In this document: piece by piece, positions 1 through 64,000 of the stretch
How positions within the stretch are numbered: position 1 is the stretch's first letter
Layout of the letters: each line of letters opens with the position of its first letter
Translations under genes and position numbers: made by a program
Assembly: GCA_000146465.1 (NCBI GenBank)
Contig: CP001950.1
Reading direction: 5' to 3' (one strand)
Length of the DNA stretch: 64,000 bases
The notes under the pieces: model-generated
What the model saw: only the letters and a program-made list of their open reading frames with translations
Database searches by the model: none
What the model was told of the DNA's origin: nothing

Positions 1-1063
1 CTGCATTTTGGTTAGCTTTCTTTTCTTTCCTCTCCTTCTCTTCTTTTTCTTTCCTTTTTTCCTTCCTTTTCTCTTTTTCTTCTCTCCTCTTTCTTTCTTC
101 AACCTCCAGAACAGCCCTATTTATTTCATTCTTATAATCACTTTTATATTCTAAGAATGTTTCCTTCATTAACTCTCCTACAGCTTCCCCTCCATGTTCT
201 CTATCGATCTTTATCAAAAGATCATGATCCAGATAACCAATTGATGAAATCTGATTATTTGCATAATCAGATAATGGTTCTTTGATTTCCATTTTTATTT
301 CTTTAACGTATAACTTTTTCAGACGCATTTTCATAATAAAATTTTCTCTATATTCTTCTCTTTCCCAGAGACTCAAGCACCTATCATATGCCATATTCAG
401 CACTTCAAATATTTGTTTCTCTTCCCTCTTGTTACAAATAAGTTCTCCATGCTTCTTGATCTCTTTGAATTCTTCTTTTTTCTTCTTATTTTCTTCTGAA
501 TCAGGATTAGGTAGGTCCTTTAACTTCCTAATCTCTTCTGAAGCTTTGGACACAAAAAGCTTTCCAAGTTCCTCAAGTGTTCCCTTACACCCTTCGAGTA
601 TTTTTTTTGCTAGATCTCCAAATGTCATCTTGTCCTCCTCATACTTTTTAGAAAGAGAATCAAAGTGCTTATATAGACCACTTTTTTGAAGGACTTCATC
701 TGATAACATCATAGTCGATTCTCTACAAAAGGGAACGTTCAAAAACCCCATACACCACAATGTTAATCTTGGTAATCCCTCAATGATTTTCTTTACATGT
801 TCTCTCTTTCCTTCTTCTATCTCACTGTATTTTGTTGTAGGGAATACTAAAAATGAATTATCATGAATAGCAAATGGATATAATATCACTTTCCGATAGT
901 TGAGTATCTTAGGAGAATTTTCGAATACTTCTCTCCCTGCTTTTCTTTCTGCATCATTCATCTTCCGTCCAATCCTTCTTTCTATATCTTCTATCCCTAT
1001 CTCCAAGGAGCTCCATACTACATTTATCAGACCAAGTAACTCTACTACATATATCCAAATCAT
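1..1063 (-). CDS. Hypothetical protein, partial (C-terminus runs past window start); K/E-rich charged tail (EERKRREEKEKRKEKRKEKEEKERKEKK)
   Basis: Continuous minus-strand reading frame from ATG (revcomp of cat near 1061-1063; MIWIYVVELLGL...) to position 1 without a stop, read by hand. It is absent from the ORF track because no stop lies in the window. The listed + ORF 282..689 is its antisense. No family recognised. Confidence 0.5.
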   Translation of the reverse strand, partial: MIWIYVVELLGLINVVWSSLEIGIEDIERRIGRKMNDAERKAGREVFENSPKILNYRKVILYPFAIHDNSFLVFPTTKYSEIEEGKREHVKKIIEGLPRLTLWCMGFLNVPFCRESTMMLSDEVLQKSGLYKHFDSLSKKYEEDKMTFGDLAKKILEGCKGTLEELGKLFVSKASEEIRKLKDLPNPDSEENKKKKEEFKEIKKHGELICNKREEKQIFEVLNMAYDRCLSLWEREEYRENFIMKMRLKKLYVKEIKMEIKEPLSDYANNQISSIGYLDHDLLIKIDREHGGEAVGELMKETFLEYKSDYKNEINRAVLEVEERKRREEKEKRKEKRKEKEEKERKEKKANQNA

Positions 1064-2146
1064 CTGAAAGGGATTTCCAATCTAAACTTATATACTAGAG
1101 TCCCTTTCTTATCTTCATTAAGGATTCATCATTAATAAAAATATCGATTTTGATAAGTTCCTGACTTCATTCTTCTCCAAATCAAGAATATCCTTTGATA
1201 GTTAGAAACAACCTAATTGCAACTATCATCCATCTACGGAGTAACAATAATAACAACAAACTCTTTATCTAGTACACTAAACTCTTATACTCAACCGCGT
1301 AAGCATAAATCATACTTCTTTATTCCAATCTATAGCTATAGGAGGACCCCTCCACTATATTTATCTTCTTTAACACTTTCTATGTATTTGTAGAATCTTT
1401 ATGAGGAATCTGAAGTCCTTGTTCATTCTTTCCACTGAGAATCGCACTCCTTGAGAATATACAAGCTCCTCCTTTGCAGCTGACTCTTTTGGAAGATCTT
1501 CTCCTAGAGGATCTTACTTCTTCTTTGTTTAGTCTTTCCTTGATCTTTTATTACATCCTCACGGCGCCCGTGGATTCATATCTCGTAAGGATGTTTCTAG
1601 TAACCGACTCAGTAGCCTTAGACATCTTATTACTAATTAAAATCCTTAACAGCTTCCTATCTCCCCTCTTAGCTTCTCATAAATTTTTCTTTCATACCTT
1701 AAACTATCCATTTTAATGATTTCCGAACCTATCTCCCTTATTATAAATTTTTATTTCAATCACTTTTATCCAACTAGCCTTACTTTTTTAAATTCTTCTC
1801 GTATGAATATAGCCTCTATTTCCACTATCCCAGAAACAACTATTTGTAAAAGAAGGTGCAGATAGCTTGTTTTTGCTTTCTTGTTATTTCAAAGTAAGCA
1901 TGGAAAATATCTGCAAACATTTTGAATCTCCGTTAATTTCATATTCTTTATAAAATTTGATATTTAATGGATTTCTTTACCTGTTAATTGTTTTTATTTG
2001 GGATGTACTTTGCACAAATTGCCTCTTATTAGCCGACCTTAATCCAAAGATATATTAAAAAATAAATTCAATTATGGAATAGTAAGTAACTGAAGGAAGA
2101 CAAGGATCAAGAAATAAAAAGAAAATTTCGTATTTTAAAGTTTTAG

Positions 2147-2929
2147 TTAGTTTTCTTCCTCTTGTGAGAGTTTTACCTTGTTCCCAAGAATATTTTTTAG
2201 CTCTTTCCATCCAACATTATCACCACTACTTTCCTCTCTTAAACGGTTATTTCCTCTCAAATCTAGCAGAACTAAACTTTTGCTATCTGCAAGTATTTCG
2301 ATTAACTTCCTGGGAATCTTTCTTAGTCTTTTGTTTTTAGTGAAAATAATTTTCTCTAAGTTCTCTAAATATCCAAGTATTAGAGGCAACGTATTAAATA
2401 AATTTCCTTCGAGATTGAGTATTCTTAGATTGTCTAGAGCACCTATTCCGAAAGGTAATGCTGCAAGTTCATTGTTTCCAAGATCTAACCGAACCAGGCT
2501 ATCCATATTGTGTATTTCTTCGGGTAACATTCTTAGCTGATTATTTCGGACACTTAATTCCTCTAGATGCTCCAGAAGTGTAATTTCCTTAGGAAGATAA
2601 AGGAGGTTGTTGTTGTTGAGGTTTAGTTTTTCTAGTGAAGCCAAGCCTAGTATTGAGTCTGATATGTATTTTAGTTCGTTGTTGCTGGCATCGAGGACTT
2701 TTACAAACGAAAGTTTTTCAAAGTATGGAGGTAACCTGTCTATGTTGTTTCTACTAATATCGAGTTCTATAATTTTCTCTCCTCTCATTATACTCTCAAA
2801 TACCTCTCGAGGTACGTTCCTCTCTCTCCTACCTGAATAGTTTAGACAAACATATTTCTCTCTTCCTCTTAGACTGAAAACTGTGTCTATTATCCACATG
2901 GCACCTATAACACCTGTACCTAGCCTCAT
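2147..2929 (-). CDS. Leucine-rich repeat (LRR) protein, about 9 tandem LRRs
   Basis: Repeated LxxLxLxxNxLxxLP units (LDISRNNIDRLP, LDASNNELKYIS, LNLNNNNLLYLP, LSVRNNQLRMLP, LDLGNNELAALP, LNLEGNLFNTLP). ATG start confirmed (ATG AGG CTA GGT). Confidence 0.7.
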   Translation of the reverse strand: MRLGTGVIGAMWIIDTVFSLRGREKYVCLNYSGRRERNVPREVFESIMRGEKIIELDISRNNIDRLPPYFEKLSFVKVLDASNNELKYISDSILGLASLEKLNLNNNNLLYLPKEITLLEHLEELSVRNNQLRMLPEEIHNMDSLVRLDLGNNELAALPFGIGALDNLRILNLEGNLFNTLPLILGYLENLEKIIFTKNKRLRKIPRKLIEILADSKSLVLLDLRGNNRLREESSGDNVGWKELKNILGNKVKLSQEEEN

Positions 2930-3060
2930 TTCTCTAAGGGCCCAAGCTAGCTCTATAATTGAATTTCTTTAAAATACATGTTATATGCCAATATGAGTTT
3001 AATATCATAGTTCATTATACTTGCCTGTTTTTAACTTCCCTGAATAACATCTTGACACTT

Positions 3061-3750
3061 TTAGAATTTTGACCTATCCGGCCAGTAGTAAGCCAGCGTA
3101 AATAAAATTAACTGAATAAAGTCAATGGCTTGGAGTTGGGCCTTAGATATGTCCCACAAGTCTCTTGTCTCAGATGGTATGGTTTCTTCCCATAATGAGA
3201 GGAGTACCAATGCAATTCCACTTAGAACAAAGCTCCAAGATACCACAAGTGCATTACCTGTTTTTGCATGGAACGCAATTGCAGAGGTTATCATGACAAT
3301 AGCTCCAATAGAAATGATTTTTCCAATACTGCTGCATCTGTAGACGGGGCGGGGGAGAAGTCCCAGACTCTTAAATCTTATATAACTAACAGAAGAGAAT
3401 GTTGCGAATACTTTCAGAATATTCACGTTAGAATTGTATAAACCATATAGAAATACTTCTCCTATACATGTAAACAATCCTGTCATGCACAGGACAATAA
3501 ATGTAAGATATAGAAAAGACTCCTTTGCTCCGTTTGAGGAAACGTTCACACACCAATTTCTTACTATCCAGTAAATCAACATGAATGCCGTGAAAGATGA
3601 ACTGGATACTGCAGCCACGAATTGAAGTATAGTGTTTGTTCCCGTCAATTTATCTGACAGATGAATTGCCGTAGGAACCAGCATGGATGCTAATCCGAGC
3701 GAGTTTGCTAGTACACTCATTTTATTCTTCTTGAAATTCATAATACCCAT
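3061..3750 (-). CDS. Hypothetical multi-pass membrane protein
   Basis: 229 aa with several hydrophobic helices. ATG start confirmed. No family recognised. Confidence 0.45.
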   Translation of the reverse strand: MGIMNFKKNKMSVLANSLGLASMLVPTAIHLSDKLTGTNTILQFVAAVSSSSFTAFMLIYWIVRNWCVNVSSNGAKESFLYLTFIVLCMTGLFTCIGEVFLYGLYNSNVNILKVFATFSSVSYIRFKSLGLLPRPVYRCSSIGKIISIGAIVMITSAIAFHAKTGNALVVSWSFVLSGIALVLLSLWEETIPSETRDLWDISKAQLQAIDFIQLILFTLAYYWPDRSKF

Positions 3751-3840
3751 TATTTCCAGAACAAATTTATTATTTTTAATTGGAAAATATAGAAATGAAC
3801 GTTTATGAATATCACTTTAATTGTTGATTTGATATCGAAT

Positions 3841-3854
3841 TTCCATTAATGGAA
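3841..3854. promoter_or_regulatory. Perfect 14-nt palindrome TTCCATTAATGGAA in the divergent promoter between genes 3061..3750(-) and 3937..4716(+)
   Basis: Read directly: ttccattaatggaa is self-complementary. It sits mid-way in the 186-nt divergent intergenic region. Confidence 0.3.
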
Positions 3855-3936
3855 AATTGGTTGTTAATAAAATGTAGTTTTCCGCTATTAAGAAACAAAA
3901 GAGTAAAATTATATAAGTTCCCAAACCCCTATTAGT

Positions 3937-4716
3937 ATGGAAAAGACTTCAACATTAAATCTAGAATTTCAACTATTCAATCTCATGGCAAAAAGTCAAT
4001 CCATTGAAGTGCTTATTGTGTTTGGAGTAATTTTTGGAAATATGGTGTTCAATAACATGAAAATGGAAAGCTTATCTTTCCATCTTTTTGGAGTGGTTAC
4101 AGTTGTACTTCTCACTGCCTACTTACTGGCAATTATAGGATCCACCGAGTTTTCTGAAAACGACGATAATACCATCTTTAAATCTATGGCTATATGCTCG
4201 ATGGTAGTTACTTCGATCATTGCCGTAATTCAATCAGTTTGTTCTTTAATGGATCTTCGGAAGGATAGAGCAAAACTTTTTTACTCGGAAAGGGGAGAAA
4301 GGTTAATAATAGGAGGATACGCTGCTATCATTTCAATATTATTTCTGCTGATTCAGATATCAAAGATGGTGAGTATGAAAAAAATTAAGAAAAGTGTCTT
4401 TGTAAGTGTCTGCATCATGATGGTAGCATCTGTGTTCTATTTCCTCCTCTCTGAGGAAATCGATCAAGAACAAATCTTGTCTTTGATTATAGGTCTTGCT
4501 TTGATAGTTGGAATAATTGTGCTGATAAATATTGGAGGATCAAAAGAAATAGATATGAAAGAGAAAGGTACTCTACCTTATGTGATGTCTTCTATAATCG
4601 TTTTCTTTATTACTTCTGCACTAGGTGCAAAAGTGGTGGGAGACAAAGTTAAGCTAGTGGAAAAATTAGCTTCGGTCTTTACAGTTATTGATAAATGTAT
4701 ACTGACCAAAAAATAA
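3937..4716 (+). CDS. Hypothetical multi-pass membrane protein
   Basis: 259 aa and hydrophobic throughout. ATG confirmed. CCCAAACCCC motif 10 nt upstream. Confidence 0.45.
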   Translation: MEKTSTLNLEFQLFNLMAKSQSIEVLIVFGVIFGNMVFNNMKMESLSFHLFGVVTVVLLTAYLLAIIGSTEFSENDDNTIFKSMAICSMVVTSIIAVIQSVCSLMDLRKDRAKLFYSERGERLIIGGYAAIISILFLLIQISKMVSMKKIKKSVFVSVCIMMVASVFYFLLSEEIDQEQILSLIIGLALIVGIIVLINIGGSKEIDMKEKGTLPYVMSSIIVFFITSALGAKVVGDKVKLVEKLASVFTVIDKCILTKK

Positions 4717-4795
4717 GATATTAAAAAAGACATCTTGCTATCTAAAATGCTTCAATTGTTGAACAATTTTCAAGGATTTGAGAGGAAAGATGGTT

Positions 4796-6091
4796 TTAAT
4801 CCCTATGGGAGAAGAGTTTGATGTCTTTCTGATTGGTGTTTCTCCTAAACCCCATATTTTTTAAAACATAGGGAACATAAAACACAAGAAAAAGATATGC
4901 AATGCACAACCCATGTGCTAGGTAGTTTGGAATATTCTTCGGACTGAAAAAATGCTTGTTTATAAATACAAGAAGGTTGGACCAAACTAATATAAACAGT
5001 AAATACTTACTTGTGAAGCGGTGCATCTTGAGTTCTTCAATCCTAAAAGCCTTATTAAATATTCCAAAGGTAATTCCCTGTGTGGTGTGAAGAAACATTA
5101 TTATCATAGCAAAAGAAAGGTTATGTATTCTGCGGCAGGGCACGGAATATGTACGAGTCATCAGAAATATGGTAAAAAAAAGTAAATTGTAGAACATGAT
5201 GATATTTGTGTTCTTTCTTTTGAATATGGCTTTTGATATGTCGCTTGCCATCAAAAACATCCCCATTTGAGGCAGAAGGAATGTAATTCCTTCAATATTT
5301 GCAGTTATCAAGTTTGATCTAGTGGAATTGTATATTACCTCTTCTAATCCAAAAAACTTCAAGAAGATCTCATGGAATAGACACATAGCAAATCCCACTA
5401 AGAAGTTTGCATATGTGTCTATAAACAAAGAGGCCAAGTTTAAGATTCCAAGCATGAAAAAGAAATTCAAATGGACTCCAAACTCTGCATCTTTGACATC
5501 GAGCTTAAGTATCACTTTGGACAAGTATCTTAAGGCTCCAAAAAAGAAGGAAGACAATATGTTCTTGATTTTCCTTTGCTTACTTGCTTTTACCGAAAAG
5601 AATCCTGCATTGTACACGAAGGAGCCTACACCTATATCCATGAGCTTGAGTCCATAATCCATGCTTTTCCCTAACTTTCTTCCGTCGTAGAAAGAAAAAT
5701 CAGATGCAAATATAGTAATGGCAACACTGGTAATGATAAGAGAGCGAGTTCTGTCTATTGCAATTGATGTGTTTAGGTCTTTTTCCTGAAACACTGAGGA
5801 GGAGATTTGTTTATACTGAGATGGAGCATAGCTTTTCCATGGCCATACAGATTTTCTCTGTTTCCACTCTAGAAACATCGTGAATAAAAGGTATGCAATA
5901 AGCATAAAGGAAAATCCGGCATAAATTAGGCCTGAGTACCCAATAAAAACAACCACAAAGTATAATGGAATTGCGGAAAAGACAAATTCTAAAAATGCAG
6001 ACCTTGGCAGCATTAAATAATATACCAATATGGATAGCTGTGTTATGCTTGTGGCTGCAAATAGCTCAACTTCACTAAGAGTTTTCGTCAT
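4796..6091 (-). CDS. GWT1: GPI-anchor inositol acyltransferase GWT1/PIG-W family
   Basis: 431-aa multi-TM protein with the family-typical motif AEFGVHLNFFFMLG (compare EYGVHWNFFFTL in Gwt1/PIG-W). ATG start confirmed, with a stop two codons upstream. Confidence 0.65.
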   Translation of the reverse strand: MTKTLSEVELFAATSITQLSILVYYLMLPRSAFLEFVFSAIPLYFVVVFIGYSGLIYAGFSFMLIAYLLFTMFLEWKQRKSVWPWKSYAPSQYKQISSSVFQEKDLNTSIAIDRTRSLIITSVAITIFASDFSFYDGRKLGKSMDYGLKLMDIGVGSFVYNAGFFSVKASKQRKIKNILSSFFFGALRYLSKVILKLDVKDAEFGVHLNFFFMLGILNLASLFIDTYANFLVGFAMCLFHEIFLKFFGLEEVIYNSTRSNLITANIEGITFLLPQMGMFLMASDISKAIFKRKNTNIIMFYNLLFFTIFLMTRTYSVPCRRIHNLSFAMIIMFLHTTQGITFGIFNKAFRIEELKMHRFTSKYLLFILVWSNLLVFINKHFFSPKNIPNYLAHGLCIAYLFLVFYVPYVLKNMGFRRNTNQKDIKLFSHRD

Positions 6092-6105
6092 GAAGGGCTA
6101 TACTT

Positions 6106-8124
6106 CTAATAAAACAAATAAAAGAGTGAAGTATTTATGGAATGGAATAATAAATAGAAAATACCAAATTTATTTTCTAACCTGTTCAGGAGGTCTGTAA
6201 GGTCTTCTGTCAGTTCATCAGAGAAATGCTTCTTCAAGACATTGATGGACTCCTTTGTAAGCACAGAGTATAGAATGTCGCTTTGCTCAAAATGCCTTCC
6301 AAACATCCGAGGTGGTATATTGGGCTTGGCCTCGATCTTTATGGCCACCTTCAAGCCTTTAGGTGCCTCTTGGACAGCTTCTTTATTGTTCTCGATAGAG
6401 GTCACTATGCCAAGTTTAACTGTCTCGCTTTCCTTGAACACACAGAGAGGTGTCCCTATTTTCAGAATCCCCTCCTTGACATGGACTCCTATTACCAACG
6501 GGCTCCTGGAGTTGAAAATGCATTTTGGGACAATTGACAGTTCCACCGGAAATATTGCCTGTTCCATGTGGATTTTCTTGTCCTTCTCTTTTTCCTCATT
6601 TACAAACCTCAGGTATGAGTCTAGGAGATGATAGATAATTTTGGCCTCAAATATCCTTACGCCCATCGAAGAGGCCATGTCCTTCATTTCCTTGTCCAAC
6701 ACTACATCAAAGCAAAGGATTGCTGCATATTTTTTTTGTTTTTTTACCATCGAGGCCACAATTATCATGTCTTTCTTCTTTACTGTCCCGATACTTACGC
6801 CGGATATCAGTACATTAGAGGCCTTTAGAAATGAAACCAGGGCCTCCAGAGACCCAAGGGTGCTTGATACAACATGGACTCCTTCCTGGTGAAGTTCTAT
6901 AGACGAAAAAACCGACTCTAAGTCTGCTGCAAGAGTGTTTTTCACTTCCTCTTCGTTATTTTTTATGACAAGGACACGGCTTCCAGCTATTGCCTTTTCA
7001 AGGCCACCTGCTGCAATCTTGATTCCAAGACTGGCCCTTACTTCTTTTACCATAACATACTGGTTTTTGACCCTTAACTCTTTCAATGGTTGAGGCATAA
7101 GTAAGGCCTTGATAGTCGTAACAATAGGCTCATGGAATCCACAGACTCCAATTTTGTCTCCTTCTTTCAGAACCCCGTTGCTTAGGATGGCATCAAGGGT
7201 TACTCCAAAACCTTCGACGCTCTTTACTTCGAGAACAGTACATTCAACCTCATCTTTGATCTTCATCTTTGATCCCATATATTTCTCGGACAGCTCCAAT
7301 ATCAGAGATACCAAGTCAGGAATTCCCTCTCCAGATACTGCAGATGTAGGAACCAAAGATACAAATCTCTTTTGGTTTGTATTTTCGTAAAACAACTTCA
7401 CATTCAAACCTATTTCTGCAAACGCTAGGACTGTGTTGTTTACTCTTCTCTTAAAGTCGTCTATCGTTGGTTTTGATTGTTTCTTAAGCGTGGTCTTAAT
7501 TTCTCCAAATGAGGTAGATTTCCATCCATAGAGTCTATCTACTTTGTTAAGAGCAACTACAAATGGTGTTTTCCGTTTTTTAAGAAGCTCTATACTTTCC
7601 AAAGTTTGAGCTTCAAGTCCATGGACTATGTCCACCACAAGTATTGCAAGATTGCAGAGAGAAGATCCTCGTGTCCTTAGGTTGGCAAAAGATTCGTGCC
7701 CTGGGGTGTCGATGACCAAGATTCCGGGAAGCTTTGATTCCTTCCTTCCACACTTCTTGAACAGCTCGGATACCGGAAAGAATGTGGCACCTATCTGCTG
7801 TGTTATTCCTCCTGCCTCTTCTCCTTGAACATTTGACTCTCTTAATTTGTCAAGAAGTTTTGTTTTTCCCGTGTCGACATGTCCTAAGATGCAGCAGATT
7901 GGACTTTTAAACTCGGAATTTTCACCATTAGTTGTGTTTGCTTCTACAGTTTCTTTGGCACTCTTCAAGTTTCTTTCGTTTTCTCCATTCATTTTCATTT
8001 TTTCCAAAGATTTGTCTATTTCCTCCAAATCCTCTTTGTCTTTACATCCTTCCTTACTCTTTTTGTCTGTTGGTCCAAGTAATGTATTCAGATAATCATC
8101 GTCTTTTCTGTTCTTCTTACCCAT
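6106..8124 (-). CDS. Translation initiation factor eIF5B (IF2 family GTPase)
   Basis: G-domain motifs GHVDTGKT, VIDTPGH, NKVD. Domain order typical of eIF5B. ATG confirmed. Confidence 0.9.
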   Translation of the reverse strand: MGKKNRKDDDYLNTLLGPTDKKSKEGCKDKEDLEEIDKSLEKMKMNGENERNLKSAKETVEANTTNGENSEFKSPICCILGHVDTGKTKLLDKLRESNVQGEEAGGITQQIGATFFPVSELFKKCGRKESKLPGILVIDTPGHESFANLRTRGSSLCNLAILVVDIVHGLEAQTLESIELLKKRKTPFVVALNKVDRLYGWKSTSFGEIKTTLKKQSKPTIDDFKRRVNNTVLAFAEIGLNVKLFYENTNQKRFVSLVPTSAVSGEGIPDLVSLILELSEKYMGSKMKIKDEVECTVLEVKSVEGFGVTLDAILSNGVLKEGDKIGVCGFHEPIVTTIKALLMPQPLKELRVKNQYVMVKEVRASLGIKIAAGGLEKAIAGSRVLVIKNNEEEVKNTLAADLESVFSSIELHQEGVHVVSSTLGSLEALVSFLKASNVLISGVSIGTVKKKDMIIVASMVKKQKKYAAILCFDVVLDKEMKDMASSMGVRIFEAKIIYHLLDSYLRFVNEEKEKDKKIHMEQAIFPVELSIVPKCIFNSRSPLVIGVHVKEGILKIGTPLCVFKESETVKLGIVTSIENNKEAVQEAPKGLKVAIKIEAKPNIPPRMFGRHFEQSDILYSVLTKESINVLKKHFSDELTEDLTDLLNRLENKFGIFYLLFHSINTSLFYLFY

Positions 8125-8274
8125 TGGGAGTATTCGCCTCTCTCCTTAAGAAATTATTTTCTTTGGAAATACTAAGCACACCTAGGCTTCTTACCGCTCG
8201 AGACATTGGAACCAATCGACGTTCTGGTTTCAGAACCAGAAACCTGTATAAGACTCTCCAGGAGGAGAAGGAAG

Positions 8275-8691
8275 ATGAATCAAGACATGATCAGTAAGAT
8301 GGTACCTTTTCTTTCGAAGAAATCGATCCTGATGCTTTATGGTATAACTAGGGATCCGAAATATCCTGTTTACATCATCAGGAGATATAAAGCCAGGCTA
8401 AACATAATTCCCACGGGAAAGGCTGCCATGCTAATACAAAGGGCAGTAGACATGGAAAGGAATGACTTGGTAATGGAATATCTATGCCATGTTCCACCGG
8501 GAAGAATGACCAGAATCTTACTAAAGTTGGCAGAAAATATAGAACCCGAAAAGACACAGCATATGATTTCGGATTTAAAAAAAAGTAACTTCTGCTTGAT
8601 GTGCAGTTCTAATAACAGATGCGAGGTAATTGTAGCCCGTATCGAGAACATTGTAAAAAACATAAGGTCATATGCCTACCACTGTAAATAA
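8275..8691 (+). CDS. Hypothetical small protein (139 aa)
   Basis: Track ORF 8206 begins with TTG. The first ATG in frame is at about 8275 (MNQDMISKM...). No recognisable domain. Confidence 0.3.
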   Translation: MNQDMISKMVPFLSKKSILMLYGITRDPKYPVYIIRRYKARLNIIPTGKAAMLIQRAVDMERNDLVMEYLCHVPPGRMTRILLKLAENIEPEKTQHMISDLKKSNFCLMCSSNNRCEVIVARIENIVKNIRSYAYHCK

Positions 8692-8779
8692 TAAGTATTT
8701 AATAAATTTCTTAAATAGATTTTGTTCTGCCAATGCGATGAAGTTACAAACTGCCTGATGGCCCTACTCATGAATGAAG

Positions 8780-11700
8780 CTATTTTTCTGGATGCCTGAG
8801 TCTAATCTTACAGGTGTTTGGAATCCTGATAACCGAACCAACAGAACTAGTATCCATTGGAGAGTCTTGGGTGCCCCATTTCCTTGTCTTTTTCAAATCA
8901 TCGACGCCTTTTCTATTAGGAGTCTTTCTGTAGAAGCTCTTTTTTGTTGGATCTGCCTCAGGTTTTGGATTGGAAGGTATGTGTTCCTTACGTTCCAGAA
9001 ATCCCCCGAGAATCTTTTTCGTTCTTGAAAAGGGAATTCTAATAAGATATTCTGCTTGTAAAAGTTTTCTTTTAAGCGTATCTATGCTGTTCAACCTTAG
9101 GGTCACTCGCTTGTCCCCCATAAACTCTCTACCCAGTCGATTGATTGTTTTACGTAAGTCGTTTGGAAGAGTTCGCTCATAGATTCTAACCACGGCCTTG
9201 TGGTATTCATCACGTGTTAACTCCATATCTTCTATGAGATAAATCAGATTGGCAATCTTTTCTTTAACAATTGCGTTCCCTTGGTTGAGTCTCAGTAACT
9301 TAAATATTTCTTTTCTTTTTCCTTTTAGAACCTTTTTGAAGTTGAATTTTGGAGACGATCCAAGAGCTGTCATGACATCAAAGGCTACGCACTTGATAGT
9401 GAACGTTCCTTGGAGCAGCATTTCAAAGATCGAATTAACCACTTCTTCGTCTTCATAAAATAGAGAAAGTAAAACTTCAAGCGCTGCAACTCTCACACTG
9501 CAGAAGTTGGGATGTTTCGAAAGCTGGATCAAGGCATTTTTCTTCAAGCTCATCATTCCAAACAAAGAGAGCCGTCCTAAGGCATATATGCAAGATTTAG
9601 TTACCAGATTTCTATGTGATGGAAAGACCATGTCCAGGATCCTAAACCTTTCGATCTCAGAAACCGAAAGCTGAAGATAATCAGGGTTTTCCGAGGACTC
9701 TGTCCTTATACTCTGCCCACCCTTGTAAACACTCGAAAGATCACCATCTTGCCTTTTTCCTTCTTCTTTATCTATCGAAAGGTAAGGTGATTTCCTATTC
9801 TCATATCTTTCATTCATGTCGAATGAATTCATGTTACCTTTGTCACTTCCTGCAGAAAGATCGTCTAAAGACAATCCCCCATGCTTCTCAAAATCCTTGC
9901 TGCTATTTCCTTCTGCCCTAAACAGATCGTTGATGTCATCCTCTGTTTTTCCCGGCCTGTGGAGAGTGTGCTCTTTATTTTTGGACTTCATGTGCTCCCC
10001 AGAGTAGAATTCCGGAAAGCTCATTGAAGAAAGAGGAAAGCTCAGACTTTCAATCACAGAAGATATGTACCATCCATCGCTATAGGAGTTGAACGAGTTG
10101 TCATTAAACTTGAGTATGTTGATAATAAATGCAGAAATTATGCTTGCTGATCCCACTTCTCTTCCTGAATAGTTTCTGAAAATAAACGGATCTGCAAGCG
10201 ACAGTGCCCTCACAAGGTGTTTCTGTATGAAGTATGGAATAAATGAAAAGTCGTTTGGTTTGACTATCGTGGATGTTTGAACACAATACTTCTTTACAAA
10301 ATACTGAATAAGCCTTTGGAATCCATAGTAGCTTCCAATTGTTGTTCTGGAGAGAATGTAAAGTATATGAACTCTTATCTTGTAAAATATGTGTGTGTTT
10401 TCAAGCATTCTTTCAAGTATCTCACAAACTTGAACAGACGGCTTTATCGAGAGATTCTCGAGAGCCTCCATCTGCCCGACTACATTCTTGTCTAGTAGCT
10501 GTTCAATGAACATGTAGTCTGGCTGCTCTATAACGATCCTTGCCAGATGCTCTCCTTTTATGTCTGCTCTTATCCACAGCAGAGGCATTACCTCCTCTTC
10601 TTCCTCAGACTTCTTTTTCTTCTTAGTTTTTGGGTGGTAGTAAAAATGATTCTCTCTGTCCAGCATAAACACATGTTCAAATATTCCTTCCATCTCATAG
10701 CTACAGATAGTTACAGGCCCACATATTGTCTTATTCCCATTTGAAAAGATACTTGTTGGGGTTTGCTCTGCCGTGAAGTCCACTCTATTGCTTTTCTTGT
10801 TTATCGTAAATCCAAGCCTTACTTTCACCACTCCAGGCTTAAATACATAAGTTTCAAAAAGAAACCGAAGATCTTTTCCAGTAACATCCTTTACAAGCTT
10901 AACAAACTCAAAGCTATAATCCTCTTTGACGTCCCCCTTCCTCTTTATAGTGTAGTTCAAAATCTTTTCCATAAATGCCCTGCTGAGGTTTCCTTCCAGA
11001 AGATGGAAGAAGACCTTGGCTTTGGTTTTAAAGAATTTGTCTCTCATTGAAAAAAACGTCCTCCGTGGATCATACAATGCATATTCTGCAACATCTCTAT
11101 CTAGTACGTAGTCCCTGTCCTTCTTGAGTTCGTATAGAAACTCGTTATTTCCCAGAAAATGCCTAGCACAATAGTCTTGGAAGTATCCCTTCATCCCTTC
11201 AGCAATCCAGAAGTCTATCTTTTCCACTATGGAAAAATAGAAATAGAATATCTGGGAGCTTAGTATATCACATACAATCCTTTTTAGAAGAAACATAGGC
11301 TCAATATCGTTCAAGGATGTGAGATTGGATAGAGCCAGAAATGCAGTATTCTGCCCATACACCTTGTCTGCATCTCCAAACACAAAGGCAATCGAAAGAG
11401 CTTTGAAAGGATATTCTCTTTGGAGAAAATATTCGGAATACCTGATCAAATTTTCAACGTCGCAGCAGAACTCTCTTATACAATCCTTGTATCCTTCGGA
11501 TCCTTTCGGAATGCATACGGCCTTTCTATCATCTCCTGTGGAAATCTCATAGCTATCAAAAGTTCCTATGCAAAAGTTCAATGCCCCACTATGGGCCATC
11601 TCCACTGAATAAGAGTACAGGATCACATTTTCTTCCTCTCTTATACTCTTGAGGATCCCTGGCGATATGATTTTTACTTCCTCACTGCTTGGTAGAATGT

Positions 11701-12184
11701 AGACTAGTTCCCATTTGTTCTTGTAAGGTGTTGAAAGAGATGGAAATATTGAAGAAGAATCAAACATTCTGTTGCATGCTACCACTTCTCTATGCCTATC
11801 CTCCGGAGAAATAGGTCTGTAGAATTCCACCGAGTCGTTGTTTTCTCCAATCTCGTACAAGATCCGGACTGTAAATGTATTTTCCCTAACTTCCTCTGGC
11901 ACACGAACCTCAAATGTACCATCTACATTTATATTTTTCCACATATTTCTACTAAAAGATCTCTCACACTCGTCAATAGCATCTGTTGCATCTTTAATCG
12001 TATAGTTCACTGTCTTCAGCTTACTAGATGCAATAATGTCGACACTTAAAACGGCTAAATCTTTTGATTTGTACACAAGCACATCTTCCCCAGCCTCTCT
12101 TTGAATTGTTGTCTCGGAAAATCCTCTGTACACACACTTCCCCAGGTCTAGAAAGTACACATTCCTCTGCTGGATCACCTTCAT
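8780..12184 (-). CDS. Large (1134 aa) TAF2-like TFIID subunit (aminopeptidase-N-like N-terminal region plus helical repeats)
   Basis: Size and architecture fit TAF2, with a segment WIRADIKGEHLARIVIEQPDYMFIEQLLDKNVVGQMEALENL resembling the conserved TAF2 region. ATG confirmed. Assignment from memory only. Confidence 0.5.
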   Translation of the reverse strand: MKVIQQRNVYFLDLGKCVYRGFSETTIQREAGEDVLVYKSKDLAVLSVDIIASSKLKTVNYTIKDATDAIDECERSFSRNMWKNINVDGTFEVRVPEEVRENTFTVRILYEIGENNDSVEFYRPISPEDRHREVVACNRMFDSSSIFPSLSTPYKNKWELVYILPSSEEVKIISPGILKSIREEENVILYSYSVEMAHSGALNFCIGTFDSYEISTGDDRKAVCIPKGSEGYKDCIREFCCDVENLIRYSEYFLQREYPFKALSIAFVFGDADKVYGQNTAFLALSNLTSLNDIEPMFLLKRIVCDILSSQIFYFYFSIVEKIDFWIAEGMKGYFQDYCARHFLGNNEFLYELKKDRDYVLDRDVAEYALYDPRRTFFSMRDKFFKTKAKVFFHLLEGNLSRAFMEKILNYTIKRKGDVKEDYSFEFVKLVKDVTGKDLRFLFETYVFKPGVVKVRLGFTINKKSNRVDFTAEQTPTSIFSNGNKTICGPVTICSYEMEGIFEHVFMLDRENHFYYHPKTKKKKKSEEEEEVMPLLWIRADIKGEHLARIVIEQPDYMFIEQLLDKNVVGQMEALENLSIKPSVQVCEILERMLENTHIFYKIRVHILYILSRTTIGSYYGFQRLIQYFVKKYCVQTSTIVKPNDFSFIPYFIQKHLVRALSLADPFIFRNYSGREVGSASIISAFIINILKFNDNSFNSYSDGWYISSVIESLSFPLSSMSFPEFYSGEHMKSKNKEHTLHRPGKTEDDINDLFRAEGNSSKDFEKHGGLSLDDLSAGSDKGNMNSFDMNERYENRKSPYLSIDKEEGKRQDGDLSSVYKGGQSIRTESSENPDYLQLSVSEIERFRILDMVFPSHRNLVTKSCIYALGRLSLFGMMSLKKNALIQLSKHPNFCSVRVAALEVLLSLFYEDEEVVNSIFEMLLQGTFTIKCVAFDVMTALGSSPKFNFKKVLKGKRKEIFKLLRLNQGNAIVKEKIANLIYLIEDMELTRDEYHKAVVRIYERTLPNDLRKTINRLGREFMGDKRVTLRLNSIDTLKRKLLQAEYLIRIPFSRTKKILGGFLERKEHIPSNPKPEADPTKKSFYRKTPNRKGVDDLKKTRKWGTQDSPMDTSSVGSVIRIPNTCKIRLRHPEK

Positions 12185-12254
12185 TTTCAGGGCAAATTTT
12201 TGTTATACAACTTGAAATAGTGTCTCGAAGACCCCTTGGCTGTATATTTCAACG

Positions 12255-13835
12255 ATGAAAAAGATAAAGGTTGATTGCGGAAGCTTTGCTAATTCAAAAG
12301 TAGTAGAACAACTTTGGGAGATGATCAGTAGGGAGGACATATCTTTGCATCAAAAGTCCTCTATCTTTCTTGAAATGACGGAGTACAAAAAAATGAATGA
12401 AAAGCTTGTCAAGAGAAACAACGAGCTAATTGAAGAGAACGCATCCATGGTATCTATTCTGGAGGCGCAGAAGGAAAATCCAAATAACGCTTCATCCTTG
12501 GGAGAAGAAGCCAAATTCGATGCTGGCTTAAAAATTTCAGAGCTGAACTATGAAATAAGAAGGCTGGATTCCGTTATTTGCGAAATGCAGAAAAGAATAG
12601 CTAGAGACTTGCTTCAAAAAGAAACAAAGGATACACCGGAGCTTGAGAGGACTGAGGAGAAAAAGCATGTTGTTGCTGACAGCACCACGGTTACCAACGA
12701 AGTATACAAGAAAATTACCGAGGACTACGGAGATCTCAAAGCGAAAATGGCAGGGCTGGAGAGTAAGCATAATGAAGAACTATGTGAAAGAGATCAAAAA
12801 ATAGCTAAACTTCAAAGGGAACTGAAAGAAGTAATGTCGAATGCCAAAGACATGGGAGAAAGATTCACCATCTTAAACACAGAAAGTGGGAAGTGGAAAG
12901 AAGGCCTTCAAACGTTTATCGGGAAGGAGTTAGTATTAAACAATGAAATAAGTGGATGTGTGCCAAGGTTAGAAAAAATAGAGAAGGACATGGAGGAAAT
13001 TGCGGCAGGATTAGATGTTTGGATGAAGAAGATAGAGCAGTTGGATGCTGAAAAAAAAGAACTCTGGAAAATAACGGAAAATTATAAGAGTTATGAAAGA
13101 GTAAGGAATGGGAGTGGTACTTGTGATCAAGGATCTTTGGAGGACGAGATCATTAATCTGGTTGAGAGTCTGGACAAAAGTCTGGGTGAGAACAAAGCAT
13201 TAGTTCTAAGGCTCGAGGCAGCACACAAAAAGAACAGAGAATTAGAAAGCGAAATGATTTCCCTAAAGATGGCAAGCTCTGACCTGAGAAGCAGGAATGC
13301 AAAACTTGAATCAGACATAAAACATCTTGGAATGGAGAACAGATATACAACACAAGGGGACTTGGGAGATCATGGTTTGAAGATCCGGAAACTAGAGAGT
13401 TCTCTAGCCGAGTATAACAAAGTAGCTACTGATTACAAGAAAAGATTATATACTTTATCCAAAGAGAAGGAAGAGACCGAAAAGATACTAGAAAGCATTA
13501 AAAAACAAAATAGAGAAATGAGGGATGAGATGTCAAGGATTGCTAAGACAAACTCCCAAATCGAAGCAGAGAACAAAAGGCTAAGCGGAGTGTTGAGAGC
13601 AATTCAAAACGGAGGCTCTGAAGAAGATACAGATCTTGCTGTACAGCTGGAGAGGTACAGAGGCCTTCTTCGCTGTACCCTTTGTGACACACGCTTCAAG
13701 GATACAGCAATAACCAAATGTATGCATTGTTTCTGTGAAGAATGCATAAACTCCAGAATCAGGATGAGAGATCGAAAATGTCCCTCTTGCAATGAGCCCT
13801 TTGCACCTAATGACGTAAAGAAAATTTATCTGTAG
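12255..13835 (+). CDS. BRE1: Bre1-like E3 ubiquitin ligase (long coiled coil plus C-terminal C3HC4 RING)
   Basis: About 450 aa of heptad-rich coiled coil, followed by CTLCDTRFKDTAITKCMHCFCEECINSRIRMRDRKCPSCNEPF at the extreme C-terminus. This is the Bre1/RNF20 architecture. Confidence 0.65.
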   Translation: MKKIKVDCGSFANSKVVEQLWEMISREDISLHQKSSIFLEMTEYKKMNEKLVKRNNELIEENASMVSILEAQKENPNNASSLGEEAKFDAGLKISELNYEIRRLDSVICEMQKRIARDLLQKETKDTPELERTEEKKHVVADSTTVTNEVYKKITEDYGDLKAKMAGLESKHNEELCERDQKIAKLQRELKEVMSNAKDMGERFTILNTESGKWKEGLQTFIGKELVLNNEISGCVPRLEKIEKDMEEIAAGLDVWMKKIEQLDAEKKELWKITENYKSYERVRNGSGTCDQGSLEDEIINLVESLDKSLGENKALVLRLEAAHKKNRELESEMISLKMASSDLRSRNAKLESDIKHLGMENRYTTQGDLGDHGLKIRKLESSLAEYNKVATDYKKRLYTLSKEKEETEKILESIKKQNREMRDEMSRIAKTNSQIEAENKRLSGVLRAIQNGGSEEDTDLAVQLERYRGLLRCTLCDTRFKDTAITKCMHCFCEECINSRIRMRDRKCPSCNEPFAPNDVKKIYL

Positions 13836-14073
13836 AAACAATATTCCTTTTTATGAAATCCTTCTTCTTTTTACTGATTGTCTACACGGCTTCGGTGTTT
13901 TCTTTGCATTTATAAATCTTCAATGACCGGAAGAAGTTAAAATAAACAGGATCATATTTTAGAAGAACTCTAGATATGGAAAATGCTTTCCATAAAATAT
14001 GTTATTAGGCCAAATAAAAATTTCTTAGTTTATTCACTAGTTTCATTTTACAACTTTGTACTTCAAAACATAC

Positions 14074-14586
14074 TCAATGATTGGTTCTACCAATCGCCAC
14101 AATCGAAGATTTTGCTAGTCTCATGTCTTCCAACAATATTCGGAGTCTCTTGTAATGCTTTGTTTTTAGTACAATGTCTTCCTCACTCATCGAGATAATA
14201 GTCCCAACAAACTCATCTCCATTTATAGTGGCCTTGATTTTATCTCCTTTGGTAAACATGGAACCTTTTACATTGAGTGTATTATTTTCAACGAAGACAT
14301 CAAGATCTTCTCCCTCTAATATTCTTCGTAGGTCCTTGGCTATCTCGTCTCCAGTGATATAGAGTATTTCGTCTACATCCAGCGTTGTAGACCTCCTTCT
14401 TCTTTTGGTACCTTCTACCATGTTCTTTTGCTCTTCGGAAGAAATAAAATCCAGTTCATCTTCCAAATCATAGATCTTCCTTATGAAATCTTTGTACATT
14501 GCGCCCTGCCTCTTCTTTTGCTCTATACGTCTCCTTAGGCTGCTATACAGACTTCCTACATCTCCTGATGGAAAAGATAAACCCAT
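14074..14586 (-). CDS. Hypothetical protein (170 aa)
   Basis: ATG confirmed. Basic patch KRRRRSTTL. No family recognised. Confidence 0.4.
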   Translation of the reverse strand: MGLSFPSGDVGSLYSSLRRRIEQKKRQGAMYKDFIRKIYDLEDELDFISSEEQKNMVEGTKRRRRSTTLDVDEILYITGDEIAKDLRRILEGEDLDVFVENNTLNVKGSMFTKGDKIKATINGDEFVGTIISMSEEDIVLKTKHYKRLRILLEDMRLAKSSIVAIGRTNH

Positions 14587-14689
14587 TCTCTTTTGATTAG
14601 ATCAAGGGGTTTGCATTTAATTAAAAATGGTATGAATGAATATATTCATATTACATTTTATTTCTTATAACCAGAAAGCCCAAAAACCT

Positions 14690-15292
14690 TTACCTTTTAT
14701 CGAGAATCCTCTCTAACTCTTCCTTGGACTTGTAACAATGGCCTTTAAAAAAAGAAGTTATCTTGTTGAAAAACCCTTGGAAGTTAAACTCCATTTTACT
14801 TCTCACAAATCTTTCATAATAGCAAAAGTTAAGCAACAACTGGTTTCCGCTTGCTCCAAACTTGCGGTTTTCTGAGATGAAAATTTTACAGAACTCAGAA
14901 AGCAATTTTCTGTTGTAAATGGAAAACACCTCTTTTCCAAATTCATCATCGAAATTAAATGTTTCTTCTGCATCTCTTGTTATTTGTTTAATCCATTTTT
15001 CGGGTCTTCCGATAACCTTACGGTCGCTTGTATAGTCGTCATCCACCAAGTCGAGTATCAAGGCTCTTATTTGGAGTATCTTATGGTCTAGAACATCATT
15101 CATTATATTATCGGTTCCTTCCCCACCTACAGCACATAAATCGCTTAAAAGATCAAACTTAGATCGTTTGACCTCTCTTTCATCCAGAAGAATGCTTTTG
15201 GATTTCTCAATGTAGTACTTAATAAGCATCTCCTTGTCCTCACCTTCAAAGTCTCCTATTATCTTTTCTACCTTTTCCAAATAGCTACTCAT
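14690..15292 (-). CDS. Hypothetical protein (200 aa)
   Basis: ATG confirmed (ATG AGT AGC TAT). No family recognised. Confidence 0.4.
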   Translation of the reverse strand: MSSYLEKVEKIIGDFEGEDKEMLIKYYIEKSKSILLDEREVKRSKFDLLSDLCAVGGEGTDNIMNDVLDHKILQIRALILDLVDDDYTSDRKVIGRPEKWIKQITRDAEETFNFDDEFGKEVFSIYNRKLLSEFCKIFISENRKFGASGNQLLLNFCYYERFVRSKMEFNFQGFFNKITSFFKGHCYKSKEELERILDKR

Positions 15293-15470
15293 TTATTTGG
15301 GATTGAAATCACCCATCCTATTTCTCCCCAGTCTTAAGATCCTTTTCTCTCTCAAGGCTCCAAGGCTTTGTGTTTTGCTTACGACCCTAAAAGAAAAACA
15401 ACATTTCGAGAGACTTTCTAGGTGCTTGAGAATAGATCTGAGATTAAAAACAAAAATGTTACCACCCCCA

Positions 15471-16928
15471 ATGTCATGTAAGTGAAGATAAATATCAAAG
15501 CTAATTTTAGACAACCTTCTGCATATCGTTAAGCCTTTGGTGCCGTACATACCAGATGTCCAATCACCATCGAGAACAATCACCTTCCATGAAAGATTTA
15601 TCTGGACAACACTTGCAATTCTGATATATTTGATCTCATCCCAGGTTCCTTTGTTTGGAATAATCTCAAATGACGCTGCAGATCCCTTACAATGGATGAG
15701 AGCCATGATGGCATCCAACAGAGGGACACTTATGGATCTTGGAACAAGCCCTGTAGTTACATCCAGCCTTATAATGCAGTTCCTGACGATGTCCGAGATA
15801 CTAAAGGTTGACTGGTCTATCAAGGAAGACAAGAATCTTCACAATGCAACTCAAAGACTTATATCACTCATAATGACGGTTGGCCAAGCATTTGTACAGG
15901 TGTATACGGGCTTTTATGGCAGTCCAAAGAGTCTTGGTACAATATACTGCCTTCTTCTTGTTGTCCAGCTCATATTCTCGGGTATTATAATAATTCTCCT
16001 CGATGAGCTCCTTCAGAAGGGATATGGCCTTGGAAATGGAGTTAACCTGTTCATTGCAACCAATGTTTGCGAGAGCATTGTCTGGAAAGCATTTAGTCCA
16101 AAGGTACTTTTCACAGGTCGTGGAATAGAATTTGAAGGATCAGTAATTGCATTATTTCACCTTCTTGTGGTAAGAAAAAACAAATTTGCAGCAATATACG
16201 AGGCTTTCTTCAGACAAAACCTTCCGAATCTCTTTTCATTACTCTCAACTGTGTTTCTGTTTGCATTTGTTATATATCTCCAAGGAATGAGAGTAGAGCT
16301 TCCAACAGAATCTTCCCAGGTCAGAGGACATGTAGCCAAATTCCCTATCAAGTTGCTGTACACATCTACCATGCCGATAATTGCTCAAAACTATATAGTT
16401 GGACATATTTCATCTATTTCTTCCTTCCTTTACAAAAGATGGCCCCAGTATCTCTTTGTCCGCATACTTGGCGTTTGGAACACATCCAAGACTGGAAGGT
16501 ACACTCCAATAAGCGGTCTTAGTTATTATATTACATCTCCAGAGTCCCTTCTGGAGGGCCTAAAGGATCCGCTTCGATTTGTCATCTATCTTTCCATTAT
16601 GCTTCTGACATCGGCCATCCTTAGTACATCATGGCTCGAGTTAAACGAGCTATCCCCTGAAAAAGCCGCTCAGAAACTCAAGGAGTCTCGTATGAGGCTG
16701 AAGGGTGTAAGAGAAACAAACACAGTTCACGTGCTTTCCAGATACATTCCAACGGCTGCATTTCTTGGAGGGATTCTCACATCTATGGTTGTCATAATGT
16801 CTAATCTTTTTGACACCATCGGGAGCGGCACAAACATCTTCTTGGCCACGTCGATTGTAAATCAGTACCTTGAAATGTTTGCCAAAGAGTCAATCCAAAA
16901 GAACAGTGAAATAGGTTTTATCGAGTAA
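15471..16928 (+). CDS. SEC61: Sec61 alpha translocon subunit, two exons (exon1 15471..15477; intron 15478..15510; exon2 15511..16928)
   Basis: Track ORF 15537 starts with TTG GTG and there is no in-frame ATG back to a stop. With ATGTCAT|GTAAGT...CTAATTTTAG|ACAACC spliced, the N-terminus becomes MSYNLLHIVKPLVPYIPDVQSPSRTITFHERFIWT. This aligns without gaps to the canonical [35 protein letters not shown]. The rest of the protein is unmistakably Sec61 alpha. Confidence 0.8.
15478..15510 (+). other. 33-nt spliceosomal intron (GTAAGT ... CTAATTTTAG), phase 1, 7 nt after the start codon
   Basis: See the Sec61 entry. Same architecture as the RPL39 intron at 51027..51057. Confidence 0.7.
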
Positions 16929-16989
16929 AGTTATTTCTATGGCCCTACAAGCTTTTTTGGAACAATAAAAATTTACCTTCAATTCTTGA

Positions 16990-17985
16990 ATGATAGCAAT
17001 GGGATTAGAGGGAAGTGCCAACAAGTTAGGCATAGGGATAATGAAGGACAACGAAATACTGGCAAACGAAAGACTCACCTACGCTCCTCCTCCAGGAGAG
17101 GGGTTTATCCCTGCCAAGACTGCAGAGCACCATCGCTCCAAAATTCTGGGTCTTATTGCCATGTCATTGGAGAAGGCCGGAATTAATCTTAACGACATCG
17201 ATATATTTTGCTATACAAAAGGACCGGGAATGGGCCAGCCTCTAGCAGTGGTGGCAACGGTTGCTAGGACAATGAGCTTGTACTGCAACAAGCCTCTTGT
17301 TCCTGTAAATCATTGCATAGGCCACATAGAAATGGGTAGGTTTATAACAAAAGCAAAAAATCCGGTTATTCTCTATGTTAGCGGAGGAAATACTCAGATT
17401 ATAGCATACTACAACAAAAGATATAAAATCTTTGGAGAGACATTAGACATAGCCGTTGGAAACTGCATAGATCGGTTTGCTAGAGCCCTCAAGCTTCCGA
17501 ACTTTCCTGCACCGGGTCTTAGTGTGGAAAGGTATGCAAGACTTGGAAAAAACTACATAGAGCTTCCTTATGTTGTGAAAGGAATGGATGTTTCGTTTTC
17601 GGGAATTCTATCGAATATAAAGAGTAAAATTGTGGACGATGAGCAGTTGAAGTACGATCTGTGTTATTCGCTTCAAGAAACAGTTTTCTCTGCACTGGTT
17701 GAGGTCACTGAAAGAGCAATGGCCTTTAGCAACTCCAAAGAAGTTTTAATAGTCGGAGGCGTTGGATGCAATCTGAGGCTTCAAGAAATGATGAACATAA
17801 TGGCAAGAGAACGTGGTGGAACTTGTTATGCAACCGACGAGAGATTTTGCATAGACAATGGGCTAATGATTGCCCATGCAGGAATGCTTATGGCCAAGAG
17901 CGGAGCTTCCTTCAGCCTAGATGAATGCTTCGTTACACAGAGATATAGGACTGACTCCATAGATGTAGTTTGGAGAGATGATTAA
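16990..17985 (+). CDS. KAE1: tRNA N6-adenosine threonylcarbamoyltransferase Kae1/OSGEP
   Basis: [17 protein letters not shown] ... HCIGHIEMG ... characteristic of Kae1/Gcp. ATG confirmed. Confidence 0.9.
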
Positions 17986-18015
17986 AACAAATCAGTTTAC
18001 AATACAATAAAAGTT

Positions 18016-20406
18016 TTATAGTCTTGGTTTCCTTATCTTCCTGGGTAGCTCCACAGTTTCTTCTTTGTCTTCCTCAGGCTCAGTCCATTTTTCAAATCTA
18101 TCGTAGAGACTGCCCCCTAAAGAAATCTCCTTCTTATCTAGGATCCTGGCTCTTGAACTAAGGCTTCCAAGCAAATCGTACTCGAGGTTTTCTTCCCCGT
18201 ACACCTCACACCCCAAGCTCTTGTAGGCAGGATACTTCTGGGCTCCAAGTATCTCATTCCTATCTCTATAGTAGTCTCCTGCCTCTTCTAGAATCACTTG
18301 CGGGCTTATATCTGAACAACAATACATGTACTCTGCTCTTGTGCTAAGATGCTTATAAAACAAAACATATTGGCAGGGATTATCTTTAAGTGCACTAGAC
18401 GGATGGATTGCACATTTACGGAAGTTGCTTAAGGAAACATATCCCTTATTACTTCTTTTGGCTATGTTATAGTATATTGAAGATACAATACACCTTTGGA
18501 TTTGCTCTAGAGATCTTGCGCGGGATATTTCTATTCCTCTTCCTTTCAAGGTCATTAATACTGCCTTTTTGATTTCCATGGCCTTTTTTAGTGCATCCCC
18601 ATTAACTTTCACCTTGTTACACCATTCATTTCTATTTTTACTCGAAATGAATTCGTTAAATATGTTCAGAAGAGTTATGAAGTCACAACTCTGATGGTAT
18701 AGAGACGACGATTTATCGAAGTCTTTATCAAAAAGTCCATAAATACTGAGCATTCCAACTATGCTTGTTATTTCATCAACAACACCATAGTTTATGGAGT
18801 TTATAACCATCCGAGCAAGAGGAGGCTCTAGCTTTAATTCACTCATTTCTTCTCCACTTTTAGTGAGGAGGCCCTTCTGGCAAACCGCTCCTAAGCGATA
18901 AAGAAGAAATAAGGCATTATGAATCAACTCCCTTGAGAGACTATCAAGAAAATCAAATCCAAATATATCTTGAACACCATGCTTTAAGAGTAGAAGAATG
19001 ACATCGTGTATGTTTGTTCTCTGTATTTCTGGCACTGAAGAAGGGAGAAGATCATTCTCATAAGTACTTGCTGTATACATTCTGTAGCATACACCTGGCC
19101 TTGTTCTTCCTGCACGCCCTGCTCTTTGGTCTGCCCCTGCCCTGCTTACCGGAATCTTCACCAACGACTCTCCCGTATCATAATTGTAGATACTTATCTT
19201 TTGCAACCCTGTGTCTACAACATATCCAATGTTTGGGATGGTTAAGGATGTCTCGGCTATATTTGTAGAAACAATGCATCTTCTTACATTTCTTTCTCTC
19301 AGAAACACTTGACTCTGTGCCTCCTCCGAAAGTTGGCTGTAAAATGGGAGAGCCTTAAGATCCATTTCCCTTCCGTCCTCTTTTTCTTTACTCAAACGCT
19401 TATTCTGGGCATAGTGATTCACTATTCCCACAACACCTTCGACATCCTCTTTTCCCGTCATAAAAACTAGAATATCTCCTTCATCGCAATTCTCATGGAT
19501 ATAAAGGATCTTCTTAACCGCCCATTCGACATAGTCATCGACATTCACGCTCAAATATCGAATCTCAACAGGGAAACTTCTACCTTCGATATTGAAGACT
19601 GAACATCCAAAGTAATTGGAAAACTTCTGGGCTTCGATTGTGGCACTCATTATTACAAGCTTCAAATCTTTCCTTTCCTTCAAAACACATTTCAGTAGTC
19701 CCATGGATATATCCAGGTTTGTGCTTCTTTCATGTGCTTCGTCCAGTATCACTACAGAGTATTTCTTAAGTAGTTTGTCCCCTAGCAGCTCTTGAAGAAG
19801 AATTCCTTCGGTCATATATCTTATCTTAGTGTTCCGCGTCACTGTATTGTCAAATCTGATCGAATATCCTACAAGAGATCCCATGTCACTTCCCAGAGTG
19901 GATGCTAAATTCATTGCTGCAGCCCTTCTCGGCTGTGTGCATCCTATAATTCCCTTTTCTCCATATCCCTCTTGATAAAGATACTTGGGCACCAACGTGC
20001 TCTTCCCAGATCCTGTTTCTCCAACCAAAACCGTCACTTGATGTTCCCTTATGAATTTCATCAAATCGCTTCTAAAACTTTCGATAGGAAGCTTCTTTGG
20101 AATCTCTTGGGAGATTTCTTCACCTATCAATGGAATCGTATTGCTCCGAGGGTGCATATTCAAAAACACGCTTTCTCGCTTTGCCACTTTACCTATCTCC
20201 GTATCTGGCTTCTCTACTTCGACTCTATTCTTCAAAGTACTGTCAAGTATTTTTCTTCCCAGAAACTCATCTATGCTCTCTTTATATACCAGATCCGGAG
20301 CTAGATGATTGTCCTCATCAGAGTATGTCTCCTCCACACTCAGTCCGGCGGCTTTCATCTTCCTCATTTCCCATCTCTTGGTATCCCGATATTTACTGTA
20401 TCCCAT
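18016..20406 (-). CDS. DEAH-box ATP-dependent RNA helicase (Prp2/Prp16/Prp22/Prp43 family)
   Basis: Helicase motifs GETGSGKST, CTQPRRAAA, LDEAHER(S), MSATIEA, FMTGKEDV, STNIAETSLTIPNIGYVVDTG, plus a C-terminal HA2/OB region. Track start 20427 is GTG; the first ATG (MGYSKYRDTK) is at about 20406. Confidence 0.85.
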   Translation of the reverse strand: MGYSKYRDTKRWEMRKMKAAGLSVEETYSDEDNHLAPDLVYKESIDEFLGRKILDSTLKNRVEVEKPDTEIGKVAKRESVFLNMHPRSNTIPLIGEEISQEIPKKLPIESFRSDLMKFIREHQVTVLVGETGSGKSTLVPKYLYQEGYGEKGIIGCTQPRRAAAMNLASTLGSDMGSLVGYSIRFDNTVTRNTKIRYMTEGILLQELLGDKLLKKYSVVILDEAHERSTNLDISMGLLKCVLKERKDLKLVIMSATIEAQKFSNYFGCSVFNIEGRSFPVEIRYLSVNVDDYVEWAVKKILYIHENCDEGDILVFMTGKEDVEGVVGIVNHYAQNKRLSKEKEDGREMDLKALPFYSQLSEEAQSQVFLRERNVRRCIVSTNIAETSLTIPNIGYVVDTGLQKISIYNYDTGESLVKIPVSRAGADQRAGRAGRTRPGVCYRMYTASTYENDLLPSSVPEIQRTNIHDVILLLLKHGVQDIFGFDFLDSLSRELIHNALFLLYRLGAVCQKGLLTKSGEEMSELKLEPPLARMVINSINYGVVDEITSIVGMLSIYGLFDKDFDKSSSLYHQSCDFITLLNIFNEFISSKNRNEWCNKVKVNGDALKKAMEIKKAVLMTLKGRGIEISRARSLEQIQRCIVSSIYYNIAKRSNKGYVSLSNFRKCAIHPSSALKDNPCQYVLFYKHLSTRAEYMYCCSDISPQVILEEAGDYYRDRNEILGAQKYPAYKSLGCEVYGEENLEYDLLGSLSSRARILDKKEISLGGSLYDRFEKWTEPEEDKEETVELPRKIRKPRL

Positions 20407-20448
20407 AGACTTGGGTATGAAAATCACAATCTAAAAGACCATACATAT

Positions 20449-22992
20449 TTAATTCTCATTATTCTTTTTACCCAGAACTCCAGGAATTCTCTTATTCCCT
20501 GCACTCTTTCTATTTGCATACATCGATGTAACATTCGTATCTAATTCGTTTTTGGCTGGTCTTCCTACTCCAATCTTGGGCTTTGGTATTTCTCGAGGTT
20601 TTACGGCAGGGCTATCTCCGCTCTTTCCTTCATTTGAAGATCCTCCCACCCATTTTTTCTCCACTGGATCGTAACGGAAGTCGTCATCTACATCGATGTT
20701 GGCCTTATGAACCGTCTCTTTTTTGAACATGTTCAAGAATCCAAAGAAAGATCCACTCTTCTTTGATTCTTTTTTCTTGCTTTCTGAGGTAGGAAGCTCA
20801 TCATCCATAAATTTGGAGAGAAATAAGCTTGTGTCATCTTCACTTCTAATTTCTTCCTCTTTCTTATTGCTCTCAAAGAAATCTGCAAAGCTTTTTGACT
20901 GTTTTGTATCCATGTATAAATTACTCCGTTCCTTAATCTCGCAAGGTGCACTATTAACAGATAACTCTCTATCGCTTGTCTCCAGCTCCTGATTGTCATA
21001 TTTCAACAAAGTCTCCTCCTGAGAAAGTCTATACATACCATCTTTTTTTCTTGCATCACTCTTCTTTATCCATTCTTCTCTGTTTAATACCCCATCGTTT
21101 TCTTTTATCTCTGGCGCCCTACTCTCCAGGACTCCCCTTTCTTCTTTGGTGTTCACACTGGTTTCATGGCTATCGATACACGTTACCCGGTTCTTTTTAT
21201 CAAATGAAGCCGTTTCGGAAATACTTTCATCCTTCCTGGAAGGTTCAGAAGGAATGGGGCCCAAAGATGTTTCTTTGGGTGCAGAAACCCCGTTCTTCTC
21301 TAGATCGTCTTCAAAACTGTCCACATTAAGAATCTTTTTGATTCCAAAGTCAAAAACACTCTTAAGACCAAAAGACCATCTGGTGTCAAATACCGATTCA
21401 AGACTGCTTCCAAGCTCCTTTCTAAAGCACTTTCGATTTGCTTTAAAATATTCCTCTGCCTTTTGCCTATCGAATTCTATCCCTACGGAAACAAATTCAT
21501 ATTTGAGAAGATCAAGGTCTTTTATGTGGCCGAAAATATGTTCTACATAGCAAAGAACCCTGAGGGCTTCAAAGTTCTTGCTGAACATCCATAAGTACTT
21601 GTTTATGTCTCCTATTCCAAGGAGGTGAGATGCTATTATCACAAATAGTGCATCGGGAATACTCCTATCGAAAACTTGAAGTATAAAGTCATTATTAATA
21701 TTGATGCTCTTGGTACTTAGAACCTCTCTAATATATGCTTTCCAATTTCCGTTAAGCTTAAAGGAACATTTCGAGAACCCAAGTGCCAAAGATATCAGCT
21801 GTACACAGGAGCTGTTACAAAACTTCTCCAGAAACTTATTTCCAACACCTTTTGACCACTTTGGCAACAAAATACCAACTTCCCATATTTCATTTTCCAT
21901 TGCATATTCAAAGGCTTTGTCTGGGTCTTCTATACAGAGCTCTATGAGCTTATTCATACTTTCAGCACTAATAGACCTATTGATATCTTTGCTACAATAG
22001 ACAGGTTTTGTATCGGAAACAATACGGGAAATATTATCGATCGATATAGTCTTAAGCTGAACTAATTCATAGACATGCATATACTTGACATCTCCATTTC
22101 TTTCAAGACTTGAAACAAAATTGGAAGGCTTGATATCAGGGAGGATGTAGTCAGGCCTATACCATTCCGAAACATTTATATAGCTTTGAATGGCCTCTCC
22201 TTGTATGTTGAATCTCTTCTGCGAAGACATAAAAACTGTAATCAGGTTTCCGCACACAAACTTTGACAATGGCTTAGGCTTCATGGGATCCATTTTAGTG
22301 CTCTGCAATCCTGTAGGAGACCCAATAAAAAGGTTTGTGGAATCTATTTGTTTAGACTCCCCACAACTTTCGGGTGTCTCCTCCTCCTTTATGATAGTTT
22401 CCTCCTCGATACAAGGCTTTTCCTGAAGCGGGGTGTCTTGCAAGTCTTCCTTGCCATTAGAGGCTTCCTTCTCTATCTTCACATTAGAGACCCCTTCAAG
22501 TATGAACTCCTCGTCGTCGTCCCAAAGAAAATCCATTTCATCTACAGAAGATATCTTTACCTCCGAATCTGCTACAGGCTCAGACTTCGTACTTACTTCT
22601 AGCCTCGAAAATTTGCTTTCATTCCGAACTTCTTTCATCTCCATAACCTCTTCTTTGTTCTCTAGTTTATCTCCAGAAAAAGACTTCTCTTGAGTCTTTG
22701 CTTCCCAGCTAGATGTCTCTTCCGGATCCTTTTTCTCTTCTTCTTTCTTTCCACTTCGATCAGAGATGTCTTCCTCGGCCCATGGAATTTCTCCAGGATT
22801 CTTTTCCAGCTCTTCCGACGATGTATTGGAGGCTTCGACCTTTTGACCTTCCCCCTCAATTTTAGATTCTGGATTGACTCCCTCCGTCCTGGGTCTAAAA
22901 AGCAGCCCTATTTCTTGCTCATATTCACTATCGCTCTCGCTTAAGATCTTCCAAAAGTCGTCTTCATCCTTCTCAGATCCATTGTTTTTCAT
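20449..22992 (-). CDS. Large hypothetical protein (847 aa): acidic S/E-rich N-terminal half, conserved helical core, basic C-terminus
   Basis: ATG confirmed. Low-complexity E/K/S-rich regions. No family firmly recognised; a Sec16-like central domain is only a loose possibility. Confidence 0.45.
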   Translation of the reverse strand: MKNNGSEKDEDDFWKILSESDSEYEQEIGLLFRPRTEGVNPESKIEGEGQKVEASNTSSEELEKNPGEIPWAEEDISDRSGKKEEEKKDPEETSSWEAKTQEKSFSGDKLENKEEVMEMKEVRNESKFSRLEVSTKSEPVADSEVKISSVDEMDFLWDDDEEFILEGVSNVKIEKEASNGKEDLQDTPLQEKPCIEEETIIKEEETPESCGESKQIDSTNLFIGSPTGLQSTKMDPMKPKPLSKFVCGNLITVFMSSQKRFNIQGEAIQSYINVSEWYRPDYILPDIKPSNFVSSLERNGDVKYMHVYELVQLKTISIDNISRIVSDTKPVYCSKDINRSISAESMNKLIELCIEDPDKAFEYAMENEIWEVGILLPKWSKGVGNKFLEKFCNSSCVQLISLALGFSKCSFKLNGNWKAYIREVLSTKSININNDFILQVFDRSIPDALFVIIASHLLGIGDINKYLWMFSKNFEALRVLCYVEHIFGHIKDLDLLKYEFVSVGIEFDRQKAEEYFKANRKCFRKELGSSLESVFDTRWSFGLKSVFDFGIKKILNVDSFEDDLEKNGVSAPKETSLGPIPSEPSRKDESISETASFDKKNRVTCIDSHETSVNTKEERGVLESRAPEIKENDGVLNREEWIKKSDARKKDGMYRLSQEETLLKYDNQELETSDRELSVNSAPCEIKERSNLYMDTKQSKSFADFFESNKKEEEIRSEDDTSLFLSKFMDDELPTSESKKKESKKSGSFFGFLNMFKKETVHKANIDVDDDFRYDPVEKKWVGGSSNEGKSGDSPAVKPREIPKPKIGVGRPAKNELDTNVTSMYANRKSAGNKRIPGVLGKKNNEN

Positions 22993-23116
22993 GGACTAAA
23001 ATTAGACCCCATTTTTAAAAGCCCACTGGGTCTCTAAAACCTTGAATATCAAAACAAACCTTTAATTCTAGTATCTAAGCTGTTGTCGACGATATAATTT
23101 AGAGACCTTTTTATTC

Positions 23117-23713
23117 CTAGCAACACCTTCTTCCCTTTACATACTTTATGGACTCCAGCCTAACTGTACTCTCATCCTCAGCAGGATCCTCCAAATCTTC
23201 TTCAATAAGCCTGTCAACAGCCTTAACAAGATCCTCTATTCCCTCATGCTTCATAGCACATGTCTCAACATACTCCCCTCCATGCTTCTTCGCCTTTTTA
23301 CTTCCCACCTCCTTATACCATTCTTGTGTCTCCTCATCTGCAAGGTCCTTCTTATTCCCCACTATTAGAATCCTGACCTTACTTCCGGGATTGTCATTTG
23401 CCTTTGTAAGTGTATTAATCCAGTGATCTATCCTCTCAAAAGAGGCCTTATCCTTCATATCAAAGACGATAATGGCCAGGAAGGAGTTTCTTGTATAGTT
23501 TGGTATAATCGAGTTGAACCTTTCTTGTCCTGCCGTGTCCCATAGTTGGAGACGAACCCTATGTCCACTAACCACAATCGTTGTACTAACAAAGTCCAGT
23601 CCTATCGTAGGGCCATATGACCTTTGTACTTCCTGGTGCAAATATTGGGACATTAATGTGGTCTTTCCAACGTTGGAGCTTCCTAGAAATACTATCTTAT
23701 AGGTTGATCTCAT
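23117..23713 (-). CDS. Rab family small GTPase, Rab6/Ypt6-like
   Basis: [21 protein letters not shown](N)SIIPNY (Rab6 signature [20 protein letters not shown]), GNKKDL, C-terminal CC prenylation motif. ATG confirmed. Confidence 0.75.
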   Translation of the reverse strand: [198 protein letters not shown]

Positions 23714-23876
23714 TTGGATCCCTGCCCTTTTTGTTTATTTTTATATATCTCTCAAATGTGAGAAAGCCTTTGCTTTGTTTGGAGGTTTCCCTTTGGATGC
23801 TATTACAAACATAGATACTTTAATATTTTCGTTTGTTGTTAAGCCATGGCTGTAAGATCTATCCCCAACCCCATCA

Positions 23877-25346
23877 ATGTTTCTGAAGAAGCTTCTTGCA
23901 ATTGCAGCGAAGAATGAAACGTTAGTCCACACCACAAGTGCATATACAATGTACAACACTACTTTTGAGAACAAAAGAGCTACAAAACTTGCATTTACAC
24001 AACCACCGGTAGCCTACTCATTCTTGAGGAAGATAAAGCATGATAACATAGTTGGAATTTATAAGCTGAATGTGGAGAAAGGATATCTGATTACAAAGAG
24101 GCTGTTTCCTTTTTGCTCTGTGTTCAGAAAGGAAACCAGGGAATTTAACAAATACATATCTTTTAAAATAGCACAGGCAATAGTGTTCCTTCACACTCAA
24201 TGTGGTGTAGTTCACGGAAATATCGTGAAGGATTCTCTTTTCTTTAACGAGGAAGGTGGGATAGTTCTTGGCGGATTTGAAAAGAGCAGAAACAGTAGCG
24301 TATTTGACCAAGACAACATAATGTTCAGTAATCTTGTGAAAGAGCTAACAAATGTTGACACCACCCTTGTTAAAGTTGCCGGAGATGAGAGGTTTTGCTC
24401 AGATATATTCTTAGACCTGGATATCGCATTTTTTGGTTACAAGTCTTTTACTACAGAGCAGAAACTAGATTTCATTTCAAAGGCCAGAAAGAGCAAAAAT
24501 GAATTTGTAGACATCCATAAGAGAAGGATATCATGGATGATTCTTGGAGATATAAACTCTAGCACTCAGAAGGACTTCAAAATACTAGCTGTTGATTTTG
24601 TCCTGGGTTTTGGAGTCTCAGACATGGAGGAGTTTTTACCTCCATTGTTTTCCATATTGGACACGGGTATCAGACTCTACCTTCTTAGAAACTCTGATAA
24701 GTACATCAGTAGAATCGTTTCTTTAGACCCAATAATAAAAAGTCTGTCCCTTGGCATCAAATGTAAAGATAAGGAGCTGAGAGAAGAAACAATTGTGTTT
24801 ATAAAGGAAAACATAAACATGATATCTAAGAAGCAGCAATCTGAAATATTGGAAACAATGCATGGATACATCTTGGATGACCAGGGGATGCAGTTGGTTC
24901 TCAAGTTTCTTTGCGATGTAAGACCTGTTTTCAAGAAAACTGATGTTGTATATAGAATTCTCTGTAAGTACCTTATCCAATCAAAATCAAAAGTAAAGGT
25001 CCTTGCTGCAATGGAAATCTTCTATGAGACCTTTGATAACTTCAAGATGACTACAGAGCTTCTACCTCTTCTCTGTGGATATCTATCAAACAGACATGCA
25101 CAGCCTGCAGTTTTTTCCCTCATAGAAAAAGTCCTTGAGCATCTCAAGGAACACAAAACTGAAATAGTGGACAAGGAGTGGAAGATTGGAAATATCAAAA
25201 ACATCTTTAAGCCAAGATCTCCAGAAGGCCAAGGAACAATTCCTTCCGGAAAGGTAGAGACTCCATCGGAAAAGTCAGAAAATGAGCTGAGCCAGGACCA
25301 TAAGGAATGGAAAAGCCCAGAAGACGGATGGGATGATCCATGGTGA
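23877..25346 (+). CDS. SCY1-like protein (N-terminal protein-kinase-like domain plus HEAT repeats)
   Basis: FLHTQCGVVHGNIVKDSLFF (compare FLHNDCKLIHGNV of SCYL/Cex1) followed by helical repeats. ATG confirmed. Confidence 0.5.
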   Translation: MFLKKLLAIAAKNETLVHTTSAYTMYNTTFENKRATKLAFTQPPVAYSFLRKIKHDNIVGIYKLNVEKGYLITKRLFPFCSVFRKETREFNKYISFKIAQAIVFLHTQCGVVHGNIVKDSLFFNEEGGIVLGGFEKSRNSSVFDQDNIMFSNLVKELTNVDTTLVKVAGDERFCSDIFLDLDIAFFGYKSFTTEQKLDFISKARKSKNEFVDIHKRRISWMILGDINSSTQKDFKILAVDFVLGFGVSDMEEFLPPLFSILDTGIRLYLLRNSDKYISRIVSLDPIIKSLSLGIKCKDKELREETIVFIKENINMISKKQQSEILETMHGYILDDQGMQLVLKFLCDVRPVFKKTDVVYRILCKYLIQSKSKVKVLAAMEIFYETFDNFKMTTELLPLLCGYLSNRHAQPAVFSLIEKVLEHLKEHKTEIVDKEWKIGNIKNIFKPRSPEGQGTIPSGKVETPSEKSENELSQDHKEWKSPEDGWDDPW

Positions 25347-25461
25347 TTATCCAAGGTCAAAACCTCCTAAGAAATAAATACAAATTCAATTTATTATGCA
25401 TCAGATTAAGCCAAGTGTTTTTCGAACTAATCCATTTCCTTTTTTCCATCCTGGAAAACCT

Positions 25462-26724
25462 CTAATTCTTTTCGATATACATTCCAGCATACTTCGAAAG
25501 GCAAATAAGAGGCATTTGATCTGTCTCCTCACTACTCCATCCTTGGTTAAAAATCCTTTTCTGTTCGTCATTGTATCCAAAGTGGTTGAACAACTCACTG
25601 ACTAACGGCATGTTTGACTTTATAAGTCTCTGAGGATAAGTTTTCAATGGGCCGAGGAACAGAGTTGTTATTCTGTCTTCATGTCTTACATAGTGTTTAA
25701 CACACAGCTTATAGACTATTGGAAATCTCTCTGAATCAAAAGTTTGCATGCTCCTGTGAAGATAGTAGTTTTCAAAAAGAGGACCTCCACAAAACGAACA
25801 CTCCTCTACAGACAGGAGATACCTTATCAGTGGCTTGTCGATACTCCTTCGAACATTCAGATTGTTTCTTACCAAATGCCTTGAGCAAGTTTCCTTGAGT
25901 GTGACATGTCCTATGTACTCTACAGTTTCTTCAGGTGTAAAGTTGCAGGATGTGGCAGCCAACTCTATTAGAAATGGAAGCTTCAAAATTTCCAGTGGGA
26001 TATTCTGAATTTTGTTGTTGGAGACATTCAAGTACTTTAGTCCATAAAGTCTCCCTATAACCGAGGGAAGAACAACAAATAGGTTATTATCTATATGAAG
26101 TGCATTGAGAGCTTTTAGTGCAGAAATTCCCTTGGGAAGAGAGGAAAGAAGGTTCTGGGACAGATTAAGCTCTCTAAGGTTCTTCAGTAGTCCGATTTCT
26201 TCGGGTAGTTTCTGTATCCTGTTCTTTGAAAGGACTAAAACCTTAAGATTCGTCAAGCAGCCTATGTGCTGTGGAAGCCTTGTTAAGTAGTTGCAACAAG
26301 CTTGCAAGATTTTTAAGTCTCGGATCTCTCCTATACCCTCCGTTATCTCCACAACAAATTGTCTGCACATGTATACCTGACTTCTATCTTCTTTAGAATT
26401 ATGGCGTATATTAGTTACTCTTTCTCCACTCGTCAATATCTCCCAGGCTGTCTCCTCTTTGTTAACAACGTTATGATATATATCCATTTCTTTTCCTGTT
26501 ATTTCCTCCAACCTAGGTGATAAAGGAAGATGTCTCGAGACAAGTCTCTCAAAGCTACTGAGAGAAGTAGCTAAATGAACGCTTGGATAACTTTCTACTG
26601 ACTTCGCCACTTTGTACGGGAAAACATGATCTTCAAGATTGTACAGTCTCAAAACACCAGGCGCACTTGGATTAGATCGAGCAATAACCGGATCCCTATT
26701 CATACTACTCTGGGTGTTTCCCAT
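25462..26724 (-). CDS. LRR protein with N-terminal MGNTQSS (consensus N-myristoylation motif MGxxxS) and a Cys-containing C-terminal domain
   Basis: About 10 LRR units (LVLSKNRIQKLP, LNLSQNLLSSLP, LHIDNNLFVVLP, LNVSNNKIQNIP ...), then ETCSRHLVRNN...EECSFCGG...KLCVKHY. ATG confirmed. Confidence 0.7.
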   Translation of the reverse strand: MGNTQSSMNRDPVIARSNPSAPGVLRLYNLEDHVFPYKVAKSVESYPSVHLATSLSSFERLVSRHLPLSPRLEEITGKEMDIYHNVVNKEETAWEILTSGERVTNIRHNSKEDRSQVYMCRQFVVEITEGIGEIRDLKILQACCNYLTRLPQHIGCLTNLKVLVLSKNRIQKLPEEIGLLKNLRELNLSQNLLSSLPKGISALKALNALHIDNNLFVVLPSVIGRLYGLKYLNVSNNKIQNIPLEILKLPFLIELAATSCNFTPEETVEYIGHVTLKETCSRHLVRNNLNVRRSIDKPLIRYLLSVEECSFCGGPLFENYYLHRSMQTFDSERFPIVYKLCVKHYVRHEDRITTLFLGPLKTYPQRLIKSNMPLVSELFNHFGYNDEQKRIFNQGWSSEETDQMPLICLSKYAGMYIEKN

Positions 26725-26975
26725 AGCTTACTGTGGTCTCTCAAATTTAACGTTGTGTTGTTTGATGTTCTTTGACACAATAGGTTTCTGGCTTTCAAAC
26801 AGACTTCCACTTGGAAACAAGTTTCAGCAATTGTATGCTTTATCTCTCCGGGATACATTTCTCCGAAGGGAACTCAGGAACCGCTACTTGTACAAGGAAA
26901 AAAAGGCCTTTATTTGCTAACTTGAAACAATCCTTGATATTGAAAAAATAAAAAGAGATTGAAACAGTGCAAATA

Positions 26976-28175
26976 ATGACCGAGGTTACCAGTGCGGATT
27001 ATTCCAAGCAAGGGTACCATGAAATACCAAAGACAGCATACACTACCCCTATAAATTGGCTCATCCTTTCCGATAACAAGATAAGAGAGGTGCCGGAAAG
27101 TATAAAGGAGCTCAAGACCTTAAGCAGGCTTGCTCTAAACGACAACAGAATTGAAGAAATACACCCTGGAATTGGGTCTCTTGTGGGACTCACATGGATC
27201 GACCTTACTAGAAACCGACTCAGGTCATTGCCCGACGAAATGTCAAATCTAAAAAGAGTATCTGGGCTTGGGCTGAGCGAGAACAACTTCTCCGAAATTC
27301 CCAGATGTATATTCAAAATGACCAATCTCCGGAAGTTTGGCTTTTTTTCAAACAAAATCAGAACAATTCCCAAAGACATCAGGTTTCTCATCAACCTAAT
27401 CAAAATAGATTTATCCAATAATGAGATTTCCTCACTTCCCGACGAATTCTGTGAGCTGAAAAACCTAAACTGGCTGAATCTGTCCAACAATAAACTGCAG
27501 AAGCTTCCTGACGGAATCAACAACTTGGTACAATTGGAGGAACTTGGTCTTGGCGCAAACTGCCTCACCGAGCTACCTGACATGAGTAACCTGAGGAAGT
27601 TGAGGATACTCCCGGTCTTTAAGAACCAGCTGACCCACATAAACCAAAGTATATCCCGTCTCAGCAGCATCGAAAAACTGGACTTCAGCGACAACAACAT
27701 CATTGAATTCCCTGGGCATGTGATAGGTATTCCAACTCTAAGATATCTAAATCTAAAATCAAACAAGATTTCAAAGATAGACCCAAGCACATTCAGAAGC
27801 CGTGTATCTTCAGTCTCAATAATCGATGTGAGTGACAATCTTCTTAGCTGTATCCCTTTGAAATTCTTCAAAACCTTTTCAAATGTAACAGTAATAAGAG
27901 TGGGGGAAAACCCATTTGTTTATCATGAGAGCAAGCCAGCACCCAGCCCGGCCTTAACGGAGCTCTGCTACAACAAATGCCTAAATATGCAGTACAAATG
28001 CGAAAGCTGGATAAGGAAGAGGTACCCAAATGTAAAGAGCTGCGATGCTTGCAGTAAGCTGTTTACTACCCAACCTCATCTGGGATATAGCCTCAGCTCG
28101 GTTGGGGATGGAAGTACATTTGTTGTTGAAAAGATGTTATGCTCTTATGGTTGCTACAAAAACGAATATAAATAA
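26976..28175 (+). CDS. LRR protein (about 14 LRRs) with a Cys-containing C-terminal domain; paralogue of 25462..26724
   Basis: LILSDNKIREVP, LALNDNRIEEIHP, IDLTRNRLRSLP, LGLSENNFSEIP, IDLSNNEISSLP, LNLSNNKLQKLP ..., then ELCYNKCLNMQYKCESWIRKRYPNVKSCDACSK. Track start is GTG; the first ATG (MTEV...) is at about 26976. Confidence 0.7.
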   Translation: MTEVTSADYSKQGYHEIPKTAYTTPINWLILSDNKIREVPESIKELKTLSRLALNDNRIEEIHPGIGSLVGLTWIDLTRNRLRSLPDEMSNLKRVSGLGLSENNFSEIPRCIFKMTNLRKFGFFSNKIRTIPKDIRFLINLIKIDLSNNEISSLPDEFCELKNLNWLNLSNNKLQKLPDGINNLVQLEELGLGANCLTELPDMSNLRKLRILPVFKNQLTHINQSISRLSSIEKLDFSDNNIIEFPGHVIGIPTLRYLNLKSNKISKIDPSTFRSRVSSVSIIDVSDNLLSCIPLKFFKTFSNVTVIRVGENPFVYHESKPAPSPALTELCYNKCLNMQYKCESWIRKRYPNVKSCDACSKLFTTQPHLGYSLSSVGDGSTFVVEKMLCSYGCYKNEYK

Positions 28176-28198
28176 AGATTTAATGCATTTTATCCCAA

Positions 28199-30349
28199 TT
28201 ATACTACTCGTCCTGAAGAAATCATGCTTTGCACATTCTCTGAGATCGGATGAAAAAATGCCTGGAGATTGAACTTTTCATCAACTACATTTCCTTCTCG
28301 TACTCCAAGGACAGTTTCACATATGAGAAATAGAATTCTGTCATTTCTTTTAATCAACACCGTTCCATCATCTATTTCATAAGGTTCTTTATTCAAAGAC
28401 ATGCCCTTGAGCTTCAAACATACTGTGTAGAATCTATTGAATGTGCCTTGGTCCACCTTCATTGAATAGATTTCGTAGATGTGCTTGACTTTGGCCTCAT
28501 TATTAGAACTCGTGCATATGAAGTAGATAGAGGAGATAAAGAAGTCTATGTTCTTTATGTTCACATATCCGGTGTTGACAAAGTATATCATCGATCCAAC
28601 GAATGTCCTACTCCTTACAAGCTTTATCTTGGAGTCTTCGTCCAGGCTTATCTCCATGAAGTATTCAATAAACTCCTGTAATAGTCTTTTATCATTGTAT
28701 CCGAGCTGAATTTCAACGTGTTCCTTGCTGCTGCCCTTGTATTTCAAAAGTAAGGGAAGAAGCACATCTACTGGTATCCTCATGTAAGAGAGGAAATAAA
28801 GCATCGGAAAGGTGACATCAAAGTCTAAGACCTGTCTAACAAAAATTGATGAATGCTTGGAATGTGCATACACCAGAAGCTCTGCATCGGATTTCGGGCA
28901 TGATGGCCAGACTTGGTCTTTCAGATGGGCCTTTATCATATCTACTATCATTAACACTTCCTCTGTACTGTTGTTAGCTAATGCTCTCCCAACCAATAAG
29001 TCTCTGTATTCTTTTATATCTTTTCCTTGAAGATATACCAAAGCTGATTGGATATCCGTCCTTATAAGCTCGTTGATTTTTTGCTTGGAAAGTTCTCCGC
29101 AGAAAAAATATTTTAGATAGAACCTTCTCTTCTCTCTACACTCAGGAGGTTCCCCCTTCTCTTTTTTTATCTTCTCCAAGCTCTGCTCCAAAAAGACATC
29201 TGTTCCTTTAAAAGATTTGATACGAAAATAGAACTCCCAGGGTAGATCAAATTCGTTTAGGAGATCAATATATTCCTTTCTTTGGCTGGTAAAAACTCCC
29301 CTGAGAATAAACTCTATTAATCTTAGCAGGCACTCTCTTTCACTACCAGCCTTTGTGTAATTCTTTTGATTTTCCTCGGAGCTTTCTACAATTTCCAACA
29401 ACAAATTTCTGCAAAGATCCATTCCAGACCTAAATATATTGAAGGCTACGGCCCTGACTTTGTGACTTGTGTCAAGAATTCTCTCATAGATATCCAAAGA
29501 GTATTCGATAATATCTTTAAAGCTTGTTTTCTCTAGTAACGTTGCACGGATATCTTCGTTACAATTAGAAAGGATTTTATGAAATATTTCATCGTGTTTT
29601 GGACTGCAATTTTCGGCTAAAATCTTAATTACTCTCTTGTCTTTATCTCCAATGTAAAAGTTACAAAGCTTCTCAAAGTTCTCCTCCGTCATTGCTGCAG
29701 TTAAATACTTCAACTTCCCTTGTCCCCTTATGTTCCTTACACACAAGTGCTCCCTAAAGCTAAGGTTTGAATATACATCTGCATAAACTTTATCTTCAAA
29801 GTTTTCCATAATTAGAGCAACAGCCGGCATCGATATCTCTTTCGTAACCTCAATTATACTACTAATTTCTGGATCCTTTGGTATATGGAGAAGCACAGAA
29901 CGGATTACTTCTCTTGTTGTGTCTTCAGTCCCTTCTTCTATCAGTATGATAATAATCTCTTTCAAATACTTCTTTGCAGTTCCACTGACTACACCTATCA
30001 ATCCACTTAGCTTGGAAATCAAGTCTTTATCCGTCAGAAGACTGGGGATTCTGTATGTGATGAAAGTTTCCAGGTTTATTTTTTCCTTTGGAAGCACTTC
30101 TATAAGCAACTTGAAGAACCTACGTTTTTCCTCTTTACTCAAAAAGCATCTTGGGGCATTTATCCTCAGAACTTCAATCACGCCAAGCAATGTGTCTAAA
30201 ACCTCTTTTCTCAGCTCCATATTTCTCACCAGATGCTGCAGAACGTCTTCATCGACACAAGACCCTTGAGGCATCTCCTTTAGCTTCAGGTACATTCTAA
30301 ATGTCTTATTTTGTGTTTCCGTTCTTTTTGTTCTCTTCAGATTTTCCAT
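28199..30349 (-). CDS. Hypothetical HEAT/ARM-type helical-repeat protein (716 aa)
   Basis: All-helical repeat composition. ATG confirmed. A condensin non-SMC or PDS5-like subunit is conceivable but unsupported. Confidence 0.45.
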   Translation of the reverse strand: MENLKRTKRTETQNKTFRMYLKLKEMPQGSCVDEDVLQHLVRNMELRKEVLDTLLGVIEVLRINAPRCFLSKEEKRRFFKLLIEVLPKEKINLETFITYRIPSLLTDKDLISKLSGLIGVVSGTAKKYLKEIIIILIEEGTEDTTREVIRSVLLHIPKDPEISSIIEVTKEISMPAVALIMENFEDKVYADVYSNLSFREHLCVRNIRGQGKLKYLTAAMTEENFEKLCNFYIGDKDKRVIKILAENCSPKHDEIFHKILSNCNEDIRATLLEKTSFKDIIEYSLDIYERILDTSHKVRAVAFNIFRSGMDLCRNLLLEIVESSEENQKNYTKAGSERECLLRLIEFILRGVFTSQRKEYIDLLNEFDLPWEFYFRIKSFKGTDVFLEQSLEKIKKEKGEPPECREKRRFYLKYFFCGELSKQKINELIRTDIQSALVYLQGKDIKEYRDLLVGRALANNSTEEVLMIVDMIKAHLKDQVWPSCPKSDAELLVYAHSKHSSIFVRQVLDFDVTFPMLYFLSYMRIPVDVLLPLLLKYKGSSKEHVEIQLGYNDKRLLQEFIEYFMEISLDEDSKIKLVRSRTFVGSMIYFVNTGYVNIKNIDFFISSIYFICTSSNNEAKVKHIYEIYSMKVDQGTFNRFYTVCLKLKGMSLNKEPYEIDDGTVLIKRNDRILFLICETVLGVREGNVVDEKFNLQAFFHPISENVQSMISSGRVV

Positions 30350-30358
30350 CTGGGGCTG

Positions 30359-31207
30359 ATGAAGCTATCCAGATCATTTATCGGGCCATTTAACCCTAAT
30401 CTAGGTAGAATGCCAAATTCCAGAGGCTTGAAAAGACTCTATGACTCCTTTTTTTGCTCAAGGACCATATATCTTAGGGAGGAGGAAACACTTGCCATCA
30501 AATCATTTCTGCATTCCAAGAGGCCGGTTCTCCATATCTGTGGAAATCCTGGAACCGGAAAAACACACGTTACTGTCAATACCATAGAGGGCTCTTTCCT
30601 TTACCTAAACTATTACAGCGAGAGTGATATTTTTTCAAAGATAAAGAACAGCAACTCTCCAGTGGTGGTTATAGATGAGTTTGACAAGTATTACAACGAA
30701 AGAAGAAATGAGTGTATGCAAGCCATGCACTACCTACGGTCTCGTCAGAAGCTAATAACTATATCTAATGACCTGAGGATGTCTGGGGATGTCTTATTTT
30801 TTAGGCCATATTCCTCCTCCGATATGGAGAAGATTCTGGCCCAAAAGACTTTAAAGGAATCTGCGGAAGCCATTCTGAGTCCTATAGCTATAAAGATTGT
30901 ATCAAAAAGAATTGGGCCGTCAGGAGACCTCAGACAACTCTTTAGATATGTACAGGAAATTGTGGGAAGAAAAATCATGGAAGGAGGTTCGTTGGAAATA
31001 GATCTGGAGGATATACCTCTTGAAAAGGAAAACCTAGATTCAAAGCCCAATAATGTGCACCACAGTATTATCACATCGCTTATCTCCAAGAACAAAAAAG
31101 CCTCAAGAATGGAAATATATTCAAAGTACCTCAGGGAATGCCAAGAAATGAAAATCTCCTCCCATGACAGAACAGATTTTAATATTATATACGACATATA
31201 TACTTGA
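30359..31207 (+). CDS. Cdc6/Orc1-like AAA+ ATPase
   Basis: Walker A LHICGNPGTGKT and Walker B VVVIDEFD, with layout matching Cdc6 (RLYDSFF...REEETLAIKSFLHSKRPVLHICG). Track start 30311 is TTG. The first ATG is at about 30359, with an alternative at about 30410 (MPNSRGLK). Confidence 0.55.
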   Translation: MKLSRSFIGPFNPNLGRMPNSRGLKRLYDSFFCSRTIYLREEETLAIKSFLHSKRPVLHICGNPGTGKTHVTVNTIEGSFLYLNYYSESDIFSKIKNSNSPVVVIDEFDKYYNERRNECMQAMHYLRSRQKLITISNDLRMSGDVLFFRPYSSSDMEKILAQKTLKESAEAILSPIAIKIVSKRIGPSGDLRQLFRYVQEIVGRKIMEGGSLEIDLEDIPLEKENLDSKPNNVHHSIITSLISKNKKASRMEIYSKYLRECQEMKISSHDRTDFNIIYDIYT

Positions 31208-31230
31208 AAATGCCGTAATACTTCTTGAGA

Positions 31231-32058
31231 TCAAATCACTATAAGATCTTCGATGCAATGGTAATCATATTGAAGCTTCCAATGCTCGATGGGGTGCCTT
31301 TTGGCGAATGTCATTCCATCTCCAAAGGGGCCTATGAGAAAAAGGGCATAGGGAGGACCCAAAGTATCTATAAGGTTGTTTATAATGCCTCTATCATAAG
31401 GAGACCGGAGGGTGGTTAAACCTTGGATTTTGTTCATGTCCTCTTGTTTCATCTCTTCAATGAAAGTCATATTCATCAAGGCAAGCCTCAACTGCAGATA
31501 GAAGAAAAAAGATGTCATTACAAGGAACACAAGGGATGATATTCCAGATATCACCAGAATGTAGTAATCCCTTCTATGCCGAAGGGGTTTGTTGAAAAGT
31601 AGAACTGCAATGAATTCTATAGACATGTAGAGAAATATGAGCCAGTTTGCTAAGGCTGTAAAGAACAAGAACCTTATAAAATGACCTTGGTTATCATAAT
31701 TCACACAGTTATTGATCCAAAAGCAGTGGTGGTCCATTTTCTTTATGCAATGTCCACAAGAGGAGCAATGATGAGCTCTTTCCGGCTTATGATTTCTGCA
31801 TTTCTTACAGAACCTCTTGATTTCATCGTGGTCTATGAGGTTAATGGCTTCTGAGTTGCTCTCAACATGGCCTCTGTAAAGTATCGAAAGCATTAGATAG
31901 ATGGCCGATAAAGTACTTGAGAGTAGAAGAAGCACAACATAAGTCCCCTTAAATGTGAAGTGAGCCGGGAGGATAATTTCGGACAATGGAGCGATGTATG
32001 TGAATGCAAGTGAAGAAATTAGTAGTGTCATTCTAAAATTCGGCCTTATTTTACCCAT
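31231..32058 (-). CDS. DHHC-type protein S-palmitoyltransferase
   Basis: CKKCRNHKPERAHHCSSCGHCIKKMDHHCFWINNCVNYDNQGHF (DHHC-CRD) flanked by TM helices. ATG confirmed. Confidence 0.85.
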   Translation of the reverse strand: MGKIRPNFRMTLLISSLAFTYIAPLSEIILPAHFTFKGTYVVLLLLSSTLSAIYLMLSILYRGHVESNSEAINLIDHDEIKRFCKKCRNHKPERAHHCSSCGHCIKKMDHHCFWINNCVNYDNQGHFIRFLFFTALANWLIFLYMSIEFIAVLLFNKPLRHRRDYYILVISGISSLVFLVMTSFFFYLQLRLALMNMTFIEEMKQEDMNKIQGLTTLRSPYDRGIINNLIDTLGPPYALFLIGPFGDGMTFAKRHPIEHWKLQYDYHCIEDLIVI

Positions 32059-32149
32059 TCCAAGGGTTTATTTATTTGTGTTTTTGAGCAGGTAGGTTTG
32101 GCAAAAAACGGGATGAAACCTACATCAAAAAGCGTTTGATCCCTGGAAT

Positions 32150-32968
32150 TTAGGTTATCTTGGTGCAGAAAGGAATAAGGTCTTTGTAATCGTCGGCCCA
32201 AAATGGACCGAGAAGTTCGTAAGAATAGAGGATTCTTTTTCCTTCTCTTATGGCCCGTTTTTTCTGGAGCTTCACAGAAAACAAGATTCCGTTTTCAAAT
32301 GGATTTTGGGAAAGAATGAAAGGTATACAGAAAGATGAAGATATGGGGATGTTGACTATATAGTCAAACACCAAGGCTATTTCCAGCCCTTTAATGATCA
32401 AGAATGATCCTTCTTCTTCAAACACAATCTCATTTCTGATTAGCTCTTTTTTCAGCCCAGCAGTGGCTTTTAGACACGAATCAAACAACAGAAAGTTGTT
32501 TTTGAGTTTCACACAAAACTTAGTGTTGTTCTTTTTGTATTCCCTGAACGCTGACTTAATTGCTATGAGATATTCCGAATACATTCTCCTAAAGAGTGGA
32601 GATCCATCATTCTTTGTCTCAAGTTCAAAAGGAAATTTGTACATCTTCTGCTCCTGTGCTTGGATTTCTATGTCTGCCATCAGGACCATGGAAGTGAATA
32701 TTCCATAAAGAATCTTTTCATCCTCAACTTTAGGCTTTTCCTTGTTTCTTACAAGAAGTTCTTCAAAGATAGCATCTTCCATTCGATTATCTCCAACTGG
32801 GCATTCCTCATTGCTTATCTTGATCTTTTTGTACAATGACCGAGATAAAACATCGAACGGATTGTCGCTTACCTTGGATAGGATGTCTATTTTCTCATCT
32901 ATCCCGCTACTTCTATTAAGTTTTCCTCCATCTTCATCTTTTACATTATGATTCCAAGTTCCTTCCAT
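32150..32968 (-). CDS. Hypothetical protein
   Basis: Track ORF extends to 33184 but would overlap RPC82 by about 190 nt with a hydrophobic junk N-terminus. The start was re-set to the internal ATG (MEGTWNHNV...) at about 32968. Confidence 0.35.
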   Translation of the reverse strand: MEGTWNHNVKDEDGGKLNRSSGIDEKIDILSKVSDNPFDVLSRSLYKKIKISNEECPVGDNRMEDAIFEELLVRNKEKPKVEDEKILYGIFTSMVLMADIEIQAQEQKMYKFPFELETKNDGSPLFRRMYSEYLIAIKSAFREYKKNNTKFCVKLKNNFLLFDSCLKATAGLKKELIRNEIVFEEEGSFLIIKGLEIALVFDYIVNIPISSSFCIPFILSQNPFENGILFSVKLQKKRAIREGKRILYSYELLGPFWADDYKDLIPFCTKIT

Positions 32969-32997
32969 GTCTCTGTCAGGCCTATATTTTCCATTTG

Positions 32998-34317
32998 ATG
33001 TGGAGACGACCTGTATCTTACATTCCTGCTTTATTGAAAATTTTTGCCAAGTCCAAAGACATGCCGGGATTAGTAGGAGGGATACTGGAAGATTATGGGA
33101 ATATTCCACAGAAGATAGGTTTTTTTCTAGGGAAAAGAAACGGAAGTACAATAGAATACATAGTTCAAAATACATCTCTAACATACTCTCAGGTCATGCA
33201 TGGCCTTTCCTTGATGATACAACGTAGACTTGTGAGATACTTTCAGTACGAAAAGAAAGTCCATTATGTGTTGGATGTAGATATGGTATACAGGAGGATG
33301 TATTTTGGAATTTATTGTAATCTCATCGAGGATATGTTTGGAGCAGATGCTGCAGAGAAGTTCATGGAGGTTCTGATAGATGGCTTTTCTAAGGCGGATA
33401 TCTTCTTAGAGGAAAAAATAAGGGAGATTATCGATGCTGGAATGATAATCCCAATAGGAAGAAAGGAAGCAAGTCTACTAGTTGCTGGGGCAAGAGATCC
33501 GACAGAATGGATGAGAAGAGCTAGAATGGAGAAGGAAGAGGAAAAAACGGAAAGAAAAAATCGAAAGACAGAAGAAATCCAAAGGTTTTATATTGTTGAT
33601 TTTGGCCTTCTCGATAGCATATTGATAAATAACATGCTCTTATCCTTTGTTAGGAAGAGATATCTATCTAAGGCTGAAAAGATCTACAGGTCGATTCTCA
33701 AGTGCAATCTAGTCTCGATCGACTCCATAATTGGCAGTTTTGAAGAGGAGACGAGTATTTCTCGGGGGGACATTACTTCATGCATCAAATACTTTAGTAA
33801 CTGTGGGCTGCTTCAAAAGAGCTTGGACTGCTCTGAGACTTATTTCAAGGATGAAGATAGTGTAAAAGAAATTCTTGTGGTTGACATCTTAAACCGGATT
33901 CTATCAGAAAACAGTAAGGAAGGACAGAGGATTTTCAATATGATGCTAGAGTACAAAACACTGGAGGATAAAGATATTGTAATCAAATCTCTTATTCCTT
34001 CTTATATGGTCAAGAAATCACTGATTATGCTTCATTCAAAAGGGTTTGTGGTATTAAAGCGCACGGAATCTGGGGAATCAAAGCCGGTCCTCCAATGGGA
34101 GGTAAACACAGGTCGTGCATCAAAAGTTGTTAGAGAGGAAATTAAAGAAATGCTGGAAGTATCTTGGGCCTCGGTAAACCAGAGGTGGAAATACATAGGG
34201 CTCAATGGAGATGGTGAAGACGAAGGATATAAGGCTCTCGACCATATGTTAGGTTTATCATTAGACTTCTTTATTCTTGGAGTTCGAAATATGGACTTCA
34301 AGTCTGAGATGTTTTGA
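32998..34317 (+). CDS. RNA polymerase III subunit RPC82/RPC3-like (winged-helix repeats)
   Basis: N-terminal GLVGGILEDYGNIPQKIGFFLGKRNGSTIEYIVQNTSLTYSQVMHGLSLMIQRRLVRY matches the RPC82 pattern (HFGEIVEKIG...LSxxQV...LIQHNLV). Track start is TTG; the ATG is the next codon (alternative MPGLVGG at about 33061). Confidence 0.5.
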   Translation: MWRRPVSYIPALLKIFAKSKDMPGLVGGILEDYGNIPQKIGFFLGKRNGSTIEYIVQNTSLTYSQVMHGLSLMIQRRLVRYFQYEKKVHYVLDVDMVYRRMYFGIYCNLIEDMFGADAAEKFMEVLIDGFSKADIFLEEKIREIIDAGMIIPIGRKEASLLVAGARDPTEWMRRARMEKEEEKTERKNRKTEEIQRFYIVDFGLLDSILINNMLLSFVRKRYLSKAEKIYRSILKCNLVSIDSIIGSFEEETSISRGDITSCIKYFSNCGLLQKSLDCSETYFKDEDSVKEILVVDILNRILSENSKEGQRIFNMMLEYKTLEDKDIVIKSLIPSYMVKKSLIMLHSKGFVVLKRTESGESKPVLQWEVNTGRASKVVREEIKEMLEVSWASVNQRWKYIGLNGDGEDEGYKALDHMLGLSLDFFILGVRNMDFKSEMF

Positions 34318-34352
34318 AATTTTTGAAGAATGATTTAGACATCCCAGAAATA

Positions 34353-35555
34353 ATGGCTAAAAGCTTGGAACAAGCACTTCTAAGAATATCCGAGTTGGAG
34401 GAAAAGATAGAAAACCAGCAGATAATAATCGACGCTCTTGTGGCTCGTATGAAAAAAATGGCAGGAAGCGATACGAGTATAGCTTTGGAGAAATGTTGCA
34501 AGGAGCAGGAGGAATGTAATCCTAGAAAGGAAATTTCCCAGGATATGGTACGCCTTGAATTTAGAAAAGAAGAAGGTAAAAAGGACCGAAAGGATGGTCT
34601 GTCTTTTGAGGAGGAGATTGAGGACTTGTTTAGACGGGATAAGGTTCCCAAACAATTCAAAGATACATTTACAATTGAGGCTCTTATATCTTACTCCAAA
34701 GAATCGCACAGCTTTTCATTAAATAGTAGAGTGGATGTGAAGATGAAGAAATCATTCCATACAAATGTTAAGCAGCAGATTGACAAGATTTCAAGACACA
34801 TTATGGTGAATCTAAATACATACGACCTCAACACTATCTGTTCAACACTCAATCTGATTTCGGGAGACCTTGAGTATCAGCATAAGCTGGTGACTGCTCA
34901 TGACATCATCCTTTTCATTGATGACTTTTCAAGGATACCGTTCATTATTTCCGCCTTATTCAACAACCAGGGAATCCGTAACGACGTGTTAGGGGAGACC
35001 ATAAAGGAAATCCTGCTTCACCAATGCATGGTTGATAGCGATATACATAAAAATCATCCCCATATTGTAAGCTATTATAACAAGATAGTCAGTAATTTCG
35101 AACTCCATCCGAAAGAAAAGTCCTTGAAGGACATATGTGCCAACCTAGTTGTAAGTTTCGATGTCTTCGAGAATGGAGCTTTCAATCCGATGATATTTCC
35201 AAGTATGTATTCTGTAAGGGCCCTATGCCATTATATGGACTGGGACTATGCATATAACGAGTTCATATGCACAGTGCTCTACCCGAGGCTGAGGGAAACT
35301 CGCGATCCCCTGTGTGCTATCTACATGTCTACTGTAGCATTGAATGCGATGAGAGTATTTGGAGCCATTGAAAGTGTAGAGCTTGTATTTGAAAAACTCA
35401 AAGAGTTTATGAATGATGCCTCGGACCTATCCATAACCATCTATCTATTTATTAAGCAAATCGATCCCCAGAGAGCCAATGTGTGGTATGAATCACAGGT
35501 GGAGAGGATAAACCATGTCGATGGAGAATATTTGAAAAATCTCCTATTGTATTAA
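34353..35555 (+). CDS. Hypothetical protein (about 400 aa)
   Basis: Track start 34314 is TTG. The first ATG (MAKSLEQALL) is at about 34353. N-terminal coiled coil. No family recognised. Confidence 0.4.
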   Translation: MAKSLEQALLRISELEEKIENQQIIIDALVARMKKMAGSDTSIALEKCCKEQEECNPRKEISQDMVRLEFRKEEGKKDRKDGLSFEEEIEDLFRRDKVPKQFKDTFTIEALISYSKESHSFSLNSRVDVKMKKSFHTNVKQQIDKISRHIMVNLNTYDLNTICSTLNLISGDLEYQHKLVTAHDIILFIDDFSRIPFIISALFNNQGIRNDVLGETIKEILLHQCMVDSDIHKNHPHIVSYYNKIVSNFELHPKEKSLKDICANLVVSFDVFENGAFNPMIFPSMYSVRALCHYMDWDYAYNEFICTVLYPRLRETRDPLCAIYMSTVALNAMRVFGAIESVELVFEKLKEFMNDASDLSITIYLFIKQIDPQRANVWYESQVERINHVDGEYLKNLLLY

Positions 35556-35612
35556 TGTGGAAATAAAGTTTTTGGAGTGACACAGAAGTGCGAAATTTTG
35601 TACCCTTAGAAG

Positions 35613-36530
35613 ATGAACAAAGAGGCCTTTGAACGGCTTCCTCAGGAAAAGAAGAAGATCATAGAAACAGCGTACTTCAGTGCTGTGAGGAAGGAAATAT
35701 CCGCGTCCCAGTTTTTTGGAGTTTGTAAAGAAGCACTAACCAAAGATCAGTTTGAAAGTCTGTTTTCAAACAACACGCCTAACAAGGAACAGCAAGAAGA
35801 AATGAAGACAGAGCATCTTCAAGATATTATACAGTACTCCGGAGTAGATTTGAAAGAAGAAGCGGAGCATATTGTCAGAGAGACAGAGACAAACATCAAC
35901 TTTGGAGAATACGAAGAAGAGGATCTAAACAATCAGATAGGAAGTCTGCTAAATATACCTCTATTCAGAGAGTTTGTAGCTAGGATTGGAAACTCAAGAA
36001 GAGTAGGGATTAGTGAAGAGTCGTTTTTTCTTCTTTTTCAAGTTGTTAAGAGGAAGATACTTGATATTGTGGAGAAGATGGAGGAATCTAGCAAATGGAG
36101 GGTTGAGTACAACCTGTCTGAATTTATAATAAGGATAAATAACGACCTTAGCAGACAGCTATGGTGCCTCGAACAGATAGAAAAGGCAGAACTTGAAAAG
36201 TTTACCATTCGAAAGGGAGAGGAGGAAGGAAGGAAGAAGGTTAAAAAAACGATTCAGGAAAGAGAGGATCTGGTGATTAAGAAAAGGTTGAGTAATACGG
36301 TTGCACTGGCGGCTCTTGGAATCCAACAAAAGTCTTGGATGAGTGCAGAAGACGTCCGGGTGAATGAAGAGAGTACAACCTTCAATTCGATCTACTCGCC
36401 GTTTGATGAAAAAGCATTGGAGAGGAAAGTTGTAAACAGAACCATAACGATGAAGGACTTTTTATATGTATTGGAAAGAGATAGGCGATATAACAAATCT
36501 ATTTTTACTATCCAACATTATTTCAGATAG
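35613..36530 (+). CDS. Hypothetical protein, possibly TAF4-like (C-terminal RTITMKDFLYVLERD resembles the TAF4 conserved C-terminal motif)
   Basis: ATG confirmed. The assignment rests on one short motif recalled from memory. Confidence 0.35.
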   Translation: MNKEAFERLPQEKKKIIETAYFSAVRKEISASQFFGVCKEALTKDQFESLFSNNTPNKEQQEEMKTEHLQDIIQYSGVDLKEEAEHIVRETETNINFGEYEEEDLNNQIGSLLNIPLFREFVARIGNSRRVGISEESFFLLFQVVKRKILDIVEKMEESSKWRVEYNLSEFIIRINNDLSRQLWCLEQIEKAELEKFTIRKGEEEGRKKVKKTIQEREDLVIKKRLSNTVALAALGIQQKSWMSAEDVRVNEESTTFNSIYSPFDEKALERKVVNRTITMKDFLYVLERDRRYNKSIFTIQHYFR

Positions 36531-36602
36531 GGATATTTTTGATTTCCACGTCTGTTCTTTGTTTTATACTTAATTATGGTGGGGATCTAAAAACAGCGAA
36601 GA

Positions 36603-36890
36603 ATGGACAAAGAGAGCCTCGAAAAGTTTGAAGCCCAGATCTCTGTCCTATCTAGCAAGGAGATTGAGAAGGTCATGAAAAGATTGAGCAAGGATGAGTT
36701 TGATGTGTTTATAGAGATTCTAGAGAGGCACAACATGGACTTGGATAGGGATCTTGAACATGGCAAGAATGAGCTCCTACAAAGATTAGAAAACCATAGG
36801 ATTCTTTTTGAGGATGCTTGGAATGCGATTCCCGACGGGGTTAGAAAGCATTTGACGGGATATTATCAATCCATGAATGATATCCTGTAG
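36603..36890 (+). CDS. Hypothetical small helical protein (95 aa)
   Basis: ATG confirmed. No family recognised. Confidence 0.4.
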   Translation: MDKESLEKFEAQISVLSSKEIEKVMKRLSKDEFDVFIEILERHNMDLDRDLEHGKNELLQRLENHRILFEDAWNAIPDGVRKHLTGYYQSMNDIL

Positions 36891-36981
36891 AAAGGGTTCT
36901 ATTCGCTTGATAATAGTAAATACCTTTTTACTTACGTTTTTGATATTTGGATGGATTAAAGCCCTTAACCTAAGCCTGCAT

Positions 36982-38016
36982 ATGGAAGACTACATTGGAA
37001 TAAGGCTGTTATTTGAGACGTCCAAAGGAGTAATAAGCGGGATGCTTCGTGCCGTTGATGAGAATTCAGGGAAGCTGATTATTGAAGACATGAATGAAAT
37101 GAAGGATGTTCTTATCGAAGACATTCAAAGGCTGGAGATTGCCGAGGAATCTTCTCCAAATCTTTCTGTAGGACATAACTCCAAAGAGGAAAAAAGGCTT
37201 GAAAACACGCCATCTATCGATGTAGATAGTAAAGGAATGGCAGGAAAAGTCGTTTCTGGAAAGCACTTGGTAGGCTATTCTTCGAGAAAGGAGAACCTTG
37301 ACCTGGTATCTGAGAAATCTAAAAGCGGCCAAACAGACGAAAGCAGAACAAGCTATGAGAATGATGATAATGTTCGATCCTCTAGTAAAGTTGGAAGCGA
37401 CAGAAGAAGAGATGGTTATAATCTGGAAACCTCAGAAGAAGACTACTACCGAATGATGGGAAGGGCATTTAGCTACTTTGGGCCTCTTGAAGAAGAGTTC
37501 TGTTCTATTGCTGCACGTCAAACATACAGAATATTCTCTACATACTTCAATAATTCAAGTCTAAGGGTGGAGGTGTTTGTGGCAGGTGACGATGTCTTTT
37601 CAAGTATAGGGTTTATACTTGGAAGGCTACTTCTACACACAGGGAAGATGTCTTCTATAATATGCAATGAAAATCTCTTGAGGAACACAAGGTATAGACA
37701 GTCCTATCTAAACTCGGGAGGAGTTATTACCAACAGACCTGCCCCGGAGCCAAGCATACACATTTATTCTTGCAATAAATCTTTAGTTCCCGCCTGGGCC
37801 AGGAACAACATAAGAGGATCGATCTATTTGGACATGCCAGGGCACAACTCCGAGGAGAAAGAAACAAAAATAGGTCTTTGTTTTGGGTCAATACCAGCTT
37901 ATCATCGAAGATTCAACGGGATAGTGTACTTTGTCGACATAGAGTATCCAGCTCCTCTTTATGAAGAGTTCGGGCTTCAGAAGCCTACAAGAAGTAAGAT
38001 CCACAAGGTAAAGTAG
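36982..38016 (+). CDS. LSm-domain protein with long C-terminal extension, Edc3/Lsm16-like
   Basis: N-terminal Sm-like fold IGIRLLFETSKGVISGMLRAVDENSGKLIIEDMNE. C-terminal RVEVFVAGDDVFSSIGFILGRLLLHTG resembles a degenerate YjeF-N Rossmann-like region. Track ORF 36877 has a junk N-terminus overlapping the upstream gene; the start was re-set to MEDYIG at about 36982. Confidence 0.4.
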   Translation: MEDYIGIRLLFETSKGVISGMLRAVDENSGKLIIEDMNEMKDVLIEDIQRLEIAEESSPNLSVGHNSKEEKRLENTPSIDVDSKGMAGKVVSGKHLVGYSSRKENLDLVSEKSKSGQTDESRTSYENDDNVRSSSKVGSDRRRDGYNLETSEEDYYRMMGRAFSYFGPLEEEFCSIAARQTYRIFSTYFNNSSLRVEVFVAGDDVFSSIGFILGRLLLHTGKMSSIICNENLLRNTRYRQSYLNSGGVITNRPAPEPSIHIYSCNKSLVPAWARNNIRGSIYLDMPGHNSEEKETKIGLCFGSIPAYHRRFNGIVYFVDIEYPAPLYEEFGLQKPTRSKIHKVK

Positions 38017-38021
38017 CTGTT

Positions 38022-39779
38022 TTAATTTTCGATGAAGTTCTCGAAAAACTTGCTCACGCTTAAGGACGGCTCCTCCTCTCCATTGGAATCATAGAGATTC
38101 CTAAGATCCTTACCTTCAATGTTAAGGGATTTAAGGTCCAAGATGTCGTCCACGCTGAACATTTCAAAAGCCTTTTTAAGTTCTACAGAATCAAACAGGG
38201 TATTGTGCATTTCCTTAACTATTAAAAGATAATCTTCTAAGGATATTCTGCCCTCGGGATTCCCAAAAGGAACCATTCCCTCATCCACCGAAAGACCTAA
38301 CTGGCTCAAACACCAGCAAAGATCCATTGGACTTATTCCACATTCATTTTTCTTCACTGCCTTGTTGAACAGAGCAGTGGCACTTTCAAGAATCTTGTCC
38401 TCTTTCTCTCTTTTGCTCAGAATCTTTTCCAAGGTTTCAAGTTTCTTTGCAGCAATATTCTTAAATCCCTCCTTCTGAGTCTTTGTCAAGGGATGTGTAA
38501 AGGTCATCTCCATAAGTCTGCTCTTAAGCTCAGAAGTACCTTGCATCTGTTCCTTCATGTTTTCTCCTTTGGCAAATACATGCTTGAAAAATTCAAATAT
38601 TCTATTTAGAGCATCAAACTCGGATTGGAAGGAAGGATCAAACAACTTCTTGATTTCAATGCTGTTCGCAATGCTCTCCGGATGCAAGGAAGGGAACTCA
38701 AGCTTATCGAGAGACACGTCCTCCGGTGGGAAATATCTTTTTATTCTGTAGAGGTCATGGATTGCGTTTATACTTCCAAAAAGAGAATGAATCTCGGTAG
38801 ACTCATGCATTGCCTTGGAGTTTGTTTCAAGCATTAGTTCAAATGCCTTGTTGAGGCTTCTTATCATCTTGCATACCTCTTTTTTCTGATTACTCAAGTC
38901 TTGTATCAAGGACCTTAAGCTTCTTGCTTTAACCTCATAAAGGTTTCGGGCTTGTATCGACCAGTCCACAGCTTCCAAAACCCCCTTAACTCTGTTCAAA
39001 GCAAGCTTTTCCTTCTCATACTCCTTGAATTTTCTGTAGTATCCAGATACATATGTCATAATACTCTTTTCGTCGGGAATCGATACCTCTGCAATATCTT
39101 CTACATCCAGCAGCTTCTTGATGTTTAGAGACTTCTCTGCAATCCTAAACGCTTGGCTTAAGTTATAGGCCTTTTTTGAAGGCTTAAGCTCATGAAAGTT
39201 TGGAACAAGGTCTGGCCGGAACCTATGGATAATTGCATTGAATGCAAGCCCATCCTGCCAGCTTCGAGAAAAATCAACTACATTTACATTTTTGTATCCA
39301 TTGGTCACTTCCTTGCACCATCTAAGCAATTCGTTTCTTATAGAAAGTTCCCCTGCCTCTGTAATCTCTGCAATAGATAGCCTTAAGATCAAAGACCACA
39401 CAAGTCCTAATATAAGCTTTGGGTTTCCATCAACAATATCAGCTGGCCCTATGTTTATGAGCTTGACTTTCTTTCCTTTTATAAAGGACAGAATCCTCTC
39501 TACGTTTTCCATTTTTTGGATTCTTGTGCATGGGGCCGGGTTGTATTCAACCACATCCTTCTGCAAAGCCGTCAACAAATGTGCAAGCTTCACTCCGTCG
39601 CAAAGATCTTCAAATATATCTCCGATCTCCTTATGCCCTCCCTTCACCAACTTCTCATTCACCCACTTCGTAAACGTTTTCTTTTGGACTTCTTGCCATT
39701 CTTTCTCCTCTTGCTGCGTCATCTGGGATAACCCTCTTTTCCAATTATAAAAGTATTGTGAGTCTAGGCAGTCAAGCAT
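38022..39779 (-). CDS. Calponin-homology (CH) domain actin-binding protein of the alpha-actinin/spectrin type: tandem CH domains, helical rod, EF-hand-like C-terminus
   Basis: QKKTFTKWVNEKL...IGDIFEDLCDGVKLAHLLTAL (CH1) and KNVNVVDFSRSWQDGLAFNAIIHRFRPDL (CH2). Track start 39800 is TTG; the first ATG (MLDCLDS) is at about 39779. Confidence 0.65.
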   Translation of the reverse strand: MLDCLDSQYFYNWKRGLSQMTQQEEKEWQEVQKKTFTKWVNEKLVKGGHKEIGDIFEDLCDGVKLAHLLTALQKDVVEYNPAPCTRIQKMENVERILSFIKGKKVKLINIGPADIVDGNPKLILGLVWSLILRLSIAEITEAGELSIRNELLRWCKEVTNGYKNVNVVDFSRSWQDGLAFNAIIHRFRPDLVPNFHELKPSKKAYNLSQAFRIAEKSLNIKKLLDVEDIAEVSIPDEKSIMTYVSGYYRKFKEYEKEKLALNRVKGVLEAVDWSIQARNLYEVKARSLRSLIQDLSNQKKEVCKMIRSLNKAFELMLETNSKAMHESTEIHSLFGSINAIHDLYRIKRYFPPEDVSLDKLEFPSLHPESIANSIEIKKLFDPSFQSEFDALNRIFEFFKHVFAKGENMKEQMQGTSELKSRLMEMTFTHPLTKTQKEGFKNIAAKKLETLEKILSKREKEDKILESATALFNKAVKKNECGISPMDLCWCLSQLGLSVDEGMVPFGNPEGRISLEDYLLIVKEMHNTLFDSVELKKAFEMFSVDDILDLKSLNIEGKDLRNLYDSNGEEEPSLSVSKFFENFIEN

Positions 39780-39829
39780 AAAATTAACAAAAGAAAACAA
39801 GTCACATATTTTAGTTATGACAGCAAAGA

Positions 39830-40864
39830 CTACACAAAAATAAGCTCATGGACAACCACAGCCTGCGGTATGGTCTCGAAATCCAGCCGGTATAACTCTC
39901 TTGTGATGGTTTTGACATACTCTAAATCGTCTAGTGTTGTAAAAGCCGCTTGGGGATGCAGAACCAGACTGAACAATCCCAACAACGAATCAATGTTCAT
40001 TTCTGTCACTCCAGAGTTCCTGTCAATCATGCTAAGAAGTTCAAAGAGTGAAACAAGCAATTTCCTTTCTGTATCGGTAAATATAAATGGCATGTATGAA
40101 AATAGTGCTTCTCTTGCATGCCGGTCATTTGAGATGATACAGGATCTAATCCTCTCAAAAGCTTCTATGGGAACTAGACCATCCAGATGCTCTCTTATAT
40201 AGTTTTTAAGAGCATTTGCCAGCACTAGAACATCTATACTTTCAATGTCTGTGCATTTGTTTTCATGTAACTGCCTTGCTATTTTTGCAGCACTTAGCTT
40301 GTCTGGCTCATACCTAAAGATAAACTTGGTGGATATTGCTCTTCTCTTTAGCGACTCAATGACGTCAAAGACCATTGGATTGATCTGCCGACAATGTCCT
40401 ATCCTTCTCTTTTTTTGAAAGCAATTCATCCAAGCAAAAAGTGTATTTGTTGTTCTTTTTCTAAATGCATTGCAACAGAACCTGTTAAGCTCGATTTTCT
40501 GTGCAGTGGATAGAAGATCATATCTAAATTCCCGGGACTCTCCTTCAACTCCAATAAACGGAAAAATAGAAGACTTCCTTCTCCCCTGGATGGTTGTTGA
40601 ACTGAAAAGATCTTCATATAGCCGTGCATTGAAGCTTCGAATCGATCCTGGAAAAGAATTATCTTTCAATGATTTTCCTAGGATACGATCGTTCTCCGAA
40701 ATGGGCTGAAGTATGACCTGAGGACTGCACTCTTGAGAACATGTCGAAGATGAAACTCTTGATTCAGGTAGTGACTCATCTGTCCTTGAATATGTTTCTT
40801 CTATTTCCTTCATCTCGGCTATGTTGAAGATCTTTCTTTTCTTTGGAAAATCTCTTAACATCAT
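39830..40864 (-). CDS. RhoGAP-domain protein
   Basis: TKFIFRYEPDKLSAAKIARQL ... DVLVLANALKNYIREHLDGLVP matches the RhoGAP arginine-finger region (GIFR) and the downstream helix. ATG confirmed. Confidence 0.5.
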   Translation of the reverse strand: MMLRDFPKKRKIFNIAEMKEIEETYSRTDESLPESRVSSSTCSQECSPQVILQPISENDRILGKSLKDNSFPGSIRSFNARLYEDLFSSTTIQGRRKSSIFPFIGVEGESREFRYDLLSTAQKIELNRFCCNAFRKRTTNTLFAWMNCFQKKRRIGHCRQINPMVFDVIESLKRRAISTKFIFRYEPDKLSAAKIARQLHENKCTDIESIDVLVLANALKNYIREHLDGLVPIEAFERIRSCIISNDRHAREALFSYMPFIFTDTERKLLVSLFELLSMIDRNSGVTEMNIDSLLGLFSLVLHPQAAFTTLDDLEYVKTITRELYRLDFETIPQAVVVHELIFV

Positions 40865-41013
40865 GGGGTTTGTTTATCAACCTTCATAATGTGACGGATA
40901 TAGTCATGGTAATAAGATCTATAATTCATAAAAAGACCTGGTTGAGGTAATACATTAATGAATCCCGCCACCGTAGTATCTACCAGGAGCCCGTTTCAGG
41001 TTTAAAGAAATGA

Positions 41014-43482
41014 ATGAAAATTTCTAAATCCCGACAGATGCCAAAACTCCTAAAAAACTTTGGGTTTTCATCTCTTAGAAAGTTTTTAGCAGCCTACGAT
41101 ATTCCAGATCTTCCAAACATAGTAGATAGGGTGTATATCAAGGCAGATAGAAAGCCTTCAATTTCCTCGTTTGACTGCAAATTGAAGGAAATAGAACTTA
41201 TATCAAAGGCTATCAGAATGCTTTTGTCAAGAGACAAGGAAAACCATCTATGTGCGGGATACAAAAGGTGGAGTTCTGGGCCTCACGATTCAGACTTTAG
41301 AATTTTATGCTACTCACCCAGCGCCTCTTCAAAGATACTTAGGTCACACGAGTGGAGCCATTTGATGAAGTCGATTGGCGACGAGCTAGCTTTTTTCATC
41401 CTCACGGAATGTCTTGTGATTCAAATGTTAAATGGTAGTTATATCTTTCTAGCAGGAGACTTCAAAAGCCTCAGCAAGATGGCCATTGAAAGGGGGAGCA
41501 ACGCTATAAATAGGAGTGTAATCTTTTACAAACATAACCAGAAAATAAGCTTTTCTTCACTTTCCGCTTTTGAATATGTTTTTGAAGCTCACAATTCGGA
41601 AAAATATAAGACAATACAGAGAGACACCAGAGATATACTAGAGAGTATAGAAAAAAGATGGAAAAAGATTCCCATTCACTCTATGTTCAGGTCCTTTTTT
41701 AAGGACGAGTTGACTCTCGAGGGAAAGGGTAATATTTTGGAGTGTAGTGTCAAGCAGTCTAAGTTAGTGAACTTTTTGTTCCTCATTTCAAAGAAACTGC
41801 TTAAAGATGCCTTTGACTCCCATGCATTCAGAATACTGAAATCCAAGCTCTCTTTGTTGGTCCATAGGAACCGCTATGAAACAGTCAGCAAAAATGAGAT
41901 AGCAAAGTACTTTAGAATCTCTCGATTCAAGTTCTTCCGGGCCTATCGATGTAGAAGAAGTGAATTTATTTTCAGGTCCAAGATATCCTCAAGATTTCTT
42001 GTCTATGTGATGGAAAAGCTGATGATACCAATAATTTCAAGGCATTTCCATTCCACAGAAACTTCCTTTTCAAAGTTTAAGGTTCACTACTTCCCAAGAC
42101 CTATCTGGCAGCATTTTTCCGATATTTATATCGAAAGGTTCTTGAAAAGGTTTGAGCAGGTTGAAGAGAACAAGACATATCCTTATTCGGAGCTAAGATG
42201 CATTCCAAAGATGAGTGGAGCCAGGGTTATTTCGAATATGTCCAGAATTAGAAATGGGAGACCGTCGATCAACAGGAATATATATCCTGAATTCTGTGTT
42301 TTAAGAGAGGAGACTCGTGGAATGCTTGGAAATTCGATTCTAAACCATTCGGGAATGTACGAAAAACTTATTCCTTACTTGATAAAGTCCACAAAACCTT
42401 TGTATATCCTAAAGGTAGATCTTTCTGGTTGCTTTGATAACATTCCTCAGGATGAAGTTGTGAACCTAGTGAAGAGACTACTTAGTAAAAGCCGGTATTG
42501 CACAAGAAGCTTTTCTACACTAGGGGAGGCAAACGGGGAACTAAAGAACAGATACGTATGCAAAACAACTGATGTTACAGAAGCCATCGATAGATTGACT
42601 ATGGAGTCTAGTGTCTTTGGAAATAGAATAGTTAAGGAAAATTCGAACCAAAGGATTTTGAGCAGAGAAGAAATTGAGGGAACCATGATAAACATTATCA
42701 AAAGAAACTATGTAAGATACAAAGGAAAGTTCTTTATTCAGAAGACCGGGCTTGCCCAAGGGTGTGTGGCATCTACTCTTTTATGCAGCCTCTACTACAA
42801 GAGGATCGATGACCTTTATTTTGACAAGGTCTTCAAAGAAGGCATTCTTACAAGGTATGCCGACGACTTTCTTGTGGTATCTCCATCCTTAGACGAAATA
42901 ATGAAGTTTCTGGAAGTGTCTCAGTCCATCTCGCACCTGGGGGTTAATTTTAGTAAGGAGAAGATAGAATCAAACTTTGGTTTGGAAGAGTATTTTAAAA
43001 ATACATCCAACATCTCCGAACTCTCCGAACATAAGAACAAGATGAAAATAACCGACAAGCCCATAAAGTGGTGTGGAACAAAGATATATCCCAATAAGTT
43101 TTCAATTAAGTCGTGCACTATGGATCCATATCTTCCCTTTTCTACCGCTCATAGCTCGACTAGGCCTGGAAAGGCTTTGGAGTTGAGGATGAGAAAGTTG
43201 CTACGGAATCGAATGTCCAGAATTTACATAGACCCAAACAACAAAAAAGCATATGAAAACTTATATGATACGTTTCTGTTCTGTGGGAAGAAGGCGTGCC
43301 TTCTTCTCAAAAGGATGGATTTTATCAATTGTTCTTTTGCTCAAAGGATTCTTGAATGTTCAAAACATTTTGCCTTTAAGGTCTGTAGGAAGAATGGAAT
43401 CTCCATAACAAAGAAGAAGATAGAGGACATAGCCTCTAAGGCCTTCAAGAAGAGTGGCATTAGCAAAGTGATAAGTGCTTAG
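41014..43482 (+). CDS. TERT: Telomerase reverse transcriptase (TERT)
   Basis: RT motifs 1/2 LRCIPKMSGARVISNM (compare TERT FIPKxxGLRPIVNM), motif A LYILKVDLSGCFDNIPQ, motif B' FFIQKTGLAQGCVASTLLCSLYY, motif C LTRYADDFLVVS. No endonuclease, LTR or gag flanks. ATG confirmed. Confidence 0.8.
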   Translation: MKISKSRQMPKLLKNFGFSSLRKFLAAYDIPDLPNIVDRVYIKADRKPSISSFDCKLKEIELISKAIRMLLSRDKENHLCAGYKRWSSGPHDSDFRILCYSPSASSKILRSHEWSHLMKSIGDELAFFILTECLVIQMLNGSYIFLAGDFKSLSKMAIERGSNAINRSVIFYKHNQKISFSSLSAFEYVFEAHNSEKYKTIQRDTRDILESIEKRWKKIPIHSMFRSFFKDELTLEGKGNILECSVKQSKLVNFLFLISKKLLKDAFDSHAFRILKSKLSLLVHRNRYETVSKNEIAKYFRISRFKFFRAYRCRRSEFIFRSKISSRFLVYVMEKLMIPIISRHFHSTETSFSKFKVHYFPRPIWQHFSDIYIERFLKRFEQVEENKTYPYSELRCIPKMSGARVISNMSRIRNGRPSINRNIYPEFCVLREETRGMLGNSILNHSGMYEKLIPYLIKSTKPLYILKVDLSGCFDNIPQDEVVNLVKRLLSKSRYCTRSFSTLGEANGELKNRYVCKTTDVTEAIDRLTMESSVFGNRIVKENSNQRILSREEIEGTMINIIKRNYVRYKGKFFIQKTGLAQGCVASTLLCSLYYKRIDDLYFDKVFKEGILTRYADDFLVVSPSLDEIMKFLEVSQSISHLGVNFSKEKIESNFGLEEYFKNTSNISELSEHKNKMKITDKPIKWCGTKIYPNKFSIKSCTMDPYLPFSTAHSSTRPGKALELRMRKLLRNRMSRIYIDPNNKKAYENLYDTFLFCGKKACLLLKRMDFINCSFAQRILECSKHFAFKVCRKNGISITKKKIEDIASKAFKKSGISKVISA

Positions 43483-43563
43483 TCAACCGGGGAATAAGAC
43501 TCTTTACCTAAGTAAACGTTTTAATGTGAATCTTCTAAGCTTCATTCAAGAACTCTAAAACAT

Positions 43564-44865
43564 TTAGCTCTCAAAGTCTAATCTCTGCTTACTTCGGAAC
43601 CTTTCGGGACTTTTGTCTCTCAAGCCACCGCTTAGCCTTCTACTAAGGGGCGAATAAGCTGGACCTCGGGCATTGCTATGCTCCTTGTCGTCGCTAGTTA
43701 GTTCCATGGTGATTTTATTCGATACTGTTTCAATAGGCCTTCCCAGCACAGGAACGCCTCTTCTCCCATCTCTTGAGTGCAAAAACCATCTAGGCATCAT
43801 GATGGTAAGATGAGGCTTGTAAATCCAATTGTAGACATAGTCAATTGACAGTTTCATTGCTCCAACCTTGTATTTCATGTTCAACTTGTCTCTGCAGGCC
43901 ATCATTAGCAGGTGCGATGGAACAGAATCTCCACATATTGATCTTACAGCACATATAAACAAGTCATTCAGGCCCAGAAAGTTTACAAGGCCTGTCCCTT
44001 TCTCCTTAGACATAAACATTAGAACAATATGTAAAATGTTTCTAAGAGAAATATCATCAACATTGAAGATATCAAACAGAAGATAAAGAGCATTGAGTAA
44101 CGATTTTGCCCCCATGTACCTTTTCATATCCAATCTTACTCCACTATGAAGAGAATCTCTATAACCCCCCTCAAGTAAACACCCATCGAAATCCTTTTTT
44201 TCAAAAAGGATCTTTGCAACTATTTTTCTATACAGCCCATCAAGAAGATATCCTATATATCTATCTCCATGGTAAATCGATATTGCAAACACATTGAACG
44301 ACAAAAACAGCCTCATTCTGTCATCGGGATTCTGTAGCAAAAACAATGTTCTCAGCATTTCCTGGCTAGTAAGTCCTGATCTCTGAACCGGAGTGAGTCT
44401 AACAGGCCTAAATCCATCAATCATCTCCTCAACATCCCCAAATAAATTGAAGCTGTCCAGAAGAAAGCCGAGAAAAAGGCTTTTATCCACACCATCTATT
44501 TGGACCATCAATCCTTCCGATAAGATTGCAAGCTCCTTTAAGAAGTCAGAAAACCCCATGACAAAATGAAGGGAACTCTTAAAGATATTGTAGTTGATTC
44601 TAATCTTTCTCTCCCATCCATTAGTTTTTACAAAAAGAATCCTCTCTATGTTCATTCTGGCCATTGTGTCATGCCCTGCTCGTCTTTTATAGTTGTTCTC
44701 GTCCTCCATAGTGTACTTCTCCCTAGCTTTCTCTTCATGATCTTCATAGCTGCTGATGCATTTTTGTACATACTTTCGTGCGCTAGTGTAAATATAGTTC
44801 ACGGGCATTCCTACATCGATCTCATCATCAAAATTAACTTCTAAGCATGCGATCCCGTCTTCCAT
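43564..44865 (-). CDS. Hypothetical protein (433 aa) with S/R-rich phosphorylatable tail
   Basis: ATG confirmed. No family recognised. Confidence 0.4.
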   Translation of the reverse strand: MEDGIACLEVNFDDEIDVGMPVNYIYTSARKYVQKCISSYEDHEEKAREKYTMEDENNYKRRAGHDTMARMNIERILFVKTNGWERKIRINYNIFKSSLHFVMGFSDFLKELAILSEGLMVQIDGVDKSLFLGFLLDSFNLFGDVEEMIDGFRPVRLTPVQRSGLTSQEMLRTLFLLQNPDDRMRLFLSFNVFAISIYHGDRYIGYLLDGLYRKIVAKILFEKKDFDGCLLEGGYRDSLHSGVRLDMKRYMGAKSLLNALYLLFDIFNVDDISLRNILHIVLMFMSKEKGTGLVNFLGLNDLFICAVRSICGDSVPSHLLMMACRDKLNMKYKVGAMKLSIDYVYNWIYKPHLTIMMPRWFLHSRDGRRGVPVLGRPIETVSNKITMELTSDDKEHSNARGPAYSPLSRRLSGGLRDKSPERFRSKQRLDFES

Positions 44866-45126
44866 CCGTTACGGCTGTGATTAAAATTATTTTGTTCATT
44901 TTTATTATAAAGGTAATTTAAAATGTGTTTAAAATTAGATTTGTTATTCCATCGGACCTTCTTTTCTTGTAAACATTTACTTTTCTTGAAAGAAATAGAA
45001 CCTGGCATTTTGATCTTTCATCCGGCTAGATGCTCTTTATTTCCTGCTCTCCAAATGTAATGTTTATCAGAGAAACTAAGCCGATTAAAACATAAAGGAT
45101 TAAAATACACCCAGGCTCACCCCAGG

Positions 45127-45855
45127 ATGTCTAATTTGGATTTCTGCACTATCTACACAACAACAGGCCAAATTGATCAACTTTCCTATGCACAAAAGGC
45201 TGCAGATTCAGGCGATACATGTATCGGAATAAAAAGTAGGAATGGAATAGTTCTATTGGCAGAAAAGCCTCGGATTTCTCCCCTCTATGTGCTTGAATCT
45301 GATGAAAGGATAAAAAGAGCAGGAAATTCTGTTGCAGTTGTATCCACAGGATTGACTCCAGATGTGTTTTATGTCGGGTGTGCAGTTAAAGATCATGTAT
45401 TCCATCACAAGGAAAACTTCAACGAGGACCCCACTCCGGAGATTATGAAGGTCTATCTGAATGATATATTCCATTATTTCACTAGAAGCATTAATCTCAG
45501 GGTTTTGGGGGTAAATAGCCTGGCAAGTGTATACAAGGAAGGAAGGTTTTCATTACTGCATACCGATTGCTCTGGAAAAACACTCTCCTACAAGGCAGCA
45601 TGCATAGGAAAAGGAACGAGAAGAATCAAGACAGAGCTTGAGAAGCTAGACATCGACAATATGACGATTGAGGAGATGGTGGACACAGGGGTGAAAGTGC
45701 TGTATATGGCACATGATCCTTCCAAAGACAAGGAGTTCGATATTGAAGTTGGAATTGTATCTACAGAGACAGGGGGAAAGCTAAGAAAACTTGAAAGTAA
45801 TGAGATACAAATATTTGTTGACAAGCATAAGCACATGAGTGTTGATGAAGACTAG
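45127..45855 (+). CDS. Proteasome alpha-type subunit (divergent)
   Basis: N-terminal TIYTTTGQIDQLSYAQKAA parallels TIFSPEGRLYQVEYAxxAI, then GxTCIGIKSRNGIVLLAEK. ATG confirmed, with a CACCCCAGG motif immediately upstream. Confidence 0.65.
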   Translation: MSNLDFCTIYTTTGQIDQLSYAQKAADSGDTCIGIKSRNGIVLLAEKPRISPLYVLESDERIKRAGNSVAVVSTGLTPDVFYVGCAVKDHVFHHKENFNEDPTPEIMKVYLNDIFHYFTRSINLRVLGVNSLASVYKEGRFSLLHTDCSGKTLSYKAACIGKGTRRIKTELEKLDIDNMTIEEMVDTGVKVLYMAHDPSKDKEFDIEVGIVSTETGGKLRKLESNEIQIFVDKHKHMSVDED

Positions 45856-45906
45856 GGAAAGGCCCCTCTTGTTCTGCAATAAATCCCTTGGTCTACTGCA
45901 CCCTTT

Positions 45907-46689
45907 ATGACATCTGTAATAAACTACCGATTTCGCTCGAATAAAAACTTTTCACGGATTGTATTCCAAGGAACTGGACTACCTTTGTGGGAACTCAAGT
46001 ACGAGATAATCAACCAAAGAAAGATGGTCTCGAAGGATTTCGACCTACTATTTTTCGATGGAGAAACGGATGAAGAAATAAATGACGAATATCAGATCAT
46101 TTCGATGAATAGCCATGTGATAGTAAACAGGATTCCCTTGTGGATGTCAAAAGGAGGATACAATGTCAAAGAGAAGAGGCTTGAGTCCCAGACCCATCAC
46201 CACAATACACAAAGACATGGAAAGACTGTTCCTGAAAGCTATGTGTGCTTCCGGTGCGGGCAAAAAGGACATTATATTCAGAACTGCCACACAAATCAAG
46301 ATAAGGCATTTGACATTCTGAGAATCCGGAAGCCTTCGGGGATTCCCAAAGACTTTCTTGTCCCTGTATCTGGAGAAAGTGTCCCAACAAATGCTGCCAT
46401 GTTAGTTACTCCGGAAGGAGGATACGTTAAAGCTCAGCCTCAGGTTCAAGAATGGAAGAAGTACAAGCAAAGGACTAAAATGACAGTTGAGATTCCAGAC
46501 AGACTGAAATGTCCTTTGTGTCACTGTTTACTTGTAAATCCGATGAGAACAAACTGCGGACACACATTCTGTGATCAATGCGTAGGGATCGATAGAAAAT
46601 GCTATGTGTGCTCGAAAGTTGTTGAAAACTTCACGCAAGACATAGCCATGAAAGTTGAAGTTGAGAAAGCTATAGAACAAAGAAGATAA
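45907..46689 (+). CDS. MPE1: Mpe1/RBBP6-type cleavage-polyadenylation factor subunit (DWNN domain plus CCHC zinc knuckle plus RING)
   Basis: DWNN MTSVINYRFRSNKNFSRIVFQGTGLPLWELKYEII; zinc knuckle CFRCGQKGHYIQNC; RING CPLCHCLLVNPMRTNCGHTFCDQCV. ATG confirmed. Confidence 0.8.
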   Translation: MTSVINYRFRSNKNFSRIVFQGTGLPLWELKYEIINQRKMVSKDFDLLFFDGETDEEINDEYQIISMNSHVIVNRIPLWMSKGGYNVKEKRLESQTHHHNTQRHGKTVPESYVCFRCGQKGHYIQNCHTNQDKAFDILRIRKPSGIPKDFLVPVSGESVPTNAAMLVTPEGGYVKAQPQVQEWKKYKQRTKMTVEIPDRLKCPLCHCLLVNPMRTNCGHTFCDQCVGIDRKCYVCSKVVENFTQDIAMKVEVEKAIEQRR

Positions 46690-46784
46690 GAATATGCTAA
46701 ACAATTAAAACACCATATAAATATTCTAAAGAAAGGCAACCATAAAACTTGTATTTGTTATAAGTGAAGCCCAAGAGTCTCTTT

Positions 46785-48137
46785 TTAAAGTATGTTTTTG
46801 TAGAGGAAGTATTCAAAGAAGGGGTTGTCCGGAATTGAGTCAACATGTGTAGAGTCCTGGTCGAACTCCCGGCATCTTGGGTTTGTACAGTCTGAAAACT
46901 CTATGTCATAGTATGCAGAGATGTCCTTAATTAGACTTCTGAATTCGGGCACGGATCTGGAGCAGCAGCAGAGAATAAGTCTTTTGAGGAGGACATGTGC
47001 TCTATGGATTGGCTGGCGTATCTTTATAAATAAGAATCTGATGACCTTGACGAGTTCATCATTGTCCACAATCTCAGGGTTTATTGGATGAATCATGGAG
47101 TACAGAAGATCCACCAATCCATTGAAATCATAGCATTCATCCTCATACAAGGTTAGTATGGAAAGGATCCCCTGGACCTTGGCGTCAGAGGGTATCTTTG
47201 AAAGGCTGTTGTTTAGTAGGAAATAGAGGCCCTCCATGAACCCTGGACGAAGAATTTTCCTATACTTCACAAGCCCCATAAACACATATTTATAACACTC
47301 GTATCTATCTCCCTTAAGAACCGTGAAGTACAACCTTTGAATGGCATCATAGATCCTCTTACAACTTTTCATTTCTTCAATACGCCCTTCGATGTCCTCT
47401 TCATCTTTAACCTCAGACTGAAGACTTAGACGCTCTTTCTCCATCTTCTTAAGTTTTTTGTTAAATATGCGTTTTCTATGGAATATGCTATTCTTGTCTC
47501 TCCTGGATACTCCCCTGTTTGCCTCCCAATACTCTTTGGCTTTCTCTTCATCACTCTTCAAAGAGTTGTTTACAAATGGAATGTCCAACAAGTATTCCAG
47601 AATCAAGGGATTGTACTCGAAGTCAAGCATCTGGTCTAGTATAGTTGCAATCAACTCACCGGAACAATCGCTTCTCAGCTTCAACTTTATTGTGTTGCAG
47701 CACATCATCGGTACAGACCCCTTTCCAAGAGATCCTCTCAGAACCCCCGAGACAATCTTGTCTGTGGCATTAAAGTGGTCGAAATGCTGTAAGACCTCGC
47801 ACAATGAGATATAACTTTCGTTAGATATATCATCAACCATGGTCTTTACATAAGATGTGTACCATTTAAGAAGATTCTTATCATGGTCTTTCAAGTGAAG
47901 AGCATCTCTTTTGTCTTTCACCACGTCTTTCAAAGACCTCACTTTGTACAGAGGAATGACTGCTTTAAACACTTTAAAAAGAGACAGATAAACCATTCCC
48001 TTTGCTTTCCCTTCAAATGATCCATTTCTAAGCATCTCAAATATTCCCTCCATCATATCTAGGTTCTCCTGTGGGTTTTCTATGATCTTTGTGCATATGG
48101 ACCCAATCTTCGACTTCTGCTGATCCATTTTATCCAT
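46785..48137 (-). CDS. Hypothetical helical-repeat protein (450 aa); Noc3/CBF-like ribosome-biogenesis factor possible
   Basis: ATG confirmed. All-helical. The assignment is speculative. Confidence 0.4.
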   Translation of the reverse strand: MDKMDQQKSKIGSICTKIIENPQENLDMMEGIFEMLRNGSFEGKAKGMVYLSLFKVFKAVIPLYKVRSLKDVVKDKRDALHLKDHDKNLLKWYTSYVKTMVDDISNESYISLCEVLQHFDHFNATDKIVSGVLRGSLGKGSVPMMCCNTIKLKLRSDCSGELIATILDQMLDFEYNPLILEYLLDIPFVNNSLKSDEEKAKEYWEANRGVSRRDKNSIFHRKRIFNKKLKKMEKERLSLQSEVKDEEDIEGRIEEMKSCKRIYDAIQRLYFTVLKGDRYECYKYVFMGLVKYRKILRPGFMEGLYFLLNNSLSKIPSDAKVQGILSILTLYEDECYDFNGLVDLLYSMIHPINPEIVDNDELVKVIRFLFIKIRQPIHRAHVLLKRLILCCCSRSVPEFRSLIKDISAYYDIEFSDCTNPRCREFDQDSTHVDSIPDNPFFEYFLYKNIL

Positions 48138-48257
48138 CGGCTAACAGTATATTTTTTATTGGAGCAAAAAGCAGATTGGTTGGAAACCAAATATGGAAGA
48201 ATTGATAAGATTTATTGACTTAGATACGGATATACTGAATGACCACGACAGAACTTC

Positions 48258-48611
48258 CTACGGTTCTATCCGAGCTTCGTTGTCTATCTTTTGCTTGCTT
48301 GGGCTACACTGGCACAAGATGGAAATCTTACTTATATAGATGAAAGGCTTCATTTCTCTAATGCAAAGAACATCTCCATCTATTTCGTAGTGAATTTTTG
48401 AAAGACAGATGCAATTGCTGGCCTTGTGCTTCTTGCATTTGCTAATATCACTTTCACACCTGCCGTTCTGGTTGCACTGTTCTCCTGTATTCCCAGTACC
48501 TTGAGACAAATACAACACAAGTGTGTCTTCTCCAGAAACTTCCCCAATTCGAATATCCCCGGGCCTGGCTTCGGTGTTTGGAATACTGTTTTCGGCGGTG
48601 TTCTCCTCCAT
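48258..48611 (-). CDS. Small Cys-rich protein (117 aa), possible zinc-binding
   Basis: ATG confirmed. Cys spacing CNQNGRC...C...CIC...C...CQC. No family recognised. Confidence 0.3.
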   Translation of the reverse strand: MEENTAENSIPNTEARPGDIRIGEVSGEDTLVLYLSQGTGNTGEQCNQNGRCESDISKCKKHKASNCICLSKIHYEIDGDVLCIREMKPFIYISKISILCQCSPSKQKIDNEARIEP

Positions 48612-48770
48612 CTTAGGAATTCCGTCTTTGCACCTCGGAGCGTTTTATCTGTTTCATACATGACGTCAAAATAAGGAGATGATAGGATCTATCTATTGAC
48701 CATCTGCTTGGAAGCAGAAGAAAGAGACCTGGGCAAAGAAGCAAGATTTCCCTGCAAAATTTTACCCAAG

Positions 48771-49448
48771 ATGATTGCAGTAATAGACACAGGATATTTC
48801 ATAGAAAGGCAGATTCCTACAGACAAGGTGATTAGGGGATATGTTACAGATTCTGTTATAAATGAACTTAAGACTGCAGAGTCTGAAGAATATCTCAAGT
48901 TCTTCTCCTTCATGATAGAGGTAAGGAATCCTTCGGAAGAATATGTAGAGAAGGTTAGAAGAGATCTTAGAAAAGAGGTCAACAACTTGAGTAATACAGA
49001 TATCGAGGTTGTAGCACTAACACTGGAACTAAAAGATGAGGTCTCGGAAATGTGGGTTGGGCCGGAAAGCCAGAACCAAGAGGAAGTTGTTTGCTTTACA
49101 AATGACAACGGGATAAAGAATGCGTTATTGCGGTACACTATATACGAGAGCTCTATGTTTTCCTCTCGAAAGTATAAAGTCCGATGCTATGGATGTTTTA
49201 GCCTTTTTTCCGAGAATCTGGACTTCTGCAAAAAATGTGGACATCGAACACTGACAAGAATAGCCGTTGGAGACACGGAGAATGGGGAGGTTATGTTTTT
49301 TAAGAAAGGATACGAATACAGGAAGCCAAAGACACTTAAGAATGCAAAGGGAGTGGAACTCCGGAGTGCAGATCAGAGAGAGTATGTCCAGTATCAAAAA
49401 AATCTAAAGAGTAAAAGCAACAGGTCCCAGAGAGGACTAGATTTCTGA
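48771..49448 (+). CDS. NOB1: Nob1 (PIN-domain endonuclease for 20S pre-rRNA site D) with C-terminal zinc ribbon
   Basis: PIN N-terminus MIAVIDTGYFIE; zinc ribbon RCYGCFSLF...CKKCGH. Track start 48696 is TTG; the first ATG is at about 48771. Confidence 0.7.
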   Translation: MIAVIDTGYFIERQIPTDKVIRGYVTDSVINELKTAESEEYLKFFSFMIEVRNPSEEYVEKVRRDLRKEVNNLSNTDIEVVALTLELKDEVSEMWVGPESQNQEEVVCFTNDNGIKNALLRYTIYESSMFSSRKYKVRCYGCFSLFSENLDFCKKCGHRTLTRIAVGDTENGEVMFFKKGYEYRKPKTLKNAKGVELRSADQREYVQYQKNLKSKSNRSQRGLDF

Positions 49449-49457
49449 AATCATGAG

Positions 49458-49778
49458 TTATTGTTTATTGAGGCTTATGATGTCGTATAAAAAGAATAAA
49501 CCTTCCGAAACTATCACTTTTTTTATATCATCTGCCGATACCTCTTGCTTCTGTCTCTTACCAGATATCTCCTTTGCCTTGTTCAATATAAACTCTGAGA
49601 GGATGGAGACGTATTTCGATATCAGTTTCATTCTTCTCTCTTCGGTGCTAAGGTTTATTAAAGCTGCAATATCAGAAACATTTTGAAGATCTAGAATCTT
49701 AGCTGGAGCCTGTTTCCCTCCATCTACCTTAATCTTTTTACAAACCGTCAGTATATTGTTTCTGTATCCCATAGGCAT
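49458..49778 (-). CDS. Histone-fold protein, NC2-beta/Dr1- or NF-YB/Dpb4-like
   Basis: KLISKYVSILSEFILNKAKEISGKRQKQEVSADDIKKVIVSEGLF aligns to Dr1 ELVVNCCTEFIHLISSEANEICNKSEKKTISPEHVIQALESLGF. ATG confirmed. Confidence 0.5.
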   Translation of the reverse strand: MPMGYRNNILTVCKKIKVDGGKQAPAKILDLQNVSDIAALINLSTEERRMKLISKYVSILSEFILNKAKEISGKRQKQEVSADDIKKVIVSEGLFFLYDIISLNKQ

Positions 49779-49876
49779 CCCTGGGTGGAGGATTTATATT
49801 TGTTAGATAAAGACGGAGTACAATCTCCTTCCAAAGATTGTGAGGGCCTATTTCTGGAATCTGAAAACACCGTTAA

Positions 49877-50806
49877 ATGAAGGGGAAAGACTTGAAGGAA
49901 GAAATAAAAGAATCCTCTGGAGAAAATCGAGTTATGTTCGGAAATCCTACAAAGAGGCTTGCCTGTATTGGAATGAATTGGAGAAACATAAATGTCAAAG
50001 ATCTGTTTAAGATCTTCAACTCAATTCTACTGGGCTCATCTCCTCTGAGTGTGAAGCTCTGTAAAACCAAGATAGGAAGAGAACGTCTTGGAGACAACAA
50101 CATTTTTGTCAAGAGCTGTGAAGAGGGAAGGATCGATGAATGTTACACTGCTGTTGCCGAATTTGAGGATGTAGATGATTCAAAGCACATATATACTGCA
50201 TGCGACGGAGTAAGATTAGGGAACTCGGGAATGGTGTTTGATCTGAGATTTGTGCCGGACTCTCTTGATCTTCAAAACGTATGTGATGAGGCTTTCAACG
50301 ATGACGGATGTGAAGAAAAGGACTTTGTTGTCAGAGAGAAGAAAGAGGAGGAAGATGATAGTGAGATAGAGTCTCGGCTTGAGAAATTATTCAAAGAAAA
50401 GGAAATCAACTTCGACCTTGTCTCCGAGCTGGTCGACATGTCTGATGATGAGAACATTTCCGGCCTGCAAGACCATCTGCCAATTTCTTCGGAGAACGAG
50501 AAGAGCAAGTTCCTAGAGTCCAGCTCCGACGATTTTAACGACGAAATATCGGAGGATAAGGAGATCGAAAATAAGAAAGCCAAGAAGAAAGAGTCTAGTA
50601 AGAAAGACATAGAAACCATTCCCAGAGGAAAGCCAATAGACGAGTGTGATGGCTTTATGTTTGATCCAAAAGACAAAAGATTCGAGGCAATATTTGAAGA
50701 CGAAGACTTTGCCATTGACCCCACACACCCCGAGTATAAGAGAAAGGGCGGTTTGAAGGAGATATTAGATGAAAAGAGAAAAAGAATTAAGGATAACATT
50801 GATTAA
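49877..50806 (+). CDS. ESF1: Esf1-like pre-rRNA processing protein (acidic middle, C-terminal NUC153 motif)
   Basis: FMFDPKDKRFEAIFEDEDFAIDPTHPEYK matches the NUC153 consensus (DPRF..lF.d.dFaiDPt.PeFk). ATG confirmed. Confidence 0.55.
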   Translation: MKGKDLKEEIKESSGENRVMFGNPTKRLACIGMNWRNINVKDLFKIFNSILLGSSPLSVKLCKTKIGRERLGDNNIFVKSCEEGRIDECYTAVAEFEDVDDSKHIYTACDGVRLGNSGMVFDLRFVPDSLDLQNVCDEAFNDDGCEEKDFVVREKKEEEDDSEIESRLEKLFKEKEINFDLVSELVDMSDDENISGLQDHLPISSENEKSKFLESSSDDFNDEISEDKEIENKKAKKKESSKKDIETIPRGKPIDECDGFMFDPKDKRFEAIFEDEDFAIDPTHPEYKRKGGLKEILDEKRKRIKDNID

Positions 50807-50870
50807 AGTTTCTTTGGATTAACACACAACCGGTTTGAGATTTACAATAGTGCAAGTAAACCGTTTATTC

Positions 50871-51060
50871 TTAATAGATTTTCAACTTCTTTGATCTCCA
50901 GTGTCTTCTTGCCTTGTTGTACTCCCCCTTGTGCTCCTTCATCATTCTCTTCCATGCAGGAATCTCTCTGTTCCTCTTCAAGGCTCTCATGAGCCTTGTC
51001 TTCACCAAAGCAGTCTTTCTTGATCCCTAGAAATTAACCCGAGTCAAATCGCCTTACCAT
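50871..51060 (-). CDS. RPL39: Ribosomal protein L39e, two exons (exon1 = ATG only, 51058..51060; intron 51027..51057; exon2 50871..51026); not in the ORF track
   Basis: Minus strand ATG|GTAAGGCGATTTGACTCGGGTTAATTTCTAG|GGATCA... Spliced, it translates to [52 protein letters not shown] (52 aa). This aligns end to end with eukaryotic L39e [51 protein letters not shown]. Confidence 0.75.
51027..51057 (-). other. 31-nt spliceosomal intron directly after the start codon (GTAAGG ... TTAATTTCTAG)
   Basis: See the RPL39 entry. Shares the 5' GTAAG and the 3' TAATTT-Y-N-AG architecture with the Sec61 intron. Confidence 0.7.
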
Positions 51061-51127
51061 TTCGTCGGGGCTCAAATTTTTCTCAAAATAACCTTACCGA
51101 GGAGCTTCCAAGATGAGGAGCCAAAGG

Positions 51128-52258
51128 CTATTTTTTCATCTGCTCTCTCTTTTTGCTATTTTCCCGCATTGCATTGTAAAATGTGCAGAGTTTCTCGATT
51201 GTTAGGCTGTCCTTGAGGCTTTCCAATATACTGCAAACAACTCTTATGTTGTTGGGTGTGTCTTTATCTTCTCTGATCCTATACAATTTCCACCCACCCT
51301 TCCTCAGTACAAACTCATCAAGATCCCAGTAATATCCGTCGTTGTCGTACAGAAACTCTCCTATTTTTCCATCTACTTCCTCGTCTTCACAAAAAAAATG
51401 GCCAAACACAACATCCTTTCCTCTCTTTCCACTGCACACCAGATCGTATACATGGCCAAACTCCTTGGCCTTTGTAATCTTAAAATCTATTGTGTTCAGA
51501 AACGTAGGCTTCCACTTGAGAATTACACCTCTTTTCCCTACCGAGTAAGGCTCATCTGTAGGAGTGAATATTAAGCCGTCATTTCCATGCTTCAGGTCCG
51601 GGATCTTCTTGTACACCTCCCAGAAACCATAGCTCTTCATCATCTGTTTAACATAGAAATGTATACTGATACATCCAGGCTCCTGGCCCTCAGCCCCAAT
51701 TGGAATTCTCTTCGGCTCAAACCCATCCTCGTCCTCTTTTTTTAAGGCTTTGGTCTTTTCGACACTTCCCTTCATTCTATCCACAAACATTTGTGCGTAT
51801 CCAAGCCTTTTATACAAGTTCTTAAGTATCTGGGGAGCGTCTTCATATATCAAGCAATCAAATATGGCGTAAGTGGTGACTGTGCCATCTTCCAGAAAGA
51901 TCTCTCCATCTATCAAGACAGTCGAGGAAAAGGGAAAGTTCATGTCCAATTCGTAGAAGTCGTTTTTTCTATCGTAAAAGTATCCTTTGGATATGCCCAT
52001 CTTTTCTGTAACAAGCAGCAAAGCTCTGATTCCGTCGGACTTCTCGCACACAAGGAAGTCCTTGCTCAACAAAAGATCAATGTTGTCCAGTGTTAGAGAC
52101 ACTGGATGGCATCCTGGAAACCTTTCTCTTTTCTTGGCCCCTGCTATGCAAAGCTTCTGGTATATGCCTATTCTGAGGGCCTCTGCCTCCTCGGACGGAA
52201 CTTTGTTCCCTAGATGTAAGAGCTCCATGACCGATTCAGGACTCCGACAAAACTGCAT
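51128..52258 (-). CDS. CEG1: mRNA capping enzyme, guanylyltransferase (stand-alone fungal/Ceg1 type)
   Basis: Nucleotidyl-transferase KxDG motif CEKSDGIR, and an N-terminus aligning with Ceg1 (FPGCHPVSL). Track start 52276 is GTG; the first ATG (MQFCRSPES) is at about 52258. Confidence 0.85.
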   Translation of the reverse strand: MQFCRSPESVMELLHLGNKVPSEEAEALRIGIYQKLCIAGAKKRERFPGCHPVSLTLDNIDLLLSKDFLVCEKSDGIRALLLVTEKMGISKGYFYDRKNDFYELDMNFPFSSTVLIDGEIFLEDGTVTTYAIFDCLIYEDAPQILKNLYKRLGYAQMFVDRMKGSVEKTKALKKEDEDGFEPKRIPIGAEGQEPGCISIHFYVKQMMKSYGFWEVYKKIPDLKHGNDGLIFTPTDEPYSVGKRGVILKWKPTFLNTIDFKITKAKEFGHVYDLVCSGKRGKDVVFGHFFCEDEEVDGKIGEFLYDNDGYYWDLDEFVLRKGGWKLYRIREDKDTPNNIRVVCSILESLKDSLTIEKLCTFYNAMRENSKKREQMKK

Positions 52259-52280
52259 TTTCCATAGCCCATCCACAATG

Positions 52281-52285
52281 AAAAA
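52281..52285 (-). terminator. T5 run (RNA polymerase III terminator) directly after the 5S gene 3' end
   Basis: Plus-strand aaaaa at 52281-85 gives TTTTT following ...GGGTGCTGTAATC on the minus strand. Confidence 0.5.
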
Positions 52286-52403
52286 GATTACAGCACCCGG
52301 GATTCCCGAGTGGTCTCCCGCCTCAGTACTATCCGGGCTCGCACAGGCTTAACTGCGGAGATCTGACGAGTTCCGGTGCTTTTCTGTGGATATGGCCGTA
52401 ATC
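52286..52403 (-). rRNA. 5S ribosomal RNA gene (about 118 nt)
   Basis: Minus strand GATTACGGCCATATCCACAGAAAAGCACCGGAACTCGTCAGATCTCCGCAGTTAAGCCTGTGCGAGCCCGGATAGTACTGAGGCGGGAGACCACTCGGGAATCCCGGGTGCTGTAATC. It matches eukaryotic 5S (ACGGCCATA..., box A AGTTAAGC, box C GGGAGACC...GGGAATCCCGGGTG). 5' GATTACGGC pairs with 3' GCTGTAATC (helix I). A local GC-rich island in AT-rich surroundings. Confidence 0.85.
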
Positions 52404-52493
52404 AGTCATAAATCCTTTCGACTATAAAAACAGTCCCAAAACTCCAAGCCAAAACAGAACCATCTTTTAATTAACTACACCTGCCCTCCAAAC

Positions 52494-54560
52494 TCATTCC
52501 TTCTCCCTAAGCCTTATATACTCCAGCACCTCAGACCCGCTCAAAATCCTCTTTTCGTTCAAAGTCTTTATCCTGGAAAACACTTCGAAATCTCTATCCC
52601 GGATCTTCTTCAAGACTCCTGTCTCCTCGCCATCGTTGTCCTCCTCGTGTGTTTTGACCTCGGCAAAACCTCTGGTCGCTGTAAAGCTAAACAGCTCGTT
52701 TATACATGACTTGTTGAAGAATCTACTTAGCCCAGGGTTACTCAAGACCTTCTTCCCAAGTAGATCTTTAAATATCTGCTTTTGATAAACCTTCTCTTCA
52801 ATTGTATCCTTGCAAATAAACCTATATATTTCCACACCTTTTCTCTGTCCATATCTCCATGCCCTCTCCTTGGCTTGTGTGTCTGTCGATGGATTCCAGT
52901 CCGGGTCATATATAACAATTCGAGACGCTCCAGTAAGATTTAGTCCAAGGCCTCCTACCTTGGTTGTCAAAAGAAACATGAATATGCTATCATCCTTGTT
53001 GAATCTATCCACAAGCGAAGACCGACTCGACGTCGATGTTCTACCATCCATTCTTAAGTATGCGTACTTTTCAACACACTTCTCTATTATATCTAGCATC
53101 CTTATTGTCTGCGAAAACACCAGTACTTTGTTCCCCTCACTCTTCCATTTCTTGAGAAGATCCATCAGAATCTTTATCTTACACGAGGAGCTCACAAGCC
53201 CATACTGGCTCTCTTCTTTCTTCAAAAGCCCCAAGGTCTCCTCGTTATTTTTTTCGCCAGATGCTTCTTCAGAAAGGTCTTCAGAACCGTCTTCCTTTCT
53301 GGGAATAAACAGTCTTGGATGATTGCATACCTTCCGAAGCATGGAAATCCCACTCAGAAGGTTCGCCTTTCCAATCAGAACCTTCATTATGTGTTTTGAC
53401 TCGAGAATCCTGTTGTAGAGTTCAATTTGGATTGGTGTCAACGTGCAGAATATTATTTTGTCTTCCTTGGAAGGAAGCTTATGCGAAATCTGCGACTTTG
53501 TTCTTCTTAGTATATACGGCTCTATCAATGACCGGAGCATCAAACTGTGTCTATAAGCCTTTTCAACCTGGAGATTGCTAGCACTCTTGTACCCTCCTCT
53601 ACGTATTATCTCCTCAAACTCCTCATGGAAAGAGGTGTGCGACCCCAGAAGCCCCGGATTGACAAAGTCAAACATAGACCATAGCTCCCCAAGGTTATTC
53701 TGGATGGGCGTTCCAGAAAGAACAAAGCGACTCCGAGACCTTACTTTCTTCACTGAAAGTGTGATCTGCGCATTTCTGTTCTTTATCTTGTGCCCCTCAT
53801 CTAGGACCAAAGTATCCCATAAAAGGTCCTTTGCCCTTGCCTTGAACTTCTCATACGACATCAAATACACTCCTCTGCAGTCCTCGGCTGGGAATCCAAA
53901 GAAAACTCTTACAAACGGATAAAATCTTTTCCATTCCGCCATCCATTGCGAGACTATTGTGGCTGGACACAGTATTAGTGCCTTTTCGATGGATTTGTTG
54001 TGGAATAGAACTGCTAAAAACACAATCATTTGGATCGTCTTCCCAAGCCCCATATCATCTGCAAGAACTCCACCTTTCTCTCTCTTATACAGCCCCAGCA
54101 TCCATGCCACCCCATCCCGCTGATATTCAAAAAGCGAGTTCCAAAGGAAATCTGGAATCTCAAATCCCTCGCATATACTACTTTCCTTTCTTAAATTCTC
54201 CTGGAACTCATTCTTCATAATTCCCATGTGATTGCAGTACTTCTCAATCGACTTCTCACACCTTTCGTTGAAGACTTCAATGTCCTTGTCATCTTCCATC
54301 CCAGACCATTCGAAGTCGATATTCCTCTTCTCTTCTACCTCCTCTTTTCTACTGTCCTTCTTGCACATAATCGATTTGTCTGCTGCAAGCCTGCTTTTAA
54401 CTTCCTCTATCTCTCTCTCCAAGTCCTTAACCTTCCCCATATCTCCTTTACCTTTGTGTGCCTCTATTTTCTTCTTTAGCTCATCGATCTTGGAAGATGC
54501 CGCCCTCTCCAAGTACTTTTCAACAAACGACTTCTCATAGTCTTCGGCTTTACAGTCCAT
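52494..54560 (-). CDS. SNF2-family DNA-dependent ATPase, ERCC6/Rad26-like
   Basis: DDMGLGKT, ILCPATIVSQWMAEWKRFYP (compare ERCC6 IVCPTTVMHQW), LDEGHKIKNRNAQ, and helicase-C VIYDPDWNPSTDTQAKERAWRYGQ. ATG confirmed. Confidence 0.8.
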   Translation of the reverse strand: MDCKAEDYEKSFVEKYLERAASSKIDELKKKIEAHKGKGDMGKVKDLEREIEEVKSRLAADKSIMCKKDSRKEEVEEKRNIDFEWSGMEDDKDIEVFNERCEKSIEKYCNHMGIMKNEFQENLRKESSICEGFEIPDFLWNSLFEYQRDGVAWMLGLYKREKGGVLADDMGLGKTIQMIVFLAVLFHNKSIEKALILCPATIVSQWMAEWKRFYPFVRVFFGFPAEDCRGVYLMSYEKFKARAKDLLWDTLVLDEGHKIKNRNAQITLSVKKVRSRSRFVLSGTPIQNNLGELWSMFDFVNPGLLGSHTSFHEEFEEIIRRGGYKSASNLQVEKAYRHSLMLRSLIEPYILRRTKSQISHKLPSKEDKIIFCTLTPIQIELYNRILESKHIMKVLIGKANLLSGISMLRKVCNHPRLFIPRKEDGSEDLSEEASGEKNNEETLGLLKKEESQYGLVSSSCKIKILMDLLKKWKSEGNKVLVFSQTIRMLDIIEKCVEKYAYLRMDGRTSTSSRSSLVDRFNKDDSIFMFLLTTKVGGLGLNLTGASRIVIYDPDWNPSTDTQAKERAWRYGQRKGVEIYRFICKDTIEEKVYQKQIFKDLLGKKVLSNPGLSRFFNKSCINELFSFTATRGFAEVKTHEEDNDGEETGVLKKIRDRDFEVFSRIKTLNEKRILSGSEVLEYIRLREKE

Positions 54561-54614
54561 AATGAAAGGGAAAATTCAAAACAATATTTAATATCCGACT
54601 TCTTCTCACTTTCC

Positions 54615-55451
54615 TCATAGCTGTTCACAATGGTGAAATAGTGCTTTAATCTCTTCCTCCCATAGCATCTTACACTCGTTGAGCTTCTCCATAACCTCAT
54701 TGTCTATAGAAACCCCAACTGTATTACTCCGCAAGCGGATCTTATTAACAAGATACACAATGTCTTCTACGGCACTTTCCTTGTCACCTAACATCACAAT
54801 CCCAAGACACATTGTGAAGTATTTGATCTCAAGATCTTTGTACATCTGCAAGAGCCTTGGCCTGTACCGTCCTACTCCAACCATTTCGTTCAACCATCTA
54901 TCTAACTCCTTCGGGGCCTCTAGAGGTATTTTCCTCACATATTCGTCCACCTCTTCGTCAATTCTATTCTCAATGTATTCATGGATCTTCAGGCCATTTG
55001 TCTCGTCGTATTCTTGGAGTTTCTTAAGAAGCTCTATCCTTGATACAGTCGAGGGTTTTCTTGTCTTTGAGTAAACACTCTCAAGGTGGTCTATCATCAT
55101 TAACCTAGGTTTTTCTCGTTTCAAGCCTAGGATGCACATACATTTAATGATCTGGTTTATTCTCTCCTTACTGTTGAATGCTATGCTTCTCTTGAACTCG
55201 CTGGTTAGAAACCCCTCGAGGTCCTTACACTTGTCTGCATCCGTGGTCAGTATCTCCAAAAGCATTTCAATGTTCTGAGTTTTCTTTGCTTCCTCAACAA
55301 TTCTCCTCACCTCTCTTTCTCTTCTTTCATGCATCAAGCGGGTGTGCTCCTTCTTCAGCTCGTACCATTTGTTAAGCTTGTTTACCAGAGATTCCATGGG
55401 CTTGCCTTCATGACTCCGAAAACAAGTATATAATCCATGTCTGCTTCCCAT
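54615..55451 (-). CDS. Hypothetical helical protein
   Basis: Track start 55562 is GTG with a spurious hydrophobic leader. The first ATGs are at about 55451 (MGSRHGL) and about 55397 (MESLVNKL). No family recognised. Confidence 0.35.
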   Translation of the reverse strand: MGSRHGLYTCFRSHEGKPMESLVNKLNKWYELKKEHTRLMHERREREVRRIVEEAKKTQNIEMLLEILTTDADKCKDLEGFLTSEFKRSIAFNSKERINQIIKCMCILGLKREKPRLMMIDHLESVYSKTRKPSTVSRIELLKKLQEYDETNGLKIHEYIENRIDEEVDEYVRKIPLEAPKELDRWLNEMVGVGRYRPRLLQMYKDLEIKYFTMCLGIVMLGDKESAVEDIVYLVNKIRLRSNTVGVSIDNEVMEKLNECKMLWEEEIKALFHHCEQL

Positions 55452-55740
55452 CACGATACAATGGCATCTGGACAGAGAGACAGAGAAGACACATTGTACG
55501 AGAGTACTTTCTACGAGAAAAAAAACAACGAGGAACAAAGGAAGAACAACGGAAATTCTCACTATTTTCTCACAAAGCTCCAGCTAAACTTTAAAAGTAT
55601 CTTTGAAGGAGGCAAGAGATTCCATTCTGTAGAAAATATGCATCAGAACGAAGAAACAAATTCCTAAATTCTGAAGATTCCTTTAATAAAGCCTTAACTT
55701 CCTGATGCGCTATGTAAACTCTTTATTTCAGACGCCCTAG

Positions 55741-58665
55741 ATGAAAGAGGAAATCGTTTTCTGCCAGACACACATAGATTTTTACATGAGTGACTCGGGA
55801 CTAAGCTATCCACATCCCGTGTTCGCCATATTTGGAAACATAGAGTCTGGAGAGCCGATTCAGGTGCTTGTCAAGAACTTTTTTCCTTACTTCTATATAG
55901 AAACTGTCAACGGCAAGGAATACAAGGAGGAAGATATAAAGGATTCCATTCAAAGGCTCGATATAAAAGCCACAGTGGTAGAAGTTGAAGCCACGATGAA
56001 ACAAACCATACTGGGATATACAGAAGGGAAATCAAGGTTCTACAAGCTGACTCTGAACACGCCCCATGTTTCTGGAGCTCTGCGGGCATTCCTTGAGAGT
56101 GGAATAACAATTAGAAGAGAGAAAGTTCGATTCCGAGTGTACGAGAGCAGCTTTCCCTTTGTGTTGAGGTTTATGTGTGACCTTGGGATTGTTGGAATGA
56201 GCTATCTAAAAGTAAGGAAGTATGAGGTTCTAGACGGTAAGTATCTAACGGTGAGCACGTCTTATGAATCCTTAGAGCCCCTTCCGCCTGTAGGCGTTTA
56301 TGCTATTCTTCCGCCCCTCAAGGTTCTAAGCCTGGATATAGAATGTGTAAGTATTGGAAACGCCTTTCCCTCTTCTAAGACGGATCCTATTATTCAAATA
56401 GGAAACACTCTAACGATGTTTGGAAGTGATAAATACTTGTCTCAAGACATATTCTGCCTAAAGGAAACCACTGGGATTCCCGGCGTCAATGTTCATTGGT
56501 ATGAGACAGAAAAGGAACTTCTGGAAAGCTGGAAAAAATACTTCATGGAACTTGATCCAGACATCATTATAGGATACAACGTGAAGGGCTTTGATCTTCC
56601 TTACATTCTCGGTCGAGGAGAAGTGCTTGGAATCGAGAACTTCTCTATTCTAGGAAGGTCCAAGAAGAAAGCAAGAACAAGAGACACAACAATGTCTAGC
56701 AACATGTTTGGATCTATAATGACCACGGAGGTGGAGATTGAAGGACGTCTGATAATAGACATGATGGTTGTGATACGAAGAGACTTCAAGCTAAGAAGTT
56801 ACTCATTGAACTCTGTCAGTATACACTTTCTGAAGGAGCAGAAGGAAGATGTTCCCTATTCATCCATTGGGGAACTCCAATCCAAGGATAAAGATACAAG
56901 AAGAAGAATAGCCTCTTATTGCCTAAGAGATACTGTACTGCCTCTTCGCTTGTTCTCAAAGCTGAATGTTCTAATCAATTATGCTGAGCTGTCTAGGGTG
57001 ACAGGAGTCCCCATAGAATACTTCTTTACAAGAGGAACAGCCATCAAGATATTTGCACTTATCTATAGAACAGCTTCCAAGGAGGGTTTTGTAGTTCCTG
57101 AAACAGATCCATTTGAATCTGGTAAGAAGTACGAGGGAGGATTTGTCATCGAGCCTAAGAAGGGGTTCTATGGAAAACCTATATCTGTAATGGATTTCAC
57201 CTCTCTGTATCCTTCGATAATGATCAGCCATAACCTTTGTTATACCACATTACTCACGAAGGATCAATACAGAATCCTTGGAGGGATCAGAACGCCAACA
57301 GACAACTATTTCTGCTCACCTGAGAGAAAGAAAGGCCTTCTTCCAAGGATTCTGGTTGATCTGCTAGACTCGAGGAAGAAGATAAAGGAGGAGTTGAAGA
57401 AGGAAAAGGATCCGGCAGTCAAGGCATGCCTTAATGGAAAGCAGCTGGCTGTGAAACTCTGTGCCAATTCTCTGTATGGGTTCACAGGAGCATCGAAGGG
57501 GAAGCTTCCTTGTTTTGAGATATCTCAGAGTGTAACGGGGTTTGGAAGGGAAATGATAATGCTTACGAAGAAGCTGATTGAGGAGAACTTTTCCAAGAAA
57601 AACGGATACACACATGATTCGGTTGTGATCTATGGAGACACAGATTCTGTTATGATCAATTTCGACGAGGAGGACATAAAAAAGGTTTTTGAGATGAGCA
57701 AGGAGATATCTGAGTTTGTGACAAGCAAGTTTATGAAGCCTGTGTCTCTGGAGTTTGAAAAGGTTTATTACCCATATCTGCTCATTAATAAGAAGAGATA
57801 CGCTGGCCTCCTGTACTCGAATCCAAACACAGCTAGCAAGATAGACACAAAAGGAATTGAAGCTGTAAGAAGGGACAATTGTGGGCTTGTTAAGGAAACT
57901 GTCGAGACGGTACTTGAGATGATTCTTCATGAGAAGAATGTTGAGAAGGCCAAGCAATTTGTTCGAGATGTTGTAAGAGACTTGTACCTGGGGAGGATAG
58001 ACTTGAGTCTTCTAGTGATTTCGAAATCCTTAACGAAGTCTGGGGAGAAGTATGGAAGTAGACAAGCTCATGTAGAGCTGGCGGAGAAGCTTAGGAAAAG
58101 AGACGAAACCACGGCACCTGTGCTTGGAGACCGGGTTCCATATGTGATAGTGAAGAAGGGCAAGGGAATAGCAGCATATGAAAAAAGTGAGGACCCTGTG
58201 TATGTATTGGAAAACAACCTTCCGATCGACACAGAATACTATATTGAGCAACAGCTTTCGAAGCCTATGGAGAGAATATTCGAGCCTGTTATGGATAATG
58301 TGGACGAGTTGTTTAAGGGCGACCACACAAGAGTCGTGCAAAGGGCATCTCTTAAAGGGCCGATGAACACCTTTTTGAAGCTAGCGGATGTCTGTGTTGG
58401 ATGTAGAGCAGAAGGAAAGATCATATGCAGCAATTGTAGAAAGGACTTTCATATCCATCTTCAGAAAATGCAACAGGAAGTGGAAAATAAAAAAGAAAGA
58501 TTGAATAGTTGCTGGGTGGAGTGCCAGAGGTGCCAGGGAAGCATCCATAACCAAGTATTGTGTGTTAATAGAGACTGCCCAATCTTTTACATGCGAACAA
58601 AGGTGAGAAAGGAGTTGATTCCCCTTAATGAAAAGCTCGGGAAATTAAGGTCTTTTGAGTGGTGA
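55741..58665 (+). CDS. POLD1: DNA polymerase delta catalytic subunit (family B)
   Basis: Exo I LSLDIEC; pol motif A DFTSLYPSIM; motif C YGDTDSVM; KKRY; C-terminal CysA/CysB metal-binding modules (CVGCRAEGKIICSNC...; CWVECQRCQGS...CVNRDC). ATG confirmed. Confidence 0.9.
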   Translation: MKEEIVFCQTHIDFYMSDSGLSYPHPVFAIFGNIESGEPIQVLVKNFFPYFYIETVNGKEYKEEDIKDSIQRLDIKATVVEVEATMKQTILGYTEGKSRFYKLTLNTPHVSGALRAFLESGITIRREKVRFRVYESSFPFVLRFMCDLGIVGMSYLKVRKYEVLDGKYLTVSTSYESLEPLPPVGVYAILPPLKVLSLDIECVSIGNAFPSSKTDPIIQIGNTLTMFGSDKYLSQDIFCLKETTGIPGVNVHWYETEKELLESWKKYFMELDPDIIIGYNVKGFDLPYILGRGEVLGIENFSILGRSKKKARTRDTTMSSNMFGSIMTTEVEIEGRLIIDMMVVIRRDFKLRSYSLNSVSIHFLKEQKEDVPYSSIGELQSKDKDTRRRIASYCLRDTVLPLRLFSKLNVLINYAELSRVTGVPIEYFFTRGTAIKIFALIYRTASKEGFVVPETDPFESGKKYEGGFVIEPKKGFYGKPISVMDFTSLYPSIMISHNLCYTTLLTKDQYRILGGIRTPTDNYFCSPERKKGLLPRILVDLLDSRKKIKEELKKEKDPAVKACLNGKQLAVKLCANSLYGFTGASKGKLPCFEISQSVTGFGREMIMLTKKLIEENFSKKNGYTHDSVVIYGDTDSVMINFDEEDIKKVFEMSKEISEFVTSKFMKPVSLEFEKVYYPYLLINKKRYAGLLYSNPNTASKIDTKGIEAVRRDNCGLVKETVETVLEMILHEKNVEKAKQFVRDVVRDLYLGRIDLSLLVISKSLTKSGEKYGSRQAHVELAEKLRKRDETTAPVLGDRVPYVIVKKGKGIAAYEKSEDPVYVLENNLPIDTEYYIEQQLSKPMERIFEPVMDNVDELFKGDHTRVVQRASLKGPMNTFLKLADVCVGCRAEGKIICSNCRKDFHIHLQKMQQEVENKKERLNSCWVECQRCQGSIHNQVLCVNRDCPIFYMRTKVRKELIPLNEKLGKLRSFEW

Positions 58666-58796
58666 AGAGCGAAATAAAGTAAAGATGGATGTTGTGTGTT
58701 TTCTTTTTGGGCAAAGAACCGAAAACATATATTACTTAGCAAGTTCTGTGTATGAGAGAGAAGAAGCACAATGAACACGAGTATTTATTGAAACAA

Positions 58797-59108
58797 TCAG
58801 TAGCCAATATACTTGATACCCATTCTTTTTAGGGAGTGAAGAATATCTGAACATGTGATAGTCTTTCTCTTAGCATGTGTGGAGTAAATACATGCGATGG
58901 AAAGAGTATCTCTGATATATTCTCTTGCTGCATTATTTATTTCTTTAAAGCAACCTCCGCCGACTCTCCTCACACCAGCACGCCTGGCAATTCTCCTGAT
59001 TGCTGGCTTGGAGATGCTGTCTGTCAGCCCGGACTGTTTTCTGTGTCTCTTTGCAATTCCCTTTGCTGCCTTACTCTTTCCTTTTGCACTGATACTCTGT
59101 GTATTCAT
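58797..59108 (-). CDS. Histone H4 (divergent)
   Basis: KGIAKRHRK...GLTDSISKPAIRRIARRAGVRRVGGGCFKEIN...KRKTITCSDILHSLKRMGIKYIGY follows the H4 pattern ([42 protein letters not shown]...). ATG confirmed. Confidence 0.85.
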   Translation of the reverse strand: MNTQSISAKGKSKAAKGIAKRHRKQSGLTDSISKPAIRRIARRAGVRRVGGGCFKEINNAAREYIRDTLSIACIYSTHAKRKTITCSDILHSLKRMGIKYIGY

Positions 59109-59435
59109 TTAGGGGATTCTGTTTTGATGTTTTATAGTTTTATTTTTGGCGGGGACATTCCCTCCAATCTAATTATCTATTCTAAACATTCTAATTTGTA
59201 AGTTCTGGACCTTTTTTTTGGAAGGTACTTACTTTGGACAGCGAAAAAGATGCACAGTCCCTCCTAAAGAGATGAATCTGCCATATTTGTACTGAGAGGA
59301 GCTGTGATAATAATTAAATACGTCTTTTTGGACCAGCCTTGTTTCTATAGCCTGGATTTCTTGCAAGAAGGCATTTGGCGCGAAAATCTCCCGGCAAATA
59401 AAATTATAAATATACACTGGAGATGAAGGACAGAA
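59109..59435. promoter_or_regulatory. Bidirectional histone H4/H3 promoter with TATA-like boxes (ACTATAAAAC about 25 nt before H4 ATG; TTATAAATATA 59404-59414 before H3 ATG) and E2F-like GC boxes (TTTTTGGCGGGG 59144-59155; TTTGGCGCGAAAA 59374-59386)
   Basis: Motifs read directly. TTTGGCGCGAAA equals the textbook E2F consensus. Each GC box lies about 45-50 nt and each TATA about 20-25 nt upstream of its ATG, in near mirror symmetry. Confidence 0.45.
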
Positions 59436-59858
59436 ATGTCAAGAACAAAACAGACAGCTTCAAAAGCACTTGGAGGAAAGGCTCCCAGAAAGGGCATGTC
59501 GATGAAGTCGGTCCCGTCGTCTGGATCTTCATCTGCCGTGCCTAAGGGGACGAGGTTCAAGGCTGGAGCTCTTGCCCTGAAGGAGATAAGAAAATACCAG
59601 AAGAGTACAGATCTGCTTATAAGGAAGAGGCCGTTCCAGAGGATGGTCCGGGAGTTATGCAAGAGCGGAGAAGGCATAAGATTCCAGGCTTCTGCAATTG
59701 TTGCCTTCCAGGAGGCTGTTGAAAATTTCCTTACAAATCTTGTGGAAGATGCCTATAGATGTGTTCTACATGCCAAAAGAGTTACTCTGATGCCGAAGGA
59801 TATTTGTCTTGTGTATAAGATAAAGTATGCGAACATTTTGTATGCAGCCCTTGACTGA
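59436..59858 (+). CDS. Histone H3 (divergent)
   Basis: MSRTKQTASKALGGKAPRK...LIRKRPFQRMVRE...RFQASAIVAFQEAVENFLTNLVEDAYRCVLHAKRVTLMPKDI follows H3 (ARTKQTARKSTGGKAPRK...LIRKLPFQRLVRE...HAKRVTIMPKDI). ATG confirmed. Confidence 0.85.
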   Translation: MSRTKQTASKALGGKAPRKGMSMKSVPSSGSSSAVPKGTRFKAGALALKEIRKYQKSTDLLIRKRPFQRMVRELCKSGEGIRFQASAIVAFQEAVENFLTNLVEDAYRCVLHAKRVTLMPKDICLVYKIKYANILYAALD

Positions 59859-59938
59859 AATAAAGTATTTTTATTCTTCTTGATTATAGGAATCTTTATG
59901 AACGGGAACGGAATATTTGGAGCGCACTGCCCCCCTCC

Positions 59939-60595
59939 ATGGGGGATGTTGTTTACATAGTCCATAGACAGCTTGAAAGAATACCAACCATTCCAGAGCA
60001 TGCGAGAACAGTTGACCTCCGCCGGAACAACATATCGGTTATGGCTTTGAACAAGGCAGAGTCTGTCGAGTATCTTGATCTATCAGACAACAGAATAAAG
60101 GTGATTTCCGACCTTGAAAATGTTCCGAATCTAAAGGTGTTGGATCTAAGCTACAACCTAATCACAGAAATTTCCATTCCCCGCATGGGTCTCTCGGAGC
60201 TGTATCTGATTTCTAATGACATTTCGACGATCCATGGGCTAGATCTTCCCTGCATCAAGAAGCTAGACATGGCCGTAAACGACATCTGTCAGATTGAAAA
60301 CCTCGAGAATTGTGCAACTCTAGAAGAGCTCTACCTCGGAAGCAACAGAATAAGAACAGTAGAAGGACTGTCCGAGCTCAAAGATTTGAAGGTATTGGAT
60401 CTTCAAAACAATGAACTTGAAGTGGTAGATTGCTCGGCAGTACCTTGTAATGTTGAAGTTCTTCTTCTTGGAGAGAACAGAAACCTTCAAATGATTGAGA
60501 ATCTCGAGTCATTAAAGAATCTCCGGATTCTGGGGCTGGAGAAGACAAGAGTGCCTTCTGATCTATTTGAGGGGTGTTTTACTGTTTGGCGCTAA
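59939..60595 (+). CDS. SDS22-like LRR protein (PP1 regulatory subunit type, 22-residue LRRs)
   Basis: LDLSDNRIKVISDLENVPNLKVLDLSYNLITEIS...LYLGSNRIRTVEGLSELKDLKVLDLQNNEL is the SDS22-type LRR periodicity. ATG confirmed. Confidence 0.55.
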   Translation: MGDVVYIVHRQLERIPTIPEHARTVDLRRNNISVMALNKAESVEYLDLSDNRIKVISDLENVPNLKVLDLSYNLITEISIPRMGLSELYLISNDISTIHGLDLPCIKKLDMAVNDICQIENLENCATLEELYLGSNRIRTVEGLSELKDLKVLDLQNNELEVVDCSAVPCNVEVLLLGENRNLQMIENLESLKNLRILGLEKTRVPSDLFEGCFTVWR

Positions 60596-60824
60596 CTCTT
60601 GCGAGCCCTCAATTGGTAGGACTTGATTCTTCAACACATAGGCCATTGGATAAGGATACTGACAAAACATTACCCATGGAGGAATGCTTTGAAAAAGAAA
60701 ACAAGAAAGGATGGATTAGCATCCAGGATTCAATGAAAAGATCTAACGACTTTTGGCTCAAGGATGACGATGCAACCTCCTATCTGAACAGGTTTGTTGT
60801 GTAGCCAAGGAATTGGTAATTAAA

Positions 60825-61235
60825 ATGGTTTTCTATGAAGCATTCTTTGAGTACTTTTCCAATCTATCCTCCGATAAAGAAATTTTCCATCCAGAACTAT
60901 CCCATATGATTGGAGGCCGATCAATCCTGAAGTTTCCATTTGTTGGTATTAGAAAAGGTATTTCGGGGAATGCAGTTCCCGGACTTGCATTGTCAATGGC
61001 TGTCCTTAAGCCCATTAGTGTTGTGATGCCCAAGGTCCTCACAGATAACCTCTACAAGGGTGCAATGGCGCTTGCTACTCGCCCGTTTTGTGTTGGAGAC
61101 AAAATTAAAATCGACAAATATGATGGACTTGTGAGGGACATAAGCTTTTGGTATGTGACGCTGGAGAGAGGAAAAGGCTATGTGTTCATACCCATGTCCC
61201 ATGTATATAATACTGTTGTTGAGCTGTTCAAATAG
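60825..61235 (+). CDS. Truncated MscS-like mechanosensitive channel protein (one pore-type TM plus beta-domain only, about 136 aa)
   Basis: GLALSMAVLKPISVVMPKVLTDNLYKGAMALATRPFCVGDKIKIDKYDGLVRDISFWYVTLERGKGYVFIPMSHVYNTVV matches the bacterial MscS TM3 and beta-domain signature (RPFxVGDxIxIxGxxGxVxxIxLRxTxIRxxDGxxVxIPNSxL). Track start 60813 is TTG; the ATG is at about 60825, with a stop at 60765-67 in frame upstream. Confidence 0.6.
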   Translation: MVFYEAFFEYFSNLSSDKEIFHPELSHMIGGRSILKFPFVGIRKGISGNAVPGLALSMAVLKPISVVMPKVLTDNLYKGAMALATRPFCVGDKIKIDKYDGLVRDISFWYVTLERGKGYVFIPMSHVYNTVVELFK

Positions 61236-61297
61236 CTTCAATGATGCTTAAGATGCAAAGCTATCCAGATGGAAACAGGCATCATAATAAATAAGGT

Positions 61298-62824
61298 TTA
61301 TTCTCTTGTTCTTTCTCTGGGCTTGCACTTGACAATTGCATCGCACTTGATTATCATTTGTGCAGCCTCCGATGCAGCAGTAACAACACGATGCTTGATT
61401 CTAAAGCTGTCCACAACCCCAGACTCCTTCATACAACCAACACTTCCGCTACGGACATTTACTCCATAGCTTGTCTTACCAGAGTTGTGCTCGGCCCTCA
61501 GACTTGCCCTTATGCCTTCTCCATCATATCCTCCGTTGTCCGCGAGTATCTTTGGAATTTGCTGCAAAGCATTTGAAAATGCTAAAATGGCTTCACTTTC
61601 AATCCCAGGAACCTCCATGGCATAAGTGTTTAGGTCGACTGCCATTGCCATCTCACTGGACCCTCCTCCATAGACAACACGCGGATCCTGCTTTATCTTC
61701 GACAGAACACATAGTGCATCATGAACACTTCTTTCTGCCTCGTCCAGCATCTCTTTCGATGATCCACACAGGACAATGGTGCTTGCTCCACTCTTCACCC
61801 CGCTAAACTTTATTGCTCTTTCGTTTCCAATGTAAACATTCTTGACATTCTTGCAGGTCCCATAGCATGTTTCATCCATGCTGTCGAACGTACTCAGTAT
61901 CTTTCCTCCAAGCACATTGGAGAGTCTTTCAACCCCATCAAAGTCTGCATGTTCAATGGCTTGGATTCCCTTTATCTTCAGGAGCTGGAGAGGATAATCG
62001 TATATAAGCTGTCTATTAATAAACATATTTATCCCGTTCTGGGAAATCCGCTCCACCTTTTCTTGAATCTTTCCCTTCTCCACCTTCTCCATCTCCTCAA
62101 GCTCCCCCACAGAGCTGACATTGATCTTAGCCCCAAATATCTTAATTTTGTCTTGATCCATGCTGGTGTTGGCTATCAGGATCTTTGGATCGTTCACCTC
62201 CTCTATTCGGACGTCTTTCTTTAGAAGAAACCCATCGTCGAGATATGAGTCCTCGAGCTTCCCAGAACACTTGATCACCTGTACAAGATTCAAGTCGTTC
62301 CTACCCCCAAGGTTCTCAATAGCATTGACACAGATGTTGCAGAACTTCTCCAGATCATACTTCAGAACCTTCGAGCACAGTGTTGTCCTGGCAAGCTTGA
62401 CCAGATCCTCTTTCGATGGGTTGAAGCTAATTCTCTTCAGCACTTCAGAACACCTAGCCTGTGCCATTCTATATCCCTTAAGGATCTTCGTTGGATGCAT
62501 CTCCAGCTTGCTGGCCTCCTTGACAAGTAGACTTGCCAAAATTGCAACAGAAGTCGTCCCATCTCCTTCCTCCCAGTCCTGTCCAGTGCTGGAGTTGATC
62601 AATATCCTTGCAGACGGGCTGTCGATCATCAGGTTCTTGAGAATAAATGCCCCGTCGTTGGTAACATGGACGCTTTGTCCCTTCAGCATCTTAAGCATCC
62701 CCTTTGGTCCAAGGGTTGTCTTCAGTATGTCTCCCACAATATCCGTCCCTGCAAGAATCGTTCTCTTTGCATCATCGCCTTTTTCCTCGGTGGTTCCCAG
62801 ATTTGCATGGCTGAAGATGTTCAT
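61298..62824 (-). CDS. CCT/TCP-1 chaperonin subunit (group II chaperonin), possibly alpha
   Basis: LGPKGMLKML, TNDGAFILK, QDWEEGDGTTSV, GGG..E. Track start 62950 is TTG; the first ATG (MNIFSHANL) is at about 62824. Confidence 0.85.
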   Translation of the reverse strand: MNIFSHANLGTTEEKGDDAKRTILAGTDIVGDILKTTLGPKGMLKMLKGQSVHVTNDGAFILKNLMIDSPSARILINSSTGQDWEEGDGTTSVAILASLLVKEASKLEMHPTKILKGYRMAQARCSEVLKRISFNPSKEDLVKLARTTLCSKVLKYDLEKFCNICVNAIENLGGRNDLNLVQVIKCSGKLEDSYLDDGFLLKKDVRIEEVNDPKILIANTSMDQDKIKIFGAKINVSSVGELEEMEKVEKGKIQEKVERISQNGINMFINRQLIYDYPLQLLKIKGIQAIEHADFDGVERLSNVLGGKILSTFDSMDETCYGTCKNVKNVYIGNERAIKFSGVKSGASTIVLCGSSKEMLDEAERSVHDALCVLSKIKQDPRVVYGGGSSEMAMAVDLNTYAMEVPGIESEAILAFSNALQQIPKILADNGGYDGEGIRASLRAEHNSGKTSYGVNVRSGSVGCMKESGVVDSFRIKHRVVTAASEAAQMIIKCDAIVKCKPRERTRE

Positions 62825-62857
62825 CTGGGGTGAAAATTTTGTTCTTCTTGTAAACCC

Positions 62858-64000
62858 ATGAACGAAGAACTTCCTGTGGCTCCACTTGTTATGAAGCCCA
62901 CAAGAATATACAACTATACTCAGCTGATAGCGTGTCTGAAGGCGAAGCAACAGAAACTGTCAAGATACAAGGCTTCAATACCGCCTAGTCCCTTCAAAGG
63001 TATCCTTGGGCCCAAGCAATGCCAATTTGATGTTGAGGACATAGTTAATGGGTTTCTGCATGAAAAGCTTAGGGCCAGGCAAAGGGAACATGAGAAGTCT
63101 ATGGACAAGATGTTTTCCCAATGTGTCAGGAGACATATTAAGGAGCTGAAGAGGGAAAACGATCTTTTTGTGGTTGGGAACAGCAAGATTGGAGGGAGGA
63201 TCAAGGCTTTGGAAGATGTGTTTGACAAGGATTTTGAAGACAAAGAGGGGGCCAATATCGCTGAAATGGAAGGGAAGGGCAAGTTCTTTGACGATGCTTT
63301 CCTTCTTGACATGTATATGTTTCTTAAGAGACTGAAACCTTCGGACTCCTTTGATCAAGAGATTAAGTTTCTTGGAGATGAATACTTGAGATATGTGGAG
63401 AGGTTTCTAAAGGAGAATGCAGACAAGATTAAAGAGCCACTTTGGGGGGAAGAAGACAAGATTTCTGTTTTTACCAAGCTTCGATATAGCAAGGAGGAAT
63501 ATGGCCTCGAAGTGTATGAGGGGAGATATATGTTTGCAGAGCTCTACACTCTTTTTAGATGTGGACTCTTGGATTCTGCAAAGGGACTTCTTGAGCGATT
63601 CCATGTTTTTTTTGAGCACATTTCACACAGATTCAAAACAAGCTTTGGTAGTTGGATTACCACAAGAACAAAACCGGCAGTTCCTGTCAAGATAGGGGGT
63701 TCTGACGACCTTTTCAAGGCGTTTCTTCTCGGATTGATGGATGAAAAAAGCAGAAGGATGGATGAAAGGATTATTGGCAGCATTGAGGATTTTGTGTGGA
63801 TGAATCTGATCTCGATTAACGAAGGGAGATCTGCCTCTGAGATTTTGAAGATGTTTAGGAACTACCAGAATCCAAAGGGCCTTTTCCTTGCATATGTGAT
63901 GCTTAAGGACTATGATAAAGCAATGAGCTTGATGTTCAAGGGAGACTTCTCTATAATTCCATCTTATTTCATAATGAAAGCCCTCTGTCCTCGATGCAAG
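62858..64000 (+). CDS. Hypothetical protein, partial (runs off the window end); helical; nucleoporin Nic96/Nup93-like is a weak guess
   Basis: Open frame from ATG at about 62858 (alternatives 62891 and 63101) to 64000 without a stop, translated by hand (…MDKMFSQCVRRHIKELKREN…FAELYTLFRCGLLDSAKGLLERF…). Absent from the ORF track because no stop lies in the window. Confidence 0.4.
   Translation, partial: MNEELPVAPLVMKPTRIYNYTQLIACLKAKQQKLSRYKASIPPSPFKGILGPKQCQFDVEDIVNGFLHEKLRARQREHEKSMDKMFSQCVRRHIKELKRENDLFVVGNSKIGGRIKALEDVFDKDFEDKEGANIAEMEGKGKFFDDAFLLDMYMFLKRLKPSDSFDQEIKFLGDEYLRYVERFLKENADKIKEPLWGEEDKISVFTKLRYSKEEYGLEVYEGRYMFAELYTLFRCGLLDSAKGLLERFHVFFEHISHRFKTSFGSWITTRTKPAVPVKIGGSDDLFKAFLLGLMDEKSRRMDERIIGSIEDFVWMNLISINEGRSASEILKMFRNYQNPKGLFLAYVMLKDYDKAMSLMFKGDFSIIPSYFIMKALCPRCK

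Follow-up and report, generated by a model that had tools for sequence, protein, structure and literature searches.

Sequence and comparative evidence for a short spliceosomal intron beside the start codon of the Sec61 alpha gene of Encephalitozoon intestinalis

The Sec61 alpha gene analysed here raises the question of where its protein begins. Within the 64-kb stretch of DNA that was studied (hereafter, the window), the list of open reading frames begins this gene at position 15537, which is a TTG. It had been claimed from the sequence that the continuous frame offers no usable ATG, that it opens after a TAA at about 15489, and that its first codons are TTG GTG. This description is borne out: in the unspliced frame, TTG 15537 and GTG 15540 come first among the possible non-ATG starts, and the earliest in-frame ATG, at 15696 (MRAMM..., residue 65 of the full-length protein), is preceded by five out-of-frame ATGs. 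The original prediction had answered the question with a short 5'-proximal spliceosomal intron that joins an upstream start codon to the reading frame. Judged from sequence and comparison, Sec61 alpha almost certainly contains, directly behind coding nucleotide 7, a canonical 33-nt U2 spliceosomal intron of the Encephalitozoon type, and this intron is already annotated publicly.

A start codon set apart from its reading frame

Direct reading of the sequence places the Sec61 alpha start codon, ATG, at 15471-15473 on the plus strand. Exon 1 (15471..15477, +) consists of seven nucleotides, ATG TCA T, which specify Met, Ser and the first base of codon 3, and which are identical in all five close species compared (5/5). 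The predicted spliceosomal intron follows at 15478..15510 (+); it is 33 nt long, in phase 1, with 76% A+T, and has the sequence GTAAGTGAAGATAAATATCAAAGCTAATTTTAG. The coordinates originally assigned to the exon ATGTCAT and to the intron are all right. The intron starts with the 5' splice site GTAAGT (15478-15483, +), which is invariant in the five species, and has CTAATTTTAG at its 3' end; the branch-site-like CTAAT occupies 15501-15505 (+), its A at 15504 being the putative branch nucleotide, 6 nt before the last intron base, and the 3' splice site AG is at 15509-15510 (+). Exon 2 (15511..16928, +) supplies the remaining two bases of codon 3 and extends to the stop codon (16926-16928).

Excision of the intron in silico yields a 474-aa Sec61 alpha with the N-terminus MSYNLLHIVKPL and the fuller start MSYNLLHIVKPLVPYIPD. 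Without splicing, the frame translates as MSCK*R*ISKLILDNLLHIVKPLVP. Two stop codons within the intron are in frame, TGA at 15483-15485 and TAA at 15489-15491 (both +), so that retention of the intron disrupts the open reading frame and leaves MSCK* as the unspliced product. The statement that splicing restores the frame calls for a small correction. A full reading frame from an ATG is indeed obtained, but the frame was blocked and not shifted. Exons 1 and 2 share one genomic frame, as the intron of 33 nt corresponds to 11 codons, and hence splicing takes out the two in-frame stops and corrects no frameshift.

The identity of the gene is clear from the spliced product, which matches the Pfam families Plug_translocon (PF10559, residues 40-74, E = 2e-15) and SecY (PF00344, residues 75-455, E = 1e-61), as well as human SEC61A1 (8b6l_A, E = 4e-153; residues 2-466 versus 2-468). 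The SecY domain is thus accompanied by an N-terminal plug domain in a full-length protein that is colinear with solved Sec61 alpha structures, and 15471-16928 (+) is the gene for Sec61 alpha, the translocon channel. The alignment to the human protein runs from residue 2 to residue 2 and is gap-free over the first 100 residues, which upholds the earlier claim of a residue-for-residue match at the N-terminus when orthologues are aligned. An antisense open reading frame of 179 aa, initiated by TTG (15293-15832, -), covers the 5' region of Sec61 alpha and the intergenic spacer; given its overlap with the conserved coding part of Sec61, it is apparently a mechanical artefact. On the same strand as Sec61 alpha, the TsaD/Kae1 gene (16990-17985) follows directly 3', completing the region 15471-17985, and this adjacency is common to Encephalitozoon, Ordospora, Nosema bombycis, Vairimorpha necatrix and Spraguea lophii. 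Two genes downstream, 18016-20427 (-) encodes an 803-aa helicase, orthologues of which match the Pfam families DEAD, Helicase_C, HA2_C and OB_NTP_bind, a domain combination characteristic of the Prp2/16/22/43 type of DEAH-box helicase.

By its sequence, the Sec61 alpha intron is a member of the class of short Encephalitozoon-type spliceosomal introns. It combines GT-AG borders and the strict GTAAGT with a branch motif near the 3' splice site and a size inside the range of the class; its retention disrupts the reading frame, and it evolves in a non-coding mode. How often such an arrangement would arise by chance was assessed by searching both strands of the 64-kb window, and 100 shuffles, with the splice-signal pattern GTAAGT-N(8-38)-CTAAYTT-N(1-4)-AG. 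The window contains a single match on its two strands, exactly at 15478-15510, where 0.05 are expected, and at least one match occurred in 4 of the 100 shuffles. The looser pattern GTAAGT...TAAYTT likewise matches only the Sec61 alpha intron in the window. The sole match sits exactly at the site that needs a start codon. A relaxed scan of the whole window for 5' introns (donors GTA[AGT]G[TAG]; TAAY at most 16 nt from AG; an ATG at most 90 nt upstream; at least 100 codons downstream) returned about 20 candidates, and gave no second credible 5' intron in the window. The remaining candidates lie within continuous open reading frames or lead to short, unsupported products; the most suggestive of them, 55197-55228 (-), is located inside a continuous open reading frame of 315 aa.

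Conservation of the intron and the choice of start codon

The position of the intron and its splice signals are kept in about nine microsporidian loci, the window included, with the same exon 1 of 7 nt or one of 10 nt. The intron is 33 nt long in E. romaleae, E. hellem, E. cuniculi and Ordospora colligata, 34 nt in the uncultured relative SRR21023573, 32 nt in each of the uncultured relatives SRR29713749 and JGI 3300073837, 27 nt in S. lophii, and 25 nt in V. necatrix. These lengths (25, 27, 32, 33 and 34 nt) are not restricted to multiples of 3, and a segment whose length varies without regard to the frame is no coding insertion. In the alignment of five species, that is, the four Encephalitozoon species (E. 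intestinalis, E. romaleae, E. hellem and E. cuniculi) and O. colligata, CACCCCCAATGTCATGTAAGTGAA and CTAATTTTAG are invariant; 7/33 internal intron positions are variable, and the 5' splice site, the branch site and the AG are constant. The more distant species have CTAACTTTAG, CTAACTTTCCAG and AATAATTTAG at the place of CTAATTTTAG. N. bombycis lacks the intron, and its gene reads through ATG TCT TTT AAT (MSFN; ATGTCTTTTAAT), colinear with the spliced junction.

A further line of evidence comes from the first nucleotides of exon 2 (15511..15536, +), which lie 5' of every possible in-frame initiation codon of the unspliced frame. Among the five species, the eight codons of this stretch vary at 8/8 third, 0/8 second and 2/8 first positions, a substitution pattern which implies that the stretch is translated. 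As it can be translated only if an upstream ATG is spliced on to it, this coding signature supports splicing. In addition, about eight predicted Sec61 alpha proteins from other microsporidia, Anncaliia algerae among them, have M-x-C-K at their N-terminus, as expected when ATG NNN T|GT AAG is translated in a read-through of the same intron. These read-through starts suggest that the intron is widespread; on sequence evidence, it seems to be present across microsporidian clades. At the protein level, the Sec61 alpha sequences of Edhazardia, Trachipleistophora, Pseudoloma and Nematocida have full-length N-termini without the M-x-C-K signature.

The region directly 5' of the start codon (15440..15470, +) resembles a core promoter, in which a CCC-like motif (CCACCCCCA) comes after an A-rich, AAATTT-like stretch (GAGATTAAAAACAAAAATGTT); all five Encephalitozoon/Ordospora sequences share CACCCCCAATG unchanged. 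It should be noted that another ATG is present at 15456, within the A-rich signal and 5' of the CCC-like motif. A spliced transcript translated from this codon would give a protein of 479 aa starting with MLPPPMSYNLL..., and three species, E. intestinalis, E. romaleae and E. hellem, have this ATG in the same frame as ATG 15471. In E. cuniculi, however, a 1-nt deletion shifts it out of frame, and it is absent from Ordospora; moreover, additional residues of the MLPPP type are found in no orthologue, the human and fungal N-termini aligning from residue 2. In E. cuniculi, the CCC-like motif directly precedes start codons and 5'UTRs are shorter than 7 nt (Peyretaillade et al. 2009, PMC2803860), and an ATG on the far side of the motif does not fit this arrangement. 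We therefore regard initiation at 15456 as exceedingly unlikely. Since this ATG is not conserved and lies 5' of the CCC-like motif, the translation start is ATG 15471.

The other alternatives dispense with splicing. In one of them, the unspliced mRNA would be translated from the ATG at 15696 into a protein of 410 aa, as in one deposited annotation of E. cuniculi (UYI26690.1 / AGE96219.1), and the inefficient splicing reported for that species might be taken to favour it. This reading is very unlikely to be correct, because the highly conserved N-terminus of Sec61 is encoded in the 225 nt 5' of 15696, where the substitutions are of the coding type, and because the revised reference record, CAD26984.2, has 474 aa. 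The unspliced route to this Met would, moreover, pass the five out-of-frame ATGs first. A protein begun there would lack residues 1-64 altogether, and with them most of the plug domain (residues 40-74) and the Plug_translocon match; in the deposited 410-aa protein, a Pfam search leaves the plug domain undetected.

Alternatively, translation of an unspliced mRNA could begin at a non-AUG codon, TTG 15537 or GTG 15540, giving about 462 aa and rendering the intron-like sequence fortuitous. The mechanically defined open reading frame does start at TTG 15537, and gene callers assign products of 460-462 aa to relatives (four proteins). This possibility is hardly credible, though, given that the eight codons 5' of the TTG evolve as coding sequence, that the splice signals are invariant across genera while the intron length shifts regardless of the frame, and that the intronless N. 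bombycis gene encodes the complete N-terminus from an ATG. Programmed read-through or frameshifting in place of splicing was also considered and rejected, as the intron has two in-frame stops and its length differs between species in ways that do not preserve the frame. The proposal of a short 5'-proximal spliceosomal intron joining the start codon to the reading frame is, by contrast, supported by its conservation, by the alignment to the human protein, and by identity of the spliced product to a deposited protein (see below).

Under the spliced reading, transcription would start a few nucleotides 5' of ATG 15471, as suggested by the CCC-like motif together with the very short 5'UTRs that have been published. 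The sequence, comparative and database evidence points to a spliceosome that would recognise GTAAGT (15478) and CTAAT (15501-15505) and cut after the AG (15510). The T at 15477 would then be joined to the AC at 15511-15512, forming codon 3 (Tyr) and giving the product MSYNLLHIVKPL..., whereas translation of an unspliced transcript would terminate after MSCK. Since splicing in E. cuniculi is reported to be low, a substantial unspliced pool, which would encode only MSCK, is plausible.

Existing annotation and the orthologous gene models

The spliced 474-aa product is exactly identical to ADM12142.2, the 'protein transport protein Sec61 subunit alpha' of E. intestinalis ATCC 50506, and over 7458 nt the Sec61 locus differs from that of another E. 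intestinalis assembly at a single base; the window is thus E. intestinalis DNA. For E. intestinalis, E. romaleae (AFN83629.1) and E. hellem (AFM98907.1), the gene is annotated over 1458 nt and its product has 474 aa. Since 1458 nt equals a coding sequence of 1425 nt plus 33, a 33-nt intron is annotated in those three records. Similarly, the E. cuniculi DNA, when spliced at the homologous sites, yields CAD26984.2 exactly. The annotated Sec61 alpha introns of Encephalitozoon show the same 7-nt exon 1, the same length of 33 nt and the same GTAAGTGAA...CTAATTTTAG signals, without any difference, and they are thus the same feature. The literature also mentions a Sec61 intron: where Akiyoshi et al. 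2009 (PMC2607024) cite Wu et al. 2007, they refer to an E. cuniculi intron 'in the Sec61 gene' and do not name the subunit. Hence, the Sec61 alpha intron is not new, being annotated in public records and, according to that citation, published for Sec61 of E. cuniculi in 2007.

The intron also conforms to what has been described for E. cuniculi as a whole. This species has 37 introns of 22-76 nt, with GT-AG borders and strict motifs (Grisdale et al. 2013, PMC3629993), and every one of them introduces a stop codon or a frameshift (PMC3629993). The short introns reported by Katinka 2001, Lee et al. 2010 and Grisdale et al. 2013 likewise have GT-AG borders, GTAAGT, a branch motif shortly before the 3' splice site, lengths of 22-76 nt, a 5'-proximal position and in-frame stops. 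The Sec61 alpha intron differs from those of ribosomal-protein genes in its host gene, which is non-ribosomal. The original view that an intron is unusual for this class of gene was nevertheless overstated, considering the 2007 report of a Sec61 intron in E. cuniculi, as cited in PMC2607024, and the many non-ribosomal introns in PMC3629993: many of the 34-37 E. cuniculi introns are in non-ribosomal genes, and the 2010 survey of Lee et al. is described there as having found many such introns. Grisdale et al. 2013 also used RNA-seq to confirm splicing for every E. cuniculi intron annotated until then, Sec61 being unnamed in the main text, and found that splicing is inefficient, with 81% of junctions less than 50% spliced (PMC3629993). 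The main text of Whelan 2018 (PMC6349667), like that of Grisdale 2013, does not mention Sec61, and the supplements of Peyretaillade 2009 have no Sec61 or translocation entry.

For annotation, the outcome of this check is that the model which includes the 33-nt intron is correct. Models that begin at residue 65, at an internal codon or at a non-ATG codon leave out the N-terminal part of the protein, and the residue-65 model leaves out most of the plug as well. Several such models have been deposited. In the O. colligata assembly GCA_052575955.1, the gene is given as 462 aa from an internal ATG, the short intron having been missed (locus L005, 1432-1500), and in the E. cuniculi assembly CP091433.1 it is given as 410 aa from Met65 (locus L004, 1276-1500). 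The V. necatrix model uses another intron, of about 85 nt, and has 453 aa (locus L010, 1501-1600), and that of S. lophii reaches 482 aa by read-through (locus L011, 421-470). If the short intron is applied instead, the proteins of V. necatrix and O. colligata are full-length, with 473 and 474 aa, respectively. The finding is thereby of modest wider value, in that the gene models of O. colligata, V. necatrix, S. lophii, A. algerae and one E. cuniculi assembly overlook the intron or model it wrongly.

Possible origin of the intron

A comparison outside the microsporidia bears on the age of the intron. In the chytrid Spizellomyces punctatus (KQ257451.1; locus L012, 601-700), the first Sec61 alpha intron is at the identical position and in the identical phase as that in the window (15471-15512). 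Exon 1 of the chytrid gene is ATGTCGT, and the junction falls within codon 3 (Phe) of MSFRLLH, so that site and phase are the same as those of the microsporidian intron; exon 2 starts with TTCGC. The chytrid intron reads GTAAGG...TTTTTTGTAG, with GTAG at the 3' end. It differs in its length (69 nt versus 33 nt), its branch and 3' region are looser, and the gene contains further introns that the microsporidian genes lack.

Because the chytrid intron occupies the identical site, the microsporidian intron looks ancestral, and on this sequence comparison it was probably inherited rather than newly gained. Taken together with the M-x-C-K starts, the shared site suggests that an ancestral intron has been kept, miniaturised, and lost in some lineages. 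We lean slightly towards a wider reading, according to which this is an ancestral fungal Sec61 alpha intron that has remained at the same site (after nucleotide 7 of the coding sequence, phase 1) since the chytrid/microsporidian ancestor, has shrunk to 25-34 nt, has disappeared independently from several microsporidian lineages, N. bombycis among them, has been mis-modelled in several deposited genomes, and might be functional. The retention of an intron beside the start codon might reflect a function such as the control of translocon dosage via inefficient splicing. The match in position to the chytrid intron would make Sec61 alpha a clean example of an ancestral intron kept through extreme genome reduction.

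Follow-up and report, generated by a model that had tools for sequence, protein, structure and literature searches.

We analysed a 64-kb window of Encephalitozoon intestinalis DNA, the whole stretch at hand, in which two LRR genes stand head to head. Gene A (25462..26724, minus strand) encodes 420 residues and begins with MGNTQSS. Gene B (26976..28175, plus strand) encodes 399 residues counted from its ATG, and its open frame starts upstream at a GTG at 26967. An earlier note on this DNA had described two divergent LRR genes with a spacer of about 250 nt; both ORFs lie exactly where it placed them, the divergent intergenic spacer (26725..26975) measures 251 nt, and both products are LRR proteins by Pfam. 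The Pfam scan assigned no family over either tail, and comparison of A and B with NCBIfam returned nothing beyond generic LRRs. The same note had counted four LRR genes in 64 kb. All four exist, with only A and B related through a tail: the third (2147..2929, minus strand, 260 aa) and the fourth, which is SDS22-like (59939..60595, plus strand, 218 aa), both lack an A/B-type tail. Thus A and B alone form a family in the window, and the other two belong to LRR classes unrelated to them. The A/B pair has a gene for a Ras-family GTPase two genes away, in a neighbourhood that is also kept in Nosema and Vairimorpha.

Gene A encodes an LRRC58-like protein made up of an N-terminal region, about 6-7 LRRs, a tail with BC-box, cullin-box and zinc-hairpin elements, and a 70-aa extension; all its coordinates are on the minus strand. 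We aligned 16 orthologues (from Encephalitozoon, Ordospora, Nosema, Nucleospora and Hepatospora) and used an AlphaFold model with a mean pLDDT of 78.5. The N-myristoylation consensus MGNTQSS occupies residues 1-7 (26704..26724). In the alignment M1, G2 and S6 are unchanged in 16/16 orthologues and positions 3-5 and 7-10 are variable. All 16 fit the N-myristoylation pattern, which in PROSITE form we take to be G-{EDRKHPFYW}-x2-[STAGCN]-{P}, with no forbidden residue at position 3 or 7. The MGxxxS motif noticed earlier on the minus-strand copy is therefore a conserved feature, and its sequence suggests that A is probably N-myristoylated and would hence work at a membrane. The E. intestinalis protein in NCBI is 100% identical to A but annotated from Met8; this start codon is misplaced, and the Met8 model hides the conserved lipidation signal.

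Residues 8-120 of A (26365..26703) form a conserved non-LRR region, including the block SNPSAPGVLRLYNLEDHVFPY, for which no match was found in PDB or Pfam; the model gives residues 1-120 a mostly helical structure, at low pLDDT. The LRR domain (residues about 124-262, 25939..26355; Pfam LRR_8, E=8.7e-18) has seven beta-strands in the model, at 124, 139, 162, 185, 208, 231 and 254. It is followed by a BC-box-like helix, TLKETCSRHL (residues 275-284, 25873..25902), which fits [STP]LxxxCxxx[LIVA] and lies on helix 276-286 of the model. Across the 16 orthologues, conservation is 90% or more at L276 and C280 and complete at E278 and R282. Next come a cullin-box-like helix, IDKPLIRYLL (residues 295-304, 25813..25842; helix 297-304 in the model), and a putative zinc site of the form CxxC…CxxH around a beta-hairpin (25681..25800), with an ECxFCGGP motif. 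Its predicted ligands, C309, C312, C341 and H344, are all invariant in the 16 orthologues, and the modelled hairpin strands span 320-329 and 332-341. The protein ends in a family-specific extension (residues 349-420, 25465..25680) with conserved TYP..L, SELF and MPLICLS motifs, which is kept in all aligned orthologues and lies outside the part of the tail that can be aligned with LRRC58.

Gene B, on the plus strand, consists of about 12-13 LRRs plus a tail, as judged from its ORF, its orthologues and an AlphaFold model with a mean pLDDT of 92.5. The orthologues, of about 400 aa, are 43-94% identical to it from Encephalitozoon to Nematocida, Edhazardia and Dictyocoela, with a phylum-wide identity of 43-58% that includes Nematocida and Edhazardia. 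The LRR domain covers residues 5-311 (26988..27908), where 8 stretches match Pfam LRR_8 (E=1.7e-41); the first repeat begins at about residue 5, and the modelled strands run from residue 6 to 308. Taken together, LRR_8/LRR_14 matches reach residue about 260 in A and about 311 in B, in agreement with the models. A BC-box-like helix, ALTELCYNKCL (residues 326-336, 27951..27983; helix 327-336), follows the BC-box pattern [STPA]LxxxCxxx[AILV] up to an atypical Cys at position 10, where Leu, Ile or Val is expected; L327 is invariant in 19 sequences and C331 is kept in 15/19. A second helix at the cullin-box position (residues 343-351, 28002..28028; helix 344-349) carries a Trp conserved in most orthologues. 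It has no recognisable cullin-box signature of the proline type, and it may nevertheless be a cullin box. The tail closes with a putative C4 zinc site, a beta-hairpin and a C-terminal helix (residues 356-399, 28041..28172), in which C356, D357, C359, C389, S390 and C393 are invariant and the four Cys are the predicted zinc ligands. In the model the strands span 368-375 and 381-388 and the helix 391-398. When a profile of the B tail was searched against 1.84 billion representatives, the full-length matches were the microsporidian B orthologues plus a few others, such as P0211 and P0207, the latter 427 aa long and encoded in a compact genome that is not microsporidian. The many multi-stretch matches resembled repeat proteins of the C2H2 zinc-finger kind, which had also come up in the PDB search, and were taken as noise.

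In the models the tails of A and B follow a common plan of helix, helix, knuckle, long hairpin, and knuckle plus helix. The earlier note had proposed a common Cys-rich C-terminal domain and a pairwise alignment to check it. Pairwise comparison was blind to the tails: BLASTP of tail against tail did not detect similarity (E=1.3), and BLASTP of full-length A against B aligned the LRRs only, at 23-32% identity. Profiles did detect the domain, which proved real. Using hhalign with the orthologue profiles of the two tails, we obtained 84 aligned columns (E=4.7e-5, score 33.8) with every motif in register, the BC box of B aligned with that of A among them. None of 150 column-shuffled controls reached this score (mean 12.6, sd 2.6, maximum 20.0). 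On the strength of these profiles, the non-LRR tails of A and B are homologous. Matches to C2H2 zinc fingers and Tim10 in PDB, from single-sequence and tail-profile searches, were dismissed as chance hits arising from a CxxC…F pattern.

The tail of A led to a second homologue, human LRRC58 (PDB 9T7V chain B), a CRL2/CRL5 substrate receptor for the cysteine dioxygenase CDO1; the sequence that we used was checked against 9t7v_B. The A-tail profile aligned with the LRRC58 C-terminus over 91 columns with a probability of 94.5% (E=8.1e-8), and the aligned columns included the cap, the BC box, the LLRYL cullin box, the CGG zinc knuckle and the second Cys. The score of 50.7 compares with 13.1±2.5 for shuffled profiles, 0/100 of which scored as high. 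In hmmsearch the tail alone gave 18.4 bits, and the last LRRs plus the tail gave 41.1 bits. The profile search aligned A 135-342 continuously with LRRC58 120-332, the sole PDB match through the A tail among the matches listed. BLASTP of the A tail against LRRC58 was too insensitive (E=0.012). By these profile comparisons, the tails of A and LRRC58 are homologous. In structure, the highest TM-score among the Foldseek matches listed for A belonged to Xenopus Lrr1 7shk_L (TMq 0.41, TMt 0.58, 270 columns of 282).

We found one orthologue per species for A and for B. In Hepatospora eriocheir the two genes are adjacent and head to head, about 300 nt apart; in Nosema granulosis they have the same neighbours, with A inverted. 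The pairing is ancient. Since the A tail is nearer to LRRC58 (50.7) than to the B tail (33.8), the A/B split probably predates microsporidia. A recent tandem duplication was rejected on the same comparison and on the presence of the pair in Hepatospora. The local duplication and lineage expansion that had been proposed for this locus thus do not agree with single-copy genes, a phylum-wide B, and adjacency in Hepatospora and Nosema. A single-copy, conserved family of LRRC type, which the earlier note had set against its own view, is largely what was found.

We propose, with a probability of about 0.6, that A and B are ancient single-copy members of a eukaryotic superfamily that combines LRRs with a BC-box/cullin-box pair and a zinc-hairpin, and that they act as substrate receptors of Elongin C–cullin ligases; the members of this superfamily that have been characterised are human LRRC58 and LRR1. 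On this view both are probably long-established housekeeping components of ligases, one of them lipid-anchored. The proposal draws on the tail homologies, the top TM-score of Lrr1 for A, the weak but colinear likeness of both tails to LRR1, the conservation of the BC-box Leu and Cys and of the four predicted zinc ligands in each family, the invariant MGxxxS of A, and an order of structural elements that is also the one described for Lrr1 (PMC8682755) and LRRC58 (PMC13156300). In such a ligase, the concave face of the LRRs would bind a substrate jointly with the tip of the hairpin, which zinc would stabilise and which caps the last repeat. The amphipathic BC-box helix would dock on Elongin C or a Skp1-like adaptor, and the next helix would touch a cullin at its N-terminal domain, Encephalitozoon having three cullin-like proteins (PMC10158259). 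Rbx1 and an E2 would then ubiquitylate the substrate. A would be the LRRC58-like member, held at a membrane through its myristate, and B a soluble receptor retained by all microsporidia, with twice the repeats of A and no extra domain. The anatomy, the conservation and the tail homologies (A with B, A with LRRC58) are established by the analysis; zinc binding, myristoylation, binding to Elongin C and a cullin, and E3 function are inferences. Against the ligase reading, A is absent from the syntenic site of Vairimorpha necatrix, and no mention of a microsporidian Elongin C, Elongin B or N-myristoyltransferase was found in the literature searched. LRRC58 co-evolves with CDO1 (PMC12589099), and a reduced parasite may lack CDO1, in which case the substrate of A would differ; this too counts against the reading, and CDO1 is an unlikely substrate of A.

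The absence of Elongin C from that literature and the unconvincing cullin box of B would suit a different reading, in which A and B are non-enzymatic scaffolds of the SHOC2/RSU1 type that organise, for example, signalling by Ras-family GTPases or PP1; myristate would hold A at the membrane, and the tail would be reduced to a structural zinc cap whose link to ligases was lost. The LRR parts of both proteins find their best structural and sequence matches in SHOC2, RSU1 and bacterial LRR proteins, several pipelines call the B orthologues 'SHOC2', and the Ras-family GTPase gene stays nearby in Nosema and Vairimorpha. However, the LRR-to-LRR identity is 23-35% with many families, which is generic. 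We take SHOC2 to have about 20 LRRs and an N-terminal region but to lack a zinc module at its C-terminus. B, with its 12-13 LRRs, no N-terminal extension and a zinc tail, was rejected as a SHOC2 orthologue. Furthermore, the Leu and Cys of the A BC box and the LxRYL of its cullin box are kept family-wide and line up with the boxes that function in LRRC58, a conservation that is hard to reconcile with a mere structural cap. We consider the scaffold role possible but doubtful.

B might also be the microsporidian counterpart of LRR1 (Lrr1; PDB 7PLO chain O and 7SHK chain L), the metazoan CRL2 receptor through which Mcm7 is ubiquitylated and the CMG helicase unloaded at replication termination; B would then work without a PH domain. 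B occurs throughout a phylum that has retained little apart from core machinery, and it evolves slowly; its LRRs, box helices and treble-clef-like finger reproduce the C-terminal layout of LRR1. Its C4 site and C-terminal helix follow the order of the treble-clef finger of Xenopus Lrr1, formed by C356, C358, C400 and C404 plus a C-terminal helix (PMC8682755). This site and the LCSxxCY motif are more LRR1-like than LRRC58-like: LCSYGCY in B resembles FCSLGCY in LRR1, with CSxGCY common to both. The sequence similarity is weak, however. A search with the human LRR1 tail gave vertebrate last-exon fragments only, and the LRR1 profile stayed shallow. The hhalign comparisons were weak though colinear, with E=0.0024 over 96 columns for the A tail against the LRR1 alignment and E=0.007 for the B tail against LRR1; both scores were above 100 shuffles. 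Direct matches of the B tail to LRRC58 and LRR1 were weak (E about 0.01-0.02, and about 0.007-0.013 for LRR1), and the link of B to these proteins is mostly transitive through A. B also has 12-13 repeats against 8 in Lrr1. In Xenopus, CMG ubiquitylation depends on the N-terminal PH domain of Lrr1 (PMC8682755); B starts with LRRs and has no such domain, and the N-terminal region of A is not PH-like in the model. We hold the equivalence of B and LRR1 to be unlikely. If it were correct, LRR1-type replisome disassembly would be older than Metazoa and the fungal SCF-Dia2 route a derived state. The same low likelihood attaches to a second possibility, that A is an LRRC58-type receptor rewired to a membrane-proximal substrate; the change would then have led away from cysteine dioxygenase, via a myristoyl anchor and new termini, in a parasite without cysteine catabolism.

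That the genes belong to a recently duplicated, lineage-expanded LRR family, secreted or host-exposed and engaged in host interaction, as had been suggested earlier, is very improbable. Four LRR genes do lie within 64 kb, and some microsporidia, Nematocida for instance, have expanded LRR families (10.1101/2023.08.27.554996). Against this, A and B have a single orthologue in each species, with synteny out to Hepatospora; B is conserved across the phylum to a degree typical of core genes; LRRC58 is a human homologue of A; the other two LRR genes are tailless; and neither A nor B has a signal-peptide-like N-terminus. A secreted effector family was considered and rejected as well.

The names under which the two genes stand in public records are all generic or misleading ('leucine repeat-rich protein', 'SHOC2', 'LRRC57', 'PIRL7', 'FLII', 'Toll-like receptor 1'). 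The ligase-receptor reading that we prefer makes A and B two concrete candidate substrate receptors of cullin-RING ligases in microsporidia, whose ubiquitin system has been described as virtually unexplored (PMC12324444). It would extend the LRRC58/LRR1-type architecture beyond animals to a fungal-related lineage, and it raises a testable question, namely how replisome disassembly or other LRR1/LRRC58-like tasks are carried out by an organism whose genome is among the smallest of any eukaryote.

Among known systems, scaffolds of the SHOC2/RSU1 type have the same LRR subtype as A and B, and the likeness is confined to generic repeats, as these scaffolds carry neither a BC-box nor a zinc tail. 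The BC box of A, TLKETCSRHL, is closely like that of VHL, which we take to read TLKERCLQVV; receptors of the pVHL type with a BC-box and VHL-box differ in their substrate-binding domain, and in A the box is C-terminal, after the LRRs. With LRR1, A and B have in common the order of the LRRs, the BC-box helix, the Cul2-box position, the Cys-knuckle, the beta-sheet and a knuckle at the start of the C-terminal helix, and the LRR1 BC box TLLESSARTI aligns with that of A. The zinc finger of Lrr1 itself makes no contact with Cul2 or EloC (PMC8682755), so a conserved zinc module alone is no proof of ligase function. Compared with LRRC58, A bears MGxxxS, and a non-LRR region of 120 aa takes the place of the first LRRs of LRRC58; the second knuckle of A reads CxxH instead of CxxxC, and the conserved 70-aa extension stands in for the serine-rich end of human LRRC58. 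The boxes of the two proteins nevertheless align, TLKETCSRHL with TLLELAARTI and IDKPLIRYLL with LPGNLLRYL, and the zinc-hairpin of A has its elements in the same order as the zinc loop and the 30 Å two-stranded sheet, or 'C-cap', of LRRC58 (PMC13156300).

The window is a piece of the genome of the microsporidian Encephalitozoon intestinalis, since LRR gene A (25462..26724, minus strand) encodes a protein with 100% identity to one from that species; its G+C content is ~40% and its gene packing is dense. The A ORF encodes 420 aa, begins with MGNTQSS and is divergent from LRR gene B (26976..28175, plus strand; 399 aa counted from the ATG), with 251 nt between them. Pfam identified only LRR families in A and B, and a scan of both non-LRR C-terminal tails matched no family. 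We looked for the tail in the other two LRR genes of the window, at 2147..2929 (minus strand) and at 59939..60595 (SDS22-like), and it was absent from both. The pair is flanked by genes at 23877-25346 (plus strand, 489 aa) and 28199-30349 (minus strand, 716 aa), whose products matched nothing in Pfam; Nosema granulosis encodes proteins of comparable length at both positions, as does Vairimorpha necatrix for the 480-aa one. DUF5095 and DUF5096, families of unknown function, were matched by proteins at 32150-33184 (minus) and 36877-38016 (plus). Elsewhere the window carries a 526-aa protein with a C-terminal RING finger (12255-13835, plus), a family-B DNA polymerase with the C4 zinc finger of DNA polymerase delta (55741-58665, plus) and a telomerase reverse transcriptase (41014-43482, plus); V. 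necatrix likewise has a telomerase gene close to B (7820-10558 of comparison stretch L005).

The common tail of A and B is invisible to pairwise comparison: full-length BLASTP aligned the repeats alone (23-32% identity), and tail against tail gave E=1.3. In family alignments (15 orthologues for A, 18 for B), however, similarity emerged, with an identical order of conserved features beyond the last repeat. These are an N-P-F type cap, a helix ([ST]LxExCxRx[LIV] in A, [AS]LxxLCxxxxLN in B), a second helix, a CxxC knuckle, a long beta-hairpin and a second knuckle, which in A is C-x2-H with a further invariant His and in B is C-x3-C. Using hhalign we found that the tail profiles aligned over 84 columns with all features in register (E=4.7e-5, score 33.8). 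Column-shuffled B profiles scored 12.6±2.6 (maximum 20.0), 0 of 150 reaching the real score, and a reversed profile scored 11.1. These profiles show that the two tails are homologous, which confirms the earlier note's observation of a common non-LRR C-terminal domain.

The A helix TLKETCSRHL matches the BC-box consensus of Elongin C-binding receptors, and we thus compared the tail with both human LRR proteins bearing a C-terminal BC box, LRRC58 (query residues 208-371, matching 9T7V chain B with one mismatch) and LRR1 (residues 299-414, an exact match to 7PLO chain O). The A-tail profile aligned with the LRRC58 tail over 91 columns (hhalign probability 94.5%, E=8.1e-8), scoring 50.7 against 13.1±2.5 for 100 shuffles; the hmmsearch bit score was 18.4 when only the tail was compared and 41.1 when the last repeats were included. 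Among the matches listed in PDB-wide profile searches, only LRRC58 aligned through the tail (A 135-342, LRRC58 120-332). In the alignment, TLKETCSRHL of A lies opposite the LRRC58 BC box TLLELAARTI, PLIRYLL opposite the cullin box NLLRYLG, ECSFCGGPLF opposite CPNPKCGGVYF, and PIVYKLC opposite PLMHYLC. The order of features in the A tail equals the published LRRC58 arrangement, in which BC and cullin boxes are followed by a two-stranded sheet 30 Å long, with a zinc-bound loop at one end and, at the other, a cap over the LRRs that also aids substrate binding (PMC13156300). The A tail was nearer to human LRRC58 than to the B tail.

Xenopus Lrr1 has the same domain order as LRRC58, namely LRR, BC box, Cul2 box and a C4 treble-clef finger whose second knuckle opens a C-terminal helix (PMC8682755). 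The AlphaFold models of A (mean pLDDT 78.5; predicted helices 276-286 and 297-304, strands 320-329 and 332-341) and B (mean pLDDT 92.5; helices 327-336, 344-349 and 391-398, strands 368-375 and 381-388) both agree with this arrangement. In Foldseek, Xenopus Lrr1 (7shk_L) had the top TM-score for A among the PDB matches listed (TMq 0.41, TMt 0.58; 270/282 residues), with generic LRR proteins having better E-values. Both tails showed weak, colinear similarity to LRR1 that exceeded shuffles, and the direct similarity of the B tail to LRRC58 was weak. Given this, the probable placement of B in the same superfamily rests mainly on homology to A, invariant C4 ligands and predicted topology. The B-tail profile also matched a 427-aa protein, P0207 (L003 3001-4284), from a gene-dense, G+C-richer eukaryotic genome (GCA_040384145.1, JAWVHD010001945.1). 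It combines a few LRRs with a B-like tail (SLLELC…CLSC…CCSPSC) and ~200 additional C-terminal residues, so the tail module also occurs in a different architecture beyond the microsporidia.

Within a species, each family is represented once. B, always close to 400 aa long, occurs across the phylum (Nematocida, Edhazardia, Dictyocoela, Pancytospora, Vairimorpha and others; 43-58% identity), and orthologues of A turned up only in Encephalitozoon, Ordospora, Nosema granulosis and relatives, Nucleospora and Hepatospora. In Hepatospora eriocheir (LTAI01000104.1, L001) the genes are again head-to-head, with the B ORF at 613..1752 (minus) and A at 2057..3370 (plus). The annotation gives this B orthologue 252 aa and the name 'FLII'; its frame is open upstream to at least 379 aa, taking in the missing N-terminal LRRs. 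N. granulosis has the same five genes (Ras GTPase, 479-aa protein, A, B, 736-aa protein) with A inverted. In V. necatrix (CP142728.1) an RNase_T-family gene (L005 2751-3848) occupies A's expected place; the neighbouring Ras, 480-aa and B genes are retained, and A seems to have been lost or moved in Vairimorpha. No A gene stands next to B in one Nematocida species. Taken together, orthologue counts, synteny and the closeness of A to LRRC58 indicate that A and B are old paralogues in a eukaryote-wide superfamily, rather than products of a recent local duplication or members of an expanded family.

The other feature reported for A, a lipidation signal, held: in 16/16 A-family sequences, spanning Encephalitozoon to Hepatospora, M1, G2 and S6 are invariant, variation is free at positions 3-5 and 7-10, and all 16 fit the usual N-myristoyltransferase pattern. 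The motif is hidden in two gene models, since the NCBI model of E. intestinalis A starts at Met8 (413 aa), leaving out the conserved MGNTQSS (26704-26724, minus), and the E. hellem model gains 34 unconserved N-terminal residues; start-codon mis-annotation seems to explain both. The Hepatospora orthologue begins MGAFCS, whose Cys could be palmitoylated near the myristoylatable Gly. At ~3 kb from the pair the window encodes a DHHC palmitoyltransferase (31231-32058, minus); any link to A would be speculative.

A and B most likely serve a cullin-RING ligase as substrate receptors. Substrate would be bound by the LRR face and hairpin tip, the BC-box helix would dock on Elongin C or a comparable adaptor with the Skp1 fold, and the next helix would contact a cullin, of which Encephalitozoon has three cullin-like genes. 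A, putatively lipidated, would work at a membrane via its myristate, and B would be soluble. Elongin C and cullin binding is predicted from the homologous module; the main rival, less likely but plausible, holds that A and B are plain LRR scaffolds, with the tail only a structural cap. The earlier reading is right about the common domain and lipidation signal and, we judge, wrong about recent duplication, expansion and host interaction. LRRC58 co-evolves with cysteine dioxygenase, which this reduced parasite may be without. A and B are a pair of additions to a known kind of protein, A being unusual in its lipid anchor motif, CCCH site and extra C-terminal region, and B in having no accessory domain.

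Follow-up and report, generated by a model that had tools for sequence, protein, structure and literature searches.

Positions 50871-51060 of the 64-kb window (the window being the whole stretch of DNA that was analysed), read on the minus strand, almost certainly represent the gene for ribosomal protein eL39 of Encephalitozoon intestinalis, carrying a 31-nt U2-type GT-AG intron right after its start codon, and we consider this to be the full best explanation of the locus. The source of the DNA is E. intestinalis ATCC 50506: two public contigs (CP075166.1 of GCA_024399295.1, and one of GCA_051312815.1) are 100% identical to window positions 48871-53060, the comparison covering 4,190 bases. The gene and its protein, the intron with its position and class, the promoter signal and the inefficient splicing in a sister species are all already known. 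The locus therefore adds nothing new to the biology, and its identification is a correct rediscovery. It does however serve as a quality check, indicating that a reader working from the letters alone can recover a gene missed by ORF tracks, with a first coding exon of 3 nt and a product shorter than 60 aa.

Structure of the gene and identity of its product

The locus consists of ATG, GTAAGGCGATTTGACTCGGGTTAATTTCTAG and GGATCAAGAAAG..., the latter ending in TAA. Exon 2 opens with GGATCAAGA and runs to the stop codon at 50873-50871. Joining the start codon (51060-51058) to 51026 gives a junction (51058|51026) reading ...CCCCGACGAAATG|GGATCAAG and a CDS of 159 nt, which codes for a 52-aa eL39 (Table 1). 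Read unspliced from the upstream ATG, the same DNA yields a stop after 8 codons (MVRRFDSG*), while the eL39 frame itself is shut just 5' of GSRKT by the TAG with which the intron ends. The first in-frame ATG of that frame is codon 14 (50990-50988, MRALKRN...). Removal of the intron restores the conserved 52-aa ORF and its retention breaks the frame; since a retained intron leads to termination after 8 codons, full-length eL39 needs splicing.

Table 1 Features of the eL39 locus (window coordinates).
Feature	Position	Strand	Remarks
AAATTT-like upstream signal AAAAATTT	51074..51081	-	typical of microsporidian ribosomal-protein genes; kept in four Encephalitozoon species
CCC-like motif	51067..51070	-	6 nt 5' of start codon
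eL39 coding exon 1	51058..51060	-	start codon ATG alone; public gene call begins here (L002 2001 = window 51060)
eL39 intron	51027..51057	-	31 nt, spliceosomal, phase 0, immediately after ATG; GTAAGGCGATTTGACTCGGGTTAATTTCTAG; public span of 190 nt minus 159-nt CDS = 31 nt
5' splice site GTAAGG of eL39 intron	51052..51057	-	from the sequence
Putative branch-point motif TTAAT	51033..51037	-	probable branch A at 51034, 7 nt before exon 2 junction; orthologue alignment
3' splice site AG of eL39 intron	51027..51028	-	within TAG, also the in-frame stop closing the eL39 frame upstream
eL39 exon 2	50871..51026	-	156 nt; codons 2-52 and TAA stop; PF00832 match
AATAAA polyadenylation signal	50864..50869	-	1 nt past stop; GAATAAA invariant in five species

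The same structure is found in the public annotation. In both contigs, the gene called for the product of 52 residues covers 190 nt, equivalent to window 50871-51060, and as the CDS takes up 159 nt of these, the remaining 31 nt show that the public annotation has the same intron as well. The telomere-to-telomere assembly paper on Encephalitozoon states that introns were entered by hand in the annotations (PMC10158259). The preliminary description of this locus, in which the start codon is split from the body of the gene by a 31-nt intron and the product has 52 aa, is thus exact in sequence and coincides with the public gene span, and the junction it predicted agrees with the annotation of this genome and of its four closest relatives. 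It had also called the gene unlisted, which holds for the ORF track available to that reader and not for GenBank, where ADM12169.1 (‘60S ribosomal protein L39 [Encephalitozoon intestinalis ATCC 50506]’, shown together with three more accessions) has the same 52-aa sequence. The gene looked unlisted because ORFs below 60 aa and split genes were left out of the track.

Gene calls which do not take introns into account truncate both this gene and Sec61-alpha. In Logan assemblies of related microsporidia, such calls give a 39-aa L39 starting with M(R/K)ALK (P0006, P0007), and the same set, to which P0016 and P0017 of the L39/Sec61-alpha clusters also belong, has Sec61-alpha shortened to 462 aa. 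These truncated calls are a systematic error caused by mini-introns of this kind.

The identity of the product as an L39e was borne out by comparison of the spliced ORF with the Pfam profile Ribosomal_L39 (PF00832), which is matched over all its positions (1-42/42) with a score of 59.8 bits (cut-off 21.6) and E = 1.9e-16. The domain covers only residues 9-50 of the 52-aa product, and the profile match can therefore not justify the splice by itself, whereas the search against solved structures can. In that search (PDB), the product aligns over residues 1-52 with the same residues of chain 7qep_O9 from the E. cuniculi ribosome, with 51/52 identical positions and E = 1.3e-29. End-to-end alignments were also obtained with the eL39 of microsporidian ribosomes in 6rm3 (chain 6rm3_LLL), 6zu5 and 7qca, and for many eL39 chains from animals, plants and fungi the alignment pairs their residues 1-49 with 1-49 of the product. 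The 12 residues located 5' of the first in-frame ATG, which can be translated solely after splicing, are thus homologous to N-termini seen in eL39 structures and, judged by this homology, are the genuine eL39 N-terminus. The product would be expected in the E. intestinalis 60S subunit too, for which the E. cuniculi orthologue, a chain in 7QEP, gives indirect support.

Compared with eL39 from other eukaryotes and archaea (PF00832; e.g. human and yeast, 51 aa), the protein is alike in length, in its basic composition and in aligning from residue 1. It differs by the lineage-typical N- and C-terminus of microsporidian eL39 (MGSRKT...KLKIY), and the matches to non-microsporidian eL39 are much weaker (E of about 1e-8, against 1e-29 for E. 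cuniculi). A search of a large protein database with the 52-aa query returned two clusters only, from Encephalitozoon and Ordospora, a number that stems from the word-index limit on so short a query.

Conservation and flanking signals

The locus was compared between five species (E. intestinalis, E. cuniculi, E. hellem, E. romaleae and Ordospora colligata) using a MAFFT alignment. The gene order, with L39 between the mRNA capping enzyme and ESF1 (the latter on the opposite strand), is kept in all four orthologues. Their genes span 191, 189, 191 and 189 nt (E. cuniculi, E. hellem, E. romaleae and O. colligata, respectively) and code for 52-aa products, from which identically placed introns of 32, 30, 32 and 30 nt are deduced; with the 31 nt of E. 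intestinalis, the intron length is not a multiple of 3 in most of the five species. All five species keep the start ATG, the GT, the terminal TAG and, at 6-7 nt from the junction, a TAA(Y), the Ordospora ATG being shifted by one column in the MAFFT alignment. Alignment gaps within the gene are confined to the intron, where 17/32 columns are variable.

The coding exon varies chiefly at third positions of codons: variable columns at codon positions 1/2/3 number 2/0/7 in codons 2-13 and 10/11/28 in codons 14-52. The distribution in codons 2-13 shows purifying selection on the frame 5' of the internal ATG, and this is a strong argument against a start at MRALKRN.

The closest comparison is with the E. 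cuniculi L39 gene (CAD27011.1, in the chromosome XI record AL590451), which shares the gene order, the intron directly after the ATG and the upstream AAAAATTTGAGCCCC. Its intron is 32 nt long with a CTAAC branch motif, as opposed to 31 nt and TTAAT in E. intestinalis, and the intron bodies differ by several substitutions. For E. cuniculi, the L39 intron was published with the genome annotation, as one of the annotated introns (PMC2784321), and an intron or an intron-like motif at the same position of L39 is described for Octosporea bayeri, Nosema ceranae and Trachipleistophora hominis (literature including PMC2784321).

In microsporidian ribosomal-protein genes, an AAATTT-like motif and, after it, a CCC-like one are located just before the true start codon, and the 5'UTRs are a few nt long (PMC2803860). 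In the window, the sequence leading to the eL39 start codon is AAAAATTTGAGCCCCGACGAA|ATG. Both motifs lie within about 25 nt of this ATG, and the upstream AAAAATTTGAGCCCC agrees with the published ribosomal-protein signal; the string given for E. cuniculi L39 is ‘AAAAATTTGAGCCCCACACGAA (intron)’ (PMC2803860 supplement), while the Ordospora version of the AAATTT-like signal is AAAAAAATT. The position of the two motifs indicates that the functional start is the ATG at 51060-51058 and not the internal one. Downstream of the gene, the hexamer listed in Table 1 corresponds to the microsporidian poly(A) signal, AAUAAA (PMC2803860).

A second GTAAGG is present at 51097-51092 on the minus strand, in the spacer that separates L39 from the capping-enzyme gene, 35 nt 5' of the L39 ATG. 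It was considered as an alternative donor and rejected: the orthologues have GTGAAG, ATCAAG or ATGAAG at this place, and it is located upstream of the promoter signal, which makes it an unlikely splice donor.

Intron class, splicing and alternative explanations

Short microsporidian introns have a size range of 22-76 nt and a ‘strict branch point’ (PMC3629993). The eL39 intron falls inside this range with its 31 nt, and begins with GT (51057-51056) and ends with AG (51028-51027). It resembles the class in size, boundaries, the GTAAG, the TAAY placed 6-7 nt from the AG, the position after the ATG and the occurrence of a stop if retained, and nothing substantive sets it apart, the only deviations being a G at +6 which mismatches U1 and a branch motif starting with T instead of C. 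The 5' end of the Encephalitozoon U1 snRNA is ACUUACC (PMC5499648), with which G(-1)|GUAAG would be expected to pair at six consecutive positions, leaving the +6 G mismatched. The branch motif TTAAT (YTAAY-like) aligns with the CTAAC/CTAAT of E. cuniculi, E. hellem and E. romaleae and with the GTAAT of Ordospora, at a spacing of 6-7 nt. In every sequence-level property considered, the locus thus belongs to both the eL39 family and the short microsporidian intron class.

The preliminary description had likened this intron to that of Sec61-alpha. The Sec61-alpha gene starts at 15471 on the plus strand with ATGTCAT, followed by GTAAGTGAAGATAAATATCAAAGCTAATTTTAG (15478-15510, 33 nt) and ACAACC..., and its spliced 474-aa product is identical to ADM12142.2 and hence already annotated. 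Both introns have GTAAG as their 5' splice site, end in TAATTT..AG and lie near the start, and to this extent the comparison stands; the proposed 3' consensus TAATTT-Y-N-AG is however off by one nt for Sec61-alpha (CTAATTTTAG), in which the branch A is 6 nt from the junction instead of the 7 nt found in L39. The Sec61-alpha intron also differs by its length of 33 nt, by its phase 1 (with 7 coding nt before it) and by belonging to a gene which is not a ribosomal-protein gene. It is 33 nt long in all four Encephalitozoon species with a near-invariant sequence, so that its conservation far exceeds that of the L39 intron. The likeness between the two, from which a lineage-specific minimal intron type had been proposed, is real. 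It reflects the known strict motifs of short microsporidian introns, a class that is well described; no new intron type is involved, and the proposal is not a new inference.

The mechanism we propose is as follows. eL39 would be encoded by a single-copy nuclear gene (the exact-protein lookup in the E. intestinalis assemblies returned this locus type only), with transcription beginning a few bases 5' of the ATG under the AAATTT-like and CCC-like signal. The pre-mRNA would bear the 31-nt U2-type GT-AG intron immediately after the AUG, and the reduced microsporidian spliceosome would recognise GUAAGG via U1 and UUAAU, 7 nt from the 3' AG, via U2. The AUG would then be joined to GGA UCA AGA..., giving an mRNA for the 52-aa eL39 ending in ...KLKIY. 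The use of A51034 as the branch point and the start of transcription in E. intestinalis are what we infer from motifs in the DNA. That the intron is spliced in this species is suggested by orthology together with the lack of any other route to full-length eL39. In E. cuniculi, RNA-seq confirmed splicing for all previously annotated introns (PMC3629993). According to the literature, no split reads were found for the short introns of some other microsporidia.

An origin by chance of the ATG, GTAAG and AG, lying beside a decayed or pseudogenised fragment of L39, was weighed against the presence of a true intron. Loose intron patterns are indeed common, as GTRRG..YTAAY..AG has 20 matches in the window, but only two of these (15478-15510 in Sec61-alpha and 51027-51057 in L39) are both close to a start codon and able to restore a conserved ORF. 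The strict composite (ATGGTAAG, 15-40 nt, TAAY, 2-6 nt, AG) has one match on the two strands of the 64-kb window, against a mean of 0.21 in mononucleotide shuffles. This single match sits between the published ribosomal-protein promoter signal and the conserved eL39 frame, and it is kept in five species; on these counts, we consider a chance origin of the intron pattern to be excluded. Pseudogenisation is also at odds with the intact eL39 frame in the five species, with the exact-protein lookup, which offered no other locus type in E. intestinalis, and with the fact that the solved ribosome of E. cuniculi contains the orthologue as one of its chains, so that the probability left for this reading as a whole is next to nil. 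Two further candidates in the window were rejected as introns: a second ATGGTAAG at 43802 on the plus strand, which opens no ORF in any frame, and 22996-23026 on the minus strand, which ends in CTAATTTTAG and has a non-canonical 5' end (GTGGGC) with stops in all frames around it.

The remaining alternatives concern the fate of the intron. It could be that it is never removed and that the functional product is a truncated eL39 of 39 aa starting from the internal ATG. This is exactly the protein that intron-unaware callers yield in the related assemblies (P0006, P0007), and short microsporidian introns are poorly spliced (PMC3629993). The 12 codons 5' of the internal ATG are however conserved at the protein level in five species and homologous to the eL39 N-terminus across eukaryotes, the AAATTT-like and CCC-like signal is found at the upstream ATG and not at the internal one, and gaps within the gene occur only in the 30-32-nt interval of the intron, all of which makes such a product extremely improbable. 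A proposal with a better, if still less than even, chance of being correct is that the intron is real but mostly retained, with the efficiency of splicing throttling eL39 output and most transcripts leading to MVRRFDSG. This adds to the preferred explanation, that of a spliced eL39 gene, and does not replace it. In E. cuniculi, 30/37 introns are less than 50% spliced and 22/37 less than 20% (PMC3629993), and retention of the eL39 intron would stop translation after 8 codons; most eL39 transcripts of E. intestinalis may thus retain it, given the inefficiency in E. cuniculi. Against a throttle, the authors of that study ascribe the low levels to an inefficient spliceosome and not to regulation, and the string ‘L39’ is absent from its supplements, which provide no splicing level specific to L39. 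More speculative, and very unlikely in our view, is that inefficient removal of the intron sets eL39 output, or that retained transcripts re-initiate at Met14 and supply a 39-aa eL39 to a subset of ribosomes; the published low splicing levels are the sole support for these two ideas. If true, the intron would be more than a relic and, in a eukaryote that ranks among the most reduced, would make ribosomes heterogeneous in a splicing-dependent way.

Other loci in the window

A tRNA scan of the 64-kb window found none. At 46785-48137 on the minus strand, an ATG-initiated ORF of 450 aa has no exact counterpart among public proteins, although its neighbours do have one; for this gene, the public annotation probably uses another start or structure. 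A small gene at 49458-49778 (minus strand) sits between the ESF1 gene and a NOB1-like gene (PIN_6/Zn_ribbon_NOB1). The ORF list gives it a product of 106 aa and the two public assemblies one of 104 or 106 aa, with no Pfam match on record.

The start of the capping-enzyme gene (51128-52276, minus strand) differs between annotations, GCA_051312815.1 having a protein of 376 aa (ATG 52258) and the telomere-to-telomere assembly one of 366 aa (ATG 52228), while the mechanical ORF list has 382 aa with a GTG start. Between this gene and that of an SNF2-family DNA-repair helicase, a complete 5S rRNA gene was found at 52285-52403 on the minus strand (RF00001, 97.6 bits, model positions 1-120), the 3' end of which is located 26 nt 5' of the capping-enzyme ATG at 52258 that is used in one public annotation.

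Follow-up and report, generated by a model that had tools for sequence, protein, structure and literature searches.

Three 5S rRNA genes have been counted in Encephalitozoon intestinalis (PMC4355639 Table 1), and the same number is given for all Encephalitozoon species and for Ordospora colligata (PMC4313915 Table 1). The intergenic regions of E. intestinalis have a mean length of 115 bp (PMC4355639), and overlapping or multigene transcription has been described in compacted microsporidian genomes (Williams et al. 2005 and Corradi et al. 2008, as cited in PMC3629993; PMC2803860). According to RACE mapping, the 5' UTRs of E. cuniculi are shorter than 7 nt, and a CCC- or GGG-like motif stands close before the start codon, itself preceded by an A/T-rich stretch or an AAATTT-like element; the same species uses poly(A) signals of the AAUAAA type and shows a start-codon (Kozak) bias towards G or A at position +4 and A at +5 (PMC2803860). 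For the non-coding RNAs of microsporidia, a TATA-directed recruitment of TFIIIB and Pol III has been proposed, and the C-box of the 5S genes could not be characterised (PMC5499648).

The locus studied here is part of a 64-kb stretch of DNA (the window) from E. intestinalis ATCC 50506. As proposed in the first-pass annotation, the gene order read in the window has a 5S rRNA gene directly upstream of the gene for the mRNA guanylyltransferase Ceg1, both on the minus strand. The next gene upstream encodes an SNF2-family helicase, whose orthologues carry the Pfam domains SNF2-rel_dom, ResIII and Helicase_C. The stop codon of SNF2 and the start codon of Ceg1 are separated by 265 nt, made up of 90 nt, the 119-nt 5S gene and a spacer of 56 nt. 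The features of the locus, in the direction of transcription, are the following:

52494..54560, minus strand: coding sequence of the SNF2-family helicase (688 aa), an open reading frame with the stop codon TGA at 52496-52494; the gene upstream of 5S
52466..52472, minus strand: AATTAAA, probable poly(A) signal of SNF2, 21 nt past its stop codon
52422..52430, minus strand: TATA-like box TTTTTATAG, probable Pol III (TFIIIB) promoter element, at -27 to -19 from the 5S start
52285..52403, minus strand: 5S rRNA gene, 119 nt (Rfam RF00001)
52281..52285, minus strand: run of five T (T5), Pol III terminator, read from the sequence; its first T is the last 5S base aligned to the model
52263..52272, minus strand: two out-of-frame upstream ATGs specific to E. 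intestinalis (52272-52270 and 52265-52263), opening uORFs of 20 and 9 codons
52248..52260, minus strand: AT-rich element AAATGnnnTTTTG, probable core-promoter element of Ceg1, at -32 to -20 from the true ATG; it includes the ATG at 52258-52256
52239..52241, minus strand: CCC-like motif, a TCC within GTCCTGAAT, 10-12 nt upstream of the true ATG
51128..52228, minus strand: coding sequence of the Ceg1 mRNA guanylyltransferase (366 aa), start codon ATG at 52228-52226, with 100% identity to the annotated protein P0001

As evidenced by a covariance-model search, the 5S gene matches RF00001 over model positions 1-120 of 120 (window positions 52403..52285, minus strand) with 97.6 bits and an E-value of 5e-20, the gathering score of the family being 38. 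The canonical 5S rRNA that had been placed at 52286-52403 (118 nt) on the minus strand is borne out by this full-length match, with its span one base off. It is the sole Rfam hit in the window; beyond it, Rfam at gathering threshold and ARAGORN revealed no other RNA gene in the 64-kb window or in a 21-kb locus of the T2T assembly, and no tRNA gene was found in the window by ARAGORN. The description of this 5S gene as a dispersed microsporidian copy that is not linked to rDNA was likewise correct. It sits between protein-coding genes and almost certainly belongs to the three 5S genes already counted for E. intestinalis.

A full-length 5S gene between the SNF2 and Ceg1 orthologues was found in six genomes with scores of 92-104 bits, and also in the T2T assembly of E. 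intestinalis. The distances from the 5S end to the Ceg1 ATG are:

E. intestinalis (window and T2T assembly): 56 nt
E. cuniculi: 56 nt
E. hellem: 59 nt
E. romaleae: 58 nt
O. colligata: 211 nt
O. pajunii: 237 nt

The 5S sequences are 89-97% identical between species, compared with 29-71% for their flanks (45 nt upstream and 24 nt downstream). An RNAalifold analysis of the six orthologues showed that the three-way-junction secondary structure is kept, with 38 pairs, one of which has a compensatory double change and five of which have one-sided changes between G-C and G-U or between A-U and G-U, while only three contain any broken cell. Note that covariation in this alignment is weak because the sequences are so nearly identical. 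Since the identity of the gene exceeds that of its flanks and the substitutions keep the predicted pairs, the comparison argues that this copy is a functional gene under purifying selection.

Rfam detected no 5S gene at five more distant syntenic loci, and a sixth such locus, with some 140 nt of sequence before the ATG, was too short to be informative. In three of the five loci without 5S, SNF2 or another coding sequence lies only 71, 38 or 8 nt upstream of Ceg1. From its presence in both genera and its absence from the five more distant loci, we infer that 5S and Ceg1 were already linked in the ancestor shared by Encephalitozoon and Ordospora, and the shared position agrees with the near-complete synteny reported for the two genera (PMC4313915). 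Two observations on the wider comparison may be added. The Ordospora spacers (L007, 3790-4000; L006, 3764-4000) are four times longer than those of Encephalitozoon and contain blocks that are conserved between both species, such as GTATTAGGCA and CACATTGTTG.TGTGCATATAGCCC, and Rfam at gathering threshold gave no match in them. In addition, a microsporidian contig of 60,963 nt from Logan SRR21023573 encodes a Ceg1 that is 63% identical to that of E. intestinalis, as close as the Ordospora proteins. It shares the local gene order without 5S, with a gap of only 71 nt between SNF2 and Ceg1 and with an inverted DNA polymerase gene, and it could help to date the insertion or loss of the 5S gene.

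The length of the spacer depends on the start codon of Ceg1. The open reading frame matches the annotated E. intestinalis protein P0001 (mRNA capping enzyme alpha subunit, 366 aa) with 100% identity; P0001 carries Pfam PF01331 and PF03919, a nucleotidyltransferase domain and a C-terminal OB domain (precomputed assignments). Its KxDG motif reads EKSDGIR, and K79, D81 and G82 are nearly invariant in the homologue alignment. The first-pass annotation had placed the first ATG of Ceg1 about 28 nt from the 5S gene, at 52258. This codon, 26 nt past the last 5S base, is itself preceded by the out-of-frame ATGs at 52272 and 52265, and it is not the start of Ceg1, as the true ATG lies 30 nt further on, at 52228, which yields the spacer of 56 nt. 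The annotated protein has 366 residues, not 376, and in an alignment of 13 homologues nine begin exactly at the residues MEL (Encephalitozoon, Ordospora, Nosema granulosis and other relatives), those of Vairimorpha necatrix and Glugoides start within three columns of this position, and the exceptions are a truncated annotation from E. romaleae and one over-extended Logan call. The N-terminus is conserved across genera as MEL..LG.K. At the DNA level, all four Encephalitozoon species keep the ATG at -30; E. cuniculi and E. hellem, however, have it out of frame, and in E. romaleae a stop follows after nine codons. The annotation of 366 residues, the conserved MEL terminus and the lack of in-frame conservation at -30 together identify ATG 52228 as the true start on comparative grounds. 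The sequence ATG GAG at 52228 also fits the bias at +4 and +5, which ATG CAG at 52258 does not.

As a candidate start, ATG 52258 was rejected: E. intestinalis is the only species in which it is in frame and open, it is missing from the annotated protein, and the 10-residue extension that it would add has no counterpart in any other homologue.

The truncated annotation of E. romaleae SJ-2008 (CP003526.1; P0006, 288 aa) starts at an internal methionine and does not include the catalytic KxDG lysine motif. The locus itself (3767-4867 of the fetched stretch) has an intact open reading frame of 366 aa from ATG 3767 (MELFHLG...) that contains neither frameshift nor stop codon, and P0006 is a mis-called start rather than a truncated gene.

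The 5S gene appears to be equipped with signals of its own. Its 3' end reads ...GTAATC TTTTT C, that is ...GTAATCTTTTTC, and the TTTTT terminator that had been noted at this end is present at 52285-52281. A run of four or five T is found at the same place in the 5S genes of all six species, the run being T5 in E. intestinalis and E. romaleae but one T shorter in E. cuniculi and E. hellem, and in every species further T4 runs follow within 40 nt of this primary run. By yeast standards, T4-T5 is a short Pol III terminator, and it is therefore plausible that Pol III reads through it into the spacer to some degree. The TTTT of AAATGnnnTTTTG (52252-52249) may act as a back-up terminator. Upstream of the gene, a TATA-like box is located at -27 to -19 in six of six species from two genera, as TTTTTATAG or TTTTTGTAG in Encephalitozoon and as TATAAATA or AATAAATG in Ordospora, and is probably a Pol III promoter element. 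The 5S and tRNA genes of fission yeast also require upstream TATA elements. With respect to the hypothesis of TATA-dependent Pol III transcription (PMC5499648), the locus shares the conserved TATA-like box, and our six-species comparison slightly favours the published view that the Pol III genes of microsporidia depend on such a box; the segment GGGAGACCACUCGGGAA, at Rfam model positions of about 80-100, is consensus-like here. As this segment fits the family consensus well, an internal control region may still be present in the gene. At the other side of the 90-nt gap, the ATTAAA that follows the SNF2 stop codon is invariant in all four Encephalitozoon species and AATAAA takes the equivalent site in Ordospora, so that the AATTAAA of E. 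intestinalis is probably the poly(A) signal of the SNF2 mRNA.

The first-pass annotation had further held that the Pol II promoter and 5' UTR of Ceg1 must overlap the 5S gene. This requirement falls away in view of the mapped 5' UTRs of E. cuniculi, shorter than 7 nt and with the promoter signals beside the ATG (PMC2803860), and of the 56-nt spacer itself, in which both a CCC-like motif and, upstream of it, a conserved AT-rich element occur where they would be expected; moreover, one to three upstream ATGs would penalise an mRNA that started in or before 5S. The AAATG and TTTTG blocks of AAATGnnnTTTTG are invariant in the four Encephalitozoon species, and after TTTTG the sequence GATCC[T/C] aligns in all four at about -17 to -10, with an additional GGG in E. 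cuniculi and E. hellem. A motif of the CCC type precedes the MEL ATG in every lineage, as a perfect CCC at most 6 nt upstream in all eight other lineages examined and in the degenerate form TCC in E. intestinalis. The Ceg1 spacer thus resembles the minimal microsporidian Pol II promoter (PMC2803860) in its succession of AAATG..TTTTG, GATCC[T/C] and ATG GAG, an A/T-rich stretch followed by a CCC-like motif near the ATG, but differs from it in that the E. intestinalis motif is degenerate and stands 10-12 nt away from the ATG rather than immediately adjoining it. Because the spacer holds this CCC-like motif after a conserved AT-rich element, Ceg1 most likely has a minimal promoter of its own that need not overlap 5S. 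In terms of translatability, the upstream ATGs argue that productive Ceg1 mRNAs start downstream of 52256.

The neighbouring RPL39 gene (50871-51060, minus strand; a 52-aa protein with a 31-nt intron, 51057-51027, GTAAGG...TTTCTAG, right after the ATG) starts 67 nt past the stop codon of Ceg1 and shows a textbook promoter with an AAATTT-like stretch and CCC, AAAATTTGAGCCCCGACGAA followed directly by the ATG.

We hence regard it as highly probable that 5S forms a small Pol III unit of its own within a typical compact intergenic region and that Ceg1 is transcribed independently by Pol II. Past the SNF2 stop codon, the SNF2 transcript would end with the help of AATTAAA, and the order would continue with a TATA-like box at about -25, the 119-nt 5S gene, the T5 run, the 56-nt spacer and the Ceg1 ATG. 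The promoter of Ceg1 would most likely lie wholly within the spacer and consist of AAATG..TTTTG at about -30 to -20 and the CCC-like motif at about -12, with a transcription start no more than about 27 nt away from the ATG, and probably only a few nucleotides away. The closeness of the two genes would then be a side effect of genome compaction that was passed down from the ancestor shared by Encephalitozoon and Ordospora, and not a specialised device for co-expression. Note that a Pol II pre-initiation complex at a start near 52235 would physically abut the 5S terminator, and that steric or chromatin interplay between both units may result.

The tight placement had also been called unusual, a view that the surrounding genome does not support. 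Same-strand spacers without an RNA gene measure 51-129 nt in the 21-kb neighbourhood in E. intestinalis, and the 5S-Ceg1 spacers of the Encephalitozoon species (56, 56, 59 and 58 nt) are within this range. In other microsporidia, Ceg1 starts 8, 38 or 71 nt after the upstream coding sequence, and with cases such as N. granulosis, where its start lies 8 nt past the SNF2 stop codon, an overlap of the Ceg1 promoter with the upstream gene is, judging from such distances, commonplace in the phylum. The only other junction of a Pol III and a Pol II gene found for comparison is in V. necatrix (CP142728.1), in which a tRNA-Met (CAT; L010, 754-824, minus strand) with a subsequent T7 run ends 22 nt before a same-strand ACCCCCA|ATG (731), tighter than the junction of 5S and Ceg1. 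The spacing of 5S and Ceg1 is normal for an extremely compact genome.

An alternative to separate units is that Ceg1 mRNAs start in or upstream of 5S, either through read-through from SNF2 or from an overlapping promoter, and include 5S in their 5' UTR. With a spacer of only 56 nt this has some appeal, as E. cuniculi is known to make multi-gene transcripts and to show transcription overrun (PMC2803860) and transcripts of the spore stage, according to work cited in PMC3629993, often initiate in upstream genes. In each Encephalitozoon species, however, such an mRNA would bear between one and three upstream ATGs, and in Ordospora four to five. AT-rich and CCC-like signals are present in the spacer itself, the 5' UTRs of the intracellular stage are below 7 nt (PMC2803860), an AATTAAA signal stands between SNF2 and 5S, and Ordospora keeps the gene order with a spacer of 211-237 nt, so that tightness is not required. 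RNA-seq of poly(A)-selected RNA from intracellular E. cuniculi speaks indirectly against it as well: among 45 genes that received fewer than 20 reads, 42 are tRNA, 5S rRNA or U2 genes (PMC3629993), and for this reason abundant polyadenylated transcripts across 5S genes are disfavoured at the intracellular stage. In spores, whose transcripts can have long 5' extensions according to work cited in PMC3629993, long transcripts spanning this 5S gene may occur as part of a genome-wide phenomenon that is already known. A chimeric transcript of 5S and Ceg1 made by Pol III is unlikely to serve as a functional mRNA because it would be uncapped and contain upstream ATGs. On balance we consider it improbable that Ceg1 is expressed from mRNAs that include 5S.

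A second alternative would couple 5S to the promoter of Ceg1, through leaky termination at the T4-T5 run that extends to the downstream TTTT or through a complex of the TFIIIB type that keeps the promoter free of nucleosomes. If this were true, 5S transcription would modulate the output of Ceg1 and link the supply of capping enzyme to ribosome production, the spacing of 56-59 nt in four species would be a constraint and not an accident, and the locus would constitute a compact natural system for the interference of Pol III and Pol II. The primary terminator is indeed only T4 or T5 and is followed in each species, within 40 nt, by more T4 runs, and in the four Encephalitozoon species the spacer is held at 56-59 nt with 23 of 59 aligned columns invariant. 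Conservation of both length and sequence is nevertheless general in the intergenic regions of Encephalitozoon (PMC4355639), the 5S genes of Ordospora are 211-237 nt away, and five related lineages have Ceg1 without an upstream 5S gene. A functional coupling is thus very improbable. Finally, the chance that a decaying pseudogene or a fortuitous match accounts for the 5S-like sequence is negligible, and this reading is effectively refuted by the full-length model match (E = 5e-20), the 89-97% identity across two genera as opposed to 29-71% in the flanks, the maintained paired positions and the conservation of both the upstream TATA-like box and the terminator.

With independent transcription of 5S and Ceg1 as the preferred reading, the locus matters little beyond annotation hygiene. 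Its analysis confirms the correct start codon of Ceg1, and it illustrates that a Pol III gene fits into a 265-nt gap between two Pol II genes with spacers of normal size (90 nt and 56 nt). A literature search for Pol III genes adjoining Pol II genes in microsporidia revealed nothing specific, and nothing on the junction of 5S and Ceg1. The 5S feature is real, ordinary and already known, and the junction is an expected consequence of compaction. Compared to the three dispersed 5S genes of Encephalitozoon and O. colligata, this copy is of the same kind, a single-copy gene between protein-coding genes that is unlinked to the subtelomeric SSU-LSU rDNA; the genome reports (PMC4355639, PMC4313915) give the 5S count only and do not describe the neighbours of this copy or its distance of 56 nt to Ceg1. 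The reports of overlapping transcription concern the same genomes and the same cause, the crowding of neighbouring genes' regulatory signals in intergenic regions of about 100 bp, but they describe Pol II genes that run into other Pol II genes, whereas the upstream neighbour of Ceg1 is a Pol III gene with a terminator of its own.

Follow-up and report, generated by a model that had tools for sequence, protein, structure and literature searches.

Eint_090480 of Encephalitozoon intestinalis as the microsporidian MscS2: an intact, constrained gene with a likely internal start codon

INTRODUCTION

Every microsporidian carries one bacterial-like, drastically reduced MscS2, explained by horizontal transfer to the ancestor that all members of the group share, and microsporidia also retain at least four canonical MscS1 genes (Nakjang 2013, PMC3879972). 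The same study gave the name MscS2 to the E. cuniculi gene ECU09_0470 and found this gene transcribed, with a significant difference in level between 24 and 48 h post infection. A structural follow-up catalogued 35 MscS2 proteins, from 73 aa upward, in which TM3b, the beta-domain and the equivalents of E. coli P129, G143 and P166 are conserved (Berg 2024, PMC11262690). N. displodere MscS2 needed detergent and behaved as a membrane protein, and the 8.3 A cryo-EM volume of a truncated construct fits a homoheptamer; in work cited in that paper, E. coli MscS variants without both C-terminal domains failed to insert into the membrane (PMC11262690). Published accounts ascribe both truncations of MscS2, N-terminal and C-terminal, to reduction relative to E. 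coli MscS. Outside microsporidia, TcMscS, which is devoid of TM1 and of the alpha/beta domain, is still mechanosensitive through lipid-mediated gating (PMC12334622).

Here we analyze a 64,000-nt stretch of contig CP001950.1 (assembly GCA_000146465.1), called below the window. A preliminary description, made from the letters alone, had pointed, in what it took for a reduced parasite genome, to an MscS-like gene of bacterial type that is cut down to a single hydrophobic helix and a beta-domain; the gene that we find matches the MscS2 of PMC3879972 and PMC11262690 in these features. As MscS2 was already described in 2013, with the structural follow-up of 2024, the locus represents no new kind of object; it is a correct rediscovery. 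What the analysis adds is the confirmation of the E. intestinalis MscS2 copy as an intact, constrained ortholog, a correction of the start codon (109 aa instead of 136 aa), the observation that the motif of the pore-lining helix is not conserved in the genus, and a modestly new lead on the donor type.

RESULTS AND DISCUSSION

Identity of the gene and its locus

In a search of 5.8 billion proteins the product of the window ORF was 100% identical to Eint_090480 (E. intestinalis ATCC 50506), a protein of 109 aa. The protein search also gave orthologs of 108-109 aa, 61-79% identical, from E. cuniculi, E. hellem, Ordospora colligata and further assemblies, and in assembly GCA_051312815.1 a gene was called at the position matching 60906..61235. 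The order of genes, polD (DNA polymerase delta), H4, H3, LRR, 42-aa sORF, MscS2, CCT, Nic96, is identical in four species; in E. cuniculi the syntenic gene is on chromosome IX, situated directly after the sORF ECU09_0465. We have hardly any doubt that Eint_090480 is the syntenic ortholog of ECU09_0470, i.e. the microsporidian MscS2. It is the only MscS-like locus in the window.

Beyond the genus, Eint_090480 could be aligned over its full length with 31 proteins of the MscS2 type, some of them named (from Vavraia, Spraguea and Astathelohania); a separate MscS2-type cluster contained named Vairimorpha ceranae proteins. Horizontal acquisition, raised as a possibility in the preliminary description, gains support from the bacterial affiliation of the closest non-microsporidian relatives and from the published transfer of MscS2 (PMC3879972). 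Taken as a whole, it is highly probable that Eint_090480 is the MscS2 of E. intestinalis, with bacterial MscS ancestry and under purifying selection. The features of the locus are collected in Table 1.

Table 1. Features of the MscS2 locus, in window coordinates
Feature	Position	Strand	Basis
Small gene for a hydrophilic product of 42 aa (MEECFEKENKKGWISIQDSMKRSNDFWLKDDDATSYLNRFVV), flanked by LRR and MscS2	60676-60804	+	conserved; CCC motif right before ATG
27-codon in-frame extension, probably promoter/5' flank, non-coding	60825..60905	+	stops in sister species; CCC motif lacking in front of 60825
AAATTT-like signal (60880-60885) and CCC-like motif (60901-60903), just upstream of ATG 60906	60880..60903	+	conservation
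MscS2 CDS (Eint_090480), likely start, 109 aa + stop	60906..61235	+	Eint_090480 identity, ortholog starts, dN/dS
Hydrophobic segment aa 23-41 (AVPGLALSMAVLKPISVVM), TM3a-like helix	60972..61028	+	Kyte-Doolittle, AlphaFold
TM3b-like amphipathic helix aa 43-58, ending in RPF motif	61032..61079	+	E. coli alignment, AlphaFold
MscS beta-domain	61041..61220	+	PF00924 match, predicted strands, conserved residues
AATAAA, candidate polyadenylation signal, 51 nt past stop	61286..61291	+	read from sequence

Family membership and predicted fold

The HMM search proposed in the preliminary description was run and gave a match to Pfam PF00924 (MS_channel_2nd, beta-domain) over aa 77-136 of the 140-aa ORF, with E=4.3e-8 and 33.6 bits, above the curated gathering cutoff of 20.2 bits. 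The Pfam scan of the MscS2 ORF returned no family besides PF00924; PF21088 was undetected. All top 50 matches of a Foldseek search against the PDB were MscS-family channels (E down to 2.4e-5; 86-99 of 109 columns aligned), among them E. coli MscS, YnaI, MSL1, Flycatcher1 and the T. cruzi miniature MscS.

Two AlphaFold models were built, both of the monomer only: a first one with a shallower alignment, whose PDB matches were likewise confined to MscS-family channels, then an AlphaFold2 model with an alignment of 32 MscS2 sequences. The latter had a mean pLDDT of 76, with values above 90 for residues 51-109. A helix was predicted at 43-57 (block-mean pLDDT 80 for residues 41-50 and 91 for residues 51-60), followed by strands at 66-69, 72-79, 83-87 and 92-96 with pLDDT above 90 and by a short C-terminal element. 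The TM3a-like helix was placed at 23-34/39 with low confidence (pLDDT about 56-59).

The multiple alignment equates N48, G52, P60, F61, G74 and P96 of MscS2 with N117, G121, P129, F130, G143 and P166 of E. coli MscS. G74 and P96 were invariant across the 32 MscS2 sequences; P60, G74 and P96, all of them invariant or nearly so, are the same residues as those highlighted by Berg 2024. Thus, the part conserved with bacterial MscS is TM3b and the beta-domain, which are joined through the (R)PF turn.

The N-terminal part is different in character. Residues 23-41 make up the sole hydrophobic stretch of the protein and are the candidate for the single helix of the preliminary description; their hydrophobicity is only marginal, the Kyte-Doolittle 19-residue maximum being 1.73 vs 1.86 for E. 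coli TM3a. In the TM3a-equivalent, where the alignment is uncertain, both the Gly/Ala packing motif and the L105/L109-type seal are absent; the positions aligned, with the same uncertainty, to the seal and packing motif of E. coli TM3a hold K35, P36, V39, V40 and P42; three of these, K35, P36 and P42, do not vary within the Encephalitozoon/Ordospora set. Consequently, of the 'pore-helix/beta-domain signature' that had been reported, the beta-domain is borne out by PF00924, while the 'pore helix' corresponds to TM3b and the TM3a-like segment is without the Gly/Ala motif.

As for the ends of the protein, the stop at 61233 comes directly after the beta-domain, at a point corresponding to E. coli residue ~178; the C-terminal alpha/beta vestibule domain is indeed absent, as had been noticed earlier. 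With only 22 residues before the hydrophobic segment there is no TM1-TM2 tension-sensor paddle. The N-terminus is poorly conserved; in some proteins of the family, 84-90 aa in length, a hydrophobic segment is all but missing there.

Channel or re-used ring

By analogy with N. displodere MscS2 and TcMscS, seven copies of MscS2 would form a ring around a central pore, with contacts through TM3b and the beta-domain, and this ring would be kept in or on the membrane by the N-terminal helices. As MscS2 has no alpha/beta vestibule, and none of its side portals, the TM3 helix bundle and the beta-domain ring would form the entire permeation path. If there is any gating, it would then have to be the work of a direct interplay between lipids and helices and not of a TM1-TM2 paddle. 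On these analogies, the chance that MscS2 still works as a membrane channel appears to us close to even, with the balance tilted slightly to the negative side. Against a channel speak the marginal hydrophobicity of the TM3a-like helix, the invariant Lys and two invariant Pro residues in it, the lack of the Gly/Ala motif and of the seal, and the low AlphaFold confidence for this helix. The relatives of 84-90 aa and the failed insertion of the shortened E. coli MscS variants point the same way.

One could speculate that MscS2 is no longer a channel, and that the heptameric ring of its Sm-like-fold beta-domains is re-used as a membrane-tethered or soluble scaffold; we hold this as a serious but tentative possibility. 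The loss of the TM3a pore motif, with K35, P36 and P42 invariant within the sole hydrophobic segment, agrees with such a change of role, as does the length of N-termini, which is highly variable across the MscS2 family, down to very short ones. Furthermore, TM predictors disagree in Berg 2024, whose authors suggest a new function (PMC11262690), and the four or more canonical MscS1 genes are retained alongside MscS2 (PMC3879972). On the other hand, conservation is highest in TM3b and in its contacts with the beta-domain, which are important in E. coli gating; the core of TM3 and beta-domain is still mechanosensitive in TcMscS without a vestibule (PMC12334622); and the N. displodere protein was detergent-dependent, with the behavior of a membrane protein (PMC11262690).

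Start codon

The + strand frame of the gene is open from 60768 to 61232 and ends with the stop TAG at 61233-61235; its first TTG is at 60813 and its first ATG at 60825. We confirmed the TGA at 60765-60767, the in-frame stop which had been said to block a longer N-terminus, and the peptide quoted in the preliminary description, RPFCVGDKIKIDKYDGLVRDISFWYVTLERGKGYVFIPMSHVYNTVV, is encoded exactly. Of the 136-aa ORF proposed there (60825-61235), the + frame and the peptide are real; the start is more likely to be ATG 60906.

All eight orthologs begin at the Met homologous to ATG 60906, and the counterpart of the extension 60825-60905 has stop codons in the frame of the gene in three species, E. 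cuniculi, E. hellem and O. colligata. The sequence TCCCAT directly 5' of the ATG is common to all four species; GAAATTTTC, located ~20 nt further upstream, is common to E. intestinalis and E. cuniculi. Sequence inspection revealed no CCC motif before ATG 60825. In E. cuniculi, genuine starts are recognizable by CCC and AAATTT motifs and have 5'UTRs shorter than 7 nt, and AAUAAA is the polyadenylation signal (PMC2803860). Because of the sister-species stops in the extension and the conserved CCC motif before 60906, we favor this ATG; comparison of sequences thus makes a 109-aa product likely.

A product of 136 aa (from ATG 60825) or of 140 aa (from TTG 60813) is, in our judgment, improbable. 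It would make use of the frame that in E. intestinalis is open from 60768, and the extension bears a faint resemblance to the homologous stretch of E. hellem (FYEAFFEYFSNL vs SYEDVFEVFYNI). However, the counterparts in the three sister species are interrupted by in-frame stops, every one of the eight orthologs starts at the internal Met, the CCC and AAATTT signals would fall inside the extension, directly before 60906, and the deposited annotation has 109 aa.

Two neighboring genes present questions of annotation as well. The histone H3 ORF (59436-59858, +) codes for 140 aa, likewise in E. cuniculi, E. hellem and Ordospora; in one E. intestinalis assembly it was called with an internal start, as 120 aa (L001 2591-2953), a discrepancy of the same kind as that at the MscS2 start codon. 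The ORF of the CCT chaperonin subunit (61298-62950, -) has 550 aa when read from TTG, and the gene is called with 508 aa in all species; the 42 codons upstream of the called start are unlikely to be coding. The CCT gene is convergent with MscS2, with only 62 nt between the two stop codons.

Selection

The preliminary description had left room for a decaying pseudogene. Among the four species we observed dN/dS of 0.11-0.15 (Nei-Gojobori, where dS was computable); the proportions of synonymous differences were 0.59-0.80, i.e. saturated, vs 0.12-0.24 for non-synonymous ones. A decaying remnant of a transferred bacterial MscS is excluded, in our view with very little room left, by the low dN/dS together with an intact frame, a constant length (108-109 aa) and a constant position in the four species. 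The heavy shortening at either end, compared with E. coli MscS, and the modest Pfam score are features that one may expect of a remnant; however, an identical architecture is found in the distant Vavraia, Vairimorpha, Spraguea and Astathelohania. Expression, which had been suggested as a check, is known from the literature on orthologs: ECU09_0470 is transcribed (PMC3879972). Judged by its pattern of substitutions, MscS2 is a functional (selected) gene, not a pseudogene.

Upstream spacer and the 42-aa gene

The reading as an ordinary full-length MscS, with TM1-TM2 encoded by an overlooked exon upstream or hidden by a frameshift, can practically be set aside: its one attraction is the LRR-MscS2 spacer of about 310 nt, unusually long for a compact genome, yet this length is accounted for by another gene inside it, a separate hydrophilic 42-aa ORF that is read in another frame and has a CCC motif and a stop codon of its own, and the short architecture is seen in all microsporidia examined.

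Searches of the window led to the same result. With E. coli MscS (a query identical to PDB 6RLD) and three full-length bacterial mini-MscS (short proteins described in the next section) as tblastn queries, no TM1/TM2-like match appeared anywhere in the 64 kb; the matches were confined to 60960-61211. No 5' splice-site-like motif GT[AG][AT]GT occurs from 60596 to 60910. The earlier statements that TM1-TM2 are absent and that the upstream 230 nt encode nothing MscS-like are therefore upheld, with the addition that these nucleotides contain the conserved 42-aa gene. The upstream 76-aa ORF (60574-60804) was considered as a frameshifted TM1-TM2 region and rejected, as it is hydrophilic and has no Pfam match.

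The 42-aa ORF, the conserved core of this 76-aa ORF, is Eint_090475/ECU09_0465, a published gene that was validated by RACE in E. cuniculi and reported to be without an ortholog outside Encephalitozoon (PMC4589312). In Ordospora colligata we saw a syntenic ORF of 44 aa with the same FW-x-[DE]DD motif (L006, about 2755-2890). For the small gene pN/pS was 0.30-0.46. No Pfam match to the small protein was found even at E<=10, and the idea of a DSS1/Sem1-like acidic protein, prompted by the FW-x-DDD motif, was dropped.

Bacterial mini-MscS and the donor question

With a profile built from the eight closest proteins, 160 matches at E<=0.001 were obtained among 1.84 billion cluster representatives. 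The short matches included the MscS2 of Vavraia culicis, Trachipleistophora hominis (73 aa), Vairimorpha ceranae, Spraguea lophii and Astathelohania contejeani. Among the 103 single-domain matches, 86 end no more than 20 residues past the beta-domain and eight have a long canonical C-terminal tail. About 48 of the short-tailed matches exceed 140 aa, the majority having 141-210 aa; in both of the longer short-tailed proteins scanned against Pfam, TM2/3 (PF21088) is followed by the beta-domain.

We refer to such short bacterial proteins as mini-MscS. A locus scan with a six-sequence mini-MscS alignment, in one genome per GTDB species, detected at least 487 mini-MscS loci, present in Gammaproteobacteria, Planctomycetota, Verrucomicrobiota, Marinimicrobia, Spirochaetes and cyanobacteria (Phormidium, Oscillatoria). 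In 76 of the best 80 loci the stop lies within ~15 codons past the match, and ORF length has a median of 168.5 aa. Bacterial mini-MscS of ~166-185 aa combine TM1-3 with the beta-domain (loci L008-L087, e.g. L039 337-816 and L077 1501-1980).

Several comparisons place MscS2 closer to mini-MscS than to E. coli MscS: (i) a set of 62 unselected mini-MscS had a median score of 30.5 bits with the MscS2 profile, vs 9.7 for E. coli MscS; (ii) as tblastn queries on the window, mini-MscS reached E=1e-7 vs 0.1 for E. coli MscS; (iii) the best PDB match of the MscS2 profile was a 171-aa heptameric 'small-conductance mechanosensitive channel' (9SEH/9SDG and relatives). The 171-aa heptamer structures 9SDG, 9SEH, 9SDB and 9SED are of the mini-MscS type; a literature search on these codes found no paper on them. 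A few MscS proteins of canonical length also scored, at 36-39 bits, with the MscS2 profile.

An NJ tree of 145 beta-domain segments (67 columns) recovered an MscS2 clade, containing 40 of the 55 short proteins; the tree is poorly resolved, leaving the sister group of this clade unresolved and the canonical sequences unclustered. The phylogeny proposed in the preliminary description thus returned the clade and not its neighbor. One apparent member of the clade, P0095 (688 aa, repeat-rich), looks spurious.

On sequence grounds, mini-MscS are a possible donor type, not the family to which Eint_090480 belongs. The loss of the vestibule may have been inherited from a bacterial donor of the ~170-aa mini-MscS type, predating the transfer into microsporidia; we regard this as evenly balanced, since the NJ tree is weak and some canonical-length proteins score 36-39 bits. 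If it is true, the only microsporidian innovations would be the loss of TM1-TM2 and the remodelling of TM3a. Mini-MscS, with heptamer structures at hand, would make better comparators, and possible donors, than E. coli MscS.

Two kinds of proteins from these searches deserve mention. Proteins of 400-840 aa from Elusimicrobiota MAGs (P0015-P0018, P0020, P0021, P0024), which rank among the top matches of the MscS2 profile, have two MscS beta-domain matches per chain, in about half of the two-match proteins with the best-scoring match at the very C-terminus; this tandem architecture is unusual for a protein that normally forms heptamers. Another protein, P0101 (267 aa, from a JGI metagenome contig of 2999 nt), grouped with the MscS2 clade of the NJ tree and has a PTHSVYGKVVE-type C-terminus. 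Helices similar to TM2-TM3 are retained in it, and its N-terminal region is long and signal-peptide-like. Possibly, this protein represents an intermediate or early-branching form.

Comparison with known systems

The classical reference, E. coli MscS (YggB; PDB 2OAU, 6RLD), aligns with MscS2 in TM3b and the beta-domain, and the folds superpose over about 86-92 columns; the E. coli protein has 286 aa, the product of Eint_090480 109 aa, and the MscS2 profile gives the former only 9.7 bits.

TcMscS (T. cruzi, 165 aa; PDB 9BGQ) is, like MscS2, a parasite miniature without TM1 and vestibule, and in its heptamer TM3 and the beta-domain form the whole pore (PMC12334622). It keeps an N helix and TM2, that is, two membrane-embedded helices, whereas MscS2 has at most one. 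The two proteins belong to independent lineages, with 14-18% identity in structural alignments.

The mini-MscS of bacteria (~170 aa) resemble MscS2 in that they end within about 15 residues of the beta-domain; both kinds have the motif PF-VGD-I-(V/I)DKY(E/D)G-V-DI-(L/F)-Y, and it is mini-MscS that match the MscS2 profile best, in the PDB as well as among prokaryotic sequences. In contrast to MscS2, they keep TM1, TM2 and a canonical Gly-rich TM3a.

Finally, the described microsporidian MscS2 (ECU09_0470, N. displodere) and Eint_090480 have no substantial difference. Both are short, with a TM3-like helix and a beta-domain, and end right after the latter; both have the equivalents of P129, G143 and P166 and a bacterial affinity. 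In length, the MscS2 of Encephalitozoon and Ordospora (108-109 aa) lie within the family range, from 73 aa in Trachipleistophora hominis to about 140 aa.
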